Assembly: GCA_035627015.1 (NCBI GenBank)
Contig: DASPMO010000154.1
Coordinates: 3,537 to 67,536, forward strand
From: Thermoanaerobaculia bacterium
GTDB taxonomy: Bacteria > Acidobacteriota > Thermoanaerobaculia > Gp7-AA8
DNA length: 64,000 nt
Direction: 5' to 3'
Both the position numbers and the translations under genes were made by a program. The notes under the pieces are model-generated. The model saw only the letters and a program-made list of their open reading frames with translations, did not search any database and was not told the origin of the DNA. Shown piece by piece: positions 1 through 64,000 of the stretch (positions are counted from its first letter, which is position 1; the number at the start of each line of letters is the position of its first letter).

Positions 1-160
1 GCCTGCCGCGGGAGTCGAAGGATTCGCGACGACGACGTTCGCGCAGATCCCGGCGTTCGGAGAATTCTCCGCATCGGAAGAGGCCGCGGCGTCGCTCGCC
101 AGCCGCTGGAGGCCGGCTGACGATCCGCACGCGCTCCACGGTTCCTCGCGCGCGAAGCTG

Positions 161-1063
161 ATGGGCCACGCCCACGCGTTTGCCGCATACGTCCGCTCCG
201 CTCCCGTTGCCGGCGGAGCACCCGGCATCCACTCGCCAATCGGAGTGGCGTGGCTGCTCTGGCAGGCGGCCGTGGCCGGACTGCTCACCTTCGAAGAGTT
301 CCGCATCGAGAAGAGCAACCCGCCGGAACGGTGGCATGAGGCTGAAGACTGGGACGCGGATTTCGGCGGCCATCTGAACCTCATCTCGTTCGACGGAGTG
401 GTGGTCGGCTTCAGTTCGGCAGACATGGGCATCGTCCCGGCCGCGCAGCTCAGCGACCGCGCAACCGATGCGGCGTGGCAGCCAAACGGCGATGCTGCCG
501 AAGCGCTCGTGCGATTGGAAAAAGCGGTCGGACGCGTCCACCAGGAGCGGCGCGATCAGAACCGCGATTCGATCGCGGCGATCCTTCACGACTTCGTCCG
601 CTTGCGCGCCACCGGACCGGCCGTTCCCTGGGCGAAGACGCTGTCGTACGAGGGCATGCCCGGCGATCAGACGCCGGCCGGCACGGTTCTGCGGCGCAGC
701 GCGATTCCCGCCCATCGGCTGTGGCTGCGCCCCGCCCCGGGAGCGCCTCCTGTCGAGATGCAGATTCCACTCGTCCTCGACGATCTCGACGCGATTCGCA
801 AAGTGGCTTACGGCCCGGTCGTCGTCGATGACGACGCGGAAGACGCGTTGCTCGTCCTGACGGGAGACGCGTTGCAGTACCAGGAAGGTTTCTACGCCAT
901 CCACGTGCTGACGCTCGGCTCGCACGGCGCCGGCAACGGAAAACGGTCCGTGGCGAGCGTCGACGTCGAGAACCTTCGGCGCGCCGCCAGTGCATTGCCG
1001 CCCGCGCCTCCACGAGACGCTCGTGTGTCCGCGCCGCCGCTCTTCCAGCTCGATTGGGAGTGA
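161..1063 (+). CDS. hypothetical protein (first visible gene of the plus-strand cluster; 5' end uncertain)
   Basis: 300-aa ORF from the first ATG. The same frame has no stop back to window position 2, so the gene may begin upstream of the window. Its stop overlaps the next ORF start (1054) by 10 nt. No motif recognised. Confidence 0.5.
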   Translation: MGHAHAFAAYVRSAPVAGGAPGIHSPIGVAWLLWQAAVAGLLTFEEFRIEKSNPPERWHEAEDWDADFGGHLNLISFDGVVVGFSSADMGIVPAAQLSDRATDAAWQPNGDAAEALVRLEKAVGRVHQERRDQNRDSIAAILHDFVRLRATGPAVPWAKTLSYEGMPGDQTPAGTVLRRSAIPAHRLWLRPAPGAPPVEMQIPLVLDDLDAIRKVAYGPVVVDDDAEDALLVLTGDALQYQEGFYAIHVLTLGSHGAGNGKRSVASVDVENLRRAASALPPAPPRDARVSAPPLFQLDWE

Positions 1064-3771
1064 TCGTGATGACTCTTCTCGAAGTGCTCGACTCCGCCGG
1101 CGTCGCAGATCGCGACACCGTCGTCTGTGACTGGGAAAACTCGCAGTCTCTCCGCGTGCGCGGTGCTCCCGGTCGCGCGCTACGTCCCTCCGGCTCCGCC
1201 GGCCCGTGGCTCATCCCGGGCACCTGGTGGTCACAGGAGGGCACGCTGACGGTGTTCGACGCGACGGAGTGGGCCGGCTCGGGGGCGGTTGCCGAGGTCG
1301 CGTTCGCATCGCAAGGCGCAACGCTGTCGTGGCGCGAGGGGGGGAAGCAACTGATCGTCAGCATCCCCGCCACGGTCGTCGTCCGTGCCGTGAAGCCGAC
1401 GGAGCTCTGGTACTCGCGGCTCCCGCGCATCGGTGGCCAACTCCCCGACTACCCCATCAAACAGGCGTTCCTCCACATCCTCGGCGACACCGGCGCGGCG
1501 TGGTCCGGTCTGCAGTGGAATGCCCCGACGAGCAACGGCTTGCGGCTCACGCGATCCTGGAGCGAGGAAGACATCGTTGACATCGGCGGCTCGGATGCGC
1601 TCGTCGCGGTATGGCCGCCGTTCAACATCCCCGATTGGCAGCTGTACTCCGTGCTCCTGCAGGGCCTTCCGGTCGTGGAGTCGGAGCGGATGCAGGAAGG
1701 CTATTTCACCGCCAGCGTCTCCGTCGGCTCCGGCACGGCGCCGTCGACGTTCGCCGATGCCGCGCAGGACGAGATCGTCGCGGTCACAGGCCGGCCAGAC
1801 GTCATCGGACTACGCACGGCGCGCGGCGGTCCGCGGGCACTGTTCCTACGCGACCGGTTCGGAACATGCGGTGGAGGCATCCGACTGCTGTCGGAGGACG
1901 CCACGCGCGTCCAGGGGAGCTCCAATGTCGCCATCGACTTCGGCACCTCGCACTCGGCGGCCTGCTGGAACGACGCCGCTGGCGGGCCGACGTCCGTTCT
2001 GGCGACGACGGGCGAACACCTCGGGTGGAACTATCCGCTCGTCGTCCGAAGCGCCGGCGAACGCTTCTTCGATACGCCGTGGCTCCTCGGCTATCCGGCT
2101 CCGGCGTTCGAAGATGCGCAGCGCGGCGCGATCACGTACATCCCGAGCGGCATGTTTCTACGGGAGATCACCGACACGCCGGCGGACAGCATCGCCGACT
2201 GGACGAAGAAGCTCCCGTTCGTCCACTACAGTTTGATGGGACCGGCCATCAACTTCGAGAAGCGCTCGCACAACGCGATGCAGCGCTGGCGCGCGGGGCT
2301 GAAGTGGTCGGAGAACGACAATGCATCGCAAGCCTTCCTCGCGGCGCTCCTCATCTGGATCACCGCGGTTCGTCGCGGCGAGGGCGCGACGCTGCGTTTC
2401 ACCTTCCCGCACGCATTCTCGGAACCGCGGCGTAAGCAGTTCGGCGAAACGCTGAAGAAGGTCGCGAAGTGGGTCGGCGAGCTGACCGGCAGCGGGTTCG
2501 CTCTCGCACCGCCGTGCTTTCCGAGTCGCGACGACAACACACGTCCGTTCGTTGACGAAGCGACGCCCGTCATCTCCGAAGTGATGAACAAGGCCGTCAC
2601 GACGTTCCTTCACATGAACGATCGTCGTCGGCAGGGTGTGCTGGTCGCCGACCTCGGCGGAGGCACGCTCGACCTCCTCTTCGCCGCGGTCGAAGCATCC
2701 GGGGGAACTCGCGACTTTCGCCTCGTCGCGGCGGAGAGCGTTCAGTTCGGAGCGAAAGCCGTGATCGAGCTGATTCTCGACAAGGTGTCGTGGCGCTTTC
2801 CCAATGCCGAGCAGGGGCCGGGCAAATTGAGAGAAGCCCTCCTCGAGCAATGGGCTCGCAGCGGTGAGCTGAACGAAGCCATCCTCTCGGCGGCGAGGAG
2901 CTCGAACGCCGACCGGACGTTCGTGCGCATGGCCGACTGGAAAGCGCAGCCGCGCATCGCGGCGCAAACGATCCTCGACCAGGTGTGCATCTACTTCCTC
3001 TTTGTCCGCGAGTACTGCGCGCGGTTCGCAGGCGGTGTGCTGACCAGTCCTCAACTCCAGGAGCGGATCCGCGGTGCGCGCGGCGCGGCGGCCAGCGACG
3101 AGCGGCGGCAGACGGACGTCGGGCCGCGGGCGCCCGGCCGCGGCTCCATCGATTGGGAGAGTCACGCGGAGCTGGACCTTGCCATCGCTTTGACCGGGAA
3201 CGGGTGGCGCTTCCTCGAACTGGCCGGCTTCGATCCGCTCCTCGAACAGGATCAAATCGACAACGTGTTCCGCGACTCTGTCCGCGAGCGGATCGCGGAG
3301 TATGCGGGGCTGACCGCGGTCGGCGAGATCTCGCTCGATGAACTCGGCACGCAGCCGAAGCTCATCACCTCGCAGGGGACTCTCGCCCTCGATGACCGCA
3401 TCGGCGAAGGAGGCCGCACGGTGGAAGTCGCGCCGAACGGGTGTACCGACGTCGCCCACCAGGTTACGAAGCCGTGGGGAACGTTCGTCTCTCCGGCGGA
3501 GCCGCGCTATGACCTGCCGCCCCAACAGAATTTGCGCGTACTCGATCCGCCGTTGACTACGGCGAACGACGCATGGTTCCGCAACTGCGTTGCGGCGCCC
3601 GCGGCGTCGCGCAAATTCGGCCAGCTCGTTTTCGACCCGTTGCCGCCGACCGCGTGGAACGACATCCGGAAACGGCAGGGGTCGGGCGTCGAAACACGGC
3701 AGATCTCCACGAACCGCGCATTGTGGGAGACGGTCGTCCGCAGTTATCTCGGCCTGGGCGCGGTCGTGTGA
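1054..3771 (+). CDS. divergent Hsp70/actin-like (ASKHA-fold) ATPase-domain protein
   Basis: 905-aa ORF with GC3-rich codons. Motifs: NVAIDFGTSHSAACW (cf. Hsp70 phosphate-1 DLGTTNS), VLVADLGGGTLDLLF (cf. phosphate-2 DLGGGTFD) and IALTGNGWRF (adenosine-site-like). An alternative start is ATG 1069. Confidence 0.7.
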   Translation: MGVIVMTLLEVLDSAGVADRDTVVCDWENSQSLRVRGAPGRALRPSGSAGPWLIPGTWWSQEGTLTVFDATEWAGSGAVAEVAFASQGATLSWREGGKQLIVSIPATVVVRAVKPTELWYSRLPRIGGQLPDYPIKQAFLHILGDTGAAWSGLQWNAPTSNGLRLTRSWSEEDIVDIGGSDALVAVWPPFNIPDWQLYSVLLQGLPVVESERMQEGYFTASVSVGSGTAPSTFADAAQDEIVAVTGRPDVIGLRTARGGPRALFLRDRFGTCGGGIRLLSEDATRVQGSSNVAIDFGTSHSAACWNDAAGGPTSVLATTGEHLGWNYPLVVRSAGERFFDTPWLLGYPAPAFEDAQRGAITYIPSGMFLREITDTPADSIADWTKKLPFVHYSLMGPAINFEKRSHNAMQRWRAGLKWSENDNASQAFLAALLIWITAVRRGEGATLRFTFPHAFSEPRRKQFGETLKKVAKWVGELTGSGFALAPPCFPSRDDNTRPFVDEATPVISEVMNKAVTTFLHMNDRRRQGVLVADLGGGTLDLLFAAVEASGGTRDFRLVAAESVQFGAKAVIELILDKVSWRFPNAEQGPGKLREALLEQWARSGELNEAILSAARSSNADRTFVRMADWKAQPRIAAQTILDQVCIYFLFVREYCARFAGGVLTSPQLQERIRGARGAAASDERRQTDVGPRAPGRGSIDWESHAELDLAIALTGNGWRFLELAGFDPLLEQDQIDNVFRDSVRERIAEYAGLTAVGEISLDELGTQPKLITSQGTLALDDRIGEGGRTVEVAPNGCTDVAHQVTKPWGTFVSPAEPRYDLPPQQNLRVLDPPLTTANDAWFRNCVAAPAASRKFGQLVFDPLPPTAWNDIRKRQGSGVETRQISTNRALWETVVRSYLGLGAVV

Positions 3772-3779
3772 GGGCACGC

Positions 3780-5288
3780 ATGTCGACGATTGTCGAGCGC
3801 CGTTGGTCGCGCAGCCGCGGATTTGCTCGCGGACGGACACCCGCAATCGCGATGGCAATCGCTTGCGCACTGCAGATCGAGATGCACGCCATGGATCTTC
3901 TCCGTATCGACCCGCCCATCGGAAGCGTCGCCGGCGGAGACCGCGTCACGATCCATGTCGTCACCGGCAGGAACAGCGCGGTCAAAGCATTCCACTTTGG
4001 CAGGACTCGCGTCCCCGCCGAAAAGAAAGCGGATCCATCCACGTTTTCCGCCACGACGCCACCGCACGGTGGAGGTGGCGATGCGGTGATTCCAGGCGTA
4101 TACGAACAAACGGTCAAGATCGAGTTTGAAAACGGCAACGCAATCGCTGCCGGCTCTTTTATCTATATCGACAAAACGCACGACCCCGCGCAGGGGATCG
4201 TGTCGCTGAAACCGGCTCACGGTCGTGTCGCGGGCGGCGAGCACGTGGCCATCCAAGCGCCGGCTTTGGCCGCGCACCACGGGTGCACCAGCCTGCAAGC
4301 CCTTTTCCGCGGCGCAGGAGTAGAGGTGCTGTCATCCGACGCATCGACTGGAACGATCACCGTCGTTACGCCGCCAATCGACATCGCGAACACCGAAGAG
4401 GTGCCGGTCGAGCTGCGATGCGAGGGAAAGACGATCGCTACGGGCACGTTTGTCTACACGCCCGCGCCCAAATCGCCCGAGCCCCCGCCGCCCCACCCCA
4501 ACGGCGTGCCGATCGCGACGACTGTCGCCGTAGGTGCGGTGCTGGCGGCAGAACTCCTCTGGCTCTTCAGGCGTCTCCAAGCGCTCATCGGCCAAGGTCA
4601 TCCCCCTTCCACGCAGCCCGCGGTCGAAAAGGGTTCCGACGTCGCCGAAACGCTGCAGCGCTTCGCGGACGAACATCGGCGTGCGATGGACGCGCTGCAA
4701 CGATCATTGGTGGACGCCGTCGCAACCATTTCGAAGGAGGTCGAGCGTCTCCGCGATGGCGGTGCAAAGGCCAACGAAAGCGGCGGTACCGGTGAAACGG
4801 ACACATTGCCGAAGGACCGCACACGCAAACCAGTCGGCTCGACGACACAATCTCTTCAACAGCGGGAACAAACGAAGCCGGAAGCGTCACGATCGAATGG
4901 GACGAAGCAGGCGTCGACGAAACGCTCCACTGACACAGCGGCGCCGTTCAGCCCCGAGCGTCTCGCGGACATGTGGAACGAGGAGCGGCGCTCGGGCGGA
5001 TCGTCCGGGGAACTGATTCGGTCACTGAATGCGGCGTGGCCGGGCAAGGTCGTCGCGCGCGCGTTGCGCGGTCTGATCGTCGTCACAGTTTCGAACGAAG
5101 ACGCGACCTTCGTGCTCCCTTCCATGCAGCCGCTCGTGCACGAGGCGACGATTCAGGAGTTCTTCGAGGTTCGTCCGGCCGGAGACGGAAAGAACACGCG
5201 CGTCGTGCACCCCGCGCGCGTTCCCCGCGGGACCGATCTCGACGGCTTCACCGCGGGCCAGATCACACGAGGGATTCTCGAAGCGTGA
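3780..5288 (+). CDS. single-pass membrane protein with N-terminal IPT/TIG-like beta-sandwich repeats
   Basis: Track ORF 3573..5288 trimmed to ATG 3780, 9 nt after the upstream stop. The discarded 5' part is Arg-rich and overlaps the previous CDS. Repeated segments of the type IDPPIGSVAGGDRVTIHV and LKPAHGRVAGGEHVAIQA are present. A hydrophobic helix VPIATTVAVGAVLAAELLWLF follows, then a charged region and a C-terminal domain of about 110 aa. Confidence 0.65.
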   Translation: MSTIVERRWSRSRGFARGRTPAIAMAIACALQIEMHAMDLLRIDPPIGSVAGGDRVTIHVVTGRNSAVKAFHFGRTRVPAEKKADPSTFSATTPPHGGGGDAVIPGVYEQTVKIEFENGNAIAAGSFIYIDKTHDPAQGIVSLKPAHGRVAGGEHVAIQAPALAAHHGCTSLQALFRGAGVEVLSSDASTGTITVVTPPIDIANTEEVPVELRCEGKTIATGTFVYTPAPKSPEPPPPHPNGVPIATTVAVGAVLAAELLWLFRRLQALIGQGHPPSTQPAVEKGSDVAETLQRFADEHRRAMDALQRSLVDAVATISKEVERLRDGGAKANESGGTGETDTLPKDRTRKPVGSTTQSLQQREQTKPEASRSNGTKQASTKRSTDTAAPFSPERLADMWNEERRSGGSSGELIRSLNAAWPGKVVARALRGLIVVTVSNEDATFVLPSMQPLVHEATIQEFFEVRPAGDGKNTRVVHPARVPRGTDLDGFTAGQITRGILEA

Positions 5289-5314
5289 CGCACGCGCCGA
5301 CGAAGGACGAACCG

Positions 5315-7132
5315 ATGAAAGACCGGAGCTGGAAACGTTTCACGATCGACGCGCTCTTCGTGGTGCTGTTCATCGGCTTCGGCGCGGTGTCCTGCACGCG
5401 CGAGACGCGCGAGTCGCCTGCCACGACGACCAAGCGGCAACCGGTGGTTCCGCGTCCGAATGACGACTGCCCTGCCTTTGCGCACCTCGCCGACGGGACC
5501 GGAGCGCTGCAACTGTGCAGCGCGTCAGGCGCCGCGTCGCGGCAGGAGTGCCCATCGCCGGAGCAGATCGTCGTCCTCGTCGACAACGATAACGAGACCG
5601 CGTCCAGACGCCTCGGTCGCGACGTCCCCGCCACGAACTGGAACGACCTCCTCGACGAGCTGATGGCGATCGGAAAAACGGAGTGTGCCGGAGGGAACCG
5701 TCCGTTGGAACGGCTGCCGGGCGGCTGTGGAACGATCCAGGGCGCGGTGAATGCCTGGAAGCTCGGCGCGTGCCGCAGCGCGGATGGCCGCCTCTTCCCC
5801 CGTTTCGTGACAGTCGGCAGTGGAACGACCACACCCGCGGCGGAGGCCGTGCAGCACATCGCGCGCGAGATGACGCGAGCCGGTAGCACGCCCGCCGTCA
5901 CGTTCATGGCGTTCGATGGAATCGTCGACGGCGACTATCGCAATGCCGCCGCGCGTCTGGCGTTCGCGGATGCCGTCGCCGATGCAGTCACTGCGGGCCT
6001 GAAGGTATGGATCGTGGCGAGCCCGATCGAATACCGCTACGTATATCTGTTCGCGCGGCCGCAGTTCGAAACATTTGCCGGCAATGCCGCTCGGGCGTTG
6101 GCCGAGGTGCGCGCGTCGCGCGGCGGTACGTCGACCGTGGCGGCATCACTGTCGGAGTCGCGATATCGCGACCCTGGCGAGCGCGTCGAACTGGCGGCCG
6201 TTCAGGTGGCGAAGCCGCCATGGCGCGGCGTGCAGTGGGACTTCAGCGGCATCGCGCTCCAGCATCGCGTACCCGCGGGCGATCGGCGTGCGGACATGTG
6301 GACACTCGACGTGAACCGCTGGGCGGCGGCAACACCGTCGCCGGTGCCATCCGGCGCGGCAGTGCGGCTTTCATGGAACGCGGAACCCTCTGCATGGGAT
6401 ACGCTCGTGCCGTTCGGCCTTCGCCTTCCGCCTCCGGCCGTTCTGCTCAACCGGCCGGTGAGCGCGGCGGCAGACGAACACGCGAATGCGGCGTGGGTCC
6501 ATGGCAAGAACGTCGACGTCGCGGTGTTGAACGATTGCCCGCGACGAACGGCGCGCGCGCCGCTCAGCCAAGGTGTCAGCATCGCTCCTGGCCGCGCCGA
6601 CTTTCTTCTCGTGCGCGGCACGGCGGCCAACGCGGCGTGGCTGTCGAGTGGCCTTCCCGACTGGCAAGGCGATCCGAAGAAGCTGCGGGCGGCGGTCGTC
6701 GCCTCCGCCGGACCGCCGCTCGCGGCAGCCATGCTGGTGACGCCGCGCGTGCGGCCGAGCCGATGTACAGCCGTATTGCTCGACGACTACTCCGGATCGC
6801 ATCGATGGGGCAGCGCGCACAAGACTCCCGGGTTGGAGCAGGCCGCGAGCGAGACTGATTGCAACTCGGAACAATGGTCCGCGCTGACCGAGTCGCTGCG
6901 CAATGTTCCGTATCGCCGCTTTGCACCGGGCGCCGCAAATCCGTGGCGGCCGACGGACGGCAGGGTCGCCGTCGAGACGTTCCTGACGGTCATCGAACGT
7001 GTCGCGCGGCGAACGGCCAACGACGCAGGCGCCGCGGAGAATCCATATGCGTGCGTTCTGGCGACGTTCCGGATCGACAGCGAAGCGTCGCGTCCAAGCG
7101 ATGCGCGCTGGCAGCAGGAACGTCTGCGATGA
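5315..7132 (+). CDS. putative lipoprotein, function unknown (weak vWA-like N-terminal strand)
   Basis: Track ORF 4973..7132 trimmed to ATG 5315. The N-terminus MKDRSWKRFTIDALFVVLFIGFGAVSC looks like a signal peptide with a lipobox-like Cys. IVVLVDNDNE weakly resembles a degenerate vWA MIDAS strand. Confidence 0.6.
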   Translation: MKDRSWKRFTIDALFVVLFIGFGAVSCTRETRESPATTTKRQPVVPRPNDDCPAFAHLADGTGALQLCSASGAASRQECPSPEQIVVLVDNDNETASRRLGRDVPATNWNDLLDELMAIGKTECAGGNRPLERLPGGCGTIQGAVNAWKLGACRSADGRLFPRFVTVGSGTTTPAAEAVQHIAREMTRAGSTPAVTFMAFDGIVDGDYRNAAARLAFADAVADAVTAGLKVWIVASPIEYRYVYLFARPQFETFAGNAARALAEVRASRGGTSTVAASLSESRYRDPGERVELAAVQVAKPPWRGVQWDFSGIALQHRVPAGDRRADMWTLDVNRWAAATPSPVPSGAAVRLSWNAEPSAWDTLVPFGLRLPPPAVLLNRPVSAAADEHANAAWVHGKNVDVAVLNDCPRRTARAPLSQGVSIAPGRADFLLVRGTAANAAWLSSGLPDWQGDPKKLRAAVVASAGPPLAAAMLVTPRVRPSRCTAVLLDDYSGSHRWGSAHKTPGLEQAASETDCNSEQWSALTESLRNVPYRRFAPGAANPWRPTDGRVAVETFLTVIERVARRTANDAGAAENPYACVLATFRIDSEASRPSDARWQQERLR

Positions 7133-8739
7133 GCAGCACCCACTCCGCGCGCGCAATGCGCATCGTCGCGATCGTCGCCGCGGCATCTGCGGCATTCGCC
7201 GCGAACAACGCCGCTGCGGCGGCGGTCCAGAACACGTATCGCGATCGATCGATCATCGGCCCGGAACGATCGCGGTATCCCGACCGATCTCCATTCTGGG
7301 AGATCGCCGAGCGCGCCGACGGCGAGGTGGGTTCGGTGACGGCGCCCGGCTTCCGCTTCGTTTGGGGGAATCGCGCGTGGCACGCGGAAGGAGCCGTGGC
7401 GATGGCCGCGAGTGTCGCACTGCAGCAGTTCGTCGGACTCGCCGAAACGCACCGGACCTTCTGCTCGGGCGAGGCGAACTGCGACATGGTCGATTTCGAA
7501 ACTCGCCATCCCTCGGCGCGATTCGCCGTCCGCCGCCTGCTACCGCTTCGCAGCGACCGTGACCGCCGTGACGCGCTCGCGCGCTGCCAGACCGCATTTC
7601 CGGCGTTTCGCGACGACTTGCGAGCGGCGCTACGATCGGACCGCGGCGTCGTGCTCGCGGTCTATCGCACCGCCGCGTTCGCGCGCACCGGCGACGGTGT
7701 CGAGAACGCGAGCATTCACATGTTCGCGCTGTACGGCGTCGATCGCGGCGGCAATCTCCTGCTGCGCGACGCCGCGGATCGCGTGCCCGTGACATACCGC
7801 ATCCGGACGGGACGCGAGTGCGAGGCTCTAACCGTCCCACGGGGATTCGAGGTGGAGCGCGAGTCGCCGTTCTACAAAGACTGGGCGCTCACCGCGTGGC
7901 TCGTCGAGCCTCGCCCCGGCAGGGACGGTGGCGTCGCTCCCCGTCCCGCTCCGCGTCCTGTTCCGTCACCGCTTCCACCTTCTCCCGTCCCGCTCGAAAC
8001 GGATGACGTCCCGGGAGTCGCCGGAGACGATCCCTTCGACCTCGGTGCGTTTCGCCTGCCGGCTCCGCAGCCTCCCGCGAACGTCTACGTCTATGCGACA
8101 GGAGGCGGAGCGCCGGCACGGCTCCGCCTGCGCACGGGCATTGCGGCCTCCTATGCGCAGGACAGCCAGAGAGTTCTGACGGAGCTCGAGAGGCTCTGGA
8201 GCGTTTCGCGGCAAGGTGAGCGCATCAGCTATCAGCCACGGGATCGTGCGACCAGTCCGTTCAGCGATGCCTATCGCACGCTCGGACGATCGGACCGCGT
8301 TCATCTCACCGCACTCGCGAGACGATTTGAGGTCTCCGCGCGCAGGCTCTCCAAGAATCGTGTTTGGCTCGCCACCAGCGTCATCCGCTTCGTGCAGAAC
8401 ATCCCCTATGAGCTGATCCGCGATGACGTGCTCGGGTTGCGCACGCCGGTGAGCGTCCTCAATCGGAACGGCGGCGATTGCGACAGCAAGTCGCTGCTCG
8501 CGGCCGTCCTGCTGCGCATACTCGGCTTCCAGACGATCGTGCTGACGAACGACCGTCTGTCGCACGCCGTCCTCGGCGTGGAACTGCCGGTCGCCGGCGA
8601 CGCGTACACCGTCTATGGCAATCGCCGGTACCTGCTCGTCGAGTGCACGAACCCGTTCGCGATCGGCGATCTCAGCGCGTCCGGAACGCACGGCGAAGCA
8701 CGGAACGCGGGATGGGAAATCCATGAAGTCGACATCTAG
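7129..8739 (+). CDS. secreted protein with C-terminal transglutaminase-like cysteine-protease-fold domain
   Basis: ATG 7129 overlaps the upstream stop (ATGA at 7129-7132). The N-terminus MRIVAIVAAASAAFAANNAAAA is signal-like. A Pro-rich linker (PRPAPRPVPSPLPPSPVP) follows. The C-terminal string NGGDCDSKSLL...SHAVLGVEL...YLLVECTN fits a Cys/His/acidic transglutaminase-core pattern. Confidence 0.7.
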   Translation: MSSTHSARAMRIVAIVAAASAAFAANNAAAAAVQNTYRDRSIIGPERSRYPDRSPFWEIAERADGEVGSVTAPGFRFVWGNRAWHAEGAVAMAASVALQQFVGLAETHRTFCSGEANCDMVDFETRHPSARFAVRRLLPLRSDRDRRDALARCQTAFPAFRDDLRAALRSDRGVVLAVYRTAAFARTGDGVENASIHMFALYGVDRGGNLLLRDAADRVPVTYRIRTGRECEALTVPRGFEVERESPFYKDWALTAWLVEPRPGRDGGVAPRPAPRPVPSPLPPSPVPLETDDVPGVAGDDPFDLGAFRLPAPQPPANVYVYATGGGAPARLRLRTGIAASYAQDSQRVLTELERLWSVSRQGERISYQPRDRATSPFSDAYRTLGRSDRVHLTALARRFEVSARRLSKNRVWLATSVIRFVQNIPYELIRDDVLGLRTPVSVLNRNGGDCDSKSLLAAVLLRILGFQTIVLTNDRLSHAVLGVELPVAGDAYTVYGNRRYLLVECTNPFAIGDLSASGTHGEARNAGWEIHEVDI

Positions 8740-11700
8740 AGTCGTCGCCGCGGCTCTCGCCTTCTGGAGCTTCACGGCGGCGGCGGCGCCGCGCGCGGAG
8801 TCTCTGAGCTCCGATCCGCCGGGGCGCCACTTCATTGTGTTGCTCGACGACTCCGGCGACAGTCCGCTCATCCCGCGCGACGACAGCGATCCCGCCGCGC
8901 CGATTGCAGAACGATTGTTCGCGCCCCTCGGCAACGGACCCGGATTCGACCCGCGTCGCGACGCGCTGTCGGTGGTGTTCTTTCAAGTCATCGAAAACCG
9001 CCCTTATGGCTGCTTTGACGATCGGCCGCTGCTCTCGATAACTCCCGAGGGGATGTTCGACGAAGTGGCTCCTTCGACTGACGACCGTCAGAGCGCACTG
9101 TCGATGGCGGCGTATCTCCGCGCGGAGTTCGCAAAGACGATGACAGAGGGTGGGTGTCGCTTTGCGCGACACGGCTATTCGCCCATCGAACGGTCCAAGC
9201 GTCTGGTGCTTCCGTACCTCGCGCAGCGCGGCGCTACGAGCTCGCCCGTTTCCGAAATCGTTCTCCTGCAAGTTTCCAACAAGCGCAGCAACCCGCTTGG
9301 CGATGTCACCGGCGATGTTCGCGGCATATTCGCCGATAAGGCCGCGTCGGACGAGTTGCATCGCCGAGTGGACGACTCCGTGTCGATCCGCTTCGTCGAT
9401 TCCTACGAACCGGTCCACCACCTTTACATCGAACGGTATCGCGTGACGCCGAACGTGACGGGCGGCGGCTCGTGGGATGAACTGCTCACGGTCCCCGGCA
9501 CCATCGAGCTCCGCCGCCGCGCGGTGAGGCACGACCGCATTCGCCTCGAGACCGTGAATGGCGCGATCCGGCTCCGATCGACCCAAGATTTCGTACCCAT
9601 TCGTCTCGTGCTCGCGAGCGAAACGGCCCAGCCCCTGGCAACGATCGACGTGGAGCACTGCGCCGCTCCCTGCGAGCTGCGCGGCGGCGAGCGCGTCGTC
9701 GACGTGATCCGCGCCGTGCCGCCCGCGGTGATCACGCGGAGCACCTTCGAACGTCCTTCCCGTGTCTTCGCGACGGCCCGCTGCCGGTATGTGATGCCCG
9801 GCATCTACGATGGCTTCGTCGTCGACAGTCGTCCCCACGAGATGCGCATTCATCGCGAGAAACCGCTGGTGGTGCCGGCGGTCCCTCCGCTGTGGAAGCC
9901 GCTCGCGATCGACAATGGCGTGCTCGCGCGCGCGTGGCGAACGTCGGACGTCCGCGGCTTGGATCAGGCAACCGCCTTCCGCCGCATCTCCTCGCAGCGG
10001 TCCACTATCCGGACCGTCCTCGTTCTCTCCGCGGCCCTCGCCGTCTTGTTCCTCGTGTACCTCCTCGTCACTCACCGCGGGTTCCATCCCATCGTCGACC
10101 TCAGGACGAGCGCCGGCGTCATCGATTTCAATGCTGCGATCCCGCCGGAGATCGAAGCGAGTCAGCTGGAGGTCTTCAATTCGGCCGCCGCTACGTTCGA
10201 GCGGTTCCAACGGAATCCGAACGGAGTGTGGCACCTCAGTCTGAACCCCGACGTCACCGCCACCTGGCCGGAGTACGGCGACGTTTCCGCCTCGGGCCTC
10301 GACGTCTCATCGTTCGTCGCGCTGCGTGCGCGCGCCGGCGCCGATGAGTCGCTGCACACACGGCTGTCCGGCCGCGGCGACACGTTTGTCAGCCTGATCG
10401 TCAGCGGGCGTCAGCTCGCCTCTATCCTGCCGCCGCCGGGCTGGACTGGCGGACCGGCCACGCTGCGCGTCACCGGAACGGTCTCGCTCGATTACGACAC
10501 GAAGTCGGACCTCTACCCTTTTTCGCACGACCTGCAGCTCGTGCCCGAACGCACGGCGACGCCGAAACTTCTCCTCAATATCCCCACAGCCGTTCAGTGG
10601 AGAGCCGGAGAGGCGCTCGATCTGGGAAGCACGGTTCTGGTATCGGCATCGCGGTATCGATTTGCGACTCCCGCGGAAACACGCCGAGGATTCGAGCTCG
10701 CCGGCGACGCCGTGTCGTATCGGTGCAATGACACTGTGACCATCGCCGGCAAAGAGAAGATGAGGATCCGGCTCCTCGCGCCCGAGGGGACGACACCGAA
10801 CCCAACGCATGTCGAAGAGCAATGGACGGTGCGGCTCGACCTCGACGGCGCGCAGCCGGTGGAGAAGGTGGTGACGGTCCATAAGGACGTGAGTACGCCG
10901 GAGGCTCACGTGACGGTCACGTGCGGTACCGCGGCGGAGCCTCTCGAAATCGCGTGGCGCGATGGGCGGCTGCATGCAAGACAGCGACGTAGCGCAGTCG
11001 CCACCGGTGACGATGACACAGTGGGAGTTTCCGCGGCGGCCGGCGCGGTTCACGTCGCGAGAAACGATTCCGCGCTCCTCCTCTGCACCGTCGGTGTGCG
11101 ACTCGGAAAGCCGGCCCTCGGCGGCAACATCAACGCCGCCATCGGTGCCGCTCTGCATTTCAGCGACGGCCGAAGTGTCGCCGCGACCGTGACGCCGGCC
11201 GATGACAGTGCCGCCGACGATGGTGCGACGCTCGTCGTCGCGGGCGCCGCCATGCCGTCGGCCGCCGTCGCCGTCACGCATGCCGACGTCTTCGACGCAC
11301 TGCTGATGCAGCGCGTGATTGCGCAGACCGCGCAACTCCGCCTCACCATCGACGTCACGATCGCCGATGGCGGACGTTCGATTCGCCAGCACGCGACCGT
11401 GCTGATCTCGCAAGAGTTGGTCAGGCACGAGCACGGGACCATTCTCGCCATCGACTTCGGCAACTCCGCGGTCGCCGTCGCAACGCTGACGCAGTCGGGC
11501 GAGATGGAGGTGACGAATCTTCAGGAGATTCCGCTACTCGACGAGCGGACGCTGGCTCAGGAAGATCCGGACAATGCGGAGAAGGGCTCGCCTCTCATCC
11601 CGAGCCCTTTCGCCATCGAATTCGACCGCCGCAACAGCAACGGCGGGCGTCCTGGCACGACGTGGGCGGCGCAACCGGAGACTCTCGATGGGAGCGACCC

Positions 11701-13195
11701 GCGCACGATCAGCCTCCCCGCGCTGAGCGCACACTACTCCTCCTGTCCGGAACGCGTCGTCCAGTCCATCAAGCATATCGTCGGCAGCGATTACGACGAG
11801 ATGGAGCTTTATGCGCCGATCCGTTCCGAACGCGGGACGCTGCACTCGTTCAAAGTCGACAAGCTGCTGATCGGCGTCATGCGCGCTCTCGCCGAGACCT
11901 ATGTGGGAACGGAACTGTACGAGCGACTCGTCTTCACCGTCCCCAACGCGTTCCTCCCCTGGCAGGAACAACGCGTCCGGACGGCCATCGAGGCCGCGTT
12001 CACGTCGCTGCAGCCGGAGTGGACGAGGAGCCTCTCCGAGTCGGACGCCGTGATGCACCGCTATCTGGCGAGCGCCCCTCAGAACCACCGGCGAGAGCTG
12101 ATCCTCTTTTACGATTTCGGCTCCGGCACGATCGATCTCACCCTGACGGAACTCCTGGTCGACGAAGGCGGCAATCGGGCGCGCATTCTCGCTCGCATTG
12201 GCTTCGATCGCGCCGGCGCCTATCTCGATCAGGTCCTGACCAGCATCGTGCACAGAAATGTCGAAAACGCGCTCGACGCGACGCCGGGCGCATATCGCTT
12301 TCCGTTGCTCGGAGAGTCCGCGACACCAGGCGCCGCCAACTTCGCGTCCGAGCTCGCGTCGGCCAAAAAGCATTGGCAACCCGCCGAGCCGTTGTGCATC
12401 TCGCAACACGACGAACACGCGAGCATCGTCGATCCGCGGCACTGGCGAACGCTGAGTCGCACCGGCCTCGCGGGCGAGACGCGGCGTGACGGCATCACCG
12501 TGCCGTGTATCGCGCTGAGTTGGGACACGATTCATACCGACCGTCGCATTACGCATTTTTTCGAGTTCGTGAAGAGCGACCTCGTCGCCCTCTGTCTCCA
12601 CCTCGGCGAAAAGACACGTCAGGACCTCACACACGTCGTCGTCTCCGGCCGCGGCGCGCTCTGGCCCGGGTTCATCGACGCGCTCCGCGCGAGCTTTCCC
12701 TCAGGCGCGGACGTGAGGAAGATCTTCGACGACCCGGATGAGATGAAACTCGCCGTGGTCCGCGGAGCGGCGGCCTCGCGGCAGAAGCGCGCCTCGATGA
12801 CCATCGACAGCGTCGCGCCGGAGCCGACGTATCTCGCATTCGCCGACCTCGACTTCCACGAAGGTACATGGCGGGATCTGCGCGTGCTCGGAACGACCCC
12901 GGTCGTCTTACCCGCCGGCGAACTGACTCTCGCCGTCATCCCGTTCGCATACGACGACGACACGCTCCGCGCAATGCTGCGGCACCCATTCGGACGGCGG
13001 CTCGTGCGCCGGCTGCCGTTTCAGCTTCCCGTCAGCCGTGACCGCGAAGTGAAGGCGTTTCTGGCGCGGGAACGCGGCCGCACGAAGATCAAGCTCGACG
13101 ATGGCTTCCTCACGGAAGTCGTCGCCGGCGGCCGAAAGTGGCCGGTCGGCAGTTGGTCCGTCTGGAACGCGAGCCAGCTCGGAGAGGACACGTGA
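8723..13195 (+). CDS. large bitopic protein: signal peptide, extracytoplasmic region, TM helix, cytoplasmic Hsp70/actin-like ATPase domain
   Basis: Track ORF trimmed to ATG 8723, which overlaps the upstream CDS by 17 nt. Signal peptide: MKSTSRVVAAALAFWSFTAAAAP. FIVLLDDSGDS is a vWA-like strand (weak). Mid-protein TM helix: TVLVLSAALAVLFLVYLLV. C-terminal motifs: ILAIDFGNSAVAVA, LILFYDFGSGTIDLTL and HVVVSGRGALWPGF (Hsp70 phosphate-1, phosphate-2 and adenosine-like). Confidence 0.75.
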   Translation: MKSTSRVVAAALAFWSFTAAAAPRAESLSSDPPGRHFIVLLDDSGDSPLIPRDDSDPAAPIAERLFAPLGNGPGFDPRRDALSVVFFQVIENRPYGCFDDRPLLSITPEGMFDEVAPSTDDRQSALSMAAYLRAEFAKTMTEGGCRFARHGYSPIERSKRLVLPYLAQRGATSSPVSEIVLLQVSNKRSNPLGDVTGDVRGIFADKAASDELHRRVDDSVSIRFVDSYEPVHHLYIERYRVTPNVTGGGSWDELLTVPGTIELRRRAVRHDRIRLETVNGAIRLRSTQDFVPIRLVLASETAQPLATIDVEHCAAPCELRGGERVVDVIRAVPPAVITRSTFERPSRVFATARCRYVMPGIYDGFVVDSRPHEMRIHREKPLVVPAVPPLWKPLAIDNGVLARAWRTSDVRGLDQATAFRRISSQRSTIRTVLVLSAALAVLFLVYLLVTHRGFHPIVDLRTSAGVIDFNAAIPPEIEASQLEVFNSAAATFERFQRNPNGVWHLSLNPDVTATWPEYGDVSASGLDVSSFVALRARAGADESLHTRLSGRGDTFVSLIVSGRQLASILPPPGWTGGPATLRVTGTVSLDYDTKSDLYPFSHDLQLVPERTATPKLLLNIPTAVQWRAGEALDLGSTVLVSASRYRFATPAETRRGFELAGDAVSYRCNDTVTIAGKEKMRIRLLAPEGTTPNPTHVEEQWTVRLDLDGAQPVEKVVTVHKDVSTPEAHVTVTCGTAAEPLEIAWRDGRLHARQRRSAVATGDDDTVGVSAAAGAVHVARNDSALLLCTVGVRLGKPALGGNINAAIGAALHFSDGRSVAATVTPADDSAADDGATLVVAGAAMPSAAVAVTHADVFDALLMQRVIAQTAQLRLTIDVTIADGGRSIRQHATVLISQELVRHEHGTILAIDFGNSAVAVATLTQSGEMEVTNLQEIPLLDERTLAQEDPDNAEKGSPLIPSPFAIEFDRRNSNGGRPGTTWAAQPETLDGSDPRTISLPALSAHYSSCPERVVQSIKHIVGSDYDEMELYAPIRSERGTLHSFKVDKLLIGVMRALAETYVGTELYERLVFTVPNAFLPWQEQRVRTAIEAAFTSLQPEWTRSLSESDAVMHRYLASAPQNHRRELILFYDFGSGTIDLTLTELLVDEGGNRARILARIGFDRAGAYLDQVLTSIVHRNVENALDATPGAYRFPLLGESATPGAANFASELASAKKHWQPAEPLCISQHDEHASIVDPRHWRTLSRTGLAGETRRDGITVPCIALSWDTIHTDRRITHFFEFVKSDLVALCLHLGEKTRQDLTHVVVSGRGALWPGFIDALRASFPSGADVRKIFDDPDEMKLAVVRGAAASRQKRASMTIDSVAPEPTYLAFADLDFHEGTWRDLRVLGTTPVVLPAGELTLAVIPFAYDDDTLRAMLRHPFGRRLVRRLPFQLPVSRDREVKAFLARERGRTKIKLDDGFLTEVVAGGRKWPVGSWSVWNASQLGEDT

Positions 13196-14784
13196 CGTTC
13201 GCGGCGCAGTGGTGGGAGCTCGCCGCGGGTTTCGGCATCGGTTTGATCGTGGTCAGCGTCGCGGCCGCCGTGGCGCGGCGCCGGCATCGCCGCGCCGATC
13301 TCGCGTACGAAGTCGCTCTGGCGTCGATACTCGGCTGCAACCCCGAACGGATGCCATCGCTGCTGCACGCGCTAGCCGACGAAGTCCAAAACGCTCGCAC
13401 TCAATTCGACTATCTGCCGCGTTCCGTGCCCGAGGAGCCATGGACCGTCCGAACGTGGAGCACGAAGTGGGTGGAGTTGCTGCGCGACCGCGACGCGCGC
13501 TCCGCCTGGATCGCACGAACGTGGCTGGAAACGGGCGGCGATCGGCGCAGTCTCGACGACTTCGTCAAGGAGACGGTGCGGCTTCAATCAGACCTTCACC
13601 GTTTGCTCTTTGGAAAAGCCGAGAGCGCCGCCGTGTCGCGCACAGACTGCGTGACCACGTTGTCGGCCGCAGTGGCGGCAGTGCGCGAGCTACAGTCGCA
13701 GACGGCTCCCGGACTGTTGCGCGAGCTCGAAGATCTGCGCGCCGACCGAACGGCCATCACCCGCGAGCTGCAGAAGCTTCGTGACGATCTGAATCGCGCG
13801 AGCGACCGCGTCGCAGCGCTTGCTCCACTACTGACACTTTGCGATGTTGGCGAGAGCGATGACGACGCGCACGTCACGGCTGCCATCGAAGACGTCGGCA
13901 TGCTGCTGCTGGTCGCGCGGCGCGAAACGGAGTCGACTGCATTGAGCAAAACGGCCACTCTCGCGAGCGCATTGGAAGCTCGCCTGAAGGCACTCCATTC
14001 GGCCGAAAAGCAATCCGCGAATGCGCTCGCGGAGACACAGCGAGCGCTGGCACATGCGCAGAAAACCGCCACCGAGAGCGTACGTTTGCGAGAAGAGGCA
14101 CTCGCAACGTGCCGGCGCCACGAGGAGGCGGCCGGCATGCTCGCGGCGCGACTCGAGCTCACGCCCAACGATCACGAACTCCTCGAGCATCTGCTCCACG
14201 GTGAGGCCTGGACGCTTCGGCTCCTGCTCCTTGCTACCGAAACGACGTGGAGCTCAGCGAGCGCGCCGGTGACGGCGCAATTGGCAGCGTTGCTCCAGTT
14301 CGCGGACGTCCCCTCCCAATGCTCCGCCGCGCTTGCCGCGCTCCGCCGCCTCGTCGCATCCGATCCGCCAGCCATACGTCCCGTCGGCCTCGATGTCGTG
14401 GCGGATCTCTGCAGGCTCGCGGATACTGCCGCGCGGATCAGCGAGTTCCATGGGATCTATCGCTTGCAGGAACTCGATGCCGCCGCGCCCTGGGCTGCCG
14501 TCGTTGCGACGACCGTCAAAAGCGTCCTCGCCGCGCGCGGCGTCGAAGTTCGCCGGCCGCCGCTCCTGCAGCGCCTGGGCAGCGACTTTCACGCGTTCGA
14601 GGCCAATCACCGCGATGCTCCAATGACATCGTTCCACGCCATTCGGGAGCGGATTCGCGCCGAGGTCGACAGAGGAAACGACGGGTGCGTGGTTGATGTG
14701 ACGCAATCCGAGATCGTCATCGACGGCACGATCCGGCGCATCGGCGTTGCGTCGTGCATGACTCCTCATTTATGGCGCGCGTGA
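13192..14784 (+). CDS. membrane-anchored coiled-coil protein; C-terminus possibly GrpE-like
   Basis: GTG 13192 overlaps the upstream stop (GTGA). N-terminal TM helix: WWELAAGFGIGLIVVSVAAAV. Long heptad-like helical stretches are present (LRELEDLRADRTAITRELQKLRDDLNRASDRV). The C-terminal LAARGVEVRR...GSDFHAFEA...VVDVTQSEIVIDGTIRRIGVASC resembles the GrpE beta-domain pattern (weak). Confidence 0.6.
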   Translation: MTFAAQWWELAAGFGIGLIVVSVAAAVARRRHRRADLAYEVALASILGCNPERMPSLLHALADEVQNARTQFDYLPRSVPEEPWTVRTWSTKWVELLRDRDARSAWIARTWLETGGDRRSLDDFVKETVRLQSDLHRLLFGKAESAAVSRTDCVTTLSAAVAAVRELQSQTAPGLLRELEDLRADRTAITRELQKLRDDLNRASDRVAALAPLLTLCDVGESDDDAHVTAAIEDVGMLLLVARRETESTALSKTATLASALEARLKALHSAEKQSANALAETQRALAHAQKTATESVRLREEALATCRRHEEAAGMLAARLELTPNDHELLEHLLHGEAWTLRLLLLATETTWSSASAPVTAQLAALLQFADVPSQCSAALAALRRLVASDPPAIRPVGLDVVADLCRLADTAARISEFHGIYRLQELDAAAPWAAVVATTVKSVLAARGVEVRRPPLLQRLGSDFHAFEANHRDAPMTSFHAIRERIRAEVDRGNDGCVVDVTQSEIVIDGTIRRIGVASCMTPHLWRA

Positions 14785-14793
14785 AGTAGGCCC

Positions 14794-15222
14794 ATGGAGA
14801 AACAGGAACGGACGATCCTCCTTCAACTACAGGCGCGCTTCGGCGGCGCCGGCGCGGCGCGCGCCGGCGCCTGTGCGCGTTGCGCCGAGCTTCTGCGCGC
14901 CCGAAAAGGATCGACCGCGTTTCTGGCCGAGGTGCAACGGCTCGCCGGAGAGTACTGTCCACCGCCTCCCGATGCGGCGGATCTCGTCGCCAAAGCGACA
15001 GCGGCATTACGAGCCGGTGTCGGGCGCGATCTCACGCCGGAGGCTGTCGCCGCCTTAGTGGCCGCGGCGCAGCGAATTGCCGCGGAGCCACGCGTGCACG
15101 GCGAACGCACAATGCTCGAGCTTTGGATGCGCCGGCCGGAAGTCTTCTCCGAATCGTTGTCCCAGGTCCTCCTGCAACGTTGGCGTGAACTGCAGCGTGA
15201 GGATCCCGCCGGAAAGTCATAA
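14794..15222 (+). CDS. hypothetical protein
   Basis: 142-aa ORF, 10 nt after the upstream stop, co-directional, Ala-rich and helical. No motif recognised. Confidence 0.45.
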   Translation: MEKQERTILLQLQARFGGAGAARAGACARCAELLRARKGSTAFLAEVQRLAGEYCPPPPDAADLVAKATAALRAGVGRDLTPEAVAALVAAAQRIAAEPRVHGERTMLELWMRRPEVFSESLSQVLLQRWRELQREDPAGKS

Positions 15223-15286
15223 TCACGGTCTTCGGTCCTGCCGCGAAAAACTCAGGACCTCCGTCCGTCTATGACGACATCTCCCT

Positions 15287-16723
15287 ATGAATGTCGGCTC
15301 GACGGCTGTCCTGGCGAAGCTACGCGACGAGGTGCGCGCCGCGACGGATGCCGCCATTGCCGTCGCACGAGCTGCATCGTTCCGCCGAACGCGCCGGCGC
15401 GAAAAACTGGTCGGGACGTTGGAACTGCCGCCGTCGCTGCGGCCTGAGGCAGAAAAGCAGCGGGAGCGCTTGATCTGGTGCGGCCGCGTGCTCGACGCGT
15501 TGCTGCAGCGTCATGCCGTCACTTCGTCAGTGAAGGTTTCGCACGTCGCCGCCAGTCTGGCGGCGTACGTCATGCTGGAGCGTGAGCTCCCGGCCAATGT
15601 GCCGGAAGGACGCTCGCGCAAGGCGTTCGAGCTCGAATTGCGCGAGCTGCAGCGCAAACTGGAGGACGCCCTCGCCCACTGCGCGTCCGTCGTGAATCGA
15701 GCGACACCGCACACTCAGGACGGCGCTGTCGACATTCACATCGAAGCACACGGGGAGACCGCACGCATCAACGGCACCTCGGTTTCGGTGCCGTTTACGG
15801 AGAGCGACCATCGCTCGCTCCGAGCCGCGTATCGAAAGCCGCGCTCGGCCGCCGCGAGCGATCTCGTCGCGCCGCTCGTCGATTTCGGCCAGAAGCTCTT
15901 CCAGCTCATTGCGCCCGCCTACCCCGAAGACGCGGCTGTTCGCCTTCATCTCGAGAAGGCGGGGTGGCTCGCCACGTGCGCATGGGAGCTCCTTCACGAC
16001 GGCCGGCAGTTCCTCGCGCTACAGCCGTCGACGCCTGTCGTGCGTGTCATTGCAGGTCCGTCTGCCGCGGGCGCGCCAAATGAGAGGCCGCTTCGCATCC
16101 TCCTCGCGATCAGTTCCCCGCAATCACTTCGCATGCTCGACGCAACAGAAGAACGCCGCCGCATGGAGAACGCGATCGGCGGTCTGATACTTCTGGGGCT
16201 GGTGGAGTTGGACGTCGTGCCGGATGGCACGCTGGACACGCTTCGGCGGAAGTTGCGTTCTGCATCCGAGGGAGGCCGGCCGTACGACGTGTGGCATTTC
16301 GTCGGCCATGGGCGCGATCACGCCGGCCGCGGCGAGTTGGCCATGGAGGACGATGAGCATGGCGTCCATTGGGTCGGCGGCGACGAACTGCAGGTGATGT
16401 TTGGCGTGCACCCGCCGCTGCGCCTCGTCATCCTCAACGCCTGTGAAAGCGGAATCGAAGGGATCGACCACCCCCGCGGGGGTCTTGCAAGGACGCTGAT
16501 CGGCGGCTGCGGTGCGGCGACGGTGATCGCCACGCAGTTCCAGATCTCCGACTCCGCCGCCATCGTCCTCGCGCAAGAGATCTACGGCGCCTACGCTGCC
16601 GGTGCGGACATTTCCGCCGCGGTCACGGAAGCGCGCCGGGCGATCTTCTGCCGCCCGCAGGGAGTGGAGTGGATGACGCCGGTCGTCTTCACCAGAACGG
16701 CGCCGGATGCCGCGCCGCCCTGA
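15287..16723 (+). CDS. CHAT-domain (caspase-like) protease family protein
   Basis: The C-terminal half carries the CHAT His/Cys dyad context: YDVWHFVGHGRD ... LRLVILNACESG. The N-terminal half is helical. Confidence 0.8.
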   Translation: MNVGSTAVLAKLRDEVRAATDAAIAVARAASFRRTRRREKLVGTLELPPSLRPEAEKQRERLIWCGRVLDALLQRHAVTSSVKVSHVAASLAAYVMLERELPANVPEGRSRKAFELELRELQRKLEDALAHCASVVNRATPHTQDGAVDIHIEAHGETARINGTSVSVPFTESDHRSLRAAYRKPRSAAASDLVAPLVDFGQKLFQLIAPAYPEDAAVRLHLEKAGWLATCAWELLHDGRQFLALQPSTPVVRVIAGPSAAGAPNERPLRILLAISSPQSLRMLDATEERRRMENAIGGLILLGLVELDVVPDGTLDTLRRKLRSASEGGRPYDVWHFVGHGRDHAGRGELAMEDDEHGVHWVGGDELQVMFGVHPPLRLVILNACESGIEGIDHPRGGLARTLIGGCGAATVIATQFQISDSAAIVLAQEIYGAYAAGADISAAVTEARRAIFCRPQGVEWMTPVVFTRTAPDAAPP

Positions 16724-16875
16724 TTCCACAGCGGCGTTACTCCCTGCCAAGCCCCTTTCCGTGAGTCCGGAGGAACGCCGATATGCGGATTCTGTTGTAT
16801 GCTCGCGCGGACGCCCCAAAAGAGCGAACATCGCAGTCGGCGGCGCTCCGCGCACCGACAAGTGACCACTGGCCG

Positions 16876-17721
16876 ATGTCCGATCCACGCGATCTCCTCA
16901 TCCGCGAGCTGCCGCTCATCGAACGAATCACTCGTGCGATCTGCCGCCGCAATGGGCTCGATCCGGACTCCATCGAAGACTTCACGGCCGAGGTGAGACT
17001 GCGCCTGGTGAAGGACGATTACGCCATCTTGCGTGCGTACGAGGGCCGCAGCCAGTTCAAGACCTACATCGCCGCCGTGGTGCGGCGGTTGTTGATCGAC
17101 CAGCGCCGCCGCGACTGGGGCAAGTGGCACGACTCGGCCGAGGCGCAGCGCATTGGAGAGATCGGCGTCGACGTCGAGCGCTCGCTGCATCGGGAAGGGC
17201 GCAGCATCCAGGAGACGCATCGCCAGCTCGAAGACAAGTATCCTGGCGTCGCGCTCGAGACGATCGAGGTGATTGCCGCCCGCCTGCCGGCGAAGATGCG
17301 CCGCAACCGTGTCGACATCGACGAGGCCATGTCGGTCCAGACGCACGGCGATGCAGAGCGTCCCGTGGTTCAGGCCGATCTCGCCGCGCGGATCTCGACC
17401 GTCGTCTGTACGTTCATCGATGGCCTGCCCGAAGAAGATCAACTGCTCCTGCGTCTCCGCTTCGACTCCGAAATGACAGTTGCGCAGATCGCCCGTTCGT
17501 TGCACCGTGATCAGCAGGTGCTCTATCGCCGTCTGTACAAGCATTTCCACGACCTGCGCGACGCACTCACCGCGGCGAGCGTTGACGCGCAGTCCGTGGA
17601 GGAATTGATCGGGTCCGACACCACACTCCTCGACTTCCGCCTGAAAAAGCGCACCCCGAGTCCGTCCGAAGGAGATGAGAGCGCGGTAGCGGCACGGCAG
17701 GAGGAGGACACCTCGTCATGA
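16876..17721 (+). CDS. ECF-type RNA polymerase sigma-70 family factor
   Basis: Region-2-like: DFTAEVRLRLVKDDYAILRAYEGRSQFKTYIAAVVRRLLIDQRRRDWGKW. Region-4 HTH-like: LPEEDQLLLRLRFDSEMTVAQIARSL. The start is either ATG 16876 or the upstream ATG 16783. The stop overlaps the next gene start (ATGA at 17718-17721). Confidence 0.8.
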   Translation: MSDPRDLLIRELPLIERITRAICRRNGLDPDSIEDFTAEVRLRLVKDDYAILRAYEGRSQFKTYIAAVVRRLLIDQRRRDWGKWHDSAEAQRIGEIGVDVERSLHREGRSIQETHRQLEDKYPGVALETIEVIAARLPAKMRRNRVDIDEAMSVQTHGDAERPVVQADLAARISTVVCTFIDGLPEEDQLLLRLRFDSEMTVAQIARSLHRDQQVLYRRLYKHFHDLRDALTAASVDAQSVEELIGSDTTLLDFRLKKRTPSPSEGDESAVAARQEEDTSS

Positions 17722-20700
17722 CCGACGACATGAGCCGCTGCCCGACACCGGAACAGATTGCAGCGTTCGTCGCGGGGAACCTGTCGGGTGATGAATTGAC
17801 GATGGTGGCGGATCACTTGCGCGACTGTGAAGATTGCCGTTCGATCGCGGGCGACGCGGCGTGGGTCGATCGCGAGAGCGAGGAGGCCACGCCAGCGGCG
17901 GCGGAGCCGATCCGGCCGCCGCGGCGAATCAGCCCGTGGTGGCTGGCCGCGGCAGCCGCCGCGCTCGCGGGCATCGCCTACTTCACGGCGTGGCACGGGC
18001 TGGCGCCCGATCGCAATGCGGCCATTCACCGGTTGGTCGCGGCGGCCCCGCGCGACGGCCGCTACATCGAGCCTCGCATTACCGGCGGCTTCGCCTGGGC
18101 GCCGATGCTGCCGGTGCGGCGCGATGACGGCGAGGCACTCGAGCCGCGACAAATGAAGCTCGTCGGCGTTGCCGGCGAGGTGCTCGAAGAAGCCGCAAAA
18201 GACCCCTCGCGCGAGACACAACACGCAAGCGCGGTCGCCCATCTTCTGGCCGGACGGCCCAATGACGCGGCGGAAGTGCTTCGAACGCTGGCGTCACCGA
18301 CCGACGCGCGCGTCTGGAGCGATCTTGCCGCGGCTCGTTACACGGCCGGGGTCCAATCGAATCAGCCCATACGTTTCGCGGAGGCACTTGCCGCCGCGGA
18401 TGCCGCGCTGCGAATCGATCCCCGTCTTGCGGAGGCGCTCTTCAACCGCGCGCTCATCCTCGAGCGTCTCGGTCTGCGCGATCGCGCGCGCGAAGCGTGG
18501 CAGCAATACCTCGCCGCCGACACCGCCAGCGACTGGGCAAACGAGGCGCGGAAGCATCTCCAACAGCTTCAGCCCGTGAGCGACTTTCGCGAGGAGCTCG
18601 AGCGGCATTACGCGCACCTCGTCCGCGACGAGGCGGCAGCGCGCGCGCTGGCGCAACGCTACCCGCAGGAGGCGAGGCTGTGGGGCGAAACGCAAATCCT
18701 CGGCCGCTGGGCAGAGGCGTATCAGCAAGCGAAAAGCGAGGAGGCCGCGAACCATCTCCGGCTCGCACGCACGTTCGGCGACGAGCTGGCGCGGTCTCGC
18801 GGCGATCGGATGTTGCACGACGCTGTCGCCATCATTCTCGCCGCTGATGCGGAGCAGCGGCACGATCTGGCAGAGGCGCATCTCCACTTTCGCGCCGCCC
18901 AGCAGCGATTCATGGCCGCGAAGCCGATCGAGGCGGCGCCGCTGTTCGAACAAGCCGCGCGCGAGTTCGAGCGGGGGAAGAGTCCGGTCGTCTTGCTCGC
19001 GCGCTACTTTCTGGCGAACACCAAGTACGCGCGCGGCCGTCTGGCGGAGTCGCAGCCGTCGATCGAGCAACTCCTCGCCACCGCACCTCCGCAGTACCCG
19101 GCGCATCGTGCGCAGGTTCTCTGGCAGGCCGGACTCGGCAAGGCAGGCGACGGGAAGTGGGGAGCGGCGATCGATGCGCTCGACGAGAGCGTCCGCACAT
19201 TCGAGCGGCTGGGAGAAAAACGGTACGCCGCGGTTGTGCGCAGCATTCTTGCGGAGGTTTACGACCAGATCGGCGACCGGCGGGCCGCCGAGACGACGCG
19301 CATGCTCGCACTCCAGGAGCTGGGGCGTACCGAGGACTCGCGCCTGCAGGTGACCGTGCAGGCGGCCGCACGTGCAGCGGCGATGGATCGCGACTGGCCG
19401 GTCAGCCTTTCGTTCTTCGACCTGCTTCTGGCAATGCCGCGTCGCGGACGCAGCGATCTGCTGCAGGCGAACTCGCTCCTGTTCCGCGCCCGGATCCGTG
19501 GCCGCGTCGGACAGAGCGCCGGGGCGGCGGCGGATCTGGCCGACGCGACGGAAGCGATCGGCAGGATCGAAGATCCGGACGTGCGAGCGCGCGCGGAAGC
19601 CGATCACCTCGCGGTGACGGGCTTTCTCGCCGCGTCGCCTGCAGACGCGGTCGCACACCTGACGCGTGCCATGGAGTTTCATCGGACCAAGGGCCGCCGA
19701 ATGTTCCTGCCCGAGATGTATCTCGAGCGCGGCCGGGCGTACGCCGCATTGGGCAACCGGCCGGCGGCGTCGGCCGACTACGAAGCCGGCATCCAGGAGC
19801 TCGAGACGCAGCGGCGTTCGCTGCGTCCTGGTGACGAGCGGTGGGGCATCTTCGCGTCCGGGGCGGAGTTGTTCGACGAGGCCGTCGCGCTGGCGCTCGC
19901 GCGCGGCGATGAAGCAGCGGCGTTCGCATACTCCGAGAGAGCACGCGCGCGGGAGTTGCTCGACTCGATGGGCGATACACCCGCCGCGGAGGCGCTCGCG
20001 TCGCTGCCGCTGGCGCCGGCGGGGACGGTGCTGATCGAGTACGCCGCCCTCCCCTCCTCCCTGGTCACTTTCGTGGTGGACCGCCGCGGATTGCGCGTCG
20101 TGCAGACACCGGTCTCGCGGATCACGCTTGCACTCGAAACCGAGCGGCTCGCCGACAGCGCCCTAAGGAGCGACACGGCTCGCTTTCGCAAGGAAGCGGC
20201 GCTGCTCTATTCACGGCTGCTGATGCCGATCGCGAACGAGATCAGCGACGGCCGTACGCTCGTCTTCGTTCCCGACACGACGTTGAGCGTCGTGCCGTTC
20301 GCCGCGTTGATGGATGCGACCGGGAAGCACGTGATCGAGCGCAACCCGGTGGTGACGTCGCCCAGCGCGGCGGTGTTCGCGCGACTCTCCTCCCGCCCGC
20401 GCTCCGCCGAACGCACGCTGCGGTTGCTGCTCATCGCCGGTCCGGCGGGCCAGGAAGGGAACGTCCGCCAGCTCACGTCCGCACAACGCGAGGCGGATGC
20501 AGTGGCCGCCGCATACGACGAAACGATCGAGCCGAAGAACGACGACCGCGCCTCGTTCGAAAGCAGCGCGGCCGAAGCGGACGTCATTCACTTCGTGGGA
20601 CACGCCGACATCCCGGCGTCCGGTTCGGAGGGAGCGCTGGTCACCTCCCGAGGTGCGAACGGGCGGCTCGACGTGCGCAGCATCGCCTCGCTGCGCCTGA

Positions 20701-20996
20701 CACGCACGCGCGCCGTGGTGCTTGCCGCGTGCGGCACCGCGCGCGGACAGCGCCGCGCCGGCGAGGCGACCCTCAGCGTCGCGAGCGCATTCCTCGCCGC
20801 GGGCGCTCCGAGCGTCGTGGCGACCCTCTGGCCCATCGACGACGATCCCGCCGCGGAGTTCTTCCCGCGGCTCCATCGCTATCTCGCGGATGGCTTCAGT
20901 CCCGCTGAAGCGGTCCGCGCCACGCAGCTCGAATGGATTCGAAGGCGCGATGCCCCGCCCGGCCTCTGGGCGGCGGTCCAAATCATCGGTAGCTGA
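17718..20996 (+). CDS. anti-sigma (zf-HC2) - TM - TPR - CHAT fusion protein
   Basis: N-terminal CPTPEQIAAFVAGNLSGDELTMVADHLRDCEDC matches the zf-HC2 anti-sigma pattern. TM helix: WWLAAAAAALAGIAYF. TPR-like repeats are present (ALRIDPRLAEALFNRALILERLG etc.). C-terminal CHAT dyad: ADVIHFVGHADI ... RAVVLAACGTARG. The gene is translationally coupled to the sigma factor. Confidence 0.85.
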   Translation: MTDDMSRCPTPEQIAAFVAGNLSGDELTMVADHLRDCEDCRSIAGDAAWVDRESEEATPAAAEPIRPPRRISPWWLAAAAAALAGIAYFTAWHGLAPDRNAAIHRLVAAAPRDGRYIEPRITGGFAWAPMLPVRRDDGEALEPRQMKLVGVAGEVLEEAAKDPSRETQHASAVAHLLAGRPNDAAEVLRTLASPTDARVWSDLAAARYTAGVQSNQPIRFAEALAAADAALRIDPRLAEALFNRALILERLGLRDRAREAWQQYLAADTASDWANEARKHLQQLQPVSDFREELERHYAHLVRDEAAARALAQRYPQEARLWGETQILGRWAEAYQQAKSEEAANHLRLARTFGDELARSRGDRMLHDAVAIILAADAEQRHDLAEAHLHFRAAQQRFMAAKPIEAAPLFEQAAREFERGKSPVVLLARYFLANTKYARGRLAESQPSIEQLLATAPPQYPAHRAQVLWQAGLGKAGDGKWGAAIDALDESVRTFERLGEKRYAAVVRSILAEVYDQIGDRRAAETTRMLALQELGRTEDSRLQVTVQAAARAAAMDRDWPVSLSFFDLLLAMPRRGRSDLLQANSLLFRARIRGRVGQSAGAAADLADATEAIGRIEDPDVRARAEADHLAVTGFLAASPADAVAHLTRAMEFHRTKGRRMFLPEMYLERGRAYAALGNRPAASADYEAGIQELETQRRSLRPGDERWGIFASGAELFDEAVALALARGDEAAAFAYSERARARELLDSMGDTPAAEALASLPLAPAGTVLIEYAALPSSLVTFVVDRRGLRVVQTPVSRITLALETERLADSALRSDTARFRKEAALLYSRLLMPIANEISDGRTLVFVPDTTLSVVPFAALMDATGKHVIERNPVVTSPSAAVFARLSSRPRSAERTLRLLLIAGPAGQEGNVRQLTSAQREADAVAAAYDETIEPKNDDRASFESSAAEADVIHFVGHADIPASGSEGALVTSRGANGRLDVRSIASLRLTRTRAVVLAACGTARGQRRAGEATLSVASAFLAAGAPSVVATLWPIDDDPAAEFFPRLHRYLADGFSPAEAVRATQLEWIRRRDAPPGLWAAVQIIGS

Positions 20997-21028
20997 ACTC
21001 CAACACAACTCGGAGAGAAGGAGAACGT

Positions 21029-21745
21029 ATGCCTTACAAGGTGCAGTTCGTGGGATTGGTGTGTTTTTATCGCGAGCACGGCGGCCGGCAGGTGTTGCTT
21101 CCGGACGGCCGCGAGCCTGGCGACGGCATTGAACCGCACTACGCGTCGATCCGCGTCGCGAAGAACGACGTGCTCGAGGCAAGCGGCTGGGACGACAGCG
21201 CCGACACGGAGCAGGGCACGTACGTCCTTCCGCCGTGCTGGGTGAGCCTGGAGGGCGTCGACAGCGACGGGACGCTCAACACCTCGGAGCACGACAATCG
21301 TCTGCCGCAGCTGAAGCAGATCGACACGAACTTCGAGATCGACCCGGAGCGCGCGCAGACGGTCGCCCGCTTGCGCATCCGCCAGGGCTCCCTCGGCGCG
21401 TACCGCATCCCCGGCGGCACGGCGGCGATCTCTCAGCTCGACGTGCCGCACGACGGCGAGATCCACGTGGCGATCACCCCCCGCGACGGCTCGCCCGAGC
21501 GCACGCTGCGCCTCCGCCCCGGAACCGAAGTGATGCTTGCGAACATGGCGGCCAGCGGCTACACGACCAGTACGACGTTCAACAATCACTTCAAGATCTA
21601 CGAGAAGCTGAGCCTGCGCCCGGTGTCGCTGCACGAACCGTCCTCCGTGCCTCTGGTGCCTCCCTCAGACTCGCAGCATCCCGCGTTCCTGCGTGGCGAG
21701 CCGATCGGACTGTCCGTGGACTGCACGAACACCGGCTGCTGCTGA
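21029..21745 (+). CDS. hypothetical protein (last gene of the plus-strand cluster)
   Basis: 238-aa ORF, preceded by ggagagaaggaga (SD-like) about 8 nt upstream. It ends in CTNTGCC. No motif recognised. Confidence 0.55.
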   Translation: MPYKVQFVGLVCFYREHGGRQVLLPDGREPGDGIEPHYASIRVAKNDVLEASGWDDSADTEQGTYVLPPCWVSLEGVDSDGTLNTSEHDNRLPQLKQIDTNFEIDPERAQTVARLRIRQGSLGAYRIPGGTAAISQLDVPHDGEIHVAITPRDGSPERTLRLRPGTEVMLANMAASGYTTSTTFNNHFKIYEKLSLRPVSLHEPSSVPLVPPSDSQHPAFLRGEPIGLSVDCTNTGCC

Positions 21746-21751
21746 ACGGCA

Positions 21752-21976
21752 TCACAAGGGCGTGACCTGCCCGGCGACGTCGACGAATACCGGAACACCG
21801 TCGACGTCGTCGGGAATGTCGCCCGCTGCAGGCCGCCGATCGACCAAGACTTTCACGCCATAGCCCTCACCCGCGGCGACGATCCCAAGACCGCGCAGAC
21901 CGGCGAGGCGTCCGAGGAGTCGGAGCCGGAGCTCGTTCTTCGCGGCGCGCGCCTGCTCGAGCGTGGGGCCGCTCAC
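21752..21976 (-). CDS. small hypothetical protein, resembles the N-terminal pro-region of the adjacent protease
   Basis: 74-aa ORF. Its GTG start overlaps the protease stop (GTGA at 21973-21976). The pattern GLGIVAAGEGYGVKVLVD...VDGVPVFVDVAGQV loosely parallels residues of about 30-80 of the protease. Confidence 0.45.
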   Translation of the reverse strand: MSGPTLEQARAAKNELRLRLLGRLAGLRGLGIVAAGEGYGVKVLVDRRPAAGDIPDDVDGVPVFVDVAGQVTPL

Positions 21977-22908
21977 GAAGCGAACGTGACGCCGAGTGCC
22001 GACAGAACGTCACCGATCGGATTGGCGTAGCCGCGCCCCCAGTTGCCTGGACCGCCCGCGCGCGTATTGAGGAAGAGCAGCCCCACGGGCTCGCAGTCAC
22101 GCGTGAAGACGAGCGAGCCACTGTCGCCCGGCAGGCACCACGGCGCCGCGTCGCGCGATTCGATCTCGATCTGGCCCGAGAACGAGAGGCGGCCGCAGCG
22201 ATAGTCGACGTCGAAGAAGTCGAGCTCGATCGCGGTGATGATCCCCTGCGTCCGACCCGTCGTGCGACCGATCTTCTCCACCAAAAGCTGTGTCTCGGCG
22301 ATGGCAACCGTCGATCGCAGTCGCTCGGTCGGACTGAGCGCCAGCGGGTCGAAGGAAAGACCGGGGACGAGCCGTGCGAAAGCGCAGTCGACGCTCTGTC
22401 CTTCTGGCCGCAAACGGGGGTAGTCACCGCAGAGATGGCCGATGACGTCATTGGGAGAGCGCCCGGAGTCGGCGGCGGCGGGATGAAGAATCTCGTCCGC
22501 GTCGACGCCGCGATTCTGGGCGGCGAGTACGTGGTTGTTCGACACGACGCCGACCTCACCTCCCTTCACCGCGAAGAAGCCGATCGTGCCCGCGGGATGC
22601 TCGTAGTGCGCCACCGATGCGCCGATGGAGAGACTCCGCGTCGGCCGCGCATCGCTCGCCGGCAGTACGAGTCGCGGCCCCGTGTACTTGAGGTCCACCT
22701 CGCCAACCGCCTCTTTTTCGAGGTGCGCCAGCAGGTCGGGGTCGACGTCCTCCTCGCTGCGTGCGCGCACGGCCAGGCGGTGTTCGTCGGGTTTGCCGCC
22801 GAGCGCCACGCCGATGGCCATGTTGGCCTTCTCGTCGCTGCGCGCGGTCAGCCAGCGGGGATCGGCCGCGATCGAGCTTTTCAGATCACGAACGGAGCTC
22901 AATCTCAT
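21973..22908 (-). CDS. trypsin-like (S1/chymotrypsin-fold) serine protease
   Basis: Track ORF 21973..23433 trimmed to ATG 22908, which overlaps the upstream stop (ATGA). Candidate triad contexts: VVSNNHVLA (His), ADEILHP or SVDCAFARL (candidate Asp) and LPGDSGSLVF (the classic GDSG Ser). Confidence 0.8.
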   Translation of the reverse strand: MRLSSVRDLKSSIAADPRWLTARSDEKANMAIGVALGGKPDEHRLAVRARSEEDVDPDLLAHLEKEAVGEVDLKYTGPRLVLPASDARPTRSLSIGASVAHYEHPAGTIGFFAVKGGEVGVVSNNHVLAAQNRGVDADEILHPAAADSGRSPNDVIGHLCGDYPRLRPEGQSVDCAFARLVPGLSFDPLALSPTERLRSTVAIAETQLLVEKIGRTTGRTQGIITAIELDFFDVDYRCGRLSFSGQIEIESRDAAPWCLPGDSGSLVFTRDCEPVGLLFLNTRAGGPGNWGRGYANPIGDVLSALGVTFAS

Positions 22909-25295
22909 GACATACCTCCGGCGCGCTGCAGGCGGCGCCTCCGCACTTCCGCTGCGAACTCGCGCAGCGATGCCTCGTCGTTGAACGGTGACGTGGAGAA
23001 GAGCGTGTAAATGTCGGCGCGCATCGCGCCGTTGCGGATGTTGGTCAATGCGACGAAGAGCTCCGCAACCGCATCGCGATAGATGCCGACGACCGCCGAG
23101 CTGCGCGCCCACGTCGTGAGACATTCGTCGAGACTGTCGCGGAGGTTCTGCTGCAAGGCGTGCGGGAGCGAGTATGCGGCGTTGACCGCGGCGTGCACGT
23201 CCGCGAGAAAACCGGCCAGCTGCTCGACGGCATCGCTGCGGCTCGCGAGCGAGTAGACGATCGGGCTGATCGGATGACCGCCCGTGAGCGAGCGCATGTT
23301 CGCGGCGACGCTCTCCAACTGCTCGGCGATGCCTCCATGCAGGAACAGCAGCGCCACCAATGCGCCGGCGGGCGAACCGCCTTTGGAGATCCAGACGCGC
23401 ATCGCCTTCAGCACCTCCACCGCATCGCCGCACAGGCAGAGATAGACCACGGCCTGCATCGTTGCCATGACCGCGGCGGCACGGCGGCCGCGCAGCTCCC
23501 TCGCAAATCGCGCCAATCGGAACCGGTGGATGAGCAGGTCTTCCGCGGTCTGCTTCGACGGCGTTCGTGCGAGGCCGCGGTTGACGATGTCCGAGACGCG
23601 GCCGATCTCGTTCAGATCGGCCATGACCGGCGCGAGCTTCTCCACCGCGATGACCCCGAGACGGTCCATCGCCAACTCAGGAACGTCTTCGCCGAGTTGC
23701 GAATAAGCGGAGATCGCGGTGAGCAGCCCGTCGCTCTCCGCGCGCTCGTCCCCTGCGCCATCCCCGATGAGCGCGTCGATGGCGCTCATCGCCGTCTGCT
23801 TGTAGCGCTCGTTGTCGCTGGCGAGCATGCCTTGCAGCAGGCTCCCGACCAGCGGACGCTGGCGATCGCTGCGTGGCCAGTCGCGCCGCGCGATCGGAAT
23901 GGAGATCGAGAGCGGATCGAGCTCGCCGACGCGGCCGATCATCTGCGCCGCGAGCGCGCGCACGCCGTAGTCGCCGGCCTCCTCCGCCAGCGTGCGCAAC
24001 GCCGGGACGAGCATCGTCAGCACGCGGCGGTTGTGCGTGAGGGCGTGCTGCCAGATGAGCGTCGCGTAGGTTTCGTCGCGGAACCGGACGGCGTCGCCGA
24101 GACGCGAGGCATCACGGCCGATCTCGGCGCGGCAGCGGGTCAGAAGCCGGTCGTCCGACAGTGATTGGCCGGTCGTGTGCTCGTCGGTCTCGAGCTCCTG
24201 CGACTCCGGCCGGCGGCGACGCGGAAAGAGCTCGGTGTCGTTCTTCACGCGATCCGTGATCGCCCGCCGAATGGTTTCGAACTCGAACCAGCCGACCCCG
24301 CTCGCCTCGCGCGCGGAGTGCGCGAGCGCGAGCGTCAGCGCGAAGCACCAGGCGTCGACGTCCGCGGCGAGGTCTTTCGCGAACCAGTGGCCGCCGACAT
24401 CATTGAAGAGACGCAGTGCGGCGTCGACGTCGGGATCGCCTGTCGCAAAGAGATCGAGGAACTGTGCGACGCGCTGCAGCGACCGGAGCTCGTCGATCAG
24501 CCGGCTCCGGTGCGCGGCCGCGGCCTGGACGTGCGCCGCAGTGGCCAGCTTTTTCTTTTCGAGCCACTGCAGGCGCCGGTCGGTGCCGCGCGCCACGAGA
24601 TCGCGCGTGAGCGGCGGCACCACGCGGCATTCGAGGCACGTGTGGAGCTGGCGGAACTTCTCGATGTCCTGGGTTTCGGCGGTGAAGAGCAGAAATGCCG
24701 AGTTGGCGCGGAGAGTCTCGGCGATGCCTTCCCACCCGACCCGCGCGGTGCCGTCGAAGAAATCGTACAGTTGGCGGTTGTGGCGCGAGAAGACGTCCAG
24801 GAAGATCGTCGCGCGTCTACCGAAGTCCTCGACGTTGTCCACGACGGCATGAACGTCGATGCTCACGGCCCGCGCGAGCGGTTCGACTTTGAGCGTGTTG
24901 GCGCGCAGATTCGCTCGTCGCGCGACGAGCGTGCTCAGGTGCGCCGCCAGTGTCGCCTTGCCGGTGCCGCGCTCGCCGGTGAGGAGGAGCACGCGATGTT
25001 TCTCGAGATCCGCGACGAGAGCGCGGATCCAGTCCTCGTTCGCGACGAACACGGCGTCGAGCATGTCCGTTTGCTCGGCATCGATCTGCGACGCACTCTC
25101 CACCGAAAACGTGATCGGTTTGGAAGCATCGGGCAGCAGGTTGTTGACGAAGCTGCCGATGATGGTCGCCTCGCGTGCGTGAATGTCGCCGGTGTTGGCG
25201 CTCCCGTTGACCGAAAGACCATCGTCCGTCATCGGCGGCGGTGGCGTTGTCGTTGTCGATTCGGGCGTGTTGGGCGACTCGGGCGTTTCGGTCAT
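22905..25295 (-). CDS. large P-loop NTPase (STAND/AAA+-like) with long C-terminal alpha-helical repeat region
   Basis: Trimmed to ATG 25295, 10 nt after the upstream stop at 25306. Walker A: VLLLTGERGTGKATLAAHL. Walker-B-like: RRATIFLDVF. About 550 aa of helical (HEAT/ARM-like) sequence follows. The N-terminus is a low-complexity Thr/Pro tract followed by SVNGSANTGDIHAREATIIGSFVNN. Confidence 0.75.
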   Translation of the reverse strand: MTETPESPNTPESTTTTPPPPMTDDGLSVNGSANTGDIHAREATIIGSFVNNLLPDASKPITFSVESASQIDAEQTDMLDAVFVANEDWIRALVADLEKHRVLLLTGERGTGKATLAAHLSTLVARRANLRANTLKVEPLARAVSIDVHAVVDNVEDFGRRATIFLDVFSRHNRQLYDFFDGTARVGWEGIAETLRANSAFLLFTAETQDIEKFRQLHTCLECRVVPPLTRDLVARGTDRRLQWLEKKKLATAAHVQAAAAHRSRLIDELRSLQRVAQFLDLFATGDPDVDAALRLFNDVGGHWFAKDLAADVDAWCFALTLALAHSAREASGVGWFEFETIRRAITDRVKNDTELFPRRRRPESQELETDEHTTGQSLSDDRLLTRCRAEIGRDASRLGDAVRFRDETYATLIWQHALTHNRRVLTMLVPALRTLAEEAGDYGVRALAAQMIGRVGELDPLSISIPIARRDWPRSDRQRPLVGSLLQGMLASDNERYKQTAMSAIDALIGDGAGDERAESDGLLTAISAYSQLGEDVPELAMDRLGVIAVEKLAPVMADLNEIGRVSDIVNRGLARTPSKQTAEDLLIHRFRLARFARELRGRRAAAVMATMQAVVYLCLCGDAVEVLKAMRVWISKGGSPAGALVALLFLHGGIAEQLESVAANMRSLTGGHPISPIVYSLASRSDAVEQLAGFLADVHAAVNAAYSLPHALQQNLRDSLDECLTTWARSSAVVGIYRDAVAELFVALTNIRNGAMRADIYTLFSTSPFNDEASLREFAAEVRRRRLQRAGGMS

Positions 25296-25305
25296 GGCCA
25301 GGCTT

Positions 25306-26442
25306 TCACTGCAGCCGCTCGCGAAGATTGCGCGGCTGCACGAGCGTCTCGAGGTAATCCGACTGCGGGCCGGACAGGCTGGCCTGTGACGCCGCGTCGA
25401 TGACGCGACTGCGATAACCATTCACGACCTCGTCGTCCGGCTTCTCCTCGGGCAGCAACTCGGCGATGAGGTGCAGCAGCGCGGATTGCAGCTTGCGTTT
25501 CACGCCCGGCGTGCAGTTGAGCTGCGAGGTCTCCGTCACGACTTCGATGAGGACGGACGCCAGACCACTCTGCCCAGCGGCGGGAAGAAGTGTCTGCGCG
25601 CCGGCGCTCGGACCGCCGAGGAGGTGGGAGCCGCCGGAGGCGAACGGATCGCCGGCACTACCGTTGAACAATGTGCGCACGCCGCCGATCATCTGGACGA
25701 AATCCGTCGGGGTGCGCACCGACGTCACGCCGTTCTGCATGCCCGCGTCGAGCGCGCGAACTCCGGCGTCGAGGATCCGGCGGCCGGCCGCGATCCTGGC
25801 GAGCTCGTTCGCGTGGTTTTCCTTGACCACATCGAGCTCGTGCTTCTCCTTGGCCACCGCGACGGCGACGTGAACTTCCGGCACGTCGTGATGCAGCTCG
25901 ATGTTCTGCACGTGCAGCCCGACGGAATTGGCCACGGAGTTCACCGACGGGATCACCGCGGCAACGACGTCGCTCTCGACGCGCCGGAACTGATTGGTGA
26001 TGTCGATCCAGCGGCACGACGCGACGCGCTTCTGCAGCGCGCCGACCGCCGCCTCGCGGACGATCCGAAGCGGATCGCGGTTGCGGTTGGCTACCAGCTC
26101 GCGCGGGTCGCTGACGCGGTACGTCAGATCGATCTTCAGCGTGAACGAGTGCAGCATGTCGTCCATCTTCACGTCGGCACCGAATTGCGCGGAGAGGAAC
26201 GACGCGGCAGGAACGGCGTACGCGAAGCAGCGCGATTCTTTGCGCCACGGCACGAGCTCTTCGAAGAACCCCTTCTTCTTTGCCTCCTCGCCCGGCACCA
26301 GGACGCGGCGGATCTTCTCGCCGCCGCCGGCGGTGCTTTCGAGCACGACGATGTGGTGGCCGTCGAGAGCGTCGGCATTGTGTTCTTTCAAGAGCTGGTG
26401 CGTGAAGGTGAGATTTTCGGCCACGGTGATCTCCTCGTTCAT
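25306..26442 (-). CDS. hypothetical protein with SPFH/Band-7-like central region
   Basis: 378-aa ORF. Its ATG overlaps the upstream stop (ATGA at 26439-26442). FTLKIDLTYRVSDPRELVANRNRDPLRIVREAAVGALQKRVASCRWIDI resembles the SPFH core pattern, followed by a helical segment (AVAKEKHELDVVKENHANELARIAAGRR). Confidence 0.55.
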   Translation of the reverse strand: MNEEITVAENLTFTHQLLKEHNADALDGHHIVVLESTAGGGEKIRRVLVPGEEAKKKGFFEELVPWRKESRCFAYAVPAASFLSAQFGADVKMDDMLHSFTLKIDLTYRVSDPRELVANRNRDPLRIVREAAVGALQKRVASCRWIDITNQFRRVESDVVAAVIPSVNSVANSVGLHVQNIELHHDVPEVHVAVAVAKEKHELDVVKENHANELARIAAGRRILDAGVRALDAGMQNGVTSVRTPTDFVQMIGGVRTLFNGSAGDPFASGGSHLLGGPSAGAQTLLPAAGQSGLASVLIEVVTETSQLNCTPGVKRKLQSALLHLIAELLPEEKPDDEVVNGYRSRVIDAASQASLSGPQSDYLETLVQPRNLRERLQ

Positions 26443-27326
26443 CGGAATGCGGCGTCGAGATTGGCCGCGACGGAGTTGGCCCGGTCGGCGTGGGCGCCCA
26501 GCACGATTGCCTGCCGCGCGAGCGCGTCATGCGAGTCGCTGTCGACCGTGCCGTGCCAGGAGTGCTGCGCAACGAGCGTCTTCAAGGCCGTCACGTCGCC
26601 GCGACGGAGCCGCTCTTCAAAGTGGAGCCGGAAGCGCCTCCGTCCCAGCAGCGCGATCTCGGTCTCGGTGAGCAGGCGCGCAGCGAGCGGTGCGTGCTCC
26701 TCTTCGGCGAGCGCGCGAATCCGCTCCAGCGAACCATCACGGACCGGATCCGGCTCTGCGTCGTCGGCGACGGCGCGCGTCGCGGTGCACACCTCGGCCG
26801 CGGCCGCGCTGCGCCGCTCGAGCGACGGCATGGAAGTCGTGACGCGAGCGAGCAGCGGCACGGCCATCCGCGAAACCAGGCCGGCGAGGTCCGACGCGCG
26901 GCGGAACTGCGCGTCCTGCATGCACTGCGTCATCGACGCGCCGAGTTGCACGAGCGACGCGACCGTGGGCAGTCGCTGAAGAAACTCCGTCACGGCGAGG
27001 CGCCGCAGCTCGTCGACCTCCTGGAGCGCGCGATCCACGTCGGACTTCGCCGCGACGCAAACTGCAATCCCCGCGAGCGCGTCGGCACCGCGACGAATCG
27101 CGCGCACCGCATCGCGCCACTGTCTCGTGTCGACCGCGCGTGCCGCGGCGCCGATCGCGTCGTCACGAACTGTGACCAGCTTGCCGGCGCCGCGCGGACT
27201 CCCCTGCACCGCGCGCGTGTCCATCAGGACTCGGACGGCATCCCGCATCTCCAGTTCGAGCTTGCCGTCGGCGAGCCGGCCATACTCGTACCGCCACAGC
27301 AGATGTTCCAGTTCGCGGACGCTCAC
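26439..27326 (-). CDS. hypothetical protein
   Basis: The 664-aa track ORF 26439..28433 overlaps the MotB-like and MotA-like genes out of frame. It is trimmed to GTG 27326, which overlaps the MotB-like stop (GTGA at 27323-27326). The product is helical. No motif recognised. Confidence 0.5.
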   Translation of the reverse strand: MSVRELEHLLWRYEYGRLADGKLELEMRDAVRVLMDTRAVQGSPRGAGKLVTVRDDAIGAAARAVDTRQWRDAVRAIRRGADALAGIAVCVAAKSDVDRALQEVDELRRLAVTEFLQRLPTVASLVQLGASMTQCMQDAQFRRASDLAGLVSRMAVPLLARVTTSMPSLERRSAAAAEVCTATRAVADDAEPDPVRDGSLERIRALAEEEHAPLAARLLTETEIALLGRRRFRLHFEERLRRGDVTALKTLVAQHSWHGTVDSDSHDALARQAIVLGAHADRANSVAANLDAAFR

Positions 27327-27964
27327 CTCGTGTCCAACCCCGAGAAGTAGATCCGGATCTCGATCCGCCGGTTGCGCGAGCGTTGTTTGTGTGCAGGGCG
27401 AGTGTGGGCGTAGCCGTTCGCGGAGAGTTGTCGCTCGTCGAGCGCAGGATCGCAGCGTTCGCTGAGGAACCGCAGCACCGCCAACGCACGCGCCGTCGAG
27501 AGCTCCCAATTGTCGCGGGGATACGTAGACCGAGACATCGCGGTGCTGTCGGTGTGCCCTTCGATCTGAATCTGGTCGTACAGGCGCGATTGTGAGGTCG
27601 CGTCGAGCCGGTGAATGACAGCCGCGAGACGGCGGAGCAGCGCCGCGCCGCGCGGCTGCAAAGCGTAGTGACCCGACTCGAAAAGGATGCCTTCGCCGAA
27701 CGTGATCTGCAGCAGGTTCACATCCGGCTTCAGGACGATGGCGCCGCTGCGGATCTCGCTGGCGAACTCGCTCTCGAACACAGCGTCGAACCGCTGCTGC
27801 TTCTGTCGCGCGATCTCGGTCGCGAGACTGGTCGGATTGATGTTGTGCTGAACGAAATAGATCAGCATGAAGAACATCAGCAGCGAAGTGAGCATGTCGA
27901 TGATGCCGGGCCAGAAATTGACCTCGGTATCGACAGTCGGCGCGCGTAGGGACGTCGAGATCAT
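27323..27964 (-). CDS. MotB/OmpA-family stator subunit (peptidoglycan-binding)
   Basis: The N-terminal TM FWPGIIDMLTSLLMFFMLIYFV carries the conserved Asp (cf. MotB ..DFMT..MAFF). The C-terminal OmpA-like domain reads FESGHYALQP...IQIEGHTDS...NWELSTARALAVLRFL...GYAHTRP...NRRIEIRIY. Confidence 0.85.
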   Translation of the reverse strand: MISTSLRAPTVDTEVNFWPGIIDMLTSLLMFFMLIYFVQHNINPTSLATEIARQKQQRFDAVFESEFASEIRSGAIVLKPDVNLLQITFGEGILFESGHYALQPRGAALLRRLAAVIHRLDATSQSRLYDQIQIEGHTDSTAMSRSTYPRDNWELSTARALAVLRFLSERCDPALDERQLSANGYAHTRPAHKQRSRNRRIEIRIYFSGLDTR

Positions 27965-27973
27965 GCATTTGCC

Positions 27974-29176
27974 TCAATTCAACGTGCGCAGGATGAGAAT
28001 GACGACCACGGCGATCATCGCGCCGGCGGCAGCGAACCCGAACGTGCGCCGTCCCGTTGCCGTCTGACTGGCCTGCAGCGCGCGGGCGAGACGTTCCACC
28101 GACCCTTGTTGTGCGTTCATCGACGTTTGGATCTGCTGCAGCGTGGTCTCGTGTGTCTGGCGGAACGTCGTGACGATCTGCGGCAGGCGTTCGGTCAGAC
28201 TGAGAATCGCTCCCTGCACGTTCGCGAGTTGCGCGATGACGCCGGTCATTTCGCCCGTCACGCTCTGCAGCGGAGCGGTAGCCGCACGTTGCGTAATGGC
28301 CTCGATGTTTTGAATGACCGTCCCGAACGTGGTCTCCACGGCGGCCATCTGCTCCGCCGACCGCGCCTGCGCGGTGGCAAGGGACTGCAGGTTCTCGAAC
28401 GAGTCGCCGAGTTGACGCGAGAGTTTCTCCCACGGCGTCTCGTCATCAAACGCCGGAATCGTTGCCGGGAGCAGCTCTTCGGTAGTGAACCGCTCGAGCT
28501 GGTCATAGAACATCGATTGCGCGCGGGCGAGACCGAAGTTGAACAGCGAGACGACGATGGAGAAGAAGATGCCGGCGAGCGTCGCCGAGAACGCGGTCTT
28601 CTTGCCGGCGAGAATGCGCCCGAGGCTGCCGACGGATGCGGCCCATTGCGTGGCGGTCGCACCGGAGGATTGGTCGGGCATCGCCTGCTGGATGTCGGCG
28701 ACCATCAGGGAGAGGCCGACGAACGTCCCCAGCAGACCGAGCATCATGACTAGGCTCACGACGTATGCGGGAAGGGAGAGGCTCCACTTTGCGCTCTCAC
28801 TGAGAACGCTGCTCTGCTGCAGCGCGCCGACGTTCACCTTCACGTGCGCGTGCTTCATGCGCAAGATCGTGTCGAGCCGGTCGCCGATCAGCGTCGTCCT
28901 GGGAACGCCCTCGGATAGTTGCTGAAGGTCGACGCTGCCGCTGGCCCGCGGCACCTCGGCGTCTCCTTCGGCGGCAGGGGGCGTCTCGCCGGCGGCCTGC
29001 ATGCGGCGCAGTTTGTCGCGGACGTTCTGCAACGTAGTGAGCTCGTGCGACGTGTAGCGCTGCCAATGCCTGCTCGCGCAAAACGTGCCGAACACGCCAA
29101 AGAAGACGATGAGGCAGATGATCAACCGCCCAACGAGCGTGTTGTTCAGCCACAGAAGCTCGAGGAGCTGCGTCAC
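27974..29176 (-). CDS. MotA/TolQ/ExbB-family proton-channel protein with extended C-terminal helical tail and terminal TM anchor
   Basis: GTG 29176 overlaps the upstream stop (GTGA). Channel motifs: VVSLVMMLGLLGTFVGL (cf. ExbB/TolQ LGLLGTV.G) and AFSATLAGIFFSIVVSLFNFGL (cf. AL..T..GL..AIP....N). A Gln/Ala-rich helical tail of about 150 aa follows. The terminal hydrophobic helix is FGFAAAGAMIAVVVILILRTL. Confidence 0.8.
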   Translation of the reverse strand: MTQLLELLWLNNTLVGRLIICLIVFFGVFGTFCASRHWQRYTSHELTTLQNVRDKLRRMQAAGETPPAAEGDAEVPRASGSVDLQQLSEGVPRTTLIGDRLDTILRMKHAHVKVNVGALQQSSVLSESAKWSLSLPAYVVSLVMMLGLLGTFVGLSLMVADIQQAMPDQSSGATATQWAASVGSLGRILAGKKTAFSATLAGIFFSIVVSLFNFGLARAQSMFYDQLERFTTEELLPATIPAFDDETPWEKLSRQLGDSFENLQSLATAQARSAEQMAAVETTFGTVIQNIEAITQRAATAPLQSVTGEMTGVIAQLANVQGAILSLTERLPQIVTTFRQTHETTLQQIQTSMNAQQGSVERLARALQASQTATGRRTFGFAAAGAMIAVVVILILRTLN

Positions 29177-29679
29177 GGCCTGCGTTTCCTGCTCGTCATC
29201 GTCACGCCTGTGATGACCACTGTGCGATCGACCACGATGTCGCCTGCGCCAACCGAGCCGTGTACGTTCTCGCCACGCATCGCCTCGCCATCGCCGATGA
29301 CGCCGTGGATCTCGGCCTTGGGCCCGTGGACGTTCCGCACCTGAGCGTCGCCGTGCACCGGGCCGCGACTCGTGACGTGGCTCATCATGCCGCCCAAGCC
29401 AGAAACGCGAGTTCCGTCCTGGGCACCGGCCGGGCTTTCCGCACCGTCCAGCGGCAGGACGACGAGCCAGGAGCGATCGCGCGCGCCGGAGCGTACGCGT
29501 TCGAGCGCGCGTTGCAGTTCATCGTTCGCCGCACAGGCGATGAAGAACACCGCGTCGTCGATGGCATCGACGTCGTGTTCACGAACAGTGAAATCCGCCG
29601 ACTCCAGTGCGGCGCGGATGGTGCGCACACGCGGCGCCTGTTCGGGGTTGAACGAGAGATAAACATCGCCCATCGACAT
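29173..29679 (-). CDS. two-domain protein: N-terminal TIR-like/flavodoxin-like domain plus C-terminal bactofilin-like beta-helical repeats (tentative)
   Basis: 168-aa ORF. The N-terminus GDVYLSFNPEQAPRVRTIRAALESADFTV...AVFFIACA resembles the start of TIR-like domains (DVFISY...). The C-terminus VHGDAQVRNVHGPKAEIHGVIGDGEAMRGENVHGSVGAGDIVVDRTVVITG is a short-period V.G repeat of the kind seen in bactofilin/DUF583. Confidence 0.5.
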   Translation of the reverse strand: MSMGDVYLSFNPEQAPRVRTIRAALESADFTVREHDVDAIDDAVFFIACAANDELQRALERVRSGARDRSWLVVLPLDGAESPAGAQDGTRVSGLGGMMSHVTSRGPVHGDAQVRNVHGPKAEIHGVIGDGEAMRGENVHGSVGAGDIVVDRTVVITGVTMTSRKRRP

Positions 29680-29725
29680 ACCGTTCTCTCCTCGGGAGCG
29701 TCAGACGGACGCAGTGCACCGTTTT

Positions 29726-30361
29726 TCAGAGGTGGCGCAGCGTTTCGTCGCGATGGCGGTCGTATTCGGCCTGTGTGATCGAGCCGTTGCGCAGCAGACG
29801 GTCGAGCTCCGCGAGTCGCGCCTGTACACTCTCCGTTTGACTCGGAACGCCGACGAAAGCTGGCCGTCGTCCGTGCGCGAGCAGCCACCAGCGGCGGAAG
29901 AATTGGTACAGCCCACCGCCGAGTAGTGCGACGACGAGACACATCACGAAGAACAGCCAGCCAACGCTGATCCCCCAGAGGCACCCCACCGCTGCCCACG
30001 TGACCGTGAGGTTCCTCAGCCGCCCCAGTACCCACCGCCACGACGCCGCGAGGCCGAAGTACCACGACCAAAAGACGTACCCGGTGAAGAGGAATCGCGA
30101 CAACAACTGCGACGGCGTCGGCTTACGCCACTGCGGTGAAACAGGGGCGACAGGCACGTGCCTGGTGGCGTGCCGTTCCGTCGTCGTCGGCGCGGTGCTG
30201 GTCGTCGGTCGGTAGGACGGCTGCTGGACCAGCATCAGCACGGAGATCATGCCCGTGAACACGAAAACCAGCCAGGAGAACGCGATCCACGGATCGAGGA
30301 TCAGATGAGAGAACGCTGAAGGCGGAGCTTTGGCGGCCACTACCGATGTCGTCGCGGACAT
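29726..30361 (-). CDS. multi-pass membrane protein with C-terminal SHOCT-like domain
   Basis: Track ORF 29726..30475 trimmed to ATG 30361 (ggagga immediately upstream). Several hydrophobic helices are present (ILDPWIAFSWLVFVFTGMISVLML; WLFFVMCLVVALLGGGLY). The C-terminus RLAELDRLLRNGSITQAEYDRHRDETL matches the SHOCT pattern. Confidence 0.6.
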   Translation of the reverse strand: MSATTSVVAAKAPPSAFSHLILDPWIAFSWLVFVFTGMISVLMLVQQPSYRPTTSTAPTTTERHATRHVPVAPVSPQWRKPTPSQLLSRFLFTGYVFWSWYFGLAASWRWVLGRLRNLTVTWAAVGCLWGISVGWLFFVMCLVVALLGGGLYQFFRRWWLLAHGRRPAFVGVPSQTESVQARLAELDRLLRNGSITQAEYDRHRDETLRHL

Positions 30362-31392
30362 GTCCTCCAATGCGCTGCAGACGGACGGGACACCGTTCTT
30401 TTTGCATCGACAAAACGACCGACTGCCAGTAAGCACGCCCGCACATATCGCCCATTCAATTGAGGAGGAGTTCAATCGTAACGCGTGTGTCTCGTGCCTT
30501 CGTCTGTCCTTTCGTTCTCGCCTTCACCGTCAGCGCCTTTGCCCCGGGGGAACGGTGGCGCTCATCGCGATGGCGGTTATGGCGGCCCTGCTGGCTACGC
30601 TCAGCACGTTCGTGCGCGAGTTGCTGGAGGGCAAGCATTGGCCGGAGACGTTCTTCATTCCGGGGGTACTGGCAATTGTGCGATGTCACGAATTGGCAGA
30701 AGGAGCTGGCGATGCTCGCAATGCCGGACCACCGGAAAAGACAGCGCCTACAGCGGCTTGCAACCAGCCCCGGAGGCGCTGGGATCCGCTGACCGCAGCA
30801 AACAGGACCCGAGTGTCTTCACGATCAAACGCATTGCCGAGCGGCTCGACAACGGCGAGTGACCTCCTCGGCGAAGCAACACCCGACGTCATCGTCACCG
30901 ATCGCCGCCGGCTTCGCGACTCGATTGAACCGTGAGCGCATCGCACTCGACGCGGTAGTGAGTACCTGACAGCGCCGCTCGAGTGTCACTTCCGCGGGCC
31001 GGCGGAGCGTTTCATCGAACTCGAATTGAACTTCAGGAATCAAAGGAGATTGGCCGCTGCTGATAACCGAGTGCTGCACTCGCTCTGCGACAGTCGGAAC
31101 GGCTCGCTGCAGGTGATTCGCGTCATCGGTGACTCGATCTCCGACCTCCTTCTTGATAGGTACGAGGTTCTCCTCGATACCGCATGCAGACGCGGAGTGA
31201 ACGCGACGTCGTGGCGGTTTAGGTCCGGCCCGAAGGAATGACGCGGCTACCTTGCGCGAGGGGGATCATTATCGACAAGCACAACCCAAGTACGATTCCG
31301 TTCGCCTCAGCCATCGTAGCGACTGACAAATAACCCACCAAAAGCACGATCTTCCACGGCTGAAGGGTGTGTCCACGCACCAAATCGAGTGC

Positions 31393-31599
31393 ACCTTGCG
31401 AGTCGGCCGAAACCCGCAAGGTGACTCGCAAGGTCGCCCGCAAGTTACTCGGTTTCAGTGAGTTATCCCACCGTCTGTAGATCGACTTCTCTCTAACCTA
31501 AGTACCCGCGCCCTCCGGCCTGTCACACCGGAGGGCGCGGGAGCCCCGTCGGCCCCGCCAAAATAAGACGCTCACCAGCCGCCACTTGGCGGCTTTTTT
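31393..31599 (+). ncRNA. candidate structured non-coding RNA or leader (three hairpins ending in an intrinsic terminator)
   Basis: 12-bp stem: ACCTTGCGAGTC (31393-31404) pairs with GACTCGCAAGGT (31423-31434). 13-bp stem: CCGCGCCCTCCGG (31506-31518) pairs with CCGGAGGGCGCGG (31528-31540). Terminator hairpin at 31577-31599. No convincing ORF lies here, and the stretch looks less GC-rich than its flanks. Confidence 0.35.
31577..31599 (+). terminator. rho-independent terminator-like hairpin
   Basis: AGCCGCCA-CT-TGGCGGCT followed directly by TTTTTT (GCCGCCACTTGGCGGCTTTTTTC). Confidence 0.6.
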
Positions 31600-31729
31600 C
31601 GTTTCAGCACACGAAAGCGACGAAGTGCCTCCGTGTCTGGTGTCGGGATGGCGAACGTGTAGCCCCAAGCCGGACTTTCCTGGTTTCGGCTACGCCTGGG
31701 TAGGAAAACCGCCATCCCGTGGCTCTCCT

Positions 31730-34700
31730 ATGGAGATGAGCGACGACGTTCAGATCCGGCTCGTGCACGTGGAGTTTCTCCGTCCCGGGCCTCCGCACAA
31801 CCAGCTTCTCTCGCCGCTGACGCAGTACCTCGCCATTTCCGGTGACAGCGGAGCCGGCGTGGTCACGGTGCCGTACGAGCAGGCGGAGTTCTCGCGCCGC
31901 CTCAAGCAACTCCGGTACGACTCGGGGGATCCCGAGGATCGCCTGGCCATGCTGCATTCGACCGGCGTCGAGATGAGCAGGATCCTCGGCGCGGTGCCCG
32001 GGCTGGCCGGTGCACTCACGATGGATGCGAATCACCAGGGAACTCTGATTCAACTTCGCATCACGCTCTCCGCGTCCGAGCTCGCGATGCTGCCGTTCGA
32101 GCTGGCGAAGGCGCCGGTGTCGGCGACGAACACCGCGGAGAACTGGCTGTCGATCCAGACCCGGCCGCCGGTTTGCGTCACGCGCAACATTCGCACGGTC
32201 TCACCCGAAGGGGTCGTCTGGCCGGATCAGCCGCGCATTCTGTTCATTTCCGGGAATCCCGGTGACGTGCCCTACGAGCAACATCGCAAGGCGCTGCTCA
32301 AGGCGATCGAGCCGTTTCAATATCCCGACGAGGACGATGTCGTCGTGACGGAGGAGGGGCGCGAGCAGGGCGGCAGGCTCCTGACGATTCTCGTCGATCC
32401 GACTCTCGCCCGCGTGCTCCGCGAGTGCAGGGAAAACGAGTACACCCACGTCCACATCCTGACGCACGGCGATCTCAACGAGGCCTCGCCTGACTCGTAC
32501 GGGCTGGTGATGCGCGGCGAGGACGGCTCGCCCGAGGTCGTTTCCGGAGACCAGTTCGCCACCGCGCTCGCCTCGGTCCATCACCGGCCGACGGTGGTGA
32601 CCGTGGCCAGTTGCGACAGCGGCAATGTGAATCAGGTCGCGCAACCCGGCGCGAGCTTCGCGCACGCCCTGCACCAGTCGGGGATTCCGCTCGTCCTCGC
32701 ATCGCAGTTTCCGCTGAGCAAGCCAGGTTCGGTGCCGCTCGCGGCGACGCTGTACGACGGCCTGCTCTGGGGGAAGAACCCGCTCGTGCTCCTGCGGGAG
32801 CTCCGCGCGGAGCTGCATACGGTGTACACATCGAAGTGGCATGACTGGGCCAGCCTCGTGGTGTACGAAGCGTTGCCGCAGGCTCTCAACGAGCAGCTGG
32901 AAAAGCTCCGCTATTTTCAGACCAAACGCGCCATCAACGCCACGCTCGAACGAATCGACCGCGCGGTCAAACGGGCCCTCGAAGAGCGAAGCGTGGCCAG
33001 TCTCGAGAAACTCCACAAAGAGATCGAATCCGCGGTCGGGCGGCTGCCGCTCAAAGGTCCGTACTCGGCCGAATGCATCGGCATCCGCGCGAGCGCGCGC
33101 AAACGGCTCGCGCAGGCGGCCTTCAACACTCCCGAATCCCCGCGCGATGCGTATGACCTGCTCGAACAGGCCTACATCGACTACAAATGCGCGGCGGACT
33201 CGCTGCTGGTCATCAGCGAAGGGCCGGCACAACGCGTGGCCACGCTGCACTGGCTGCTCGTGCAGCTCGAATCGCTCGACATGATCCTCGGCCGCGAAGG
33301 CGACGACCGGCGCTGGACCGCCGCTCATCTCTCTGCCGAGATGTACCGGCATCATCTCGACACCGAGCAACGCGCATGGGCTCACGGCAGCCTGGCCGAG
33401 CTCTTTCTCGTGAAGCTCGGCAAAGCCGGTCTGAACGAGGAAGATCGCGAAAAGCATCACCAGGACGTCCTCCAGCACATTCACGAGCTGGTGAAGCTCT
33501 ATCCGCTGCGCACCGAGTTTCCGGTGAAGTCGACGCGCAGGCAGTTCGAGCGCTATGCCGACTGGTGGGGCTCGCAGCAATTCGAAGATGGGTTGAAAGA
33601 GCGCGGGCTGACCCGCCGCGCGCCGTGGGATGGCCAGCACGGCGTGACGCAGGTGGCGAAAGAGGTCGTGAAGATCATGCAGCGCAACCTCCGTCCTCCC
33701 GTCAAGCCGCCTTCTTCCGGATCTGCCGGCGGCAACGGCGGCGGTGCGCCGGAGCCGCCGCCGAAGCCGAGCGGCGGCAAGCCTGGCGGCGGTGCGACGC
33801 TCTCGCGCCGCGCGCGCACCAAGCCTTTCTTCGACATCACCATGCTGCCGGCGGGGCATGGCGACTCGCTGTGGATCGAGTACGGCCAGAACGAGCGCGA
33901 CGTGCATCGCGTGCTCGTCGACTGCGGAACGCAGCAGACGGCGAGGGAGCTGCTGAAGCGCGTCGCCGCGCTGCCGAAACGCGAGCAGTTTTTCGACCTG
34001 TTCATCCTCTCGCACATCGATTCCGATCACATCGGCGGTGCGCTGCCGTTCTTCAAAGCCGTCCGCGATGGCCTGCGCTTCGGCGACGTCTGGTTCAACG
34101 GCTGGCGCCATCTGTCGGACCGGCTCAGCGCGCGGCAGGGGGAGATGTTCTCGACCGCGATTCAGGATCTCGAGCTGCCGTGGAATGTCTGGATGGATGG
34201 CGGGGCCATCGTCATCGGCAACGGAAAGCTGCCGACGTCCACGCTGCCCGGCGGGATGAAGCTCACGCTGCTCTCGCCGACGCCGAAGCAGTTGCAGAAG
34301 CTCGCACCCGTCTGGACCCGGGAGCTCAAGCGCTACGCTCTCACGCCCGGCGCACGCATGGACTACAGCCAGTTCCTCAAGGGCAAGCCGTCGACCTCGA
34401 CGGACCTCGACGAGCTCGCGGAGACGCCGTTCAGCAGCGACCCGGCCGCGCCGAACGGCTCGAGCATCGCCGTCCTCGCCGAGTACGAAGGCGCCGTCGC
34501 CCTCCTCGGCGCCGATGCGCACGCGCCGGTGCTCACCGAATCGCTCGGCAAGCTGCTCCCGCGCGGCAAAACACGGCTGAAGATCGACGCGTTCAAGGTC
34601 TCCCATCACGCGAGCCAGAACAACGTCAGCAGGGAGCTGGTCTCGATGCTCGATTGCCCCCGCTTCCTCGTGTCGAGCAACGGCGCGCACTTCAACCATC

Positions 34701-34885
34701 CCGACCGCGAGGCCATCGCCCGGATCATCAAGTACCGCAAGATCGGCGATCGCAAGCCCGAGCTGATCTTCAACTACCGCACGCCGCTCAACGACGTCTG
34801 GGAGGGACTGCAGGACCGCTACGGCTTCACGGCCCACTACCCGGCGGAGGAACCGGGACAGGTTGTGAGTTTGCTGCCGGAGTAG
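31730..34885 (+). CDS. CHAT protease - helical region - Gly/Pro linker - metallo-beta-lactamase-fold (ComEC-C-like) hydrolase fusion protein
   Basis: Track ORF 31586..34885 trimmed to ATG 31730, because the upstream part overlaps the terminator hairpin. CHAT dyad: YTHVHILTHGDL ... VVTVASCDSGN. Linker: PPVKPPSSGSAGGNGGGAPEPPPKPSGGKPGGG. MBL motifs: ITMLPAGHGDSLWIEY, VLVDCGT, LFILSHIDSDHIGG, FKVSHHASQNN. Confidence 0.8.
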   Translation: MEMSDDVQIRLVHVEFLRPGPPHNQLLSPLTQYLAISGDSGAGVVTVPYEQAEFSRRLKQLRYDSGDPEDRLAMLHSTGVEMSRILGAVPGLAGALTMDANHQGTLIQLRITLSASELAMLPFELAKAPVSATNTAENWLSIQTRPPVCVTRNIRTVSPEGVVWPDQPRILFISGNPGDVPYEQHRKALLKAIEPFQYPDEDDVVVTEEGREQGGRLLTILVDPTLARVLRECRENEYTHVHILTHGDLNEASPDSYGLVMRGEDGSPEVVSGDQFATALASVHHRPTVVTVASCDSGNVNQVAQPGASFAHALHQSGIPLVLASQFPLSKPGSVPLAATLYDGLLWGKNPLVLLRELRAELHTVYTSKWHDWASLVVYEALPQALNEQLEKLRYFQTKRAINATLERIDRAVKRALEERSVASLEKLHKEIESAVGRLPLKGPYSAECIGIRASARKRLAQAAFNTPESPRDAYDLLEQAYIDYKCAADSLLVISEGPAQRVATLHWLLVQLESLDMILGREGDDRRWTAAHLSAEMYRHHLDTEQRAWAHGSLAELFLVKLGKAGLNEEDREKHHQDVLQHIHELVKLYPLRTEFPVKSTRRQFERYADWWGSQQFEDGLKERGLTRRAPWDGQHGVTQVAKEVVKIMQRNLRPPVKPPSSGSAGGNGGGAPEPPPKPSGGKPGGGATLSRRARTKPFFDITMLPAGHGDSLWIEYGQNERDVHRVLVDCGTQQTARELLKRVAALPKREQFFDLFILSHIDSDHIGGALPFFKAVRDGLRFGDVWFNGWRHLSDRLSARQGEMFSTAIQDLELPWNVWMDGGAIVIGNGKLPTSTLPGGMKLTLLSPTPKQLQKLAPVWTRELKRYALTPGARMDYSQFLKGKPSTSTDLDELAETPFSSDPAAPNGSSIAVLAEYEGAVALLGADAHAPVLTESLGKLLPRGKTRLKIDAFKVSHHASQNNVSRELVSMLDCPRFLVSSNGAHFNHPDREAIARIIKYRKIGDRKPELIFNYRTPLNDVWEGLQDRYGFTAHYPAEEPGQVVSLLPE

Positions 34886-34944
34886 CGTGACCTCTCGGCT
34901 GCCCGCTGGCGCAGCGAGCTCGTCAGGGGTACCATTTCGCCATC

Positions 34945-35514
34945 ATGAAAAACCTATTCGCGGTGCTCCTGCTCGCCATGGCTCTGTCTGCCGCCGCCGC
35001 GGAGGAACCGAAGAAGCCGGCCGATTTCACGGGGCCGGCGACGATGTGCAACGGCACGTACGCCCTCTGCATCAAGGCGCCGTGCGAGAAGAAGCCGGAC
35101 GCGAATAATCTCTATCCGTGCGGCTGCGTCATCCAGACCGGCTGGAACATGGGACCGAACTCGTGCGACGACCGGCAGAAGAACCTCACCTCGACGTACT
35201 CGAACCTGTTCAACCTCGGCAGCGCCACGGTCAGCTGCCCGGCGTCGACGCAGTGGGCGTGGTGCTACGGCGCGAAGTGCGAGGTCGACCCGCGCGACCC
35301 GACGCGGGCCATCTGCAAGTGCCCGACGAGCACCAAGCCGACCGTGATCCTGGTGAGCCAGGCCATGTGCTCCGACCCGGGCAAGGTCTGCGGGATGCTC
35401 TGGTCGGGAGCGACGCCTGCCGAGAGCAAGTTCGCGAACGAGTATTACTACTGGTGGATGACCACGAACGGGCAACAGTCGAATCTGCCCTCGACGGCGT
35501 GCGCGTCGAACTAG
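34945..35514 (+). CDS. secreted cysteine-rich protein, function unknown
   Basis: Signal peptide: MKNLFAVLLLAMALSAAAA. The mature part has about 16 Cys (CNGTYALCIKAPCEKK...CGCV...CKCP). Confidence 0.65.
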   Translation: MKNLFAVLLLAMALSAAAAEEPKKPADFTGPATMCNGTYALCIKAPCEKKPDANNLYPCGCVIQTGWNMGPNSCDDRQKNLTSTYSNLFNLGSATVSCPASTQWAWCYGAKCEVDPRDPTRAICKCPTSTKPTVILVSQAMCSDPGKVCGMLWSGATPAESKFANEYYYWWMTTNGQQSNLPSTACASN

Positions 35515-35517
35515 CGA

Positions 35518-35873
35518 TTTCAGCGAGTTCGCTGAAATCGCAAGCGATTGCGCTTCGAAGTTAAGAGAACTCGCTGAAAAATCGTGACTGCGCGCTTGCG
35601 ATTTCAGCGAGTTCGCTTAAGTTTCAGCGAACTCGCTGAAATCGCCACTGAATTCGCGGACAAATTCAGCGAACTCGCTGAAAGTACCAGCGTGCATTGG
35701 CCACATTTTCAGCGAGTTCGCTGAAAATGCAGCGCGCCAAGCCTGCGTTTTCAGCGAGTTCGCTGAAAATATGGCGGATCACCGCTGCATTCGCGGCAGT
35801 CAACGTTCCATTTTCAGCAGTTACGCCGAGGTGGGCGGTGGCATCGGTATGATTTTCAGCGGACTCGCTGAAG
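35518..35873. repeat. array of about 9 copies of a 20-bp perfect palindrome TTTCAGCGA(G/A)(T/C)TCGCTGAAA (operator-, iteron- or centromere-like)
   Basis: Full copies start at 35518, 35602 (degenerate 3' end), 35622, 35664, 35707, 35749 and 35854. Right-half or degenerate copies start at 35560 and 35812. Start-to-start spacings are 42, 42, 20, 42, 43, 42, 63 and 42 bp. The last copy abuts the SD (AAGGAGGA) and ATG 35883 of the XRE gene. Confidence 0.85.
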
Positions 35874-35882
35874 GAGGAAGCG

Positions 35883-36245
35883 ATGAAGGTGCGTGAGTTT
35901 GGAGTGCGGCTGACGCAGTTTCGCGAGCGGCAGCACCTGTCGATGACCCAGCTCGCGAACCTCCTCGGCATCGACTACATGCAGATCTCGCGCTACGAGA
36001 AGGGGCAGAGCCTGCCGTCGCTCGAGACCGCGATGCGTCTCGCGAAGGTTCTCCAGGTCTCCCTCGACGAGCTCACCGGCAGCGAGCCTCCGCCGGGCCC
36101 GCCCGCGTTCACCAACACCCGCCTCTTCGAGCGCATGCGCCAGCTCGACCAGCTTCCCGCCCACCGACAGGAGCTCGCCCTGCGTGTCCTCGATACAGTC
36201 ATCTCGGGGCACGAGCTCGAAAGCCTGGCGGGACGGCTTCGATGA
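35883..36245 (+). CDS. XRE-family helix-turn-helix transcriptional regulator
   Basis: LTQFRERQHLSMTQLANLLGIDYMQISRYEKGQSLPSLETAMRLAKVLQVSLDEL is a typical HTH_3/XRE domain. A strong SD is present. The stop overlaps the next start (ATGA at 36242-36245). Confidence 0.85.
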   Translation: MKVREFGVRLTQFRERQHLSMTQLANLLGIDYMQISRYEKGQSLPSLETAMRLAKVLQVSLDELTGSEPPPGPPAFTNTRLFERMRQLDQLPAHRQELALRVLDTVISGHELESLAGRLR

Positions 36246-38284
36246 TCCACGTGAAGCGGCCCCCCGCGTCTCCGCACCTCGCCGCGGTACTTGAGCGTGC
36301 GGCGGCGCGGACCAATCAGGAATTCAAGAAGCACCGTGGGGCGCAGACGAGATTCGAGTTCTCGCGGAAGGAGTGGAGTGAGGCTGCGCTCCCTCTGTAC
36401 ACGATGTTCCACGGCAAGTGCGCGTATTGCGAGACGCCATTCGACAGGTGGGCGGGTGGAAACGTCGATCATTTCCGGCCGAAGCTGGGGGCGTGCGACC
36501 TCGAGGGCACGATCGATCCGAATCACTACTACTGGCTCGCCTACGATTGGTCGAATCTCTACATCGGTTGCGGCGAATGTGAGCTGAACAAGAAAACGTT
36601 CTTTCCCGTAGAAGGAAAGCGCGCACCCATTGATGGCTCGATCCGCGGTGAGCAGCCACTTCTGATCGACCCGTGCGGTGAGGACCCGAGGAAGCACCTT
36701 CGGTTCCTGAGTGACGGGTACGTCCGACACACTTCGATTCGTGGAAATGTGACGATCAAGCTGCTGGGCCTGAACCGCATGTCGCTGGTCGAGAAACGGA
36801 TGGCTGCGATCGAAGAAGCCGAGCTCAGGCTCCGGAACGGTGCCACCCCGGTAGAGCTGACCGCGCCGCACGTTCCGTATCTCGCCGCGATCATGGACAC
36901 CCTCCCCGTACGACACGCCGCGCGCCGGGTGGCGATGTCCGTGCAGGAACCGCTGGCAAAGAAACAGACGGCAGTCTCGAAAAAGCTGGCCGCCACCGCC
37001 ACCGCCTTCCGCACCGGCGGCTTCCTCAAACGCATCGTCCTCACCAACTTCCGCAGCATCCGGAGTCTCTCGCTGAACATCACTCCCTCGCAGGGGGAGG
37101 AGCAGGCGGGGTGGCTGATGCTCCTCGGGGAAAACGCGGCAGGCAAGTCGTCGATCCTGCAGGCCGTCGCTCTCGCGCTGGCTGGCGACGAGGGACTCGA
37201 GGGGTTCGAGCAGGAATCGTTCGACGCGATGATCCGCAACGGCACGAGCGCGGCGACGGTGATCGTCGAAACGTCGGCCGATCCGCCGCGCATCGAGCTG
37301 CAATTTCAGCGCGGCAAGCGCCCGCACTTCGTGCACGGCGGCGACGGATATCCGGGCCTGGTTCTCGGCTACGGCGCGACGCGCATCGCGGACGATAAAG
37401 CGAAGGTCAGCGGCAGCACGAGCGCGCGCCGCATCCTCAACCTCTTCGACCCGCGGGTGCGGCTGACGCCGGCCGAGGCGTGGCTGCTCGAGCTGTCGAA
37501 GAGCTCCAAGGCATTCAACGACGCGGCGAAGTCGCTCAAATCGCTGCTGCGGATCACCAACGTCAGGACGCCGCTCACCGTCCGCAACCGGCGCATCCGC
37601 ATCGACCACGGCAATGGTCCGGTCCTCGTCGAGCAGCTGAGCGCCGGGTATCACGCGATGCTCGGCCTCGGGATCGACATCATGCAGGCAGCGCCGGCGC
37701 AGATGACGGACAAACGCTACGCCTCCGGGATCGTCATCCTCGACGAGATCGACGCGCACCTGCATCCGCGCTGGAAGATGAACGTGGTCGGGTTGCTGCG
37801 CGACGCCTTTCCGATGATTCAGTTCATCGTGAGCACGCACGAGCCGCTCTGCCTGCGCGGCACGAAGCGCAAAGAAGTGGTGTTGATGCGGACGAACGAG
37901 AAGCGCGCCGTCGAAGCGGTGACCGACCTGCCGCCGCACGAGACCATGCGCGTCGACCAGTTGCTGACGTCGCCGCTGTTCGGCCTCCACACCACCCTCG
38001 ATCCCGAGGTGGAGAAGGAGTTTCGCGACTACTACGCGCTGCTGGCGAAGCCGACCCGGACGGCGAAGGACCGAAGGATCATCGCGGCGAAAAAAGAGCA
38101 GCTCTCGCGTCACGGAATCCTCGGTTACACGCGCCGCGATCAGCTCATCTACGAATGGATCGACGACTTTCTCGCACAGGAGCCGCTGCTCGACAGGGAA
38201 GGGCGTGCGAAATTGAAGGAGGAGACGAAGCAGAAGGTGCTGTCCCTCTGGCGGCGCGCCGCGTCCGCGGGGAGCCCGGCATGA
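36242..38284 (+). CDS. fusion of N-terminal HNH-type nuclease domain with ABC/SMC-like (AAA_15/21-type) ATPase (PtuA-like)
   Basis: HNH: GKCAYCETPF...NVDHFRPK...WSNLYIGCGECELNK. ATPase: IVLTNFRSIRSLSL, Walker A LMLLGENAAGKSSIL, Walker B GIVILDEIDAHLHPRW, and IQFIVSTHEP. Confidence 0.8.
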   Translation: MIHVKRPPASPHLAAVLERAAARTNQEFKKHRGAQTRFEFSRKEWSEAALPLYTMFHGKCAYCETPFDRWAGGNVDHFRPKLGACDLEGTIDPNHYYWLAYDWSNLYIGCGECELNKKTFFPVEGKRAPIDGSIRGEQPLLIDPCGEDPRKHLRFLSDGYVRHTSIRGNVTIKLLGLNRMSLVEKRMAAIEEAELRLRNGATPVELTAPHVPYLAAIMDTLPVRHAARRVAMSVQEPLAKKQTAVSKKLAATATAFRTGGFLKRIVLTNFRSIRSLSLNITPSQGEEQAGWLMLLGENAAGKSSILQAVALALAGDEGLEGFEQESFDAMIRNGTSAATVIVETSADPPRIELQFQRGKRPHFVHGGDGYPGLVLGYGATRIADDKAKVSGSTSARRILNLFDPRVRLTPAEAWLLELSKSSKAFNDAAKSLKSLLRITNVRTPLTVRNRRIRIDHGNGPVLVEQLSAGYHAMLGLGIDIMQAAPAQMTDKRYASGIVILDEIDAHLHPRWKMNVVGLLRDAFPMIQFIVSTHEPLCLRGTKRKEVVLMRTNEKRAVEAVTDLPPHETMRVDQLLTSPLFGLHTTLDPEVEKEFRDYYALLAKPTRTAKDRRIIAAKKEQLSRHGILGYTRRDQLIYEWIDDFLAQEPLLDREGRAKLKEETKQKVLSLWRRAASAGSPA

Positions 38285-39099
38285 TTCGCGTGAAGCGTGG
38301 TGACGCGCCGGCGTGCCTGCTCGATGACGGTGCCGCGGGACGCGAGCGCAGGAAAGCCGAGGAGCTCCGGAAGAAGCATCCGAAGAAGAGCTTCCCGTTC
38401 AAAGTGTACGCGTCCGAGGAGGTCAAGCTCGCGCTGGAGCGGCTGTTCCGCGGCAAATGCGCGTACTGCGAGACGCGGTATGCCGCGTCACAGCCGATGG
38501 ACGTGGAGCACTGGCGTCCGAAGTCGCAGTATCCGTGGGCCGCGTCGGACTGGGACAACCTCCTGCCGTCGTGCATCGACTGCAACCGGCAGCGGTATCA
38601 GTTGCTCGTCGACGAGAGGAAGAAAGTGCGCGCCGGGAAGGGCACGTTGTTTCCACTCGCCAAAGGATCGAAGCGGGCCACCTCGCGCGCCGCGATGGCG
38701 CGGGAAGTGCCGCTGCTCCTGCATCCCGCCAATGACGATCCCGACGAGCACCTGCGGTACACCGAGGAGGCGGTCGTGCGCGCGCGGCGGAACAGCGAAA
38801 AAGCGCCCGAGTCCATCCGCGTCTATGCGCTGAACCGCTCCGCCCTGGTCGACGAGCGGCTGCAACTGCTGCTCCTTCTCCGCCACCGGATGCACACCAT
38901 CGCAGTGCTGATCGATCTGCTCGACCGCTCGACCGGCAGGACAGCGGAACTGATCGAGGATCTGCTCATCCACGAAATGACGGAGCTGCACGCCTTCGCC
39001 CATCCGGCGCGGCCCTATTCGGCGATGGCGCGGCATTTCATCAAAGAGTTCGCGAAGACGATCGAGCACTCGCGCCTTACTAGCGATAGCATCAGATAA
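38281..39099 (+). CDS. stand-alone HNH endonuclease (PtuB/TIGR02646-like), paralogous to the N-terminus of the preceding protein
   Basis: Track ORF 37480..39099 trimmed to ATG 38281 (ATGA overlap). MIRVKRGDAPACL parallels MIHVKRPPASPHL of the previous gene. HNH: GKCAYCETRY...DVEHWRPKS...WDNLLPSCIDCNRQ. LLLHPANDDPDEHLRY parallels LLIDPCGEDPRKHLRF. Confidence 0.8.
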   Translation: MIRVKRGDAPACLLDDGAAGRERRKAEELRKKHPKKSFPFKVYASEEVKLALERLFRGKCAYCETRYAASQPMDVEHWRPKSQYPWAASDWDNLLPSCIDCNRQRYQLLVDERKKVRAGKGTLFPLAKGSKRATSRAAMAREVPLLLHPANDDPDEHLRYTEEAVVRARRNSEKAPESIRVYALNRSALVDERLQLLLLLRHRMHTIAVLIDLLDRSTGRTAELIEDLLIHEMTELHAFAHPARPYSAMARHFIKEFAKTIEHSRLTSDSIR

Positions 39100-39111
39100 G
39101 GAGCCAACCCG

Positions 39112-39342
39112 ATGCCGACCTCCACCATCACGAGCAAGGGACAAACGACCGTACCGAAGGAAGTGCGGGACGCGCTCGACATCGGCCCGGGCGACAAAAT
39201 TACATGGGAAGTGAACGGCGGCCGCGTTTCGGTCGCGACGGAGCGCCCCGCGTTCTGGCGATGGGAAGGCTTCATCAAGCACGGCCCCACCGACGTGGTG
39301 AAAGCCGTTCACGAAGCGCGGAAGCGAAGAGGGCGTATCTGA
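39112..39342 (+). CDS. vapB: AbrB/SpoVT-type antitoxin (VapB-like)
   Basis: MPTSTITSKGQTTVPKEVRDALDIGPGDKITWEV is the canonical SpoVT/AbrB swapped-hairpin motif. SD-like aaggag lies upstream. Confidence 0.8.
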   Translation: MPTSTITSKGQTTVPKEVRDALDIGPGDKITWEVNGGRVSVATERPAFWRWEGFIKHGPTDVVKAVHEARKRRGRI

Positions 39343-39343
39343 C

Positions 39344-39490
39344 GTGCAACGCGTCGTCGTCGATGCGAACGTCTTTCTCTCCACGGCGATCGTCGCCGTC
39401 GCCGCGAGCAAACGATACGACGCCATCGCCACCTTCGACCAGAAGCTCGGCAAACGCGCGAAAGACCTCGGCGTCGCCACATACTGGTAA
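39344..39490 (+). pseudogene. internally deleted PIN-domain (VapC-like) toxin remnant
   Basis: My translation from GTG 39344: VQRVVVDANVFLSTAIVAVAASKRYDAIATFDQKLGKRAKDLGVATYW*. It keeps the PIN N-terminal strand (VVDANV) and the C-terminal TFD..L motif. It is only 48 aa long, against about 130 aa for an intact PIN. Confidence 0.55.
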
Positions 39491-39496
39491 CTGCGC

Positions 39497-41722
39497 ATGG
39501 CTGTGCTCCCCACCACCCAAGAGCGATCTCGCCGCGAGCTCCTGCTCGCCCTGAGCTTCGCGCTCTGGGGGCTCTGCATCGCCATCGCCATGAGCTCCGT
39601 GCTGCGCAAGCCGGCGCCGCCCGATCAGGCCATGAGTGTGGCCACGCTCGCCAACATCGATGCCAAAGGCTCCATGCGGTGGATGTTCTGTCTCCTCCTC
39701 TTCCCGGTGCTCGTGCCGGCGGTCTTGCGGCCGGTGGCGCGGCGTTTGGCGGAGGGGGAGGCGTGGGCGCGGAACGTGGTGGTCGCAGCGCCGCTGGTCA
39801 CGTTGTGGCTGATCAGCGTGCAGCAGCGCGTGCCGTGGGCGATCGTGCCGTGCGGGATCGTCGTGCTGGCATGCCTGCTCTTGCGCAAGCGGGAGTTGCA
39901 GTTCACGCGGCGCGACTTCGTGCTCGTGCCGACGTTCCTGGCGGCGCTCCTCGCGCTGATCGACATCGGGACGACGCTCGCGGCGCACCAGCACGTCCTC
40001 CTCGCGGCCATGCTCGTGCTGGCGCTGCGCATCGGCGTCACGTTCATCCGCTCTCCGCTGCCGCCCGCGTTTGCGTTCGTCCTCGCGCCGCTGGGGCTGG
40101 TCCTGCAGACCGGGTTCTTCGCGCGGGACCAGCGCTACTTCGGGTGGCATGCGCTGGCGGTCGTCGTGGTCACGCCGTTCGTGCTGCGCCTCTTCCTGCG
40201 GCGGGAGCGGCTGGCCATGCGGCTCCTGACGCTGGTCGCGTTTCCGCTCGCGCTCTACGCATACGGCAACGCCACCAGCGCCTCCACGGCCTTCGGAAAA
40301 TCGCGCGTCAACTACTTCGAGGACGGGCACGCGCTCGTCCCCGCGTCGGAGTATCTGCGCGGCGAGCTCCCCTATCGCGACATCCTGCCGGGCCACGGAC
40401 TGATCGAGGACGGGCTGTTCGACTACTTCGTCTTCCGGACCGGCGAGGTCACGGTCGGGCGGACGCTGAAGGCGCGCGAGATCTTCGGACAGCTCAACAG
40501 CGTGGCGCTGTACGCGCTCGCCTTCGCGGCCACCGGCTCGGCGGAGGCGGCGTTCCTGACCGTCCTGTTGAGCATGATGACCGGCACCTTCACGCCGACC
40601 ATCCGGACGCTCGTCCCGGTCACGGCCCTCGCGTGCATGGTGGCGGGAGTGCGCACGCGCGGGCGCCACTGGTTCGCCTGGGCCGGCCTGGCCACGGTCC
40701 TCAGCGGCGCGATGAGTCTCGACTACGCGTTCTACACCTGCGGCGCGCTGGCGGTGGCGATGCTCCTGGCGGGACTCCGGCGCACGCTCGTGCCCGCGGC
40801 CCTCGGGATCGCCGCCGGGGTCGTGCCGCTGTTCGGGACCTTCGCCGCGCTGGGGATCCTCGACGACTTCCTCCGCGGCACGTTCGTCGAGACCCCCGCC
40901 GCGTCGACCGCGTACCGCCTCGGCTTCTTCCGCGCGCCGGCGGCGATGCAGCAGCATCCCTCCTTCCCCGAGGTGCTGACGGTGCTGCTCCAGCCGGACG
41001 TGTACCAGAACCTGGTCTGGCTGATCATCGTCGTGAGCCTCGGCGCGGCGCTGACGCGCCGCTGGCCGCGCACGGTCCAGCCGCTGCTCGTGCTCGCGTC
41101 GTGGGTGGCGCTGTCGGGGATCTCCTTCGCCTACCGCTTCAACCATTACTTCGGGATGATCGCCGTCGTGCTGCTGGCCGGGTGGATCTTCCGCCTGGTG
41201 CGGAAGCGGAGCCCGTGGGCGATCGCCGCGATCGCCGCGGCCATCATCCTGGCGCGGCCGTCGATGCACGCGGCGGTCGTGGGAGTGAACCGGGCCGCGC
41301 GCGGCACGCCGCCCGCCGACTGGGTGGAGATCCGCGACATCCCCCGCGCGCGCGGCGCGCTCTGGCACGTGCGCGACGCCACGGCCATCGCCGGCGTGCA
41401 GAAGTACCTCTCGCTCACCCTCGCACCGCACGAGACGTTCTTCAATTTCTCGGACACGGCCATCCTCCACTACGTGACGCGGCGGGACTGGCCCATCCGC
41501 GAATACGAGATGGCCTACCTCCAGTCCGAGGAGAAGCAGCGCGAGGTCATCCGCGTCATCGAATCCAACCCGCACATCCGCGCGCTGCTCATCCGCGAAG
41601 GAGATTTCTCCATCGACTTCATCCCCAACTCCCGGCGGGCGCCCCTCCTCCATCAGTACCTGCTCGACCATTTCGAGCCCGACTTCGAGGAGGGGCACGT
41701 CACGTTCTGGCGGCGGAAGTGA
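39497..41722 (+). CDS. polytopic integral membrane protein (GT-C-like glycosyltransferase possible; function unknown)
   Basis: 741-aa ORF with more than 12 hydrophobic helices across the first 560 aa or so, then a soluble C-terminal domain of about 170 aa. Two overlapping Arg/Pro-rich alternative-frame ORFs were rejected. Confidence 0.7.
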   Translation: MAVLPTTQERSRRELLLALSFALWGLCIAIAMSSVLRKPAPPDQAMSVATLANIDAKGSMRWMFCLLLFPVLVPAVLRPVARRLAEGEAWARNVVVAAPLVTLWLISVQQRVPWAIVPCGIVVLACLLLRKRELQFTRRDFVLVPTFLAALLALIDIGTTLAAHQHVLLAAMLVLALRIGVTFIRSPLPPAFAFVLAPLGLVLQTGFFARDQRYFGWHALAVVVVTPFVLRLFLRRERLAMRLLTLVAFPLALYAYGNATSASTAFGKSRVNYFEDGHALVPASEYLRGELPYRDILPGHGLIEDGLFDYFVFRTGEVTVGRTLKAREIFGQLNSVALYALAFAATGSAEAAFLTVLLSMMTGTFTPTIRTLVPVTALACMVAGVRTRGRHWFAWAGLATVLSGAMSLDYAFYTCGALAVAMLLAGLRRTLVPAALGIAAGVVPLFGTFAALGILDDFLRGTFVETPAASTAYRLGFFRAPAAMQQHPSFPEVLTVLLQPDVYQNLVWLIIVVSLGAALTRRWPRTVQPLLVLASWVALSGISFAYRFNHYFGMIAVVLLAGWIFRLVRKRSPWAIAAIAAAIILARPSMHAAVVGVNRAARGTPPADWVEIRDIPRARGALWHVRDATAIAGVQKYLSLTLAPHETFFNFSDTAILHYVTRRDWPIREYEMAYLQSEEKQREVIRVIESNPHIRALLIREGDFSIDFIPNSRRAPLLHQYLLDHFEPDFEEGHVTFWRRK

Positions 41723-42838
41723 TCACGCGGTCGTCTTCTTGAAGCGCATCACCGCCAGGGTGATGATCAGGAACGTATACGTCGCCAGGAGCGTGGCCGG
41801 GCGCCAGAGGTCCATCAGGCTCGAGCCGCGCAGGACGATGCCGCGGATGACGTCGATGAAGTACTTCGCCGGCACGAGCGCGGAGAGCCACTGGAAGATC
41901 TTCGGCATGCCCGCGATCGGGAAGACGAAGCCGCTGAGGAAGACGAACGGCAGCAGGAAGAACATCGACATCTGCGAGGCCTGCATCTGCGTCTGGGCCA
42001 CGGTGGAGATCAGCATCCCCAGGCCGAGCACCGCGGCCATGAAGAGAAAGCCGACCACGTAGAGCTCCAGCACCGAGCCCATGATCTCCACCTTGAACAG
42101 GAAGCGCATGAGCAGCACCGCCAGCGTGAACTGGAAGTAGCCGATGACGATGAAAGGCATGATCTTGCCGAGGATCAGCTCCGCGCGCGTGGCGGGCGTG
42201 ACCTGCAGCTGCTCGAGCGTGCCGCGCTCGCGCTCGCGCACGATGGCCGTGGCCGTGAACTGGATCAGCGTGAAGGTGAGGATGATGGCGATCAGCCCGG
42301 GGATGATGAAGCGCGACGTGCGCAGGTCGGGGTTGTACCAGGGGCGCACGCGCAGGTCGACGGGCATGGCCTTGTGCTTCCAGCCGCCGGCGCGCGCCAG
42401 CACCTCGATGGACATCTTCTGGGAGATGCCGCTCATGATGGACATGGCCTGCGACGAGGTCGTGCTGTCGGAGGCGTTGACGATCAGGAAGGCCTGCGCC
42501 GGTGCGTGGCGGTGGCGGTCCTTGCCGAAGTCGGCGTCGATGACCAGGCCGACCGCGGCCCGCGCGGAGTCGATCTCCGCCTGCATGGCCTTCATCGTGT
42601 CGACGTGCTTGACCACGTCGAAGTAGCCGGTGCCGGTCATCCTGGCCACGAGCTCGCGGCTCTCGAACGAGCGGCTCTCGTCCAGGACCACGGTCCGGAG
42701 GTGTTTCACGTCGTAGTTGATGGCGTAGCCGAAGATCAGGGTCTGCAGCAGCGGCACCATGACGATCATGCGCAGCGTCATCGTGTCGCGCTTCAATTGC
42801 AGGAATTCTTTCCAGGTCAAGGCGAGGAGGCGATTCAT
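41723..42838 (-). CDS. ABC-2 type transporter permease
   Basis: The 685-aa track ORF was split. ATG 42838 overlaps the ATPase stop (ATGA). MNRLLALTWKEFLQLKRDTMTLRMIVMVPLLQTLIFGYAI is a typical ABC-2 N-terminus. Six C-terminal TM helices are present. Confidence 0.85.
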   Translation of the reverse strand: MNRLLALTWKEFLQLKRDTMTLRMIVMVPLLQTLIFGYAINYDVKHLRTVVLDESRSFESRELVARMTGTGYFDVVKHVDTMKAMQAEIDSARAAVGLVIDADFGKDRHRHAPAQAFLIVNASDSTTSSQAMSIMSGISQKMSIEVLARAGGWKHKAMPVDLRVRPWYNPDLRTSRFIIPGLIAIILTFTLIQFTATAIVRERERGTLEQLQVTPATRAELILGKIMPFIVIGYFQFTLAVLLMRFLFKVEIMGSVLELYVVGFLFMAAVLGLGMLISTVAQTQMQASQMSMFFLLPFVFLSGFVFPIAGMPKIFQWLSALVPAKYFIDVIRGIVLRGSSLMDLWRPATLLATYTFLIITLAVMRFKKTTA

Positions 42839-43773
42839 ACGGTCACCACTTCCCTGCTGCGCACGCGCCTGCGCGCCAGCGATACGAACACGTCTTCGAG
42901 TGAAGGCTCGGCCGGTTCCGGCGAGCCGAACGCGGACAACAAACGATGCAGCTCCGACGGGCCGCCGTCCGCCGCGACGGTGCGGACCGTCAGTCCGAGG
43001 AGATACGCGTCTTCGATGGAGGGCTGTCCGGCGAACCGCGTCAGCAGCGCGAACGGGTCTCCTTCGGGCCGCACCTCCAGGATCCGTCCGGCCAGGTCGT
43101 GCTTCAGCTCGCGCGGCGAGCCGCTGGCGATCAGGACGCCGTCGAGGATGAAGGCCAGGGTGTCGCACTGCTCGGCCTCGTCCATGTAGTGCGTGGTGAC
43201 GAGCACGGTCATGCCGCGGTCGGCCGCCAGCTCGTAGATGAGGTCCCAGAACAGGCGCCGGCCGCGCGGGTCGACGCCGCCCGTCGGCTCGTCGAGGAAC
43301 AGCAGCTCCGGCTCGTGCAGCAGCGCCGCGGCCAGCGAGACGCGCTGCCGCAGTCCCGTCGACAGTCCCTCGGTGAGCTGATCCATGATGCCGGTGAAGC
43401 GCAGCCGCTCGGACAGCACGGCGATGCGCGCGCGCGTCTGCCCGGCGGTCAGGCCGTAGATGCGGCCGAAGAAGCGGAGGTTCTCCTCGACGGTCAGGTC
43501 GAGGTACAGCGAGAACTTCTGGCTCATGTAGCCGAGGCGCGACTTCCATTGCTCCGTGTCGCGGGCGACGTCGAGGCCGTCGAAGCCGGTGATGCTGCCC
43601 GACGTCGGCGCGAGTAGGCCGGCCAGCATGCGGATGGTGGTCGACTTGCCCGAGCCGTTCGGCCCGAGGAAGCCGAACACTTTGCCGCGCGGCACGTCGA
43701 ATGACACGTCGTTCGCGGCGGTGAACGTGCCGAAGCGGCGCGTGACGTTGCGGACCTGAATGAGCGTGCTCAT
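42835..43773 (-). CDS. ABC transporter ATP-binding protein
   Basis: Walker A: GFLGPNGSGKSTT. Signature: LSTGLRQR. Walker B: LLFLDEPTGGVD. Confidence 0.9.
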   Translation of the reverse strand: MSTLIQVRNVTRRFGTFTAANDVSFDVPRGKVFGFLGPNGSGKSTTIRMLAGLLAPTSGSITGFDGLDVARDTEQWKSRLGYMSQKFSLYLDLTVEENLRFFGRIYGLTAGQTRARIAVLSERLRFTGIMDQLTEGLSTGLRQRVSLAAALLHEPELLFLDEPTGGVDPRGRRLFWDLIYELAADRGMTVLVTTHYMDEAEQCDTLAFILDGVLIASGSPRELKHDLAGRILEVRPEGDPFALLTRFAGQPSIEDAYLLGLTVRTVAADGGPSELHRLLSAFGSPEPAEPSLEDVFVSLARRRVRSREVVTV

Positions 43774-44651
43774 GCCTCACCCGCCAGGACGAACACGTCC
43801 TCCAGACTGGGGCCGAGCGGCCGGACGTCGTCGGCCGGCACGAGCTCGCGCAGCCGCGCGCGCACGCGGGTCACCAGCTCCGCGCCGGTCCCTTTCGCGC
43901 CGCGGGCGTGCAGCACGGTGCCGAACAGCGACACGTCGTCGACCTCCGGCATCGAGGCCAGGAGCGTGCGCACGTCGAGACGCTGCGACGTGCGGATCTC
44001 GAGCAGCGGCCGGTCGTACGTGGCGAGGATCTCCGGACGCGTGCCGCTCTTGGAGACGCGCCCGCGGTCGAGGAAGGCGATGCGCGTGGCGTACTCCGCC
44101 TCGTCCATGTAGGGCGTGGAGACGATGATGGTCAGCCCGTCGTGATGCAGGCGGTTGAGGAGCATCCAGAACTCGCGCCGCGAGACCGGGTCGACGCCGG
44201 TGGTCGGCTCGTCGAGCAGCAGCACCGCGGGCTGGGTGAGCAGCGCCGCGACGAGCGCGAGCTTCTGCTTCATGCCGCCCGACAGCGCGCCGGCCAGGCG
44301 CGCACCGAAGCGGGCCATGCCGACGCGCTCGAGCATCTCCGACGCGCGCGCCTTCGCGACGTCGGTCGGGACGCCGTAGAGCTTCGCGCGCAGGCGCAGG
44401 TTCTCGTCGACGGAGAGGTCCTCGTACATGGCGAAGCGCTGCGGCACGAAGCCGAAGGTCGTGCCGCGCTCGACCTGCACGCTGCCCGCGGTGGGCGCGA
44501 GCACGCCGGCGACGATGCGGAAGAAGGTGGTCTTGCCCGCGCCGTCGGGGCCGATGAGGCCGAACAGCTCTCCGCGATCGACGTGCAGGTCGACGGCGTC
44601 GAGCGCGGTGGTGGCGCCGAACTTCCGGGTGAGCTGCGTCGCGGCGATCAC
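43770..44651 (-). CDS. ABC transporter ATP-binding protein
   Basis: GTG 44651 overlaps the HlyD stop (GTGA). Walker A: GLIGPDGAGKTTF. Signature: LSGGMKQK. Walker B: VLLLDEPTTGVD. Confidence 0.85.
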   Translation of the reverse strand: MIAATQLTRKFGATTALDAVDLHVDRGELFGLIGPDGAGKTTFFRIVAGVLAPTAGSVQVERGTTFGFVPQRFAMYEDLSVDENLRLRAKLYGVPTDVAKARASEMLERVGMARFGARLAGALSGGMKQKLALVAALLTQPAVLLLDEPTTGVDPVSRREFWMLLNRLHHDGLTIIVSTPYMDEAEYATRIAFLDRGRVSKSGTRPEILATYDRPLLEIRTSQRLDVRTLLASMPEVDDVSLFGTVLHARGAKGTGAELVTRVRARLRELVPADDVRPLGPSLEDVFVLAGEA

Positions 44652-45667
44652 GGCTTCACCTCGACTTCCGCCGGCTGCCCCGGCACGAGCGGCTCGCTCC
44701 AGCCGCGATCGAGATCGGCCTTGGCGGCGTACACGAGGTTCACGCGCTCGGCCCTGGTCTCGACGGCCTTGGGGGTGAACTCGGACTCGGGGGAGATCTC
44801 GGTGATGCGCGCGCCGAAGGTGCGGTCCGGGAAGGCATCGACTCTCACGCGCGCCGGCATGCCCATCTTCACTTTGCCGAGGCTGGCCTCGGGGATGAAG
44901 GTGCGGACGAACAGGCGGTCGGCGAAGGCCATGGTGACGCCGGCCTGTCCCGCGGCGAGGAGCTGTCCGGGCTCGGCCAGGCGGTGCACGATGATGCCGT
45001 CCGCGGGGGCGCGGATCTCTCCTTCGCGCGCCACGATGACGGACTGCTCGAGCATGGCCGCGGCGCGCTCGGCCTCGGCGCGCGCGGCCGCGGTCTGGTC
45101 GCGGCGGAAGCCGTCGCGTGCGAGCGCCAGGCGCTGCTCGCTGACCTTCAGCGCGGCCTGCGCGCGCTCGAGCTCCGCGTGCGCGCGGTCGGCGTCGCTC
45201 GCGGTGCCGACGCTCTCGTTGAAGAGCGCCGTCTGCCGCGCGTCCTCTTTCAAGGCCAGCGACACGGCGGCGCGGCGCTCGGCGACTTCGGCCAGCGCGG
45301 CGGAGATCTCGGGCCTGCGGTTGCCGGCCTCGAGGTCCTCGACGCGCGCCTCGGCGGAGCGGACGCCGGCCTGGTCGCGCCGCACGGCGATGGACGTCTC
45401 GCCGAGGTCGAGGCGGAGCAGGAGATCGCCGCGCTTGACGCGGTCGCCCGCACGGACGCGCACTTCCGCCACGCGGCCGGCCACTTTCGGTCCGAGGTCG
45501 ACCGTCACCGACTCGATGCGGCCGTTGAGTTGAATGACTTCCGGCTCCGGCTTGCCGTGACGGCACGCGGACATGACGACGAGGAGAATGGAAACCAGGG
45601 TTCGGGAACGTTGCACAGTGGGCCTCCTTACACCCGCAACGTAGGTGCGAGGCCGGCGTAGTGGCAT
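44648..45667 (-). CDS. HlyD-family membrane-fusion/periplasmic adaptor protein
   Basis: Lipoyl-like: GRVAEVRVRAGDRVKRGDLLLRLD. Coiled-coil hairpin region. Beta-barrel: IRAPADGIIVHRLAEPGQLL. N-terminal signal with LLVVMSAC. Confidence 0.85.
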   Translation of the reverse strand: MPLRRPRTYVAGVRRPTVQRSRTLVSILLVVMSACRHGKPEPEVIQLNGRIESVTVDLGPKVAGRVAEVRVRAGDRVKRGDLLLRLDLGETSIAVRRDQAGVRSAEARVEDLEAGNRRPEISAALAEVAERRAAVSLALKEDARQTALFNESVGTASDADRAHAELERAQAALKVSEQRLALARDGFRRDQTAAARAEAERAAAMLEQSVIVAREGEIRAPADGIIVHRLAEPGQLLAAGQAGVTMAFADRLFVRTFIPEASLGKVKMGMPARVRVDAFPDRTFGARITEISPESEFTPKAVETRAERVNLVYAAKADLDRGWSEPLVPGQPAEVEVKP

Positions 45668-45704
45668 GCGCCGAACGGCGTATTTCGAAGGATCCCCCCA
45701 CGGT

Positions 45705-45805
45705 CCCCTCTCCCCACCGCGGTGGGGAGAGGGTCAGGGTGAGGGGTTGTGGCGCTTGGGAAGCCCCTCACCCTGGCCCTCTCCCCACCGCGGTGGGGAG
45801 AGGGG
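45705..45805. repeat. composite palindromic REP-like element (two copies of CCCTCTCCCCACCGCGGTGGGGAGAGGG in an inverted arrangement)
   Basis: Hairpin 1 is at 45705-45733 and hairpin 2 at 45777-45805. The extended arms CCCTCTCCCCACCGCGGTGGGGAGAGGGTCAGGGTGAGGGG (45706-45746) and CCCCTCACCCTGGCCCTCTCCCCACCGCGGTGGGGAGAGGG (45764-45804) are reverse complements. The element is intergenic. Confidence 0.8.
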
Positions 45806-45820
45806 ACTGGGGCGGTCCGC

Positions 45821-47245
45821 TTAGCGGGCTTTCCCCACGAACTTCACCGCGATCCTGTTCTCCCCCACCTTCACGTTCACCTGGATCGGCGCCAGCAGGG
45901 CATCGGCCGAGGCGACGATCGACTCCGCCTCGTCCTCGGTACTGTAGGGCCAGAACTCGTAGCTGCCGCTGGGGATGTTGCGCAGGTGCGCCTCGCTCTC
46001 CGGCCCGGTCATGAGCTGCAGCCCCTGCACGTTCGCCAGCTCTTCCGCCACCTCGGGGGGCACGAGCTCGCCGTTGTAGCGCATGAGGAGCGAGAACGGC
46101 GGCATCGTCCCGCCGGTGGTCGTCTGCGCGCGGATCAGCAGCGAGGAGGTCGACCGCGGCAGGTAGAGCGGCAGGCGTCCCTTCGTCGTCTCGCGCGGCA
46201 CGCGGAGCATGCCGAACGGACCTTCCTCCGCCACGACGAACAGCGTCGCCGCGTCGTCGGCCGGCAGCGCCACCGAGGCGCGGCCATCCTCGTCCGTCGT
46301 CGTGCGCGAGCGCAGCTTCCCTTCCGAGACCGCGAACACCTGAGCCTTCGCCACCGGATCGTTCTCGCGGTCGATGACCGTGATGGCCACGGCACGTCCG
46401 GCGTCGAGACGGATGTCGAGCTCGCGCAGGCGCTGCGTGTCGTCGATCGTGAACGCGACCGGCTCCGGCTCGAGGTGCTGCGGCGGATAGATGCGCACGG
46501 TCTGCTTCCCGTACTTGGTTCCCGCGAAATCGAACTTTCCGTCCGGCCCGGTGGTGAGCGTCACGTGCTCCTCGCTGTCGGCGAGGGTGGTCTGCAGCGC
46601 GACGCGGACCTCGGCCACGGGATCGCCGCTCTTCGCGTCGCGCACGATGCCGGTGATGCGGCCGTCGGGAACATTGATGCTCAACGCCGCCACGGGTTTC
46701 CCTTCCTCGATCTCCACCGTGTCGCTGAACGATGTCGGCAGCGCGGGGCCGCGCACCTCGGCCGAGAAGCCGCCGCGCTGCCAGAAGGGAGCGCGGAACG
46801 TGCCCTGCTCATCGAGCCCGATGAGCACGCGCCAGCGCAGCTCGCGATGGCGCAACTGGACCCCGCCCTGGCCGAGGTGCGTGTCGCCGAAGGTGACCCT
46901 GCCCGTGAGCGTGAACGGTTGCACATCGATGGCGATGCGCCGCGTGTCGCTCGCGCCGACGACGACCTTCGTCCCCAGTTGCTCCGTGGCCACCGGGCCG
47001 CGCAGGTGGATCTGGTACACGCCGGCCGCCAGCCCCTCGAAGCGCACGGTGCGCGTCTCCGCCGGCAGGCTCCTGTGCTCGAGCTCCTCCCATTCCTCGG
47101 ACGGTGTGCGCAGCAGCAGCTCGACTTCGAGCGGCTGGCTCGTGCCGCGGATCGTGGCCTCGATCGCGGCGCGCGGCGCCACGGGAGCGGTGGCGGGGGC
47201 GGGGGCGGTGGCGGCGAGCAGGATCAGCATCGGCAGCAAAGGCAT
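45821..47245 (-). CDS. secreted protein with carboxypeptidase-regulatory-like (CarboxypepD_reg) beta-sandwich repeats
   Basis: Trimmed to ATG 47245 (aggagag SD). Signal peptide: MPLLPMLILLAATAPAPATA. Repeats are of the type ITGIVRDAKSGDPVAEVRVALQT...TTGPDGKFDFAG...GKQTVRIYPP. Confidence 0.65.
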   Translation of the reverse strand: MPLLPMLILLAATAPAPATAPVAPRAAIEATIRGTSQPLEVELLLRTPSEEWEELEHRSLPAETRTVRFEGLAAGVYQIHLRGPVATEQLGTKVVVGASDTRRIAIDVQPFTLTGRVTFGDTHLGQGGVQLRHRELRWRVLIGLDEQGTFRAPFWQRGGFSAEVRGPALPTSFSDTVEIEEGKPVAALSINVPDGRITGIVRDAKSGDPVAEVRVALQTTLADSEEHVTLTTGPDGKFDFAGTKYGKQTVRIYPPQHLEPEPVAFTIDDTQRLRELDIRLDAGRAVAITVIDRENDPVAKAQVFAVSEGKLRSRTTTDEDGRASVALPADDAATLFVVAEEGPFGMLRVPRETTKGRLPLYLPRSTSSLLIRAQTTTGGTMPPFSLLMRYNGELVPPEVAEELANVQGLQLMTGPESEAHLRNIPSGSYEFWPYSTEDEAESIVASADALLAPIQVNVKVGENRIAVKFVGKAR

Positions 47246-47291
47246 CGGTGGCTCTCCTATCGTTTCTTCGAGACGCGGGACCGGCGATCGA

Positions 47292-47627
47292 TCAGTGGTT
47301 GAGGGTGGGCGCCGTCTCCAGCGAGGCGACGCGGGTTTCAGTCGTGTTGACGCTCTGCGGCTCGTCGAGGCGCTCGACCGCGGCCACGGCGTATTGGGAG
47401 GCGAGCGGCGCGATCTGCGTCGCGGCGGCAACGTGGTTGCCGCAGTAGTTCGAGGTCACGCACTTTCCGGTGCTCTCGTCCCATGCGCAGTTGGCCCAGC
47501 CGTAGTTGAGGGAGGTCGAGCACGCCTCGTGGAGCGGCCGGCAGACCTTACAGTGATTGGCCAGCGCCACCGGCGCCGTGGCCAGGACGATGGCGAATAC
47601 CAGGAGCAGGGTTACGCGTGTTTTCAT
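47292..47627 (-). CDS. small secreted cysteine-rich protein
   Basis: Trimmed to ATG 47627 (aaaggagaa SD). Signal peptide: MKTRVTLLLVFAIVLATAPVALA. The mature N-terminus has 7 Cys in about 45 aa (NHCKVCRPLHEACSTSLNYGWANCAWDESTGKCVTSNYCGNH). Confidence 0.6.
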   Translation of the reverse strand: MKTRVTLLLVFAIVLATAPVALANHCKVCRPLHEACSTSLNYGWANCAWDESTGKCVTSNYCGNHVAAATQIAPLASQYAVAAVERLDEPQSVNTTETRVASLETAPTLNH

Positions 47628-47744
47628 CAGTTCTCCTTTGTGGTTTTGGACAGTCCCGCGTCTCACAGACAAGATGAGTCCGTTAATGCCGGAATGCCGG
47701 AAACGTTCAGGGAAGCCGATGCAAACGGATGTGAGAGATGTGAC

Positions 47745-47978
47745 GCGCGCCGTTACAGCAGCTTCAGCTCGGCCGCCGCGCGGGCGGTGCAGCTCCGCGA
47801 TCTCGGCCGCGCTGCACGCGCGCGCGAGCTGGTGCTGCAGCAGCGTGGCGAAGAGATGGTGATCCCGGTACCCGTAGCGCACGTCGTCGAGCGGGATGAG
47901 GAAGAGGTTGGCCGCGTCGAGCTGCTGCAGCATGCTCTCGCTGTCGGAGCGCTCCAGGACCGCGTCACACAGATTGGC
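47745..47978 (-). pseudogene. fragment of a MalT/LuxR-family (STAND) regulator
   Basis: LQQLDAANLFLIPLDDVRYGYRDHHLFATLLQHQL matches the MalT-family motif (..nlFl.pLD....WyRYHhLFa.fL). No N-terminal ATPase or C-terminal HTH is present, and there is no credible start. Confidence 0.4.
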
Positions 47979-48181
47979 GCGTCGCCGGAGGGTGGGGGCA
48001 TGGCACATTGTAGGCCTTGCCCACCTTGTGGACCGCCGGCGTCCTCGCCGGCTGTCTGTGCAGGCGTCTCGCCTGGACAGACGGTGGCGGCGGGACGCCG
48101 CCACAGACAGCCGGCGGGACGCCGGCGGTCCACTTTTCCAGCATCACGCCATCTCCGGCACCACCCCCGTCCCTTGCCACT

Positions 48182-48680
48182 TCACGCCGCGATTCCGTAC
48201 GGCATCACGACGACGGGAATGAGGCTGTCGCCGTCGCGGAGCTGCGTGACCGCGCGACCGTTGATCGCCGAGGAGGAGGAGCTGGCGACGTCGTAGTTGG
48301 TGATGCCGGCGAAGTTGGCGCGGTCGGCGTCGATGCCGAGGCGCAGCACCACACTCTCGTCGCCCCAGTCGTCGCGCACGCGCGCGGCGGTGGGAATCGA
48401 GCGGAAGATCGCCTTCAGCTTCTCCGCCTCGCGCCGCAGCGTGGGGATGTCGCTCCCGCTGATGCGCACCGAGACGGACATGCCCACCGCGGCCATCTCC
48501 AGCTGGCGTGCATCGATGCGCGCTCCCGGCACCTCCGCCGACAGCGCCTTCCGGAGCGGGGCACGAGCTCGCCGGTGTCGTGCTTGTCCCGCACCTGCAC
48601 GATGAGCTGCGCGTAATTGAGCTGCTGCAGCTCCGGGCCGACGCTGACCAGAAGCGCGGGCCGCCGCGGCCGCGATGAGC
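48182..48680 (-). pseudogene. frameshifted internal fragment of an RND (AcrB/CzcA-type) efflux pump gene
   Basis: The frame of 48182..48775 gives VSVRISGSDIPTLRREAEKLKAIFRSIPTAARVRDDWGDESVVLRLGIDADRANFAGITNYDVASS...AVTQLRDGDSLIPVVV, an RND porter-subdomain pattern. A different frame (48415..48828) carries the upstream continuation VSVGPELQQLNYAQLIVQVRDK. The fragment covers only about 170 aa of a protein that is normally about 1000 aa. Confidence 0.5.
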
Positions 48681-49001
48681 GTGACCCGCCCGCCGCGCAT
48701 CGCGTCCAGCCGTCGCGCAACCGCGCCCGCGTGACGGTTGGGGCTGGTCCATACGATGACTCCGGTGCGCGCCATCTTACGCCGGCGAGCGCGACACCCA
48801 TGCGAGTCATGTCACTTCGGCTGCGCACGTCTTTGCATCAAACGCAAGAGGTAGGCAAGAATATTGCTTCCTGTGAAAGCGTGCAGGGTGGCTGAGGAAA
48901 CAGCGCGCGCGCGTTCGTCCGGACGGTTTCTCTTCATGCAGTTGGCTTCGCAAAATTCGTGGCGGCGGATGCTTTGCCTCCGAGGTCCGGAAAGAGGAGA
49001 C

Positions 49002-50117
49002 ATGAAGAAGAAAGTGCTGATCACCGGAGGAGCGGGGTTCGTCGGCTCGCACCTCGCCGACGAGCTTCTCCGGTGCGGTCATGAAGTACGGGCGCTCGAC
49101 AATCTCGCGCCCCAGGTCCATGGAGAACAGAAACGCCCCGAATATCTCGATGACGAAGTGGAGCTGATCGTCGGCGACGTCCGCGATCCCGGCGCCGTCC
49201 GCAAGGCACTGGACGGAGTCGACGCCGTCTTTCATCTCGCCGCGCTCGTCGGCGTCGGCCAGAGCATGTACGAGGTGCTGCGCTACACCGACGTGAACAA
49301 CGTCGGGACCGCGGTGCTCCTCGAGGCGCTGATCGAGAAGCCGGTGGAGCGGCTGGTGGTCGCCTCGAGCATGAGTCTCTACGGCGAGGGGCTCTACCGG
49401 ACGCCCGACGGCCGCCTCGTCTCCGACGCCTGCCGCACGCTCGAGCAGTTGCGCGCGCACGAGTGGGAGCCGCTGAGCGATCGCGGCGAGCCGCTGACGC
49501 CGGTGGCCACGCCGGAGACGAAGGCCCCTTCCCTCGCCTCGGTCTACGCGCTCTCGAAATTCGACCAGGAGCGGATGTCGCTGATGATCGGGAAGAGCTA
49601 CAACATCCCGACCGTGGCCCTGCGATTCTTCAACATCTACGGGCCGCGCCAGGCGCTGTCGAATCCGTACACGGGGGTGCTGGCCATCTTCGCGGCGCGG
49701 CTCCTCAACGACCATCCGCCGCTGATCAACGAGGACGGCCACCAGCGCCGCGACTTCGTGCACGTCCACGACGTGGCGCGCGCCTGCCGTCTGGCGCTCG
49801 ACGTGCCGGCCGCGGCGGGGCAGGTCTTCAACATCGGCAGCGGCCGCAATTACAGCGTCCGGGAGATCGCCGAGCGCGTCGCCGACGCACTGGGCAAACA
49901 GCACATCGTCCCCGAGGTCACGAACAAATACCGGATGGGCGACATCCGCCACTGCTTCGCCGACATCACCCTGGCCCGCGAGCTCCTCGGTTACAGGCCG
50001 GAAGTCGCGCTCGAAGAGGGACTGGGCTCGCTGGCGAGCTGGCTGGAGGGACAGGTAGCCATCGATCGCGTGGCCGAGGCGAGCGCGGAGCTCGCGGCGC
50101 GGGGGCTGACGGTATGA
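49002..50117 (+). CDS. NAD-dependent epimerase/dehydratase (extended SDR)
   Basis: Trimmed to ATG 49002 (aagaggaga SD). Rossmann motif: KVLITGGAGFVGSHL. Catalytic YALSK (YxxxK). Confidence 0.85.
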   Translation: MKKKVLITGGAGFVGSHLADELLRCGHEVRALDNLAPQVHGEQKRPEYLDDEVELIVGDVRDPGAVRKALDGVDAVFHLAALVGVGQSMYEVLRYTDVNNVGTAVLLEALIEKPVERLVVASSMSLYGEGLYRTPDGRLVSDACRTLEQLRAHEWEPLSDRGEPLTPVATPETKAPSLASVYALSKFDQERMSLMIGKSYNIPTVALRFFNIYGPRQALSNPYTGVLAIFAARLLNDHPPLINEDGHQRRDFVHVHDVARACRLALDVPAAAGQVFNIGSGRNYSVREIAERVADALGKQHIVPEVTNKYRMGDIRHCFADITLARELLGYRPEVALEEGLGSLASWLEGQVAIDRVAEASAELAARGLTV

Positions 50118-51214
50118 GGCAACCGTACGTGCTCATCACCGGAGGCTGCGGCTTCATCGGGACGAACCTCGCCGATCGCCTGCTGTCGAGCGGCCGGCGG
50201 GTGCTGCTGTACGACAACCTCTCGCGCGGCGGCGTGGAGCAGAACCTGGAGTACCTGCGCGCCACGCACGGGAACCTGGTCGACGCCGAGATCGCCGACA
50301 TCCGCAACTCGCGCTCGATCGCGCGCGCCGTGCGGAACGCGTCCGAGGTCTTTCACTTCGCGGCGCAGGTGGCGGTGACGACGAGCCTCGACGATCCGCG
50401 CAAGGATTTCGAGGTCAACGCGCGCGGCACGCTCAACGTACTGGAGGCCATCCGCCGCCGGCAGACGCCGCCGCCGCTCGTGTTCACCTCGACGAACAAG
50501 GTGTACGGCGCGCTCGACGACATGCGCCTGGACGATTCCGGCGGGCGGTACAAGCCCGCGGACGTGCGCGGCCCGAGCCATGGCGTGGCCGAGGATCGCG
50601 CGCTCGATTTTCACAGCCCGTATGGCTGCTCGAAAGGGGCGGCCGACCAGTACGTGCTCGACTACTCCCGCTCGTACGGCATCCCCGCGGTCGTGTTCCG
50701 CATGAGCTGCATCTACGGCCCGCACCAGTTCGGGACCGAGGATCAGGGGTGGGTCGCGCACTTTCTCATTCGCGCCATCGAGGGGCGTCCGATCACCGTG
50801 TACGGCGACGGCAAGCAGGTGCGCGACATCCTCTTCGTGGAGGACCTGGTCGACGCGTTTCTCGCCGCGCAGGAGCAGATGGCCGCGATCTCCGGCCGCG
50901 CGTTCAACATCGGCGGCGGGGCGGCGAACGCGATCAGCCTCCTCGACCTGCTGGAGATGATCGAGGACCTCGAGCGGCAGCGTCCCGCCATCACCCTCGG
51001 CGAGTGGCGGCGCGGCGATCAGCGCTACTACGTGTCGGACACGCGCGCGTTCTGCGAGGCCACGGGGTGGTCGCCGAAGACGGGCGCGCGGCAGGGAGTG
51101 CGGCTGCTGCACGAGTGGCTGCTCGAATCGCGTCGCGGTCGCGGCAGGCGCCGCGCGGTGCGGCCGTTCCGCGCGCCGGAGGTCGTGCGACCGCAGACGG
51201 TGGCCGCGCAATGA
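50114..51214 (+). CDS. NAD-dependent epimerase/dehydratase (extended SDR)
   Basis: ATG 50114 overlaps the upstream stop (ATGA). YVLITGGCGFIGTNL. YGCSKGAADQY (YxxxK). Confidence 0.85.
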   Translation: MRQPYVLITGGCGFIGTNLADRLLSSGRRVLLYDNLSRGGVEQNLEYLRATHGNLVDAEIADIRNSRSIARAVRNASEVFHFAAQVAVTTSLDDPRKDFEVNARGTLNVLEAIRRRQTPPPLVFTSTNKVYGALDDMRLDDSGGRYKPADVRGPSHGVAEDRALDFHSPYGCSKGAADQYVLDYSRSYGIPAVVFRMSCIYGPHQFGTEDQGWVAHFLIRAIEGRPITVYGDGKQVRDILFVEDLVDAFLAAQEQMAAISGRAFNIGGGAANAISLLDLLEMIEDLERQRPAITLGEWRRGDQRYYVSDTRAFCEATGWSPKTGARQGVRLLHEWLLESRRGRGRRRAVRPFRAPEVVRPQTVAAQ

Positions 51215-52128
51215 ATGCAGCGGTCATCGGTGCGTCCCGTCAGATTTCCATCGCGCGCGTGCCGGTGCCGCGGCCTGCCGCGAACGAGGTGCGCATCGCC
51301 GTCGAAGGCTCGGGCGTCTGCGCGTCGAGCCTGCCGCTGTGGCAGGGACGGGATTGGTTCCACTACCCGGCCGCTCCCGGCGCGCCGGGACACGAGGGAT
51401 GGGGCATCATCGACGCGGTGGGCAGCGATGTCCGCGACCTGAAGCGCGGCCAGCGCGTGGCGTTCCTGTCGAACAACGCGTTCGCGGAGCTCGACGTCGC
51501 GCCCGCGGACGGCGTGGTGGTTCTCCCCGCGGCGCTCGACGGACGCCTCTTCCCCGGCGAGGCCATCGCCTGCGCGATGAATGCCTTTCGCCGGAGCGAC
51601 ATCGCGGCCGGGCAGACGGTGGCGGTGATCGGCATCGGCTTCCTCGGCGCGATCCTGGTGCGCCTGGCCGCGGACGCGGGTGCGCGCGTGATCGCCATCT
51701 CGCGCCGGAAATTCGCGCTCGACCTGGCGCGCGACTTCGGTGCGGAGACCACGATTCCGCTCGACGAGGAGCCGCAAGTCGAGTGCGACCGGGTTATCGA
51801 GGCCACCGGCCTGCAGGGACCGCTCGATCTGGCGGGAAAGATCGTGCGCGAGCGCGGCCGGCTGATCATCGCCGGCTATCACCAGGACGGGCATCGCACC
51901 GTCGACATGCAGCTCTGGAACTGGAAGGGGCTGGACGTGGTCAACGCGCACGAGCGGGAGCGCGCGGCGTACGTGCGCGGGATGCACGACGCGGTCGACG
52001 CCGTCACGTCGGGCCGGCTCGACCTCGACCGGCTCTACACTCCGCATCGCTTCTCGAACATCGAGCACGCGTTCCGCGCGCTGGAAGAGCGTCCGGACGG
52101 TTTCGTCAAGGCGGTGGTGACGATATGA
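51211..52128 (+). CDS. zinc-type alcohol dehydrogenase-like (MDR) oxidoreductase
   Basis: ATGA overlap at 51211-51214. GVCASSLPLWQG...PGAPGHEGWGIIDAVG...LKRGQRVA. Rossmann motif: VAVIGIGFLGAILV. Confidence 0.8.
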   Translation: MNAAVIGASRQISIARVPVPRPAANEVRIAVEGSGVCASSLPLWQGRDWFHYPAAPGAPGHEGWGIIDAVGSDVRDLKRGQRVAFLSNNAFAELDVAPADGVVVLPAALDGRLFPGEAIACAMNAFRRSDIAAGQTVAVIGIGFLGAILVRLAADAGARVIAISRRKFALDLARDFGAETTIPLDEEPQVECDRVIEATGLQGPLDLAGKIVRERGRLIIAGYHQDGHRTVDMQLWNWKGLDVVNAHERERAAYVRGMHDAVDAVTSGRLDLDRLYTPHRFSNIEHAFRALEERPDGFVKAVVTI

Positions 52129-53177
52129 GCCGTCCGCGGCTCGGGTTTCTCGGCGTCGGATGGATCGGCCAGCACCGCATGGGCGCGATCGTCGAGAGCG
52201 GCGAAGCGGAGGTTGCGGCCGTCGCCGACGCGAGCCCCGCCCTCGCAGCCGAGGCCGCGGCGACGCTCGCTCCCATGGCGCGCGTCGTGGCGTCGCTGGA
52301 CGAGCTGCTCGCGCTCGACCTCGACGGCATCGTCATCGCCACGCCGAGCGCGCTGCACGCGGAGCAGTGCATCGCCGCGCTGGAGCGCGGGGTGGCGGTC
52401 TTCTGCCAGAAACCGCTGGGACGGTCCGGCGAGGAGACGCACCGCGCCATCGCGGCCGCGCGCAGCGCGGACCGGCTCCTCGGCGTCGATCTCTCCTATC
52501 GCCACACGGCCGCGGTGGAGGCCATGCGCCGCGAGCTCCCGTCCATCGGCGAGCTGTATGCGGCCGATCTCGTCTTTCACAACGCCTACGGCCCCGACAA
52601 GCCGTGGTTCTACGACGCCCGCCAGTCGGGCGGCGGCTGCCTGATCGACCTGGGCATCCACCTCGTCGATCTCGGACTCTGGATGTTCGGCAATCCGCGC
52701 GTGCGCGACGTGCGGGGGCGCCTGTTCGCGAAGGGTGCTCCCTTCGTGCGCGACGGCGCCGCCGTCGAGGACCACGCGCTGCTGGACCTCGAGCTCGAGA
52801 GCGGCGCCGCGATGCGTGTGGCTTGTTCGTGGAACCTCTCCGCCGGCCGCGACGCGGAGATCGGCGCGACGTTCTACGGCACGCGCGGCGCCGTGTCGCT
52901 GCACAACGAGCACGGCTCGTTCTACGACTTCACCGCGGAGCGGTTCGAGAAAACGTCGCGGCGGACGCTGGCCTCCCCTCCCGATGCGTGGGGAGGGCGG
53001 GCGGCGGTGGCGTGGGTGCGGCAGCTGGCGCGCAGCCGTCGCTTCGATGAGTCGATCGCGTCGCTGGAGGAGGTCGCGCGCGTGCTGGACGCGGTGTACG
53101 GGATGCACGAACGTAGGTCGGGCTTCAGCCCGACCAGCCGGGCTGAAGCCCGGCCTACGTTGGAGATCTCCTCGTGA
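52125..53177 (+). CDS. Gfo/Idh/MocA-family oxidoreductase (3' end encoded by a palindromic element)
   Basis: ATGA overlap at 52125-52128. N-terminal Rossmann motif: RLGFLGVGWIGQHR. FCQKPL motif. The last 20 aa or so (RRSGFSPTSRAEARPTLEISS) are read through repeat 53110-53161. Confidence 0.8.
   Translation: MSRPRLGFLGVGWIGQHRMGAIVESGEAEVAAVADASPALAAEAAATLAPMARVVASLDELLALDLDGIVIATPSALHAEQCIAALERGVAVFCQKPLGRSGEETHRAIAAARSADRLLGVDLSYRHTAAVEAMRRELPSIGELYAADLVFHNAYGPDKPWFYDARQSGGGCLIDLGIHLVDLGLWMFGNPRVRDVRGRLFAKGAPFVRDGAAVEDHALLDLELESGAAMRVACSWNLSAGRDAEIGATFYGTRGAVSLHNEHGSFYDFTAERFEKTSRRTLASPPDAWGGRAAVAWVRQLARSRRFDESIASLEEVARVLDAVYGMHERRSGFSPTSRAEARPTLEISS
53110..53161. repeat. REP-like double-hairpin element inside the 3' end of a CDS
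   Basis: Outer stem: AACGTAG (53110-53116) pairs with CTACGTT (53155-53161). Inner hairpins: GGTCGGGC-TTCA-GCCCGACC (53117-53136) and GCCGGGC-TGAA-GCCCGGC (53138-53155). Confidence 0.75.
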
Positions 53178-54232
53178 GGGTGCTCATGACCGCGGACACG
53201 GTCGGCGGCGTGTGGGGCTATTCGCTCGAGCTGGCCCGCGCGCTGGCGCCGCATGGCGTCGAATTCACGATCGCCACGATGGGAGAGCCGGTCTCCGCGG
53301 ACCAGCACGCCGAGGCGGCGGCGCTCGACAACGTGCGCCTCGCCGAGAGCCACTTCCGCCTCGAATGGATGGACGAGCCGTGGCAGGACGTCGACCGCGC
53401 CGGTGACTGGCTGCTCGCGCTGGCGAGCGACACGTCGCCCGACCTCGTGCACCTCAACGGCTACGCGCACGCGGCGCTGCCGTGGAGCGTGCCGCGGCTC
53501 GTGGTCGCGCACTCCTGCGTCTTCTCGTGGTGGCTCGCGGTGCACGGCGAGCCGCCACCGCCGCAATGGTCGACGTACTTTGAACGAGTGCGTGCCGGCC
53601 TCGTGGCCGCCGACCTGCTCGTCGCGCCGTCGTGGGCGATGCTCGACGCGATCCGCTCGATCTACGGCAGCGGCCTGCATGGCCGCGTGATCCATAACTC
53701 GCGCAACGGCGGATACCGCGCCGGGACGAAGGAGCCGTTCATCCTCAGCGCCGGCCGCTTGTGGGACGAGGCCAAGAACGTCGCGCTGCTGACGCGCGTC
53801 GCGCCGTCGCTTTCGTGGCCGGTGCGCGTGGCCGGGGATCCCAAAGAGCGCGACGTCCCGAACGTCGAGTCCCTCGGCCGCCTCACGTCCGCGCAACTGG
53901 CGGAGCAGTACGCCCACGCCTCGATCTACTGCCTCCCCGCGCGCTACGAGCCGTTCGGCCTGACGATTCTCGAGGCGGCGCTGTCGCGCTGCGCGCTCGT
54001 CCTCGGCGACATCGCCAGCCTGCGCGAGATGTGGGACGGCGCCGCCGTCTTCGTCTCGCCTTCCGATGAGGGAGCGCTGCGCGCCGCGCTCGAGGAGTTG
54101 ATCGCCGACCAGCCGCGGCGGGCGGCACTGGCCGAGGCAGCGGCGCGCCGCGCGGACATGTTCGCTCCGCAGACGCTGGCGCGGCGCTACCTGGCCGCAT
54201 ATCAGGAGCTGGCCCAGGAGGTCTTCGCGTGA
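53174..54232 (+). CDS. glycosyltransferase family 4 (GT-B, retaining type)
   Basis: GTG 53174 overlaps the upstream stop (GTGA). LMTADTVGGVWGYSLELARAL. The C-terminal YEPFGLTILEAALSRCALV (E..G...EA) motif is present. Confidence 0.8.
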   Translation: MRVLMTADTVGGVWGYSLELARALAPHGVEFTIATMGEPVSADQHAEAAALDNVRLAESHFRLEWMDEPWQDVDRAGDWLLALASDTSPDLVHLNGYAHAALPWSVPRLVVAHSCVFSWWLAVHGEPPPPQWSTYFERVRAGLVAADLLVAPSWAMLDAIRSIYGSGLHGRVIHNSRNGGYRAGTKEPFILSAGRLWDEAKNVALLTRVAPSLSWPVRVAGDPKERDVPNVESLGRLTSAQLAEQYAHASIYCLPARYEPFGLTILEAALSRCALVLGDIASLREMWDGAAVFVSPSDEGALRAALEELIADQPRRAALAEAAARRADMFAPQTLARRYLAAYQELAQEVFA

Positions 54233-55341
54233 AGATCGTTTTCTTCGTGCACTCGCTGCTCTCCGACTGGAACCATGGCAACGCGCACTTTCTGCGCGGC
54301 GTGGTGACGGAGCTGCTCGAGCGCGGTCACCGCGTCGACGTGTACGAGCCGCACGACGCGTGGAGCCTGGCCAACCTGCTCGCCGACGCCGGACCGGCCG
54401 CGCTGGACGCATTCCAGGCCGCGTATCCGCGCCTGCAGCCGCGGCGCTACGAGCTCGGCTCGCTCGACCTGGAGCGCGCGCTCGACGGCGCCGACCTGGT
54501 CATCGTCCACGAGTGGAACGACCGCGAGCTCGTGGCGCGGGTCGGCCGGCATCGCGCCGCCGGCGGAGGCTTCCGGCTCCTCTTCCACGACACCCATCAC
54601 CGCGCGGTCACGGCGCCCGAGGAGATGGCGGAGTACGACCTGCGGGATTACGACGGCGTGCTCGCCTTCGGCGGGCGGATCCGCGACCTCTACCTCGAGC
54701 GCGGCTGGGCCGCGCGCGCCTGGACGTGGCACGAGGCCGCCGACGTGCGCGTCTTCCACCCGCTGGAGCGCGATGCGGAGGGAGACCTGGTCTGGATCGG
54801 CAACTGGGGGGACGGCGAGCGCAGCGCGGAGCTGGAGACGTTCCTCATCAAACCGGTGCGTGCCCTGCAGCTGATGACGGACGTCCACGGCGTACGCTAT
54901 CCGGAGCACGCCGTCGCGCTGCTGCGGAACAGCGGCATCGCCTATCGCGGCTGGCTGCCGAACTTCCTCGTCCCCGAGGTCTTCGCGCGGCACCGGGTGA
55001 CCGTGCACGTGCCGCGGCGGCCGTACGTCGAGGCGCTGCCGGGGATCCCCACCATTCGCGTGTTCGAGGCGCTGGCGTGCGGCATCCCGCTCGTGTCGGC
55101 GCCGTGGAGCGACGCGGAATCCCTCTTCGCCCCCGGTACCGACTTCCTCGTCGCGCACGATGAAGTCGAAATGACGCGCCAGTTGCGCGCCGTCCTGTTC
55201 GAGAAGGGGCTCGCGGAGTCGCTGCGCGCGCACGGCCTCGAGACCATCCGCGCGCGGCACACGTGCGCGCATCGCGTGGACGAGCTCCTCGCGATCTGCA
55301 AGACCCTGGATGTGAAGGAGAGCGCGGCAATCGCATCATGA
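54229..55341 (+). CDS. CgeB-family-like glycosyltransferase (paralog 1 of 4)
   Basis: GTGA overlap. N-terminus KIVFFVHSLLSDWNHGNAHFLRGVVTELLERGH. C-terminus IRVFEALACGIPLVS...HTCAHRVDELL, which matches the Glyco_trans_1_2/CgeB pattern (RlFEa.aCG). Confidence 0.7.
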   Translation: MKIVFFVHSLLSDWNHGNAHFLRGVVTELLERGHRVDVYEPHDAWSLANLLADAGPAALDAFQAAYPRLQPRRYELGSLDLERALDGADLVIVHEWNDRELVARVGRHRAAGGGFRLLFHDTHHRAVTAPEEMAEYDLRDYDGVLAFGGRIRDLYLERGWAARAWTWHEAADVRVFHPLERDAEGDLVWIGNWGDGERSAELETFLIKPVRALQLMTDVHGVRYPEHAVALLRNSGIAYRGWLPNFLVPEVFARHRVTVHVPRRPYVEALPGIPTIRVFEALACGIPLVSAPWSDAESLFAPGTDFLVAHDEVEMTRQLRAVLFEKGLAESLRAHGLETIRARHTCAHRVDELLAICKTLDVKESAAIAS

Positions 55342-56399
55342 AGATCGCATTTTTCGGCTCGAGTCTCGTCTCCGCGTACTGGAACGGCGCGGCCACCTAC
55401 TACCGCGGCATCGTGCGCGCGCTTCACGGGCGCGGCCACGAGGTCACCTTCTACGAGCCCGACGCCTTCGGGCGGCAGCAGCATCGCGACATCGACGATC
55501 CCGACTGGGCGCGCGTGGTGGTCTATGCGGGCGAAGGAACCGACGGCGTCACCGCCGCGCTCGACGACGCGCGGCACGCCGACGTGGTGGTGAAGGCCAG
55601 CGGCGTGGGAGTGTTCGACGAGCTCCTGGAGCGCGAGGTGCTGGCGCTGCAGGACGGGCGGCGCGGCGTGATCTTCTGGGACGTCGACGCGCCGGCCACG
55701 CTCGACCGCCTGGACCGCAATCCGGACGATCCGTTCCGCGCGCTGGTGCCGAAATATGACCTCGTCTTCACGTACGGCGGCGGCCAGCCGGTGGTGAGCG
55801 CGTACCAAAATCACGGCGCGCGGCGCTGCGTCCCGATCTACAACGCGCTCGATCCGTCGACGCATCATCCGGTCGAGCGCGACGCGCGCTTCGAGTCGGA
55901 GATCTCCTTCCTCGGCAACCGCCTCCCCGACCGCGAGTCGCGCGTCGACGAGTTCTTCTTCCGCGCCGCGGCGGCCTCCCCCTCCTGCCGCTTCCTCCTG
56001 GCCGGCGCGGGGTGGGACGACAAGCCGCGCCCGGAGAACGTGAGCTACATCGGCCATCTCTTCACCGCCGACCACAATGCCTTCAACTGCACGCCGCGGG
56101 CGGTGCTGAACATCAGCCGCGAGAGCATGGCCCGCTACGGCTTCTCGCCCGCCACGCGCGTGTTCGAGGCGGCGGGAGCGGCGGCGTGCGTGGTCACCGA
56201 TGCCTGGCCGGGCATCGAGCTGTTCCTCGAGCCGGGGAAAGAGGTGCTCGTGGCCGGCGACGGGCTGGAGGTCGCGGCCCTGGCCTGCGAGCTCACGCCG
56301 GAGCGGGCCGCGTCGATCGGGCACGCCGCGTACCGGCGGGTCATGGCCGAGCACACGTACGATCACCGCGCCGCGCAGGTGGAGGCGATCCTGTCATGA
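55338..56399 (+). CDS. CgeB-family-like glycosyltransferase (paralog 2 of 4)
   Basis: ATGA overlap. MKIAFFGSSLVSAYWNGAATYYRGIVRALHGRGH. TRVFEAAGAAACVVTD...HTYDHRAAQVE. Confidence 0.7.
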   Translation: MKIAFFGSSLVSAYWNGAATYYRGIVRALHGRGHEVTFYEPDAFGRQQHRDIDDPDWARVVVYAGEGTDGVTAALDDARHADVVVKASGVGVFDELLEREVLALQDGRRGVIFWDVDAPATLDRLDRNPDDPFRALVPKYDLVFTYGGGQPVVSAYQNHGARRCVPIYNALDPSTHHPVERDARFESEISFLGNRLPDRESRVDEFFFRAAAASPSCRFLLAGAGWDDKPRPENVSYIGHLFTADHNAFNCTPRAVLNISRESMARYGFSPATRVFEAAGAAACVVTDAWPGIELFLEPGKEVLVAGDGLEVAALACELTPERAASIGHAAYRRVMAEHTYDHRAAQVEAILS

Positions 56400-57487
56400 A
56401 GATCGTGATCCTCGGCCTCTCGATCACCTCTTCCTGGGGGAACGGGCACGCCACGACGTACCGCGCGCTCGTGCGCGAGCTCGCCGCGCGCGGACACGAG
56501 ATCACGTTCCTCGAGCGCGACGTGCCGTGGTACGCGGCCCACCGCGACCTGCGCAAGCCGCCGTACTGCGCCACGCATCTCTACGGCTCCCTCGCCGCGC
56601 TGAAGCGCCGCTTCCGCGGGCTCGTGCGCGACGCGGACGCGGTCATCGTCGGGTCGTACGTCCCCGAGGGGATCGCGGCCGGCGAATGGGTCGTCTCGAC
56701 GGCGAACGGCGTGACCGCCTTCTACGACATCGACACGCCCGTGACCATGGCCGCGCTGGAGCGCGGCCAGTGCGAGTACCTCGCGCCGGAGCTCATCCCG
56801 CGCTATGACCTCTATCTCTCGTTCACGGGCGGGCCGATCCTCGACCGCATCGAGCGGCAGTACGGCTCGCCGGCGGCGCTGCCGCTGTATTGCTCGGTGG
56901 ATCCTGCGCTCTATTTTCCGGAGCGGATCGATCGCGACTACGACCTCGGCTACCTCGGCACGTACAGTGACGACCGCCAGCCCACGCTGCGGCGGCTCCT
57001 GCTGCAGGCCGCCACGCGCTGGCGCGACGGAAAGTTCGTCGTGGCCGGGCCGCAGTATCCGGAGACGATCCGCTGGCCGAAGAACGTGACGCGCATCGAC
57101 CACATCCCCCCCGACCAGCACCGCGCCTTCTACAACGCGCAGCGCTTCACGCTGAACGTCACGCGCGCGGCGATGATCCAGGCCGGCTACGCGCCGTCGG
57201 TGCGCCTCTTCGAGGCCGCCGCCTGCGGCGTGCCGATCATCAGCGACGCGTGGCCCGGGCTGGAGACGATCTTCGAGCCGGGACGGGAGATCCTCGTCGC
57301 GCGCACCACCGAGGACGCGCTGGCGTATGCGCGGGAGATGGACGAGCGCGAGCGGCACCAGGTCGGCAAGCGCGCGCGGCAGCGCGTGCTGCGCGAGCAC
57401 ACCGCCGCCCATCGCGCCGCGGAGCTGGAGTCGCACCTCTTCCATGATCGTCTACGGCGACAACCGGCGCACGTGGTCGCTCGCTGA
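56396..57487 (+). CDS. CgeB-family-like glycosyltransferase (paralog 3 of 4)
   Basis: ATGA overlap. MKIVILGLSITSSWGNGHATTYRALVRELAARGH. VRLFEAAACGVPIISD...HTAAHRAAELE. The 3' end overlaps the next CDS by 44 nt. Confidence 0.7.
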   Translation: MKIVILGLSITSSWGNGHATTYRALVRELAARGHEITFLERDVPWYAAHRDLRKPPYCATHLYGSLAALKRRFRGLVRDADAVIVGSYVPEGIAAGEWVVSTANGVTAFYDIDTPVTMAALERGQCEYLAPELIPRYDLYLSFTGGPILDRIERQYGSPAALPLYCSVDPALYFPERIDRDYDLGYLGTYSDDRQPTLRRLLLQAATRWRDGKFVVAGPQYPETIRWPKNVTRIDHIPPDQHRAFYNAQRFTLNVTRAAMIQAGYAPSVRLFEAAACGVPIISDAWPGLETIFEPGREILVARTTEDALAYAREMDERERHQVGKRARQRVLREHTAAHRAAELESHLFHDRLRRQPAHVVAR

Positions 57488-58868
57488 GCTCCTGGCGCTG
57501 CGCGATCCGACGTCCCGGCTGATCGCCGCGGGCGAGGTCGCGCAGGCGCTGGCGGATGCGGCGGGATCGCACTTGCCGGAGCTCGACGCACTGCTATTGG
57601 GACCTGCTGTCATCCTGAGCCGCGCAGACGGCGAAGGATCCCCTGATTCAGGCGCGGGCAGCGTTGCCCGCGGGGGGTCCTTCGCCGTCTGCGCGGCTCA
57701 GGATGACAGCTTGCCCGACTCCATCGAGGTGAAGGAGCCGGAAGGCTACGCCTTCTACGCCGTCTACCCGGAGCTGTACGTGAAGGCCGCGGAAGCGGTG
57801 CGGCACCTTGCGTCGTCGTGGACGGTGATCGGTATCCGCAGCATCGGCACCAGTCTCGGCGCGGCCGTCGCGGCGGCGCTGCCAAACGCCCGGTTCGTCA
57901 CGGTGCGTCCCACCGGCCATCCCTACGCGCGCGAGCTGCATCCGTCGCCCTACGAAGAGAGCGTGCTCGCGCAGCCGGCAGGTGCGTACGCGATCGTCGA
58001 CGAAGGTCCCGGCCTCTCCGGCAGCTCCTTCGCCGCCGTCGCGCAGTGGCTCGAACGCCGCGGCGTGCCGCGCGGGCGCATGGTGTTCTTCCCCAGTCAC
58101 GCGGGCGAGCCGGGGCGGATGGCGTCGGAGGAGACGCGGGCGCTCTGGCGCGACATTCGGAAATCGTTCGTCGACTTCCAGTCGCTCGGTTTGTTCGAAG
58201 GTGCACGCGAGCTGCACGGCGGCAGCCGCCGGAAATACCGGCTCGACGACCGGCTGGCCAAGTTCAACGGCCTCGGCGTCCGCGGCGACGAGATGTACGC
58301 GCGCGCGTGCGAGCTCGCCGAAGCCGGCTTCGCGCCACCGGTCACAGGCCGGCACCGCGGCTTCCTCCTCACACGCTGGCTGGAGCAGTCCCATCCCGTC
58401 CACGTGCTGCCGTCGACGGTGGCGCGCTACCTCGCCTTCCGCAACGACGAGTGGCCTGCAACGCGCGGCGGCGCGAGCGCGCAGCAGCTCGCCGAGATGG
58501 CGCGCTTCAATGCCGGCCTCGACCTCTCCGCGTATGTCACCGAGGTGGAAGACACCGCCCGCCGCGTCGTCACCGACAACAAGCTGCACGCCGAGGAGTG
58601 GATCGCCGCGCCCGACGGCACGATCCTCAAGTGCGACGGCGTCGACCATCACGCGGCGCACGATCTCATCGGCTGCCAGGACCTCGCCTGGGACCTGGCG
58701 GGAGCGAGGGTGGAGCTGGGGCTCGACGTCACCGACTCCGTCGCACGCATGACCGGCCGGAGCTGGTCTCCGCGCGTGCTGCACTTTTACACCGTCTGTT
58801 ATCGCGCGTTCTGGTACGGCTTTCATACGCTGCATGGAAATACGGAAGCAGCGGCACGCTACACCTGA
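57444..58868 (+). CDS. hypothetical protein; C-terminal half weakly kinase/phosphotransferase-like; carries an in-frame palindromic element
   Basis: Trimmed to ATG 57444. GC3-rich codons occur both before and after the repeat at 57607-57709. The C-terminal KLHAEEWIAAPDGTILKCDGVDHHAAHDLIGCQDLAWDLAG loosely resembles an APH-type catalytic loop. Confidence 0.55.
   Translation: MIVYGDNRRTWSLAELLALRDPTSRLIAAGEVAQALADAAGSHLPELDALLLGPAVILSRADGEGSPDSGAGSVARGGSFAVCAAQDDSLPDSIEVKEPEGYAFYAVYPELYVKAAEAVRHLASSWTVIGIRSIGTSLGAAVAAALPNARFVTVRPTGHPYARELHPSPYEESVLAQPAGAYAIVDEGPGLSGSSFAAVAQWLERRGVPRGRMVFFPSHAGEPGRMASEETRALWRDIRKSFVDFQSLGLFEGARELHGGSRRKYRLDDRLAKFNGLGVRGDEMYARACELAEAGFAPPVTGRHRGFLLTRWLEQSHPVHVLPSTVARYLAFRNDEWPATRGGASAQQLAEMARFNAGLDLSAYVTEVEDTARRVVTDNKLHAEEWIAAPDGTILKCDGVDHHAAHDLIGCQDLAWDLAGARVELGLDVTDSVARMTGRSWSPRVLHFYTVCYRAFWYGFHTLHGNTEAAARYT
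57607..57709. repeat. MITE/REP-like inverted repeat inside an ORF
   Basis: The left arm CTGTCATCCTGAGCCGCGCAGACGGCGAAGGATCCCC (57607-57643) and the right arm GGGGTCCTTCGCCGTCTGCGCGGCTCAGGATGACAG (57674-57709) are near-perfect reverse complements, separated by about 30 nt. Confidence 0.8.
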
Positions 58869-58871
58869 TTT

Positions 58872-58941
58872 TGTTGCTGGTTGCTGGTTGCTGGTTCAAG
58901 GCCGTGCATTGCCTTGAACCAGCAACCAGTAACCAGCAACA
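58872..58941. terminator. 31-bp-stem hairpin between convergent genes (likely bidirectional terminator or REP)
   Basis: TGTTGCTGGTTGCTGGTTGCTGGTTCAAGGC (58872-58902) pairs with GCCTTGAACCAGCAACCAGTAACCAGCAACA (58911-58941), with one mismatch. The arm contains a 3x TTGCTGG tandem. The hairpin lies between the stop at 58868 (+) and the stop at 58949 (-). No T-tract follows. Confidence 0.6.
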
Positions 58942-58948
58942 TCCCCCG

Positions 58949-59290
58949 TCACTCCCAGTGCGCCGTGAACGACAGCACATCCGACAGCGTGGCGTCGAAA
59001 TCGCCGCGGAAGCAGACCGCGCGGTCGTCGACGAACACGTGTGCGGCCGGCTTGCGGTCCGTGACCTCGTCCACGTAGCTCCCGAGGCCGTGCTCGTCGA
59101 GCCAGCGCCGCGCGTCGGCGGCCCAGCGCGTCGTGAAGATCACGACGCGGAAGCCGTGATCCCGCAGGGACCGGAGAAACGATTCCGCGCCGTCGCGCGG
59201 CGGGTCCCAGTGCTCCGGGCCGCGCCAGCCGGTGTACGCGTCGAGCACGCCGTTCAGGTCGACGCAGACGACCGGACGCCCGTCACACAT
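58949..59290 (-). CDS. small HAD-superfamily-like phosphatase
   Basis: VVCVDLNGVLD fits HAD motif I (DxDG/N.L). VVIFTTR fits motif II. VFVDDR fits motif IV. 113 aa. Confidence 0.6.
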   Translation of the reverse strand: MCDGRPVVCVDLNGVLDAYTGWRGPEHWDPPRDGAESFLRSLRDHGFRVVIFTTRWAADARRWLDEHGLGSYVDEVTDRKPAAHVFVDDRAVCFRGDFDATLSDVLSFTAHWE

Positions 59291-60167
59291 ACCTCTTCGT
59301 CATCCGCGCGCAGAAGTCGGCAAATTCCTCCACGCGCTGCGGGGGGCTGGTGTGGTGCGCGCGCAGTCCGCACGACTCCGGCGTGAAGCAATACGTCAGC
59401 GTCACGTCGAAATCCTCCAGCGCCTTCATCTGCCGGTCGAACCACTGCTCGGCGTTGGGGCGATGGCTGTCCGCCCAGCTCAAGCCGGTGCGGAGCTGGC
59501 GCACGCCGAGCTCCTTCAGCAGCTTCACCGACGCGTCCAGCCGCGGGTCTTCGAAGTGAAACCACTGGCAGATCCCGAGGTCCGGTGCGAACTCGCGGAA
59601 CTTGTCGAAAGCCAGCTTCGGCGTGCCGTCCTCGCGCAGGAGGCCCATGTAGAAGTGCCGGTAATAGGACGACCCCTCGGCCTCGCGATGCCGGGTCGTG
59701 GCCGGCCACGCGCGCGGCAGGTCGTGCAGGCTGTACCAGTGGATGCGGTCCGCTTTTCCGATCAGCAGCTTCGCCGTCCGTTCCAGCCCGAACTCCTGGA
59801 CCTCCTCGGCGCCGAACGACGACACGCCCGCCTCGCTGACCCACAGCGGGAGGTCGGTCACGGCGCGGATCTCGTCGAGCTTCGCCGGCCACTCGTGAAT
59901 CTGCCAGTGGTTCCAGTCGAGCGGGAACCCGTGCACGGCCACGACGTCGATGCAGTCGATCACTCCCTGCCGTTTCATCCGGTCGATGAACGTCGGATCG
60001 ATCGGCGAGATCCCGCCGAGGACCCGCAGGACCTCGCGGTTCTCGGAGCGGATCGCATCGGACGCGGCGCGCACCATGTCCGAGAAGATCTTCCATTCCG
60101 GATCGAGCTCGAAGTCCCAGTGCGAGAGGTTGTTCGGCTCGTTCCACAGCATGATCGCCTCGATCAT
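59283..60167 (-). CDS. glycoside-hydrolase-like TIM-barrel protein (clan GH-A motifs in apparently permuted order)
   Basis: Trimmed to ATG 60167 (ATGA overlap with the upstream stop at 60164). MLWNEPNN (the acid/base NEP motif) lies at the extreme N-terminus. VAVHGF and LWVSEAG (nucleophile-like) follow. LGVRQLRTGLSWAD...FADFCARMTKRY is at the C-terminus. Confidence 0.55.
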   Translation of the reverse strand: MIEAIMLWNEPNNLSHWDFELDPEWKIFSDMVRAASDAIRSENREVLRVLGGISPIDPTFIDRMKRQGVIDCIDVVAVHGFPLDWNHWQIHEWPAKLDEIRAVTDLPLWVSEAGVSSFGAEEVQEFGLERTAKLLIGKADRIHWYSLHDLPRAWPATTRHREAEGSSYYRHFYMGLLREDGTPKLAFDKFREFAPDLGICQWFHFEDPRLDASVKLLKELGVRQLRTGLSWADSHRPNAEQWFDRQMKALEDFDVTLTYCFTPESCGLRAHHTSPPQRVEEFADFCARMTKRYV

Positions 60168-60874
60168 CGCGTGACCTCCCCCAGGCCGCAGAGGAACACT
60201 TCCTCTTCCGGGCGCGCCAGGATCCGGAAGCCGGCACTGCGCAGCATGGCCTCGGCGCAGGCGCGGTTCGGGATCCACCAGTTCGTCGGGTCGTTCGCGT
60301 AGCGCTGCTCGACGAAGAACATCTTCGGATACGAGGAGTGGTCGAACATCGCCCGCTCCTCGAACGGGTAGTCCTCCTCGAGCGGCATCACCTCGCCGTC
60401 GCCGCGCAGCATCGACTGGAAGACGAGCAGCTCGCCGACGACGTCGCGCAGCAGGTCGAGCGCGAGGAGCGGATAGCGCAGGTGATAGAGCACCCCCATG
60501 AACAGGACGACGTCGAAGCGCTGCCCCAGGTCGTTGACTTCATAGACCGACCGCCGCGCGAACTCGATGTCCAGCCCTTCGACGCCGGCCGCGAAGCGCG
60601 CCTGCTCGAGGTAGCGCTCGTCGCTGTCGATGCCGAGGACGCGCGCCGCGCCGCGGCGCTTCATCTCCATCGAATAGAAGCCGGCGTTGCAGCCGACGTC
60701 GAGCACCGTCTTCCCGGTGAGATCGTCCGGAATGGCGCCGGCGAACTTCTCCCACTTGAACCGCGGGTAGTCGCCGAGGAAATGCTCGGGCGCGGTGGGA
60801 ACCCCGCCGAGGTTCATGTTGTGAAACCAGGGGCCGAGGCGCCGCACCTCGGCTTCGATCTCGACATCGGTCAT
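60164..60874 (-). CDS. class I SAM-dependent methyltransferase (CmoB/DUF1698-like)
   Basis: Trimmed to ATG 60874 (ATGA overlap). GKTVLDVGCNAGFYSMEMKRRGAARVLGIDSD (motif I plus the acidic loop). FDVVLFMGVLYHLRYP. Confidence 0.8.
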   Translation of the reverse strand: MTDVEIEAEVRRLGPWFHNMNLGGVPTAPEHFLGDYPRFKWEKFAGAIPDDLTGKTVLDVGCNAGFYSMEMKRRGAARVLGIDSDERYLEQARFAAGVEGLDIEFARRSVYEVNDLGQRFDVVLFMGVLYHLRYPLLALDLLRDVVGELLVFQSMLRGDGEVMPLEEDYPFEERAMFDHSSYPKMFFVEQRYANDPTNWWIPNRACAEAMLRSAGFRILARPEEEVFLCGLGEVTR

Positions 60875-61662
60875 GCACGCTCTCCTGCTGCAATCAGGCG
60901 CGCCGGGCGCGCCGCACATTCGTCCTGGGGGGAAAGGGCGTCGCGCCGGCGCAGCAGATCGATGGCCTCGCGATAGCCGTGCAGCGTGCCGACGTCGACG
61001 TAGGCTTCGCCGCGGCGCACGCCCTCCGCGCGGCCGCCGCGCGCCATCCAGGCATTCACGAGCGTGCCCATGTACGGGTCGCGCGGCGTGCGCGTGCACC
61101 ACAGCGCGTGCAGCTCGCGCAGGACGGCGCCGCGCAGCTTGAAGGCGCCCCAGATCCAGCGCGACGCGGCGCCCTGCTGCTTCACCTGGATCTCCAGCAC
61201 GTTGCCCGCTTCGTCCGCGACCACGGCGTCGAAGAGCTCCGGCCGCTCCACCGGAAACAGGAGGAACGACAGGTCGCCGTCGCCGAGCAGGCGCAGCCCC
61301 GCCACGGGAAACCAGACCGTGTCCGGCAAGCCCACCAGCACCATCTCGTCGTCGTGAATGAGCGGCAGCGCGCGGAAAAGGGCGTCGCAGAGACCGCCCG
61401 GCTGCGGCTGCACCACGTAACAGATCTCCGCGGGGCCGTAGCTGCCGCCGTAGTACTCGATGATGTCCGACTTGCCCGGCGCGATGACGAAGCAGATGCG
61501 CGTCGCGCCGCCGGCGACCATGCGCTCGAGCAGGTATTCGCTGACCGCGCGCGGCCGCTCGGTCTCCCCGTCGCGTCTCGAGCCGACGGGGAGCAGCTCT
61601 TTCGAGAATGCCAGCGGCTGGATGCGGCTGCCGATTCCGGCGGCCGGGATGATGCCCCACAT
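60871..61662 (-). CDS. sugar-phosphate nucleotidyltransferase (NTP_transferase family)
   Basis: MWGIIPAAGIGSRIQPLAFSKELLPV matches the G.IPAAG.G.R...P.t...PK.LlPv signature. Confidence 0.8.
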   Translation of the reverse strand: MWGIIPAAGIGSRIQPLAFSKELLPVGSRRDGETERPRAVSEYLLERMVAGGATRICFVIAPGKSDIIEYYGGSYGPAEICYVVQPQPGGLCDALFRALPLIHDDEMVLVGLPDTVWFPVAGLRLLGDGDLSFLLFPVERPELFDAVVADEAGNVLEIQVKQQGAASRWIWGAFKLRGAVLRELHALWCTRTPRDPYMGTLVNAWMARGGRAEGVRRGEAYVDVGTLHGYREAIDLLRRRDALSPQDECAARPARLIAAGERA

Positions 61663-62729
61663 CAGACCCTCCTCATGATGTCGACCAGCTCCGCGGCGCG
61701 GCGGTCGGCCGTGTGATCGCGCAGGACGCGCGCGCGTGCGGCATCGCCGACGGCGCGCAGCTCCCCGGACGGACGGGAGAGCAGCGAGACCGCATGATCG
61801 GTGTCACGCGCCACGAGGATCTCCTCGCCCGGCGTGAAGAACTCGTCCAGGCCCGGCCAGTCGTCGCTGACGATCGGCACGCCGCACGCCGCCGCTTCGA
61901 AGAGGCGCCCCGAGGGACAGTAGCCGCGCTTCGCCATCGCGCCGCGCGTCACGTTCAGCGTGGCGTCCGACGAGCAGTAGAACGCCGGGTGATCGCCGGG
62001 CGGGACGTGCTGGAGATACCAGACGTTGTCACGCCAGGGGAAGTCCTCCGGATACTGCGACCCGCCGAGGATGAACCGTGCCTCGGGGAGCCGGCGCGCG
62101 GTGTCGAGAAACAGCCGTTCCAGCGCCTCCTGCCGGTCCTCGGCGTACGTGCCGAGATACGAGAAGCGGCAGCGATAGCGCTCCGCGGCGCTCACGGGGC
62201 GGTGCGCCGATGGGTCGACGCTGCCGTACAGCGGATGCACCTCGCGCGCGCCGAGCCCGCGCAGCTCGTCCAGCGCCGTGCCGCCGGTGTAGCTGAGCAC
62301 CACGTCGAACGGCTCCAGCCCCTCGGGCCAGAGATAGTCGACCGTCTCCCCGCGCGCGAGGCGGTCGAGCGTGATCGGCGTATCGAGGTCGTAGAAGATC
62401 TTCCGCCGCGCGGAAGAGTCGAGCATCGCCGCCGTGGCGTCGAACGCGTCGGGGCAGTACGACGTGACGATGGCCGCATCCGCGCGCGCGAGCTCGCGCC
62501 CGGCCTCGGCCTCGACGTCCGCCCAGCGCTCGTAGAGCACGAGCTCGAACGCATCGCTCGCATGGACGTCGCGGTGGGCGCGGTAATACGGCACGTCGCG
62601 CTCGAAGAAGACGACGCGATGGCCACGCTTCGCCAGCGAGGAACAGAGACCGCGCCACAGCGTGGCGTGGCCGTTCCCCCAGGAGGAGCTGATGGTCAGC
62701 CCGAAGATGACGACGTTCATCCGCTGCAC
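61662..62729 (-). CDS. CgeB-family-like glycosyltransferase (paralog 4 of 4)
   Basis: MNVVIFGLTISSSWGNGHATLWRGLCSSLAKRGH (start is ATG 62729 or ATG 62720). GRLFEAAACGVPIVSD...HTADRRAAELV. The stop shares 1 nt with the next start (TGATG). Confidence 0.7.
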   Translation of the reverse strand: MQRMNVVIFGLTISSSWGNGHATLWRGLCSSLAKRGHRVVFFERDVPYYRAHRDVHASDAFELVLYERWADVEAEAGRELARADAAIVTSYCPDAFDATAAMLDSSARRKIFYDLDTPITLDRLARGETVDYLWPEGLEPFDVVLSYTGGTALDELRGLGAREVHPLYGSVDPSAHRPVSAAERYRCRFSYLGTYAEDRQEALERLFLDTARRLPEARFILGGSQYPEDFPWRDNVWYLQHVPPGDHPAFYCSSDATLNVTRGAMAKRGYCPSGRLFEAAACGVPIVSDDWPGLDEFFTPGEEILVARDTDHAVSLLSRPSGELRAVGDAARARVLRDHTADRRAAELVDIMRRV

Positions 62730-63658
62730 GATGCGAAGAGCTCCTCGACGTCACCGCGCAGATGGATGGAGGAGAGGTGATGGCGCGCCGCGCTGCCGAG
62801 GCGCGCCAGCGTGTAGACGAGCTTACGGCGGGTGTGCTCCGGGCCGTAGTAGTCGGCGAAGCCGGTGCTGTTCAGCGAGAAGAAGGAGAGCGCGTCGGCG
62901 TCGTTGAGCAGCTCCACCTCGGGATCTCCGCCGCTGCGCCGCTCGTGCTCGCCGATCAGCTCCGCGACGCGGTCGCACGTCGCCGCGTCGATGCCGCACT
63001 GCTCGAGCGCGGCCCGCGCCTTCGCGGCCCCGCGGACGGCATGCTGCTGCTTGAATGCGATGTAGTCGGCCGCGCGATGCTCGATGCGCGCATCGGCCTC
63101 GGAGTCGAGCCGCTCGATGTCGTGAAAGAGCGCGGCCAGTTGCAGCGCCAGCGACGCGTCCGGCGCCAGCCGCAGCAGCCACTGAAACGTGTCCAGCGCA
63201 TGGTTGTAGTCGGCGCGGACGAGCGGCTTGTCGAGATCGTGCAGTCTCCGGAACGCGGCCAGCACTCTGTCGAAGCGCGCGCCCTGCGTGTGCCGGTTGC
63301 GGCGCGGGATGGCGCGCTGGCAGCGGTTCAGGATCTCCAGCGCCGCCGAGCGGGGGGGATCGTCGTCGACGATGTGCAGGGTCAGCTCCTCGTCGCCGGC
63401 GCGATCGAGCTCGTAATCGAAGCGGTAAACGTCGAAGTCGCGGTGCCGCCACTCGCTGGCGCGCAGCCGGAGTCCCTCGCCGGCCCGCTCCCCCATCGCG
63501 GTGATGTGCACCGAGGGGAACTGCGCCGCCAGCTCTCGGATCAACAGAGGGGTGACGGACAGGCCGGAGGTCTCTCCGGAAGTGATGACGATCTGCTCCA
63601 GCACGGGTTGCTCGTGATGCAACAATCGAACCGGAACTTTTACGCGTCTCGCAATCAT
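62717..63658 (-). CDS. HD-domain-containing protein (putative metal-dependent phosphohydrolase)
   Basis: Track ORF 62717..63952 trimmed to ATG 63658. ADYNHALDTFQWLL...LAALFHDIERL gives an H...HD pattern. IGEHERR and LNDADALSFF are also consistent. Confidence 0.6.
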   Translation of the reverse strand: MIARRVKVPVRLLHHEQPVLEQIVITSGETSGLSVTPLLIRELAAQFPSVHITAMGERAGEGLRLRASEWRHRDFDVYRFDYELDRAGDEELTLHIVDDDPPRSAALEILNRCQRAIPRRNRHTQGARFDRVLAAFRRLHDLDKPLVRADYNHALDTFQWLLRLAPDASLALQLAALFHDIERLDSEADARIEHRAADYIAFKQQHAVRGAAKARAALEQCGIDAATCDRVAELIGEHERRSGGDPEVELLNDADALSFFSLNSTGFADYYGPEHTRRKLVYTLARLGSAARHHLSSIHLRGDVEELFASCSG

Positions 63659-63701
63659 CTGGCGCACCTCTTGCCTGCGCTTTTCGCGGAGGTCGTCACC
63701 C

Positions 63702-64000
63702 GTGAGACAGCCGCAGTCGATCCGCTCCGCTGAAGGACGCCTGGGTGTTCTGCTGCCCGGCCTCGGAGCCGTTGCCACGACGTTCATCGCCGGCGTGATG
63801 CTGGCGCGCCGCGGTCTGGCGCAGCCGGTGGGATCGCTCACGCAGCTCGGCACCATCCGCCTCGGCAAACGCACGGAGGCGCAGTCGCCGCGCATCGGCG
63901 ACTTCCTCGGCCTGGCCACGCTCGACCAGCTCGTGTTCGGCGCGTGGGACATCTTCCCGGAGAACGCCTACGAGTCTGCCGTGCACGCGGACGTGCTGAA
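63702..64000 (+). CDS. inositol-3-phosphate synthase-like protein, 5' partial (runs off the window)
   Basis: Not in the ORF track because no stop is reached. My translation from GTG 63702: VRQPQSIRSAEGRLGVLLPGLGAVATTFIAGVMLARRGLAQPVGSLTQLGTIRLGKRT...LVFGAWDIFPENAYESAVHADVL. It resembles the N-terminal Rossmann region of archaeal/bacterial MIPS (vwlvGa.G.vaTT...G). SD-like gcggagg lies upstream. Confidence 0.55.
   Translation, partial: MRQPQSIRSAEGRLGVLLPGLGAVATTFIAGVMLARRGLAQPVGSLTQLGTIRLGKRTEAQSPRIGDFLGLATLDQLVFGAWDIFPENAYESAVHADVL

Follow-up and report, generated by a model that had tools for sequence, protein, structure and literature searches.

A phased palindrome array in front of a conserved XRE gene of Thermoanaerobaculia, proposed as a multi-operator platform of the adjacent repressor, with a Septu cassette as a later insertion

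What is the role of nine similar 20-bp sites that lie in register directly in front of a small XRE-family gene with a Septu defence cassette behind it? The window, by which we mean the whole 64,000-nucleotide stretch of DNA analysed, comes from a contig of a soil-metagenome assembly. The lineage is uncultured, and the evidence is comparative throughout. The first-pass annotation of this DNA suggested, among other possibilities, that the array could be a large cooperative operator giving switch-like repression of a toxic defence operon. We retain the operator part as the most likely reading, on account of the position of the last site at the ribosome binding site (RBS) in 15/15 loci, the independence of the half-sites, and the co-variation of recognition helix and operator. 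The defence part is given up, since the module is older than the Septu genes and has unrelated neighbours elsewhere. We put the probability at roughly 0.65 that the array is a binding platform of the adjacent 120-aa XRE repressor, the two forming a conserved module in which the Septu cassette is a later insertion. The comparisons below show how the array is built, that the module is conserved, that the cassette was inserted, that the palindromes are under purifying selection and that recognition helix and operator base co-vary; from these patterns we infer binding, oligomerisation, repression and co-transcription.

As shown in Table 1, positions 35518-35873 contain nine sites of the form TTTCAGCGA-RY-TCGCTGAAA, set on a 21-bp lattice with start-to-start spacings of 42, 42, 20, 42, 43, 42, 63 and 42 bp. 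A motif count in the window confirmed the nine copies, starts and spacings first reported for this array, and the last copy does touch the Shine-Dalgarno sequence and start of the XRE gene, as had been claimed. When TTCAGCGARYTCGCTGAA was searched with up to two mismatches, 8 matches were found in the 64-kb window, all inside the array, and none in 100 shuffles; palindrome copies elsewhere in the window were not detected. The sites had been called perfect 20-bp palindromes, which needs correction: each is built as a 9+9 inverted repeat around a non-palindromic centre, GT or AC, and the 9-bp arms are perfect in five of the window copies. The G+C content of the array region is 53-54% vs 64-69% in the surroundings. 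The array is identical in DNA contigs of four soil runs, and other contigs of the same sample hold similar palindromes. Consensus scanning gave neither a sigma-70-like promoter nor a terminator-like site, and the locus was absent from the RNA runs searched. No description of these arrays was found in the literature searched. A CHAT-MBL protein is also encoded upstream of the array.

Table 1. Features of the array and its surroundings, in positions of the window. L164 is the locus of the closest relative read.
Feature	Position	Strand	Remarks
Array, nine strong or partly degenerate 20-bp sites TTT(C/A)AGC(G/A)A-RY-T(C/T)GCT(G/T)AAA	35518..35873	.	Proposed XRE multi-operator platform
189-aa Cys-rich secreted-looking protein, family unknown	34945..35514	+	Upstream of array; not conserved beside the module in relatives
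Copy 1	35518..35537	.	0 mismatches, centre GT; 4 bp past stop codon of upstream gene
Copy 2	35560..35579	.	Right half only in window; left half degenerate here, intact in L164
Copy 3	35602..35621	.	Centre GT; abuts copy 4 directly, spacing 20 bp
Copy 4	35622..35641	.	0 mismatches, centre AC
Copy 5	35664..35683	.	Centre AC
Copy 6	35707..35726	.	0 mismatches, centre GT
Copy 7	35749..35768	.	0 mismatches, centre GT
Copy 8, degenerate	35812..35831	.	Left half only; L164 copy almost base-for-base equal
Copy 9, promoter/RBS-proximal putative operator	35854..35873	.	Right arm enters Shine-Dalgarno; end inside AAGGAGG
GGAGG Shine-Dalgarno of XRE gene	35873..35877	+	
XRE-family repressor gene, 120 aa	35883..36245	+	ATG at 35883; Pfam HTH_3
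Inserted cassette, ~3.3 kb	36242..39520 (end approximate)	+	Missing from L164
HNH-ATPase fusion PtuBA	36242-38284	+	PADLOC long PtuA models, 2e-183
PtuB, HNH protein	38281-39099	+	
VapB/MazE-like small antitoxin	39112-39342	+	Followed by PIN remnant
741-aa membrane protein	39497..41722	+	91% identical to gene overlapping XRE stop codon in L164

The segments between the copies had been described as not conserved, but they are not unrelated sequence. In 81 unit pairs from 21 arrays, the spacer 20-mer at +21 matches 8.2 of the 18 consensus positions vs about 4.3 at other offsets, and the 22-bp spacer consensus is ttgcCAGCgAg-CtCGCTtGcat. The spacers are thus worn, degenerate copies of the palindrome; the true period is therefore 21 bp, which makes two helical turns, and every strong site is followed by a weak one. 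Of the 154 spacings in the 23 arrays compared, 123 are multiples of 21 to the base, and with a tolerance of 1 bp the number rises to 151. These arrays have a median span of 315 bp, the window array covering 356 bp. A CRISPR array, dismissed already by the first-pass annotation, was likewise rejected: the repeats have 20 bp (vs 23-47), the spacers are degenerate repeat copies and there are no cas genes.

The regular 42-bp unit, which makes 14 codons, allows the array to be read as a decayed or cryptic coding repeat, since both strands read F-S-E-(L/F)-A-E. Gene callers indeed place products of 67 to 153 residues in arrays of this family, and four in-frame units of the array at locus L082 resemble an amphipathic 14-residue repeat. 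However, that frame shows no shortage of stop codons (they make up 2-6% of spacer codons whichever of the six frames is read), they occur in every frame of the window array, and 28/154 spacings in the array family are off by 1 bp. Such slips are compatible with helical phasing and would break a reading frame. We hold a coding origin to be extremely improbable.

The logo of 143 copies shows how the site is constrained. A4, G5 and C6 and, in the other arm, G13, C14 and T15 are invariant, while T2/A17 and A8/T11 are near-invariant. Two positions are more tolerant, C3 with 18% A and G7 with 17% A, as are their mirror positions, which gives the half-site as TTT(C/A)AGC(G/A)A. In these 9+2+9 sites the half-site centres are 11 bp apart, about one helical turn, with invariant AGC...GCT cores. 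Of the central dinucleotides, 109 are AC or GT and just 23 are AT or GC, and both orientations are mixed along the arrays.

The two arms of a site do not change together. At positions 3/16 there are 35 one-sided combinations (20 A·G and 15 C·T) vs 9 complementary A·T ones, and at positions 7/12 there are 42 (25 A·C and 17 G·T) vs 4 or 5; at every mirror pair, Watson-Crick pairing is about what independent columns would give. The half-sites therefore vary independently and without compensation, inside a set of tolerated bases, as expected of two half-sites read by identical protein subunits and not of a hairpin. This bears directly on the possibility that the array acts as RNA, in the form of a stacked-hairpin 5' leader that would set how stable the XRE mRNA is or how well it is translated. 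A single unit is able to fold into an 8-bp stem with a 4-nt loop, and the Shine-Dalgarno sequence lies next to the last of them. Yet the stem is without compensatory changes, one-sided changes give A-C and G-T combinations at similar frequency in both senses, and the AC/GT orientation of the centre is random along arrays. Moreover, the hairpin is followed by AAA and not by a U-tract, no terminator-like sites were found, and some arrays lie in convergent gaps with no defined transcript. An RNA-level function is, on these grounds, very improbable.

Selection on the palindromes can be followed from window to L164, where identity is 88% in the palindromes as against 71% in the spacers (p = 6e-5), a difference that shows purifying selection on the palindromes. 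The promoter-proximal 100 bp are 88% identical overall. Copy 8, degenerate as it is, is nearly the same in both loci and is therefore probably part of the promoter-proximal control region.

The array accompanies the XRE gene in relatives. At least 181 homologues of the XRE protein were found, and the best 120 of them have 64-88% identity and come nearly all from soil metagenomes. An array of the same kind is present at 15/15 loci of XRE orthologues (64-88% identity, Thermoanaerobaculia/Acidobacteriota). These loci are the window, L054, L073, L117/L124, L122, L127, L128, L135, L162, L163, L164, L166, L167 and L168; they were taken from the window, three genome-collection matches and the DNA around eleven XRE homologues. 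In all 15 the last copy stops 8-10 bp short of the start codon, against the RBS. At the eleven homologue loci, the 250-480 bp before the XRE gene are gene-free and filled with related palindromes on the same lattice, the last of which merges with GGAG. An 18-mer scan of genomes, with one genome per species, found at least six arrays in at least four Thermoanaerobaculia/Acidobacteriota metagenome-assembled genomes (MAGs); three of the six listed are directly upstream of an XRE orthologue with 72-77% identity, and the other listed matches of the scan are mostly single chance ones in unrelated phyla. An exact look-up of the L054 XRE product gave no match.

The genes flanking the module on both sides differ among the XRE loci. 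Upstream neighbours include a Tricorn protease, a PAS protein, ankyrin proteins, an RND pump, a LexA-like S24 protein and a kinase, and downstream neighbours include cytochrome c, DHOR, VIT, VWA and DUF2306 genes and a convergent CHAT-TPR gene. In L164, a second array upstream of the LexA-like gene was looked for and not found. Downstream genes vary by locus, and a consistent linkage of the XRE module to immune operons was not found. An array thus stands upstream of the XRE gene at 15/15 loci, while Septu is present only in the window. From the comparison of these loci, array and XRE gene are a conserved chromosomal unit of Thermoanaerobaculia, and the array belongs to the XRE gene, not to Septu.

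How the Septu genes came to lie behind this unit can be read from L164, whose XRE protein is 86-88% identical to that of the window. At that locus the XRE stop codon and the beginning of the next gene, the orthologue of the 741-aa membrane-protein gene of the window, overlap. Because the junction between XRE and membrane-protein genes is direct in L164, window positions 36242 to ~39520 represent an insertion of ~3.3 kb, with PtuBA, PtuB, the antitoxin and the PIN remnant as its content. Before the insertion, as judged from L164, the membrane-protein gene lay directly behind the XRE gene and overlapped it. The insertion point is within the last XRE codons, the window protein ending in ...GRLR and the L164 protein in ...GRLRRS, and the ATG of PtuBA overlaps the XRE stop codon. 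On the other side, homology with L164 starts exactly at copy 1, so the module is bounded by two breakpoints. Septu is absent from L164, the closest relative read. Array and XRE gene accordingly form a module older than the Septu cassette, which is a recent insertion. In the window the cassette is probably co-transcribed with the XRE gene, as a passenger. With the module older than Septu and placed beside unrelated genes elsewhere, the array was not built to control Septu.

The XRE protein falls into three parts. Its AlphaFold model (mean pLDDT 87) shows a five-helix helix-turn-helix (HTH) domain at residues 3-65 with the recognition helix at 32-39, a Pro-rich linker at 66-78 and a C-terminal helical hairpin at 79-119, which presumably drives oligomerisation. 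The NCBIfam RstR model (NF041951) matches residues 5-113 with 72.2 bits, below its cut-off of 80 bits, and in tblastn the RstR of CTXphi is 29% identical over 96% of the protein. Residues 6-104 fit the capH model of PADLOC (E = 7e-10). Sequence and fold searches of the PDB gave matches to the HTH domain only (C proteins, P22 C2, SinR, DdrO and CapH), and plasmid matches to the XRE protein are below 45% identity. The combination of HTH, linker and helical oligomerisation domain, as in RstR, SinR and CapH, suggests that XRE dimers may pair into tetramers or longer assemblies.

Does this protein read the palindromes? Residues 31-34 form the N-cap (31) and first turn of the modelled recognition helix. 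They are D-Y-M-Q in 119 of the best 120 homologues (of at least 181), and P0117 alone has H-Y-T-L. For the bases at half-site position 3, copies were picked with a pattern that left positions 3 and 16 free. In the array of P0117 (L166), T stands at position 3 in 13/18 half-sites vs 10/168 in twelve D-type loci (Fisher p = 2e-10). The array of P0084, which has D31H only (L168), is intermediate with T in 4/16 (p = 0.02). D31H/M33T/Q34L is thus paired with TTTTAGCGA, a C-to-T change at position 3, and the D-type helix with TTTCAGCGA; the change is symmetric, both half-sites matching the change in the recognition helix. Resting on one strongly changed and one intermediate lineage, which are perhaps mutually related, this co-variation of recognition helix and operator base is the strongest available evidence that the XRE protein would read the palindromes.

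The XRE gene is not present at every array of this build. At least three such orphan arrays, which lack it, are found at other intergenic loci of one MAG (L051, L082 and L083, on three contigs). A metagenome scan for one perfect copy with a perfect neighbouring half-site gave 12 loci, with an XRE gene at one and none nearby at 11/12. Neighbours of orphan arrays are ordinary chromosomal genes, for xanthine dehydrogenase, plsY/metC, Ku, an epimerase, a PNPOx-like protein, a TIR-NB-ARC protein and a kinase-caspase protein. Most arrays take up nearly the whole intergenic gap, leaving 5-45 bp to the genes on either side. At least four orphan loci lie between convergent genes (L051/L137, L082, L131 and L134); arrays there cannot be promoter operators, and autoregulation is therefore not the whole story. 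Two pairs of orphan loci in different genomes are orthologous: L051~L137, next to xanthine dehydrogenase, and L083~L130, next to plsY. The latter two differ by one 42-bp unit, their flanks and palindromes being conserved and their spacers diverged. Viral contigs contained no arrays, just single chance matches. Orphan half-sites are D-type, with C at position 3 in 87%, and it is therefore plausible that the orphan arrays are further binding platforms of the XRE protein.

The orphan arrays open the way to an architectural or centromere-like role, in which the XRE protein would coat several ~315-bp arrays per genome as insulators, roadblocks or sites of pairing or segregation, the copy at its own gene serving for feedback. 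Several features of the orphan arrays would fit such a role: in size (median span 315 bp) and lattice they equal the XRE-linked ones, they fill intergenic regions including 3'-3' gaps, they are kept at the orthologous loci named above, and they number at least three in one MAG. Precedents exist in the omega/parS heptad arrays, which double as operators (PMC9499535), and in stoperators (PMC9283540). But no ParA/ParM-type partner or replication gene stands beside any array, and in most genomes among the matches listed the XRE-linked array is the only one. We consider this role unlikely as the primary explanation. The related proposal of a centromere- or iteron-like site of a former mobile element finds no footing in the gene contexts: a plasmid iteron or partition centromere was rejected for want of adjacent rep or par (ParA/ParM/TubZ) genes, the contexts being chromosomal, with housekeeping or defence genes.

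Dispersal of the arrays also calls to mind selfish REP/BIME-like repeats, moved by a REP-associated tyrosine transposase or by recombination and not bound by XRE. The elements are palindromic and strictly intergenic, often lie a few bp past stop codons and occur at several unrelated loci. In L073 a RAYT-like gene (NCBIfam, 80.2 bits vs a cut-off of 80) separates the array from the upstream gene, a direct duplication of 350 bp surrounds the orphan array of L051, and the one-unit difference between L130 and L083 would be natural for such repeats. Nevertheless, compensatory covariation of the arms is absent, copy number is low, and isolated or paired copies do not exceed chance, either in the window (64 kb) or in the ~150 kb read from related loci. 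The transposase of L073 has its own, different repeats on both sides and no homologue at other array loci. Selfish spread also gives no reason for the register with the RBS of one gene in 15/15 loci or for the co-variation with the helix. The first-pass annotation had taken dispersal of the 20-mer at unrelated loci as the mark of a generic REP; XRE-less arrays do exist in related genomes, yet as whole arrays at low copy and not as a generic REP. We regard a REP/BIME origin as quite improbable.

We therefore return to the array as an operator platform of the XRE repressor and propose how it may work. Each 20-bp site would be bound by one helix-turn-helix dimer, which would read the two half-sites ~11 bp apart. 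XRE dimers would occupy the strong sites, which recur at intervals of 42 bp or four helical turns; as the degenerate sites lie midway between them, all sites would face the same side of the DNA. The C-terminal hairpin may then recruit further dimers to the weak sites in a cooperative manner, giving a nucleoprotein complex of up to 15-17 dimers over ~315-356 bp. As the last site runs into the RBS of XRE, occupancy should shut off its own promoter, and the extra sites would sharpen and buffer this negative autoregulation. Septu expression would be capped by the self-limited XRE promoter, with an array that did not evolve for it. At orphan loci, arrays may block read-through between genes in the manner of stoperators (PMC9283540), or, as with the omega/parS heptad arrays (PMC9499535), may be places of assembly.

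The locus would offer a natural repressor-operator pair with an unusually large, strictly phased array of ~8 strong and ~8 weak sites. Operators before autoregulated XRE genes are ordinary. What is unusual is the number of sites and their strict phasing, an array size that stays constant throughout a bacterial class, and the extra arrays away from promoters. With the apparent natural change in specificity (D31H/M33T/Q34L with C-to-T at operator position 3), the pair would make a direct and cheap test case for cooperative filament-type repression, and repressor and operator variants are a possible source of orthogonal repressor parts. A toxic Septu and antitoxin cassette exactly behind a presumably self-limited housekeeping repressor gene suggests a route to safe, low-level expression of defence genes. 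The orphan arrays raise the question of architectural chromosome roles for small XRE proteins. One may go further and imagine a lineage-wide chromatin-like system, in which XRE would polymerise on ~315-bp arrays (15-17 phased sites) at several intergenic places per genome, as insulator, roadblock or pairing site, with its own array for feedback; it would be one case of a wider, undescribed class of 21-22-bp phased arrays with small DNA-binding proteins. This extension is speculative, and we think it rather unlikely.

Several known systems resemble the array and its protein in part. REP/BIME clusters with RAYT share with the array family a palindromic, intergenic and clustered build and the variation in unit number, whereas the present arrays are without arm covariation, low in copy, without single copies beyond chance in the window and related loci, in fixed partnership with XRE and without a consistent transposase.

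In cluster A mycobacteriophages a single repressor has one early-promoter operator and many intergenic sites, the stoperators, that stop elongating RNA polymerase (PMC9283540), and they serve as a working analogy for orphan arrays in 3' gaps. They are single asymmetric sites bound by monomers and scattered on a phage genome, in contrast to the phased palindrome arrays on a chromosome here.

The parS heptad arrays of pSM19035, bound by omega (ParB), consist of at least seven contiguous short sites in mixed orientation (PMC9499535). A minimum number of contiguous sites is required in that system. The omega/parS arrays lie at several loci, including upstream of omega's own gene, and act both as operator and as site of higher-order assembly. 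Omega, however, is a ribbon-helix-helix protein that binds 7-bp repeats in a plasmid system with ParA, and there is no ParA near the arrays described here.

CapH, of the CapH-CapP regulators of CBASS and other defence operons (bioRxiv 10.1101/2022.04.27.489752), has an HTH and a C-terminal oligomerisation domain in common with the XRE protein. Like CapH, the XRE gene of the window lies directly upstream of a defence operon. Unlike CapH, it is without CapP, no CapP-type metallopeptidase being found within 10 kb of the XRE gene (20-kb gene table) or at the other loci, and its module predates the defence insertion and adjoins non-defence genes elsewhere. To our knowledge, CapH promoters have one or few sites and no 350-bp array.

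RstR of CTXphi, with its ig-2 operators, is the closest characterised full-length relative, and both proteins are small XRE proteins made of an HTH and a C-terminal domain. Kimsey and Waldor are said to have described in 2004 that RstR represses a neighbouring gene and its own, its tetramers binding several large operators cooperatively. RstR has three operators, whereas the lattice of 21 bp here has ~8 strong sites and as many weak ones. Unlike the phage RstR, and with viral contigs free of arrays, the XRE gene described here is a conserved chromosomal gene of Acidobacteriota that is accompanied by orphan arrays.

The Septu cassette, with its VapB-like antitoxin and PIN-remnant genes, is an insertion within the final codons of the XRE gene, as judged by comparing its junctions with L164, the array locus of a close relative without Septu (see table). 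At the left junction an ATGA stop/start overlap was re-formed, and the XRE protein has a new and shorter C-terminus, ...GRLR in the window compared with ...GRLRRS in L164. The insertion also replaced the N-terminus of the 741-aa membrane protein, which begins MAVLPTTQE-RSRRE in the window and M-RSRRE in L164. On the other side, synteny with L164 is lost exactly at the first palindrome. In that position the window carries CHAT-MBL and a 189-aa gene, in contrast to the LexA-like HTH-S24 gene of L164. The array+XRE module is thus bounded on each side by a gene-exchange point within a defence-rich region.

CHAT, caspase, TIR or NB-ARC genes lie no more than a few kb from many arrays, XRE-linked and orphan alike, and this proximity may reflect the mere commonness of such genes in these genomes. 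A DUF6036-type nucleotidyltransferase gene stands beside two unrelated orphan arrays (L083 and L139); the one in L139 directly precedes a ParD/RelE-like toxin-antitoxin pair.

Coordinates of features at the array loci
Feature	Locus	Position
Septu cassette	window	36242-39520
Region compared with cassette	L164	3330-3420
Loss of synteny, upstream edge	window	35515-35518
Loss of synteny, upstream edge	L164	about 2630
CHAT/caspase/TIR/NB-ARC genes	window	31586-34885
CHAT/caspase/TIR/NB-ARC genes	L137	2-2470
CHAT/caspase/TIR/NB-ARC genes	L163	6541-9147
CHAT/caspase/TIR/NB-ARC genes	L124	10701-12381
CHAT/caspase/TIR/NB-ARC genes	L138	3367-7797
CHAT/caspase/TIR/NB-ARC genes	L128	6856-10329
DUF6036-type gene	L083	381-1259
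DUF6036-type gene	L139	3625-4323
Gene call in array	L164	2811-3014
Gene calls in, or beginning in, array	L168	2769-2972; 3001-3462
Gene call in array	L162	5384-5791
Direct duplication with enclosed array	L051	1043-2095
Orphan array	L051	1399-1735
Orphan array beside plsY	L083	45-445
Orphan array beside plsY	L130	10815-11250
Transposase-like gene	L073	2162-3121

The arrays avoid centres that are fully palindromic (GAATTC, GAGCTC): 109 copies carry AC or GT as the central dinucleotide, and only 23 carry AT or GC; taken singly, the central columns had A/G and C/T each at about equal frequency. Public gene calls place products of 67 to 153 residues within arrays, or the XRE start inside the array, which gives a protein of 153 aa rather than about 122. 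These calls look like artefacts of the palindrome's FSE(L/F)AE reading.

The orthologous orphan arrays beside plsY differ in length by exactly one 42-bp unit, with much greater divergence in the spacers than in the flanks or palindromes, which suggests gain and loss of units and rapid turnover within arrays. In L051 the 3' end of a xanthine-dehydrogenase-family gene is present twice, as direct copies of 350 bp with 93.5% identity, and the orphan array sits between them. The duplication may be a trace of the array's insertion, or else an assembly artefact. L137, the orthologous metagenome locus, matches L051 in spacing pattern.

Two further short contigs with similar palindromes (records 3 and 4) were seen in run X1, the sample from which the window was assembled. 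Their depths (9.1 and 12.8) are near that of the window contig (10.8), and they may represent orphan arrays from the window's own genome.

At L073, the stretch that separates the upstream gene from the XRE-linked array contains a gene resembling REP-associated tyrosine transposases (NCBIfam NF047646, 80.2 bits; cut-off 80). Other short repeats flank this gene, two copies of GGGGTSAAAGC...TTCTTCGCA on the left and two of CTGGCCCCTGACAGC on the right.

Follow-up and report, generated by a model that had tools for sequence, protein, structure and literature searches.

A predicted Septu type I gene pair whose PtuA carries a fused PtuB-like domain, located behind an XRE regulator gene

Septu type I systems protect bacteria against phages, and both the ATPase activity of PtuA and the HNH activity of PtuB are required for this. 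The PADLOC paper distinguishes Septu types I and II only and does not mention a domain fused to PtuA. A literature search of incomplete coverage turned up no account of a PtuA with a fused HNH domain, and none of the solved PtuAB structures contains a PtuB-like fused domain.

Here we describe a locus in a 64-kb window (the whole stretch of Thermoanaerobaculia DNA that was analyzed, 64,000 nucleotides). Judged from sequence, the genes at 36242–38284 and 38281–39099 form an anti-phage PtuA-PtuB pair of Septu type I and fall within a widespread long-PtuA clade. The best overall account, which we consider quite probable, is that this is a Septu type I pair with a probably inactive fused PtuB paralogue and that the cassette was inserted behind a resident XRE gene. 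What had been a candidate XRE-bearing Septu variant is thereby reduced to a regular Septu type I pair that existing tools can call, beside an unrelated regulator.

Gene content and assignment to Septu type I

Three co-oriented open reading frames lie on the + strand at 35883–36245 (120 aa), 36242–38284 (680 aa), and 38281–39099 (272 aa). An initial annotation of this DNA had described ATGA overlaps between these genes and these could be read directly at 36242–36245 and 38281–38284. The mechanical open reading frame of the 272-aa gene opens further upstream in the same frame. In the NCBI record of the source MAG the ATPase starts at Met55 (626 aa, P0001). Homologues of the long PtuA align from Met1, with M1 and I2 being nearly invariant; the longer, 680-aa reading is therefore right, and with it the ATGA overlap between this gene and the XRE gene. 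The genes around ptuAB are those for the XRE regulator, a Cys-rich protein, CHAT-MBL, and an AbrB-like protein. A scan of 35400–39500 for sigma-70-like promoters found none.

The idea that the locus is Septu-like held up, with PADLOC HMMs giving Septu type I. The 680-aa protein aligned over the whole of PADLOC PtuA1 model PDLC00292 (726 positions, E=2e-183) and had Pfam matches to AAA_21, SMC_N, and AAA_15. The 272-aa protein (38281–39099, + strand), a free PtuB and presumed effector nuclease, matched PADLOC PtuB1 model PDLC00328 (E=1e-67), TIGR02646 (66.6 bits, above the cutoff of 52.15), Pfam HNH, and, by sequence, the PtuB chains in the PDB. The PDB matches by sequence and fold were to PtuA and PtuB only. 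The features of Septu type I are present: ptuA encodes an ABC/SMC-like ATPase with Walker A, Walker B, and H-loop intact, ptuB encodes a TIGR02646-type HNH protein with the catalytic His/Asn and a zinc finger, and ptuB comes directly after ptuA on the same strand with a 4-nt overlap (38281–38284) and no reverse transcriptase (RT). Both features of the long-PtuA clade, an N-terminal PtuB fold with four zinc cysteines and a separate intact PtuB downstream, are also present.

The long PtuA (36242–38284, + strand) consists of an N-terminal PtuB-like HNH-fold domain, a disordered linker, an ABC/SMC-type ATPase, and a C-terminal helical extension. Pfam, PADLOC, and PDB sequence matches, the AF2 model, Foldseek, and motif positions place the ATPase module at aa 258–680 (37013–38284, + strand). 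It contains, on the same strand, Walker A (GENAAGKSS, aa 296–304, 37127–37153), a signature-like QLSAGY (37634–37651), Walker B/D-loop (ILDEIDAHLH, aa 499–508, 37736–37765), and the H-loop (VSTHEP, aa 530–535, 37829–37846). Each motif from which an HNH-ATPase fusion had been read was placed exactly in the 680-aa protein. The AF2 monomer model of the long PtuA had a pLDDT of 85.7 and a pTM of 0.84, with the C-terminal helices at aa 588–676, and its best Foldseek matches were all PtuA chains (9e90, 9nnb, 8eea).

The fused PtuB-like domain and its distribution

BLASTP, PADLOC, AF2, and PDB matches identify a PtuB-paralogous domain at aa 1–225 of the long PtuA (36242–36916, + strand), with the motifs CAYCE (aa 60–64), VDHFRPK (aa 75–81), and CGECELNK (aa 110–117). 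Alignment of the 680-aa and 272-aa proteins by BLASTP gave 31% identity over 229 columns (residues 1–206 versus 1–213, E=2e-25). The domain matched PADLOC PtuB1 model PDLC00339 (E=5e-42) and scored 39 bits with TIGR02646, which is below the cutoff. Its AF2 pLDDT was 94.8 and its best PDB matches were PtuB chains (E=5e-7 to 6e-5). Together, the HMM, BLASTP, and fold matches support the earlier assignment of this domain as HNH and make it an HNH/PtuB-fold paralogue of the 272-aa protein.

This architecture is common. An N-terminal CxxC...RP...CxxC module occurs in 120/120 of the closest protein clusters, and the fused architecture extends to hundreds of clusters and to plasmids of cultured bacteria, where the proteins are annotated merely as 'AAA family ATPase'. 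Cultured representatives include B. cereus pRML01 (WR52_RS28985/28990) and K. variicola pBM374-1 (ISA75_RS27570/27575). The 40 fused loci that we fetched came from many phyla, and plasmids of Bacillus, Klebsiella, and Rhizobium were among them. In every locus with enough downstream sequence (38/38), ptuA was followed directly by the gene for a free PtuB. Three PADLOC PtuA1 models (PDLC00292, PDLC00288, and PDLC00291; 726–773 positions) span the fused architecture end to end. Because the free PtuB aligns to the first ~249 positions (1–249) of PDLC00292, the N-terminus of this model is itself PtuB-like. The fusion had been proposed to be a new variant. We looked for an already catalogued subtype with this exact architecture and found it in these PtuA1 models as well as in the hundreds of clusters, so this proposal was not borne out. 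By its sequence, the locus is a typical representative of a widespread, little-described branch of Septu.

The two PtuB copies differ in their catalytic residues. The free PtuB (CAYCE, aa 60–64; VEHWRPK, aa 75–81; CIDCNRQR, aa 98–105) has all of the catalytic residues E76-H77, N93, and N102 and the zinc-finger residues C60, C63, C98, and C101. The fused copy in the window keeps zinc-finger residues C60, C63, C110, and C113, plus D75-H76 and N105, and the metal-binding Asn after the second CxxC is replaced by E114. The initial annotation had compared ELNK in the fused copy with CNRQ in the free copy; it was right that a residue has changed, but the register was off, since in register C-E-L-N-K (fused) aligns with C-N-R-Q-R (free). 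In other PtuB proteins, the His mutant H57A abolishes defence (PMC12673091), as do H75 or N91 mutants (PMC13096335).

Across the 120 clusters, the fused domain has the His in 61 and the Asn in 34, with both in 17. By contrast, the E-H and Asn are kept in 37/37 free partners of fused PtuA. This clade-wide loss backs the earlier suggestion that the fused copy is catalytically altered. Residues C60, C63, C110, and C113 are invariant in the fused domain, as are K59, E64, R79, P80, W103, and N105. The fused domains are also more diverged, with a mutual identity of 39% versus 47% for the free PtuBs. Because the His and Asn are often lost while the zinc cysteines are invariant, the fused copy most likely has a structural or regulatory role without catalysis; with the general-base His missing from 59/120 relatives and the Asn from 86/120, catalysis cannot be the conserved function of the domain. 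The fused copy in the window may have residual nuclease activity since it keeps D75-H76 and N105 and Glu can bind metal. That half of the clade still has the His also weighs against a non-catalytic role. In our inference, only the free PtuB is indispensable as a nuclease.

The fused domain resembles the PtuB of other loci (35.4% identity) just as closely as its own partner (35.8%), which argues that the PtuB duplication is ancient and not local. A recent local HNH duplication was rejected on the same comparison and because an NJ tree placed 34/37 fused domains apart from the PtuB clade.

The XRE gene, its palindromes, and the inserted segment

The 120-aa XRE-family HTH regulator (35883–36245, + strand; HTH_3, E=2e-16) is encoded by a resident chromosomal gene with a stop that overlaps the start of ptuA (ATGA). 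It scored 72 bits with RstR-like NF041951, below the 80-bit cutoff. Homologues with 65–88% identity occur in other contexts with unrelated cargo. Upstream of the gene, at 35519–35872, are nine 18-bp palindromes (TTYAGCR-N4-YGCTRAA) at multiples of 21 bp, with spacings of 42, 42, 20, 42, 43, 42, 63, and 42, which form a putative XRE operator array. The pattern had 8 matches versus 0.12 expected. Elsewhere in the 64-kb window the strict palindrome (≤3 mismatches) had no match and a looser degenerate motif had 9. The XRE homologues in L166, L168, L170, L172, L173, and L174 are likewise preceded by phased arrays of this kind; this XRE family has its own conserved phased array of 8–13 sites and variable downstream cargo. 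By these comparisons, the array of putative operators goes with the XRE gene rather than with Septu. A genome-wide REP-like element was rejected, given that the strict pattern is unique in the window and the palindromes track the XRE family. An RNA element was likewise rejected: Rfam gave sub-threshold noise only, and the half-sites are degenerate without compensation, and therefore protein binding is favoured.

A 3.28-kb segment (36242–39524, + strand) with ptuA, ptuB, the AbrB-like gene, and a short ORF is absent from the collinear loci L166 and L167 by blastn. Positions 3503–4228 of L166 match 35519–36241 of the window (85.8%) and positions 4239–5886 match 39525–41172 (91.0%). The gene at 39497–41722 (+ strand) encodes a 741-aa multi-pass membrane protein with no family match, and its L166 orthologue directly overlaps the stop of the XRE gene. 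Because L166, a close relative, joins the same XRE directly to this membrane-protein gene, 36242–39524 can be read as a 3.3-kb insertion. By comparison with this one collinear pair, the ptuAB cassette and the AbrB-like gene appear to have been inserted between the resident XRE gene and its native downstream gene; with one pair of collinear relatives, the direction may also be the reverse, a deletion in L166. No target-site duplication was seen at the insertion junctions and no tRNA genes were found in the 64-kb window. The AbrB/MazE-fold antitoxin-like gene within the segment (39112–39342, + strand; 76 aa; MazE_antitoxin, E=3e-10; TIGR01439) is not conserved with Septu elsewhere. It is followed by a 48-aa ORF (39344–39490, + strand), the translation of which looks, on visual inspection, like the two termini of a PIN/VapC toxin (VVVDANV...TFD). 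This ORF had no Pfam match and is possibly a PIN/VapC toxin remnant. The physical coupling between XRE and ptuA is real in this genome, and co-transcription is probable.

Proposed mechanism, alternatives, and known systems

By homology with E. coli Septu and the PtuAB of retron-Eco7/Ec78, the ABC-type ATPase of PtuA would dimerise or oligomerise, its C-terminal helical claw would grip one PtuB, and the nuclease would be gated by the nucleotide state of PtuA and a phage cue. PtuB would then cut DNA or tRNA and the infection would abort. Our mechanistic templates are PMC12065111, PMC12819146, and PMC12475279. Each PtuA of this clade has, in addition, an ancient PtuB paralogue that is attached by a flexible linker and has kept the zinc finger and fold but lost constraint on the catalytic His and Asn. 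The fused copy could be a non-catalytic module that binds substrate or trigger; alternatively, it could act in cis on the PtuB site, as a decoy or a regulator. Because the cassette is inserted behind the resident XRE gene, it is probably transcribed from the XRE promoter with its nine phased putative palindromic operators.

We tentatively propose, as a possibility to be taken seriously, that the long-PtuA clade constitutes a separate Septu subtype with a mechanism of its own, in which each ATPase subunit has a tethered dead PtuB that serves to sense the phage cue or substrate, or that sits in the PtuB docking or active site in cis until activation. If this is true, the tethered pseudo-nuclease makes for a stoichiometry and a control logic unlike those of the E. 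coli PtuA6-PtuB2 complex. More broadly, in this large, phylum-spanning Septu clade the PtuB-derived domain on PtuA is freed of catalytic constraint and the free PtuB is not. With such a domain missing from all solved PtuAB structures, the place of a tethered pseudo-nuclease in the ATPase-claw model becomes a directly testable question.

Other readings of the locus need to be weighed against this. Both HNH copies could be active here, cutting both strands (or DNA and RNA) and not nicking. The residues kept in the fused copy of the window fit this, with only the metal-binding Asn changed to a possible metal ligand, as do the 17 clade members with both His and Asn. However, the frequent loss of these residues from the relatives, set against the intact free partners, makes such a dual-nuclease Septu unlikely. 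Even less probable is that the pair is the effector of a retron type I-A (Septu type II) system with an RT and ncRNA that were missed, an idea to which we give almost no credence. It draws on names: the best NCBIfam matches are named 'retron Ec78 PtuA/PtuB' and TIGR02646 is the 'retron system putative HNH endonuclease'. The retron equivalog scores were far below cutoff, though (109 versus 500 and 68 versus 150), and PADLOC retron I-A models scored much worse than the PtuA1/PtuB1 models. Neighbouring ORFs had no RT domain, and in 31000–42000 neither a retron ncRNA nor any other Rfam family scored above threshold. With neither RT nor ncRNA and with the equivalog HMMs below cutoff, the retron I-A reading was rejected.

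The initial annotation had described a three-gene module including the XRE gene. In such a dedicated module, XRE would be an evolved Septu repressor like RM C-proteins or CBASS CapH. The XRE/ptuA overlap, the operator-like array upstream, and weak matches of XRE to PADLOC capH, RmrA, and control-protein models point this way. By contrast, none of the 38 upstream ORFs from 30 other fused loci encoded an HTH protein, and phmmer found no XRE relative adjoining ptuA in 83 loci; the lone match, in L040, was weak, on the opposite strand, and ~1.8 kb downstream of a ptuB-like ORF. The closest PtuA relatives, L001 (70%) and L002 (59%), are without XRE, and the XRE gene and its array occur with unrelated cargo, including the direct junction to the membrane-protein gene in L166. 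Thus, the ATGA coupling stands for this genome, but these upstream ORFs and the L166/L167 synteny argue against XRE being a component of the system. The idea that XRE is an evolved module of this Septu is largely refuted, and we consider a dedicated three-gene module very improbable.

Compared with described Septu type I systems (the E. coli complex, PDB 8EE4/8EE7/8EEA; B. thuringiensis HD12), the locus is alike in having two co-oriented overlapping genes without an RT, an ABC/SMC-like ATPase with a C-terminal helical extension, and a TIGR02646-type zinc-finger HNH with His and Asn. It differs in that solved PtuA chains are 456–552 aa and begin at the ATPase, whereas here the ATPase is preceded by an additional PtuB-like domain of 225 aa and by a linker. 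In those systems the PtuA oligomer holds PtuB between paired C-terminal domains (~2:1 per dimer); the protein described here is known from sequence and a monomer model. The same full architecture is in PADLOC-DB (PDLC00292/PDLC00288/PDLC00291) as unnamed HMM clusters inside 'Septu type I'.

Retron type I-A/Septu type II systems (Eco7/Ec78, Ec83 PtuAB) have a homologous ATPase and HNH, and their PtuB is similar in its catalytic His, its four-cysteine zinc finger, and a C-terminal domain that docks on the PtuA C-termini (PMC12673091, PMC12819146). Unlike them, the locus has no RT, ncRNA, or msDNA, and the N-terminal extension of retron PtuA is a short helix contacting the RT, not an HNH domain (PMC12819146). 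RM controller (C) proteins and CapH-type XRE are alike in being small XRE proteins encoded directly upstream of, and overlapping, a defence gene, with palindromes ahead of the regulator. They differ in that the XRE-Septu association is unique to this locus (versus 30 other fused loci), where the regulator belongs to an XRE family with its own array of 8–13 phased sites and variable cargo. OLD, Gabija GajA, and PARIS AriAB resemble the pair in having an ABC ATPase dimer that gates a fused or bound nuclease (PMC12065111). In GajA and OLD, however, the nuclease is a Toprim domain fused C-terminally, and in PARIS AriB is separate, whereas here an HNH-fold domain is N-terminal and a second intact HNH is separate.

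Identity of the PtuAB pair

The initial annotation described a Septu-like arrangement of three overlapping genes, and reading of the sequence gave the same ORFs and ATGA overlaps. These are an XRE gene (35883–36245, +; 120 aa, Pfam HTH_3), a long ptuA (36242–38284, +; 680 aa, Pfam AAA_21/SMC_N/AAA_15) and a free ptuB (38281–39099, +; 272 aa, Pfam HNH), with overlaps at 36242–36245 and 38281–38284. Every HNH and ATPase motif quoted previously was also found and mapped. NCBI annotation of this Thermoanaerobaculia MAG places the PtuA start at Met55 (626 aa), which removes 54 conserved residues of the N-terminal domain (36242–36404) and masks the overlap with the XRE gene. Because PtuA homologues can be aligned from Met1 and M1 and I2 are nearly invariant, the 680-aa start is correct.

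We compared both proteins with profile and structure databases. In PADLOC-DB, the 680-aa protein matched the PtuA1 model PDLC00292 (726 positions; E=2e-183) and two more long PtuA1 models of 733 and 773 positions (E=8e-147 and 2e-102), and the 272-aa protein matched the PtuB1 models (E=1e-67). The 272-aa protein also matched positions 1–249 of PDLC00292, so a PtuB-like N-terminus is built into the long PtuA1 models. In NCBIfam, the 272-aa protein was above the TIGR02646 cutoff and scores for the retron Ec78 equivalogs were far under cutoff. The only solved relatives by sequence were PtuA and PtuB chains of Escherichia coli Septu and retron Eco7/Ec78/Ec83. The AlphaFold2 model of the whole 680-aa protein (pLDDT 85.7, pTM 0.84; linker 227–242 disordered) had PtuA throughout as its best PDB matches. 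The first matches of the isolated N-terminal domain (pLDDT 94.8) were PtuB chains (E=5e-7 to 6e-5, TM ~0.5–0.6), and Cas9 HNH domains ranked after these, weakly. The N-terminal 206 residues shared 31% identity with residues 1–213 of the 272-aa protein (E=2e-25). The surroundings contain no RT gene, no retron ncRNA and no tRNA. Together, these results show that the pair is Septu type I and that the fused domain is a PtuB/HNH-fold paralogue, as had been suggested from the motifs.

Spread and divergence of the fused domain

A homologue search over a collection of 5.8 billion proteins returned 883 matches. The best 120 clusters were analysed; nearly all are 660–780 aa, many carry the JGI label 'TIGR02646 family', and the N-terminal CxxC...RP...CxxC module occurs in 120 of 120. 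We fetched 163 loci from genomes and metagenomes; the fused architecture is present in 40, and the others encode a canonical short PtuA with PtuB. Loci of the fused type were found in Acidobacteriota, Actinomycetota, Alpha- and Gammaproteobacteria and Bacteroidota. A PtuB-like gene lies directly 3' of the fused ptuA, usually overlapping, in all 38 loci with enough downstream sequence. Plasmids of cultured bacteria (Bacillus cereus, B. mycoides, Klebsiella variicola, Rhizobium, Sinorhizobium, Gluconobacter and Priestia) carry the fused type, annotated only as 'AAA family ATPase' with 'hypothetical protein' or 'retron system putative HNH endonuclease'. The architecture, previously proposed as a new variant, is thus an old and widespread clade already catalogued by the long PtuA1 models of PADLOC, and by the initial annotation's own criterion it is not novel.

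Some loci differ in this region. In L011 (596–3874) and L102 (about 1770–4700), the PtuB-like domain is encoded in its own frame immediately ahead of the ATPase, and a normal PtuB comes after it; this could be a frameshift or a true three-gene HNH'-ATPase-HNH form, possibly the pre-fusion state. Other PtuA homologues (L018, L021, L045, L056, L124, L126, L134 and P0109) have different, far longer N-terminal extensions in ORFs of 940–1640 aa, one with TPR repeats, so the PtuA N-terminus seems to be a general site of domain accretion.

The two HNH copies had been read as a local duplication. However, fused domains are as similar to their own partner (35.8% identity) as to the PtuB of other loci (35.4%), and an NJ tree places 34 of 37 outside the PtuB clade. 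From these comparisons, we conclude that duplication and fusion are ancient. Identity among fused domains (39%) is also lower than among free PtuBs (47%). In all 37 free partners, the Glu-His pair and the Asn that follows the second CxxC are intact. By contrast, of the best 120 clusters, 61 retain His in the fused domain (Arg in 29, Gln in 15, others in the rest), 34 retain Asn and only 17 retain the two together; for the fetched loci, the counts are 23/37 and 11/37. Invariant in the fused-domain alignment are the four zinc cysteines and K59, E64, R79, P80, W103, N105, F121, P122, R179 and R186. In characterised systems, defence is lost when the His or Asn of PtuB is mutated (PMC12673091; PMC13096335). 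Given the loss of these residues across the family, we conclude on sequence grounds that what is conserved in the fused copy is most likely a structural or regulatory role rather than catalysis, and the earlier proposal of altered catalysis is probably right. The copy in the window keeps D75-H76 and N105, with E114 in place of Asn, so this one protein may have residual activity.

The XRE gene and the surrounding region

The XRE gene had been included in the system. In 30 other fused loci, the 38 ORFs examined upstream of ptuA contained no HTH domain and no recurring family, and XRE is also missing from the loci of the two PtuA proteins most similar to this one (70% and 59% identity). The XRE family (~122 aa) is well conserved (65–88% identity) in other Acidobacteria, adjoining unrelated genes. 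DNA of L166/L167 aligns collinearly with the window (85.8% identity across the palindromes and XRE, 91.0% for the gene at 39525–41172), and there the XRE stop runs straight, through an ATGA overlap, into the orthologue of the window's membrane protein (39497–41722). The XRE gene is not part of the Septu system, and the trio is not an evolved module.

This junction indicates that, compared with the L166/L167 arrangement, the window carries a 3.28-kb insertion at 36242–39524, which holds ptuA, ptuB, an AbrB/MazE-like gene and a 48-aa ORF. The Septu cassette and AbrB-like gene stand in place of 10 bp (L166 4229–4238), exactly between the XRE stop and the next gene start. The segment showed no sign of a target-site duplication, a tRNA or an integrase. 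A precise deletion in the relative would give the same difference but is less likely than insertion. In L001, ptuAB begins 10 bp after an unrelated gene, which suggests that ptuAB are promoterless cassettes; the inserted cassette is probably transcribed from the XRE promoter. In the fused loci L092 (1578–3824), L094 (2316–3836), L095 (2328–3833) and L110 (3402–3806), the ptuA start shares 4 nt with a different upstream gene, possibly a lineage-specific third component.

The 365 bp upstream of XRE contain nine 18-bp palindromes (35519–35872; consensus TTYAGCR-N4-YGCTRAA) spaced by multiples of 21 bp. Arrays of 8–13 sites with the same phasing (21/42/63 bp) occur in 6 of 6 independent homologous loci (L166 3482–3856, L168 3589–3990, L170 3680–3990, L172 3531–3969, L173 3199–3989 and L174 3532–3967), and the last palindrome ends 10–11 nt before the XRE ATG in 5 of 7 loci, window included. 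Cargo 3' of XRE varies: Septu in the window, methylase plus NaeI in L173, and cytochrome c, DUF2306 or membrane protein elsewhere. The array is possibly a cooperative operator or an insertion hotspot.

Several other genes of the window are of note. The gene for a 1099-aa protein (31586–34885, +) is a possible stand-alone defence gene next to Septu; the N-terminus of the protein is a CHAT protease domain, and its C-terminal MBL fold matches the PADLOC LmuA (E=1e-69), Avs1a and RTasMBL models. An 838-aa ORF (21973–25421, −; weak nSTAND3 NTPase match) lies next to a 486-aa ORF (weak trypsin-like peptidase match), with several large ORFs without family nearby (25306–29176); these are possibly further defence-island genes. 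A 189-aa cysteine-rich ORF (34945–35514, +) with a signal-peptide-like N-terminus had no match in Pfam, PADLOC or NCBIfam. The 48-aa ORF (39344–39490, +), 3' of the AbrB-like gene, resembles by eye the fused ends of a PIN toxin (VVVDANV...TFD), without HMM support.

Comparison with characterised systems

Published work describes a C-terminal claw, formed by dimers of the PtuA ATPase, that grips one PtuB via the helical C-terminal domain of the nuclease; nucleotide state governs the nuclease, and the outcome is either nicking/degradation of DNA or abortive infection with cleavage of tRNA-Tyr (PMC12065111; PMC12819146; PMC12475279; PMC13096335). Escape from B. thuringiensis Septu maps to the tail fibre (bioRxiv 10.1101/2022.08.27.505566). 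By homology, this mechanism would apply to the pair studied here, with free PtuB as the presumed effector. The tethered pseudo-HNH might act as a substrate- or trigger-binding arm, or as an in-cis decoy or regulator. The solved PtuA chains of Septu and retron Eco7/Ec78/Ec83 are all 456–552 aa and without an N-terminal HNH domain, whereas the PtuA described here has one.
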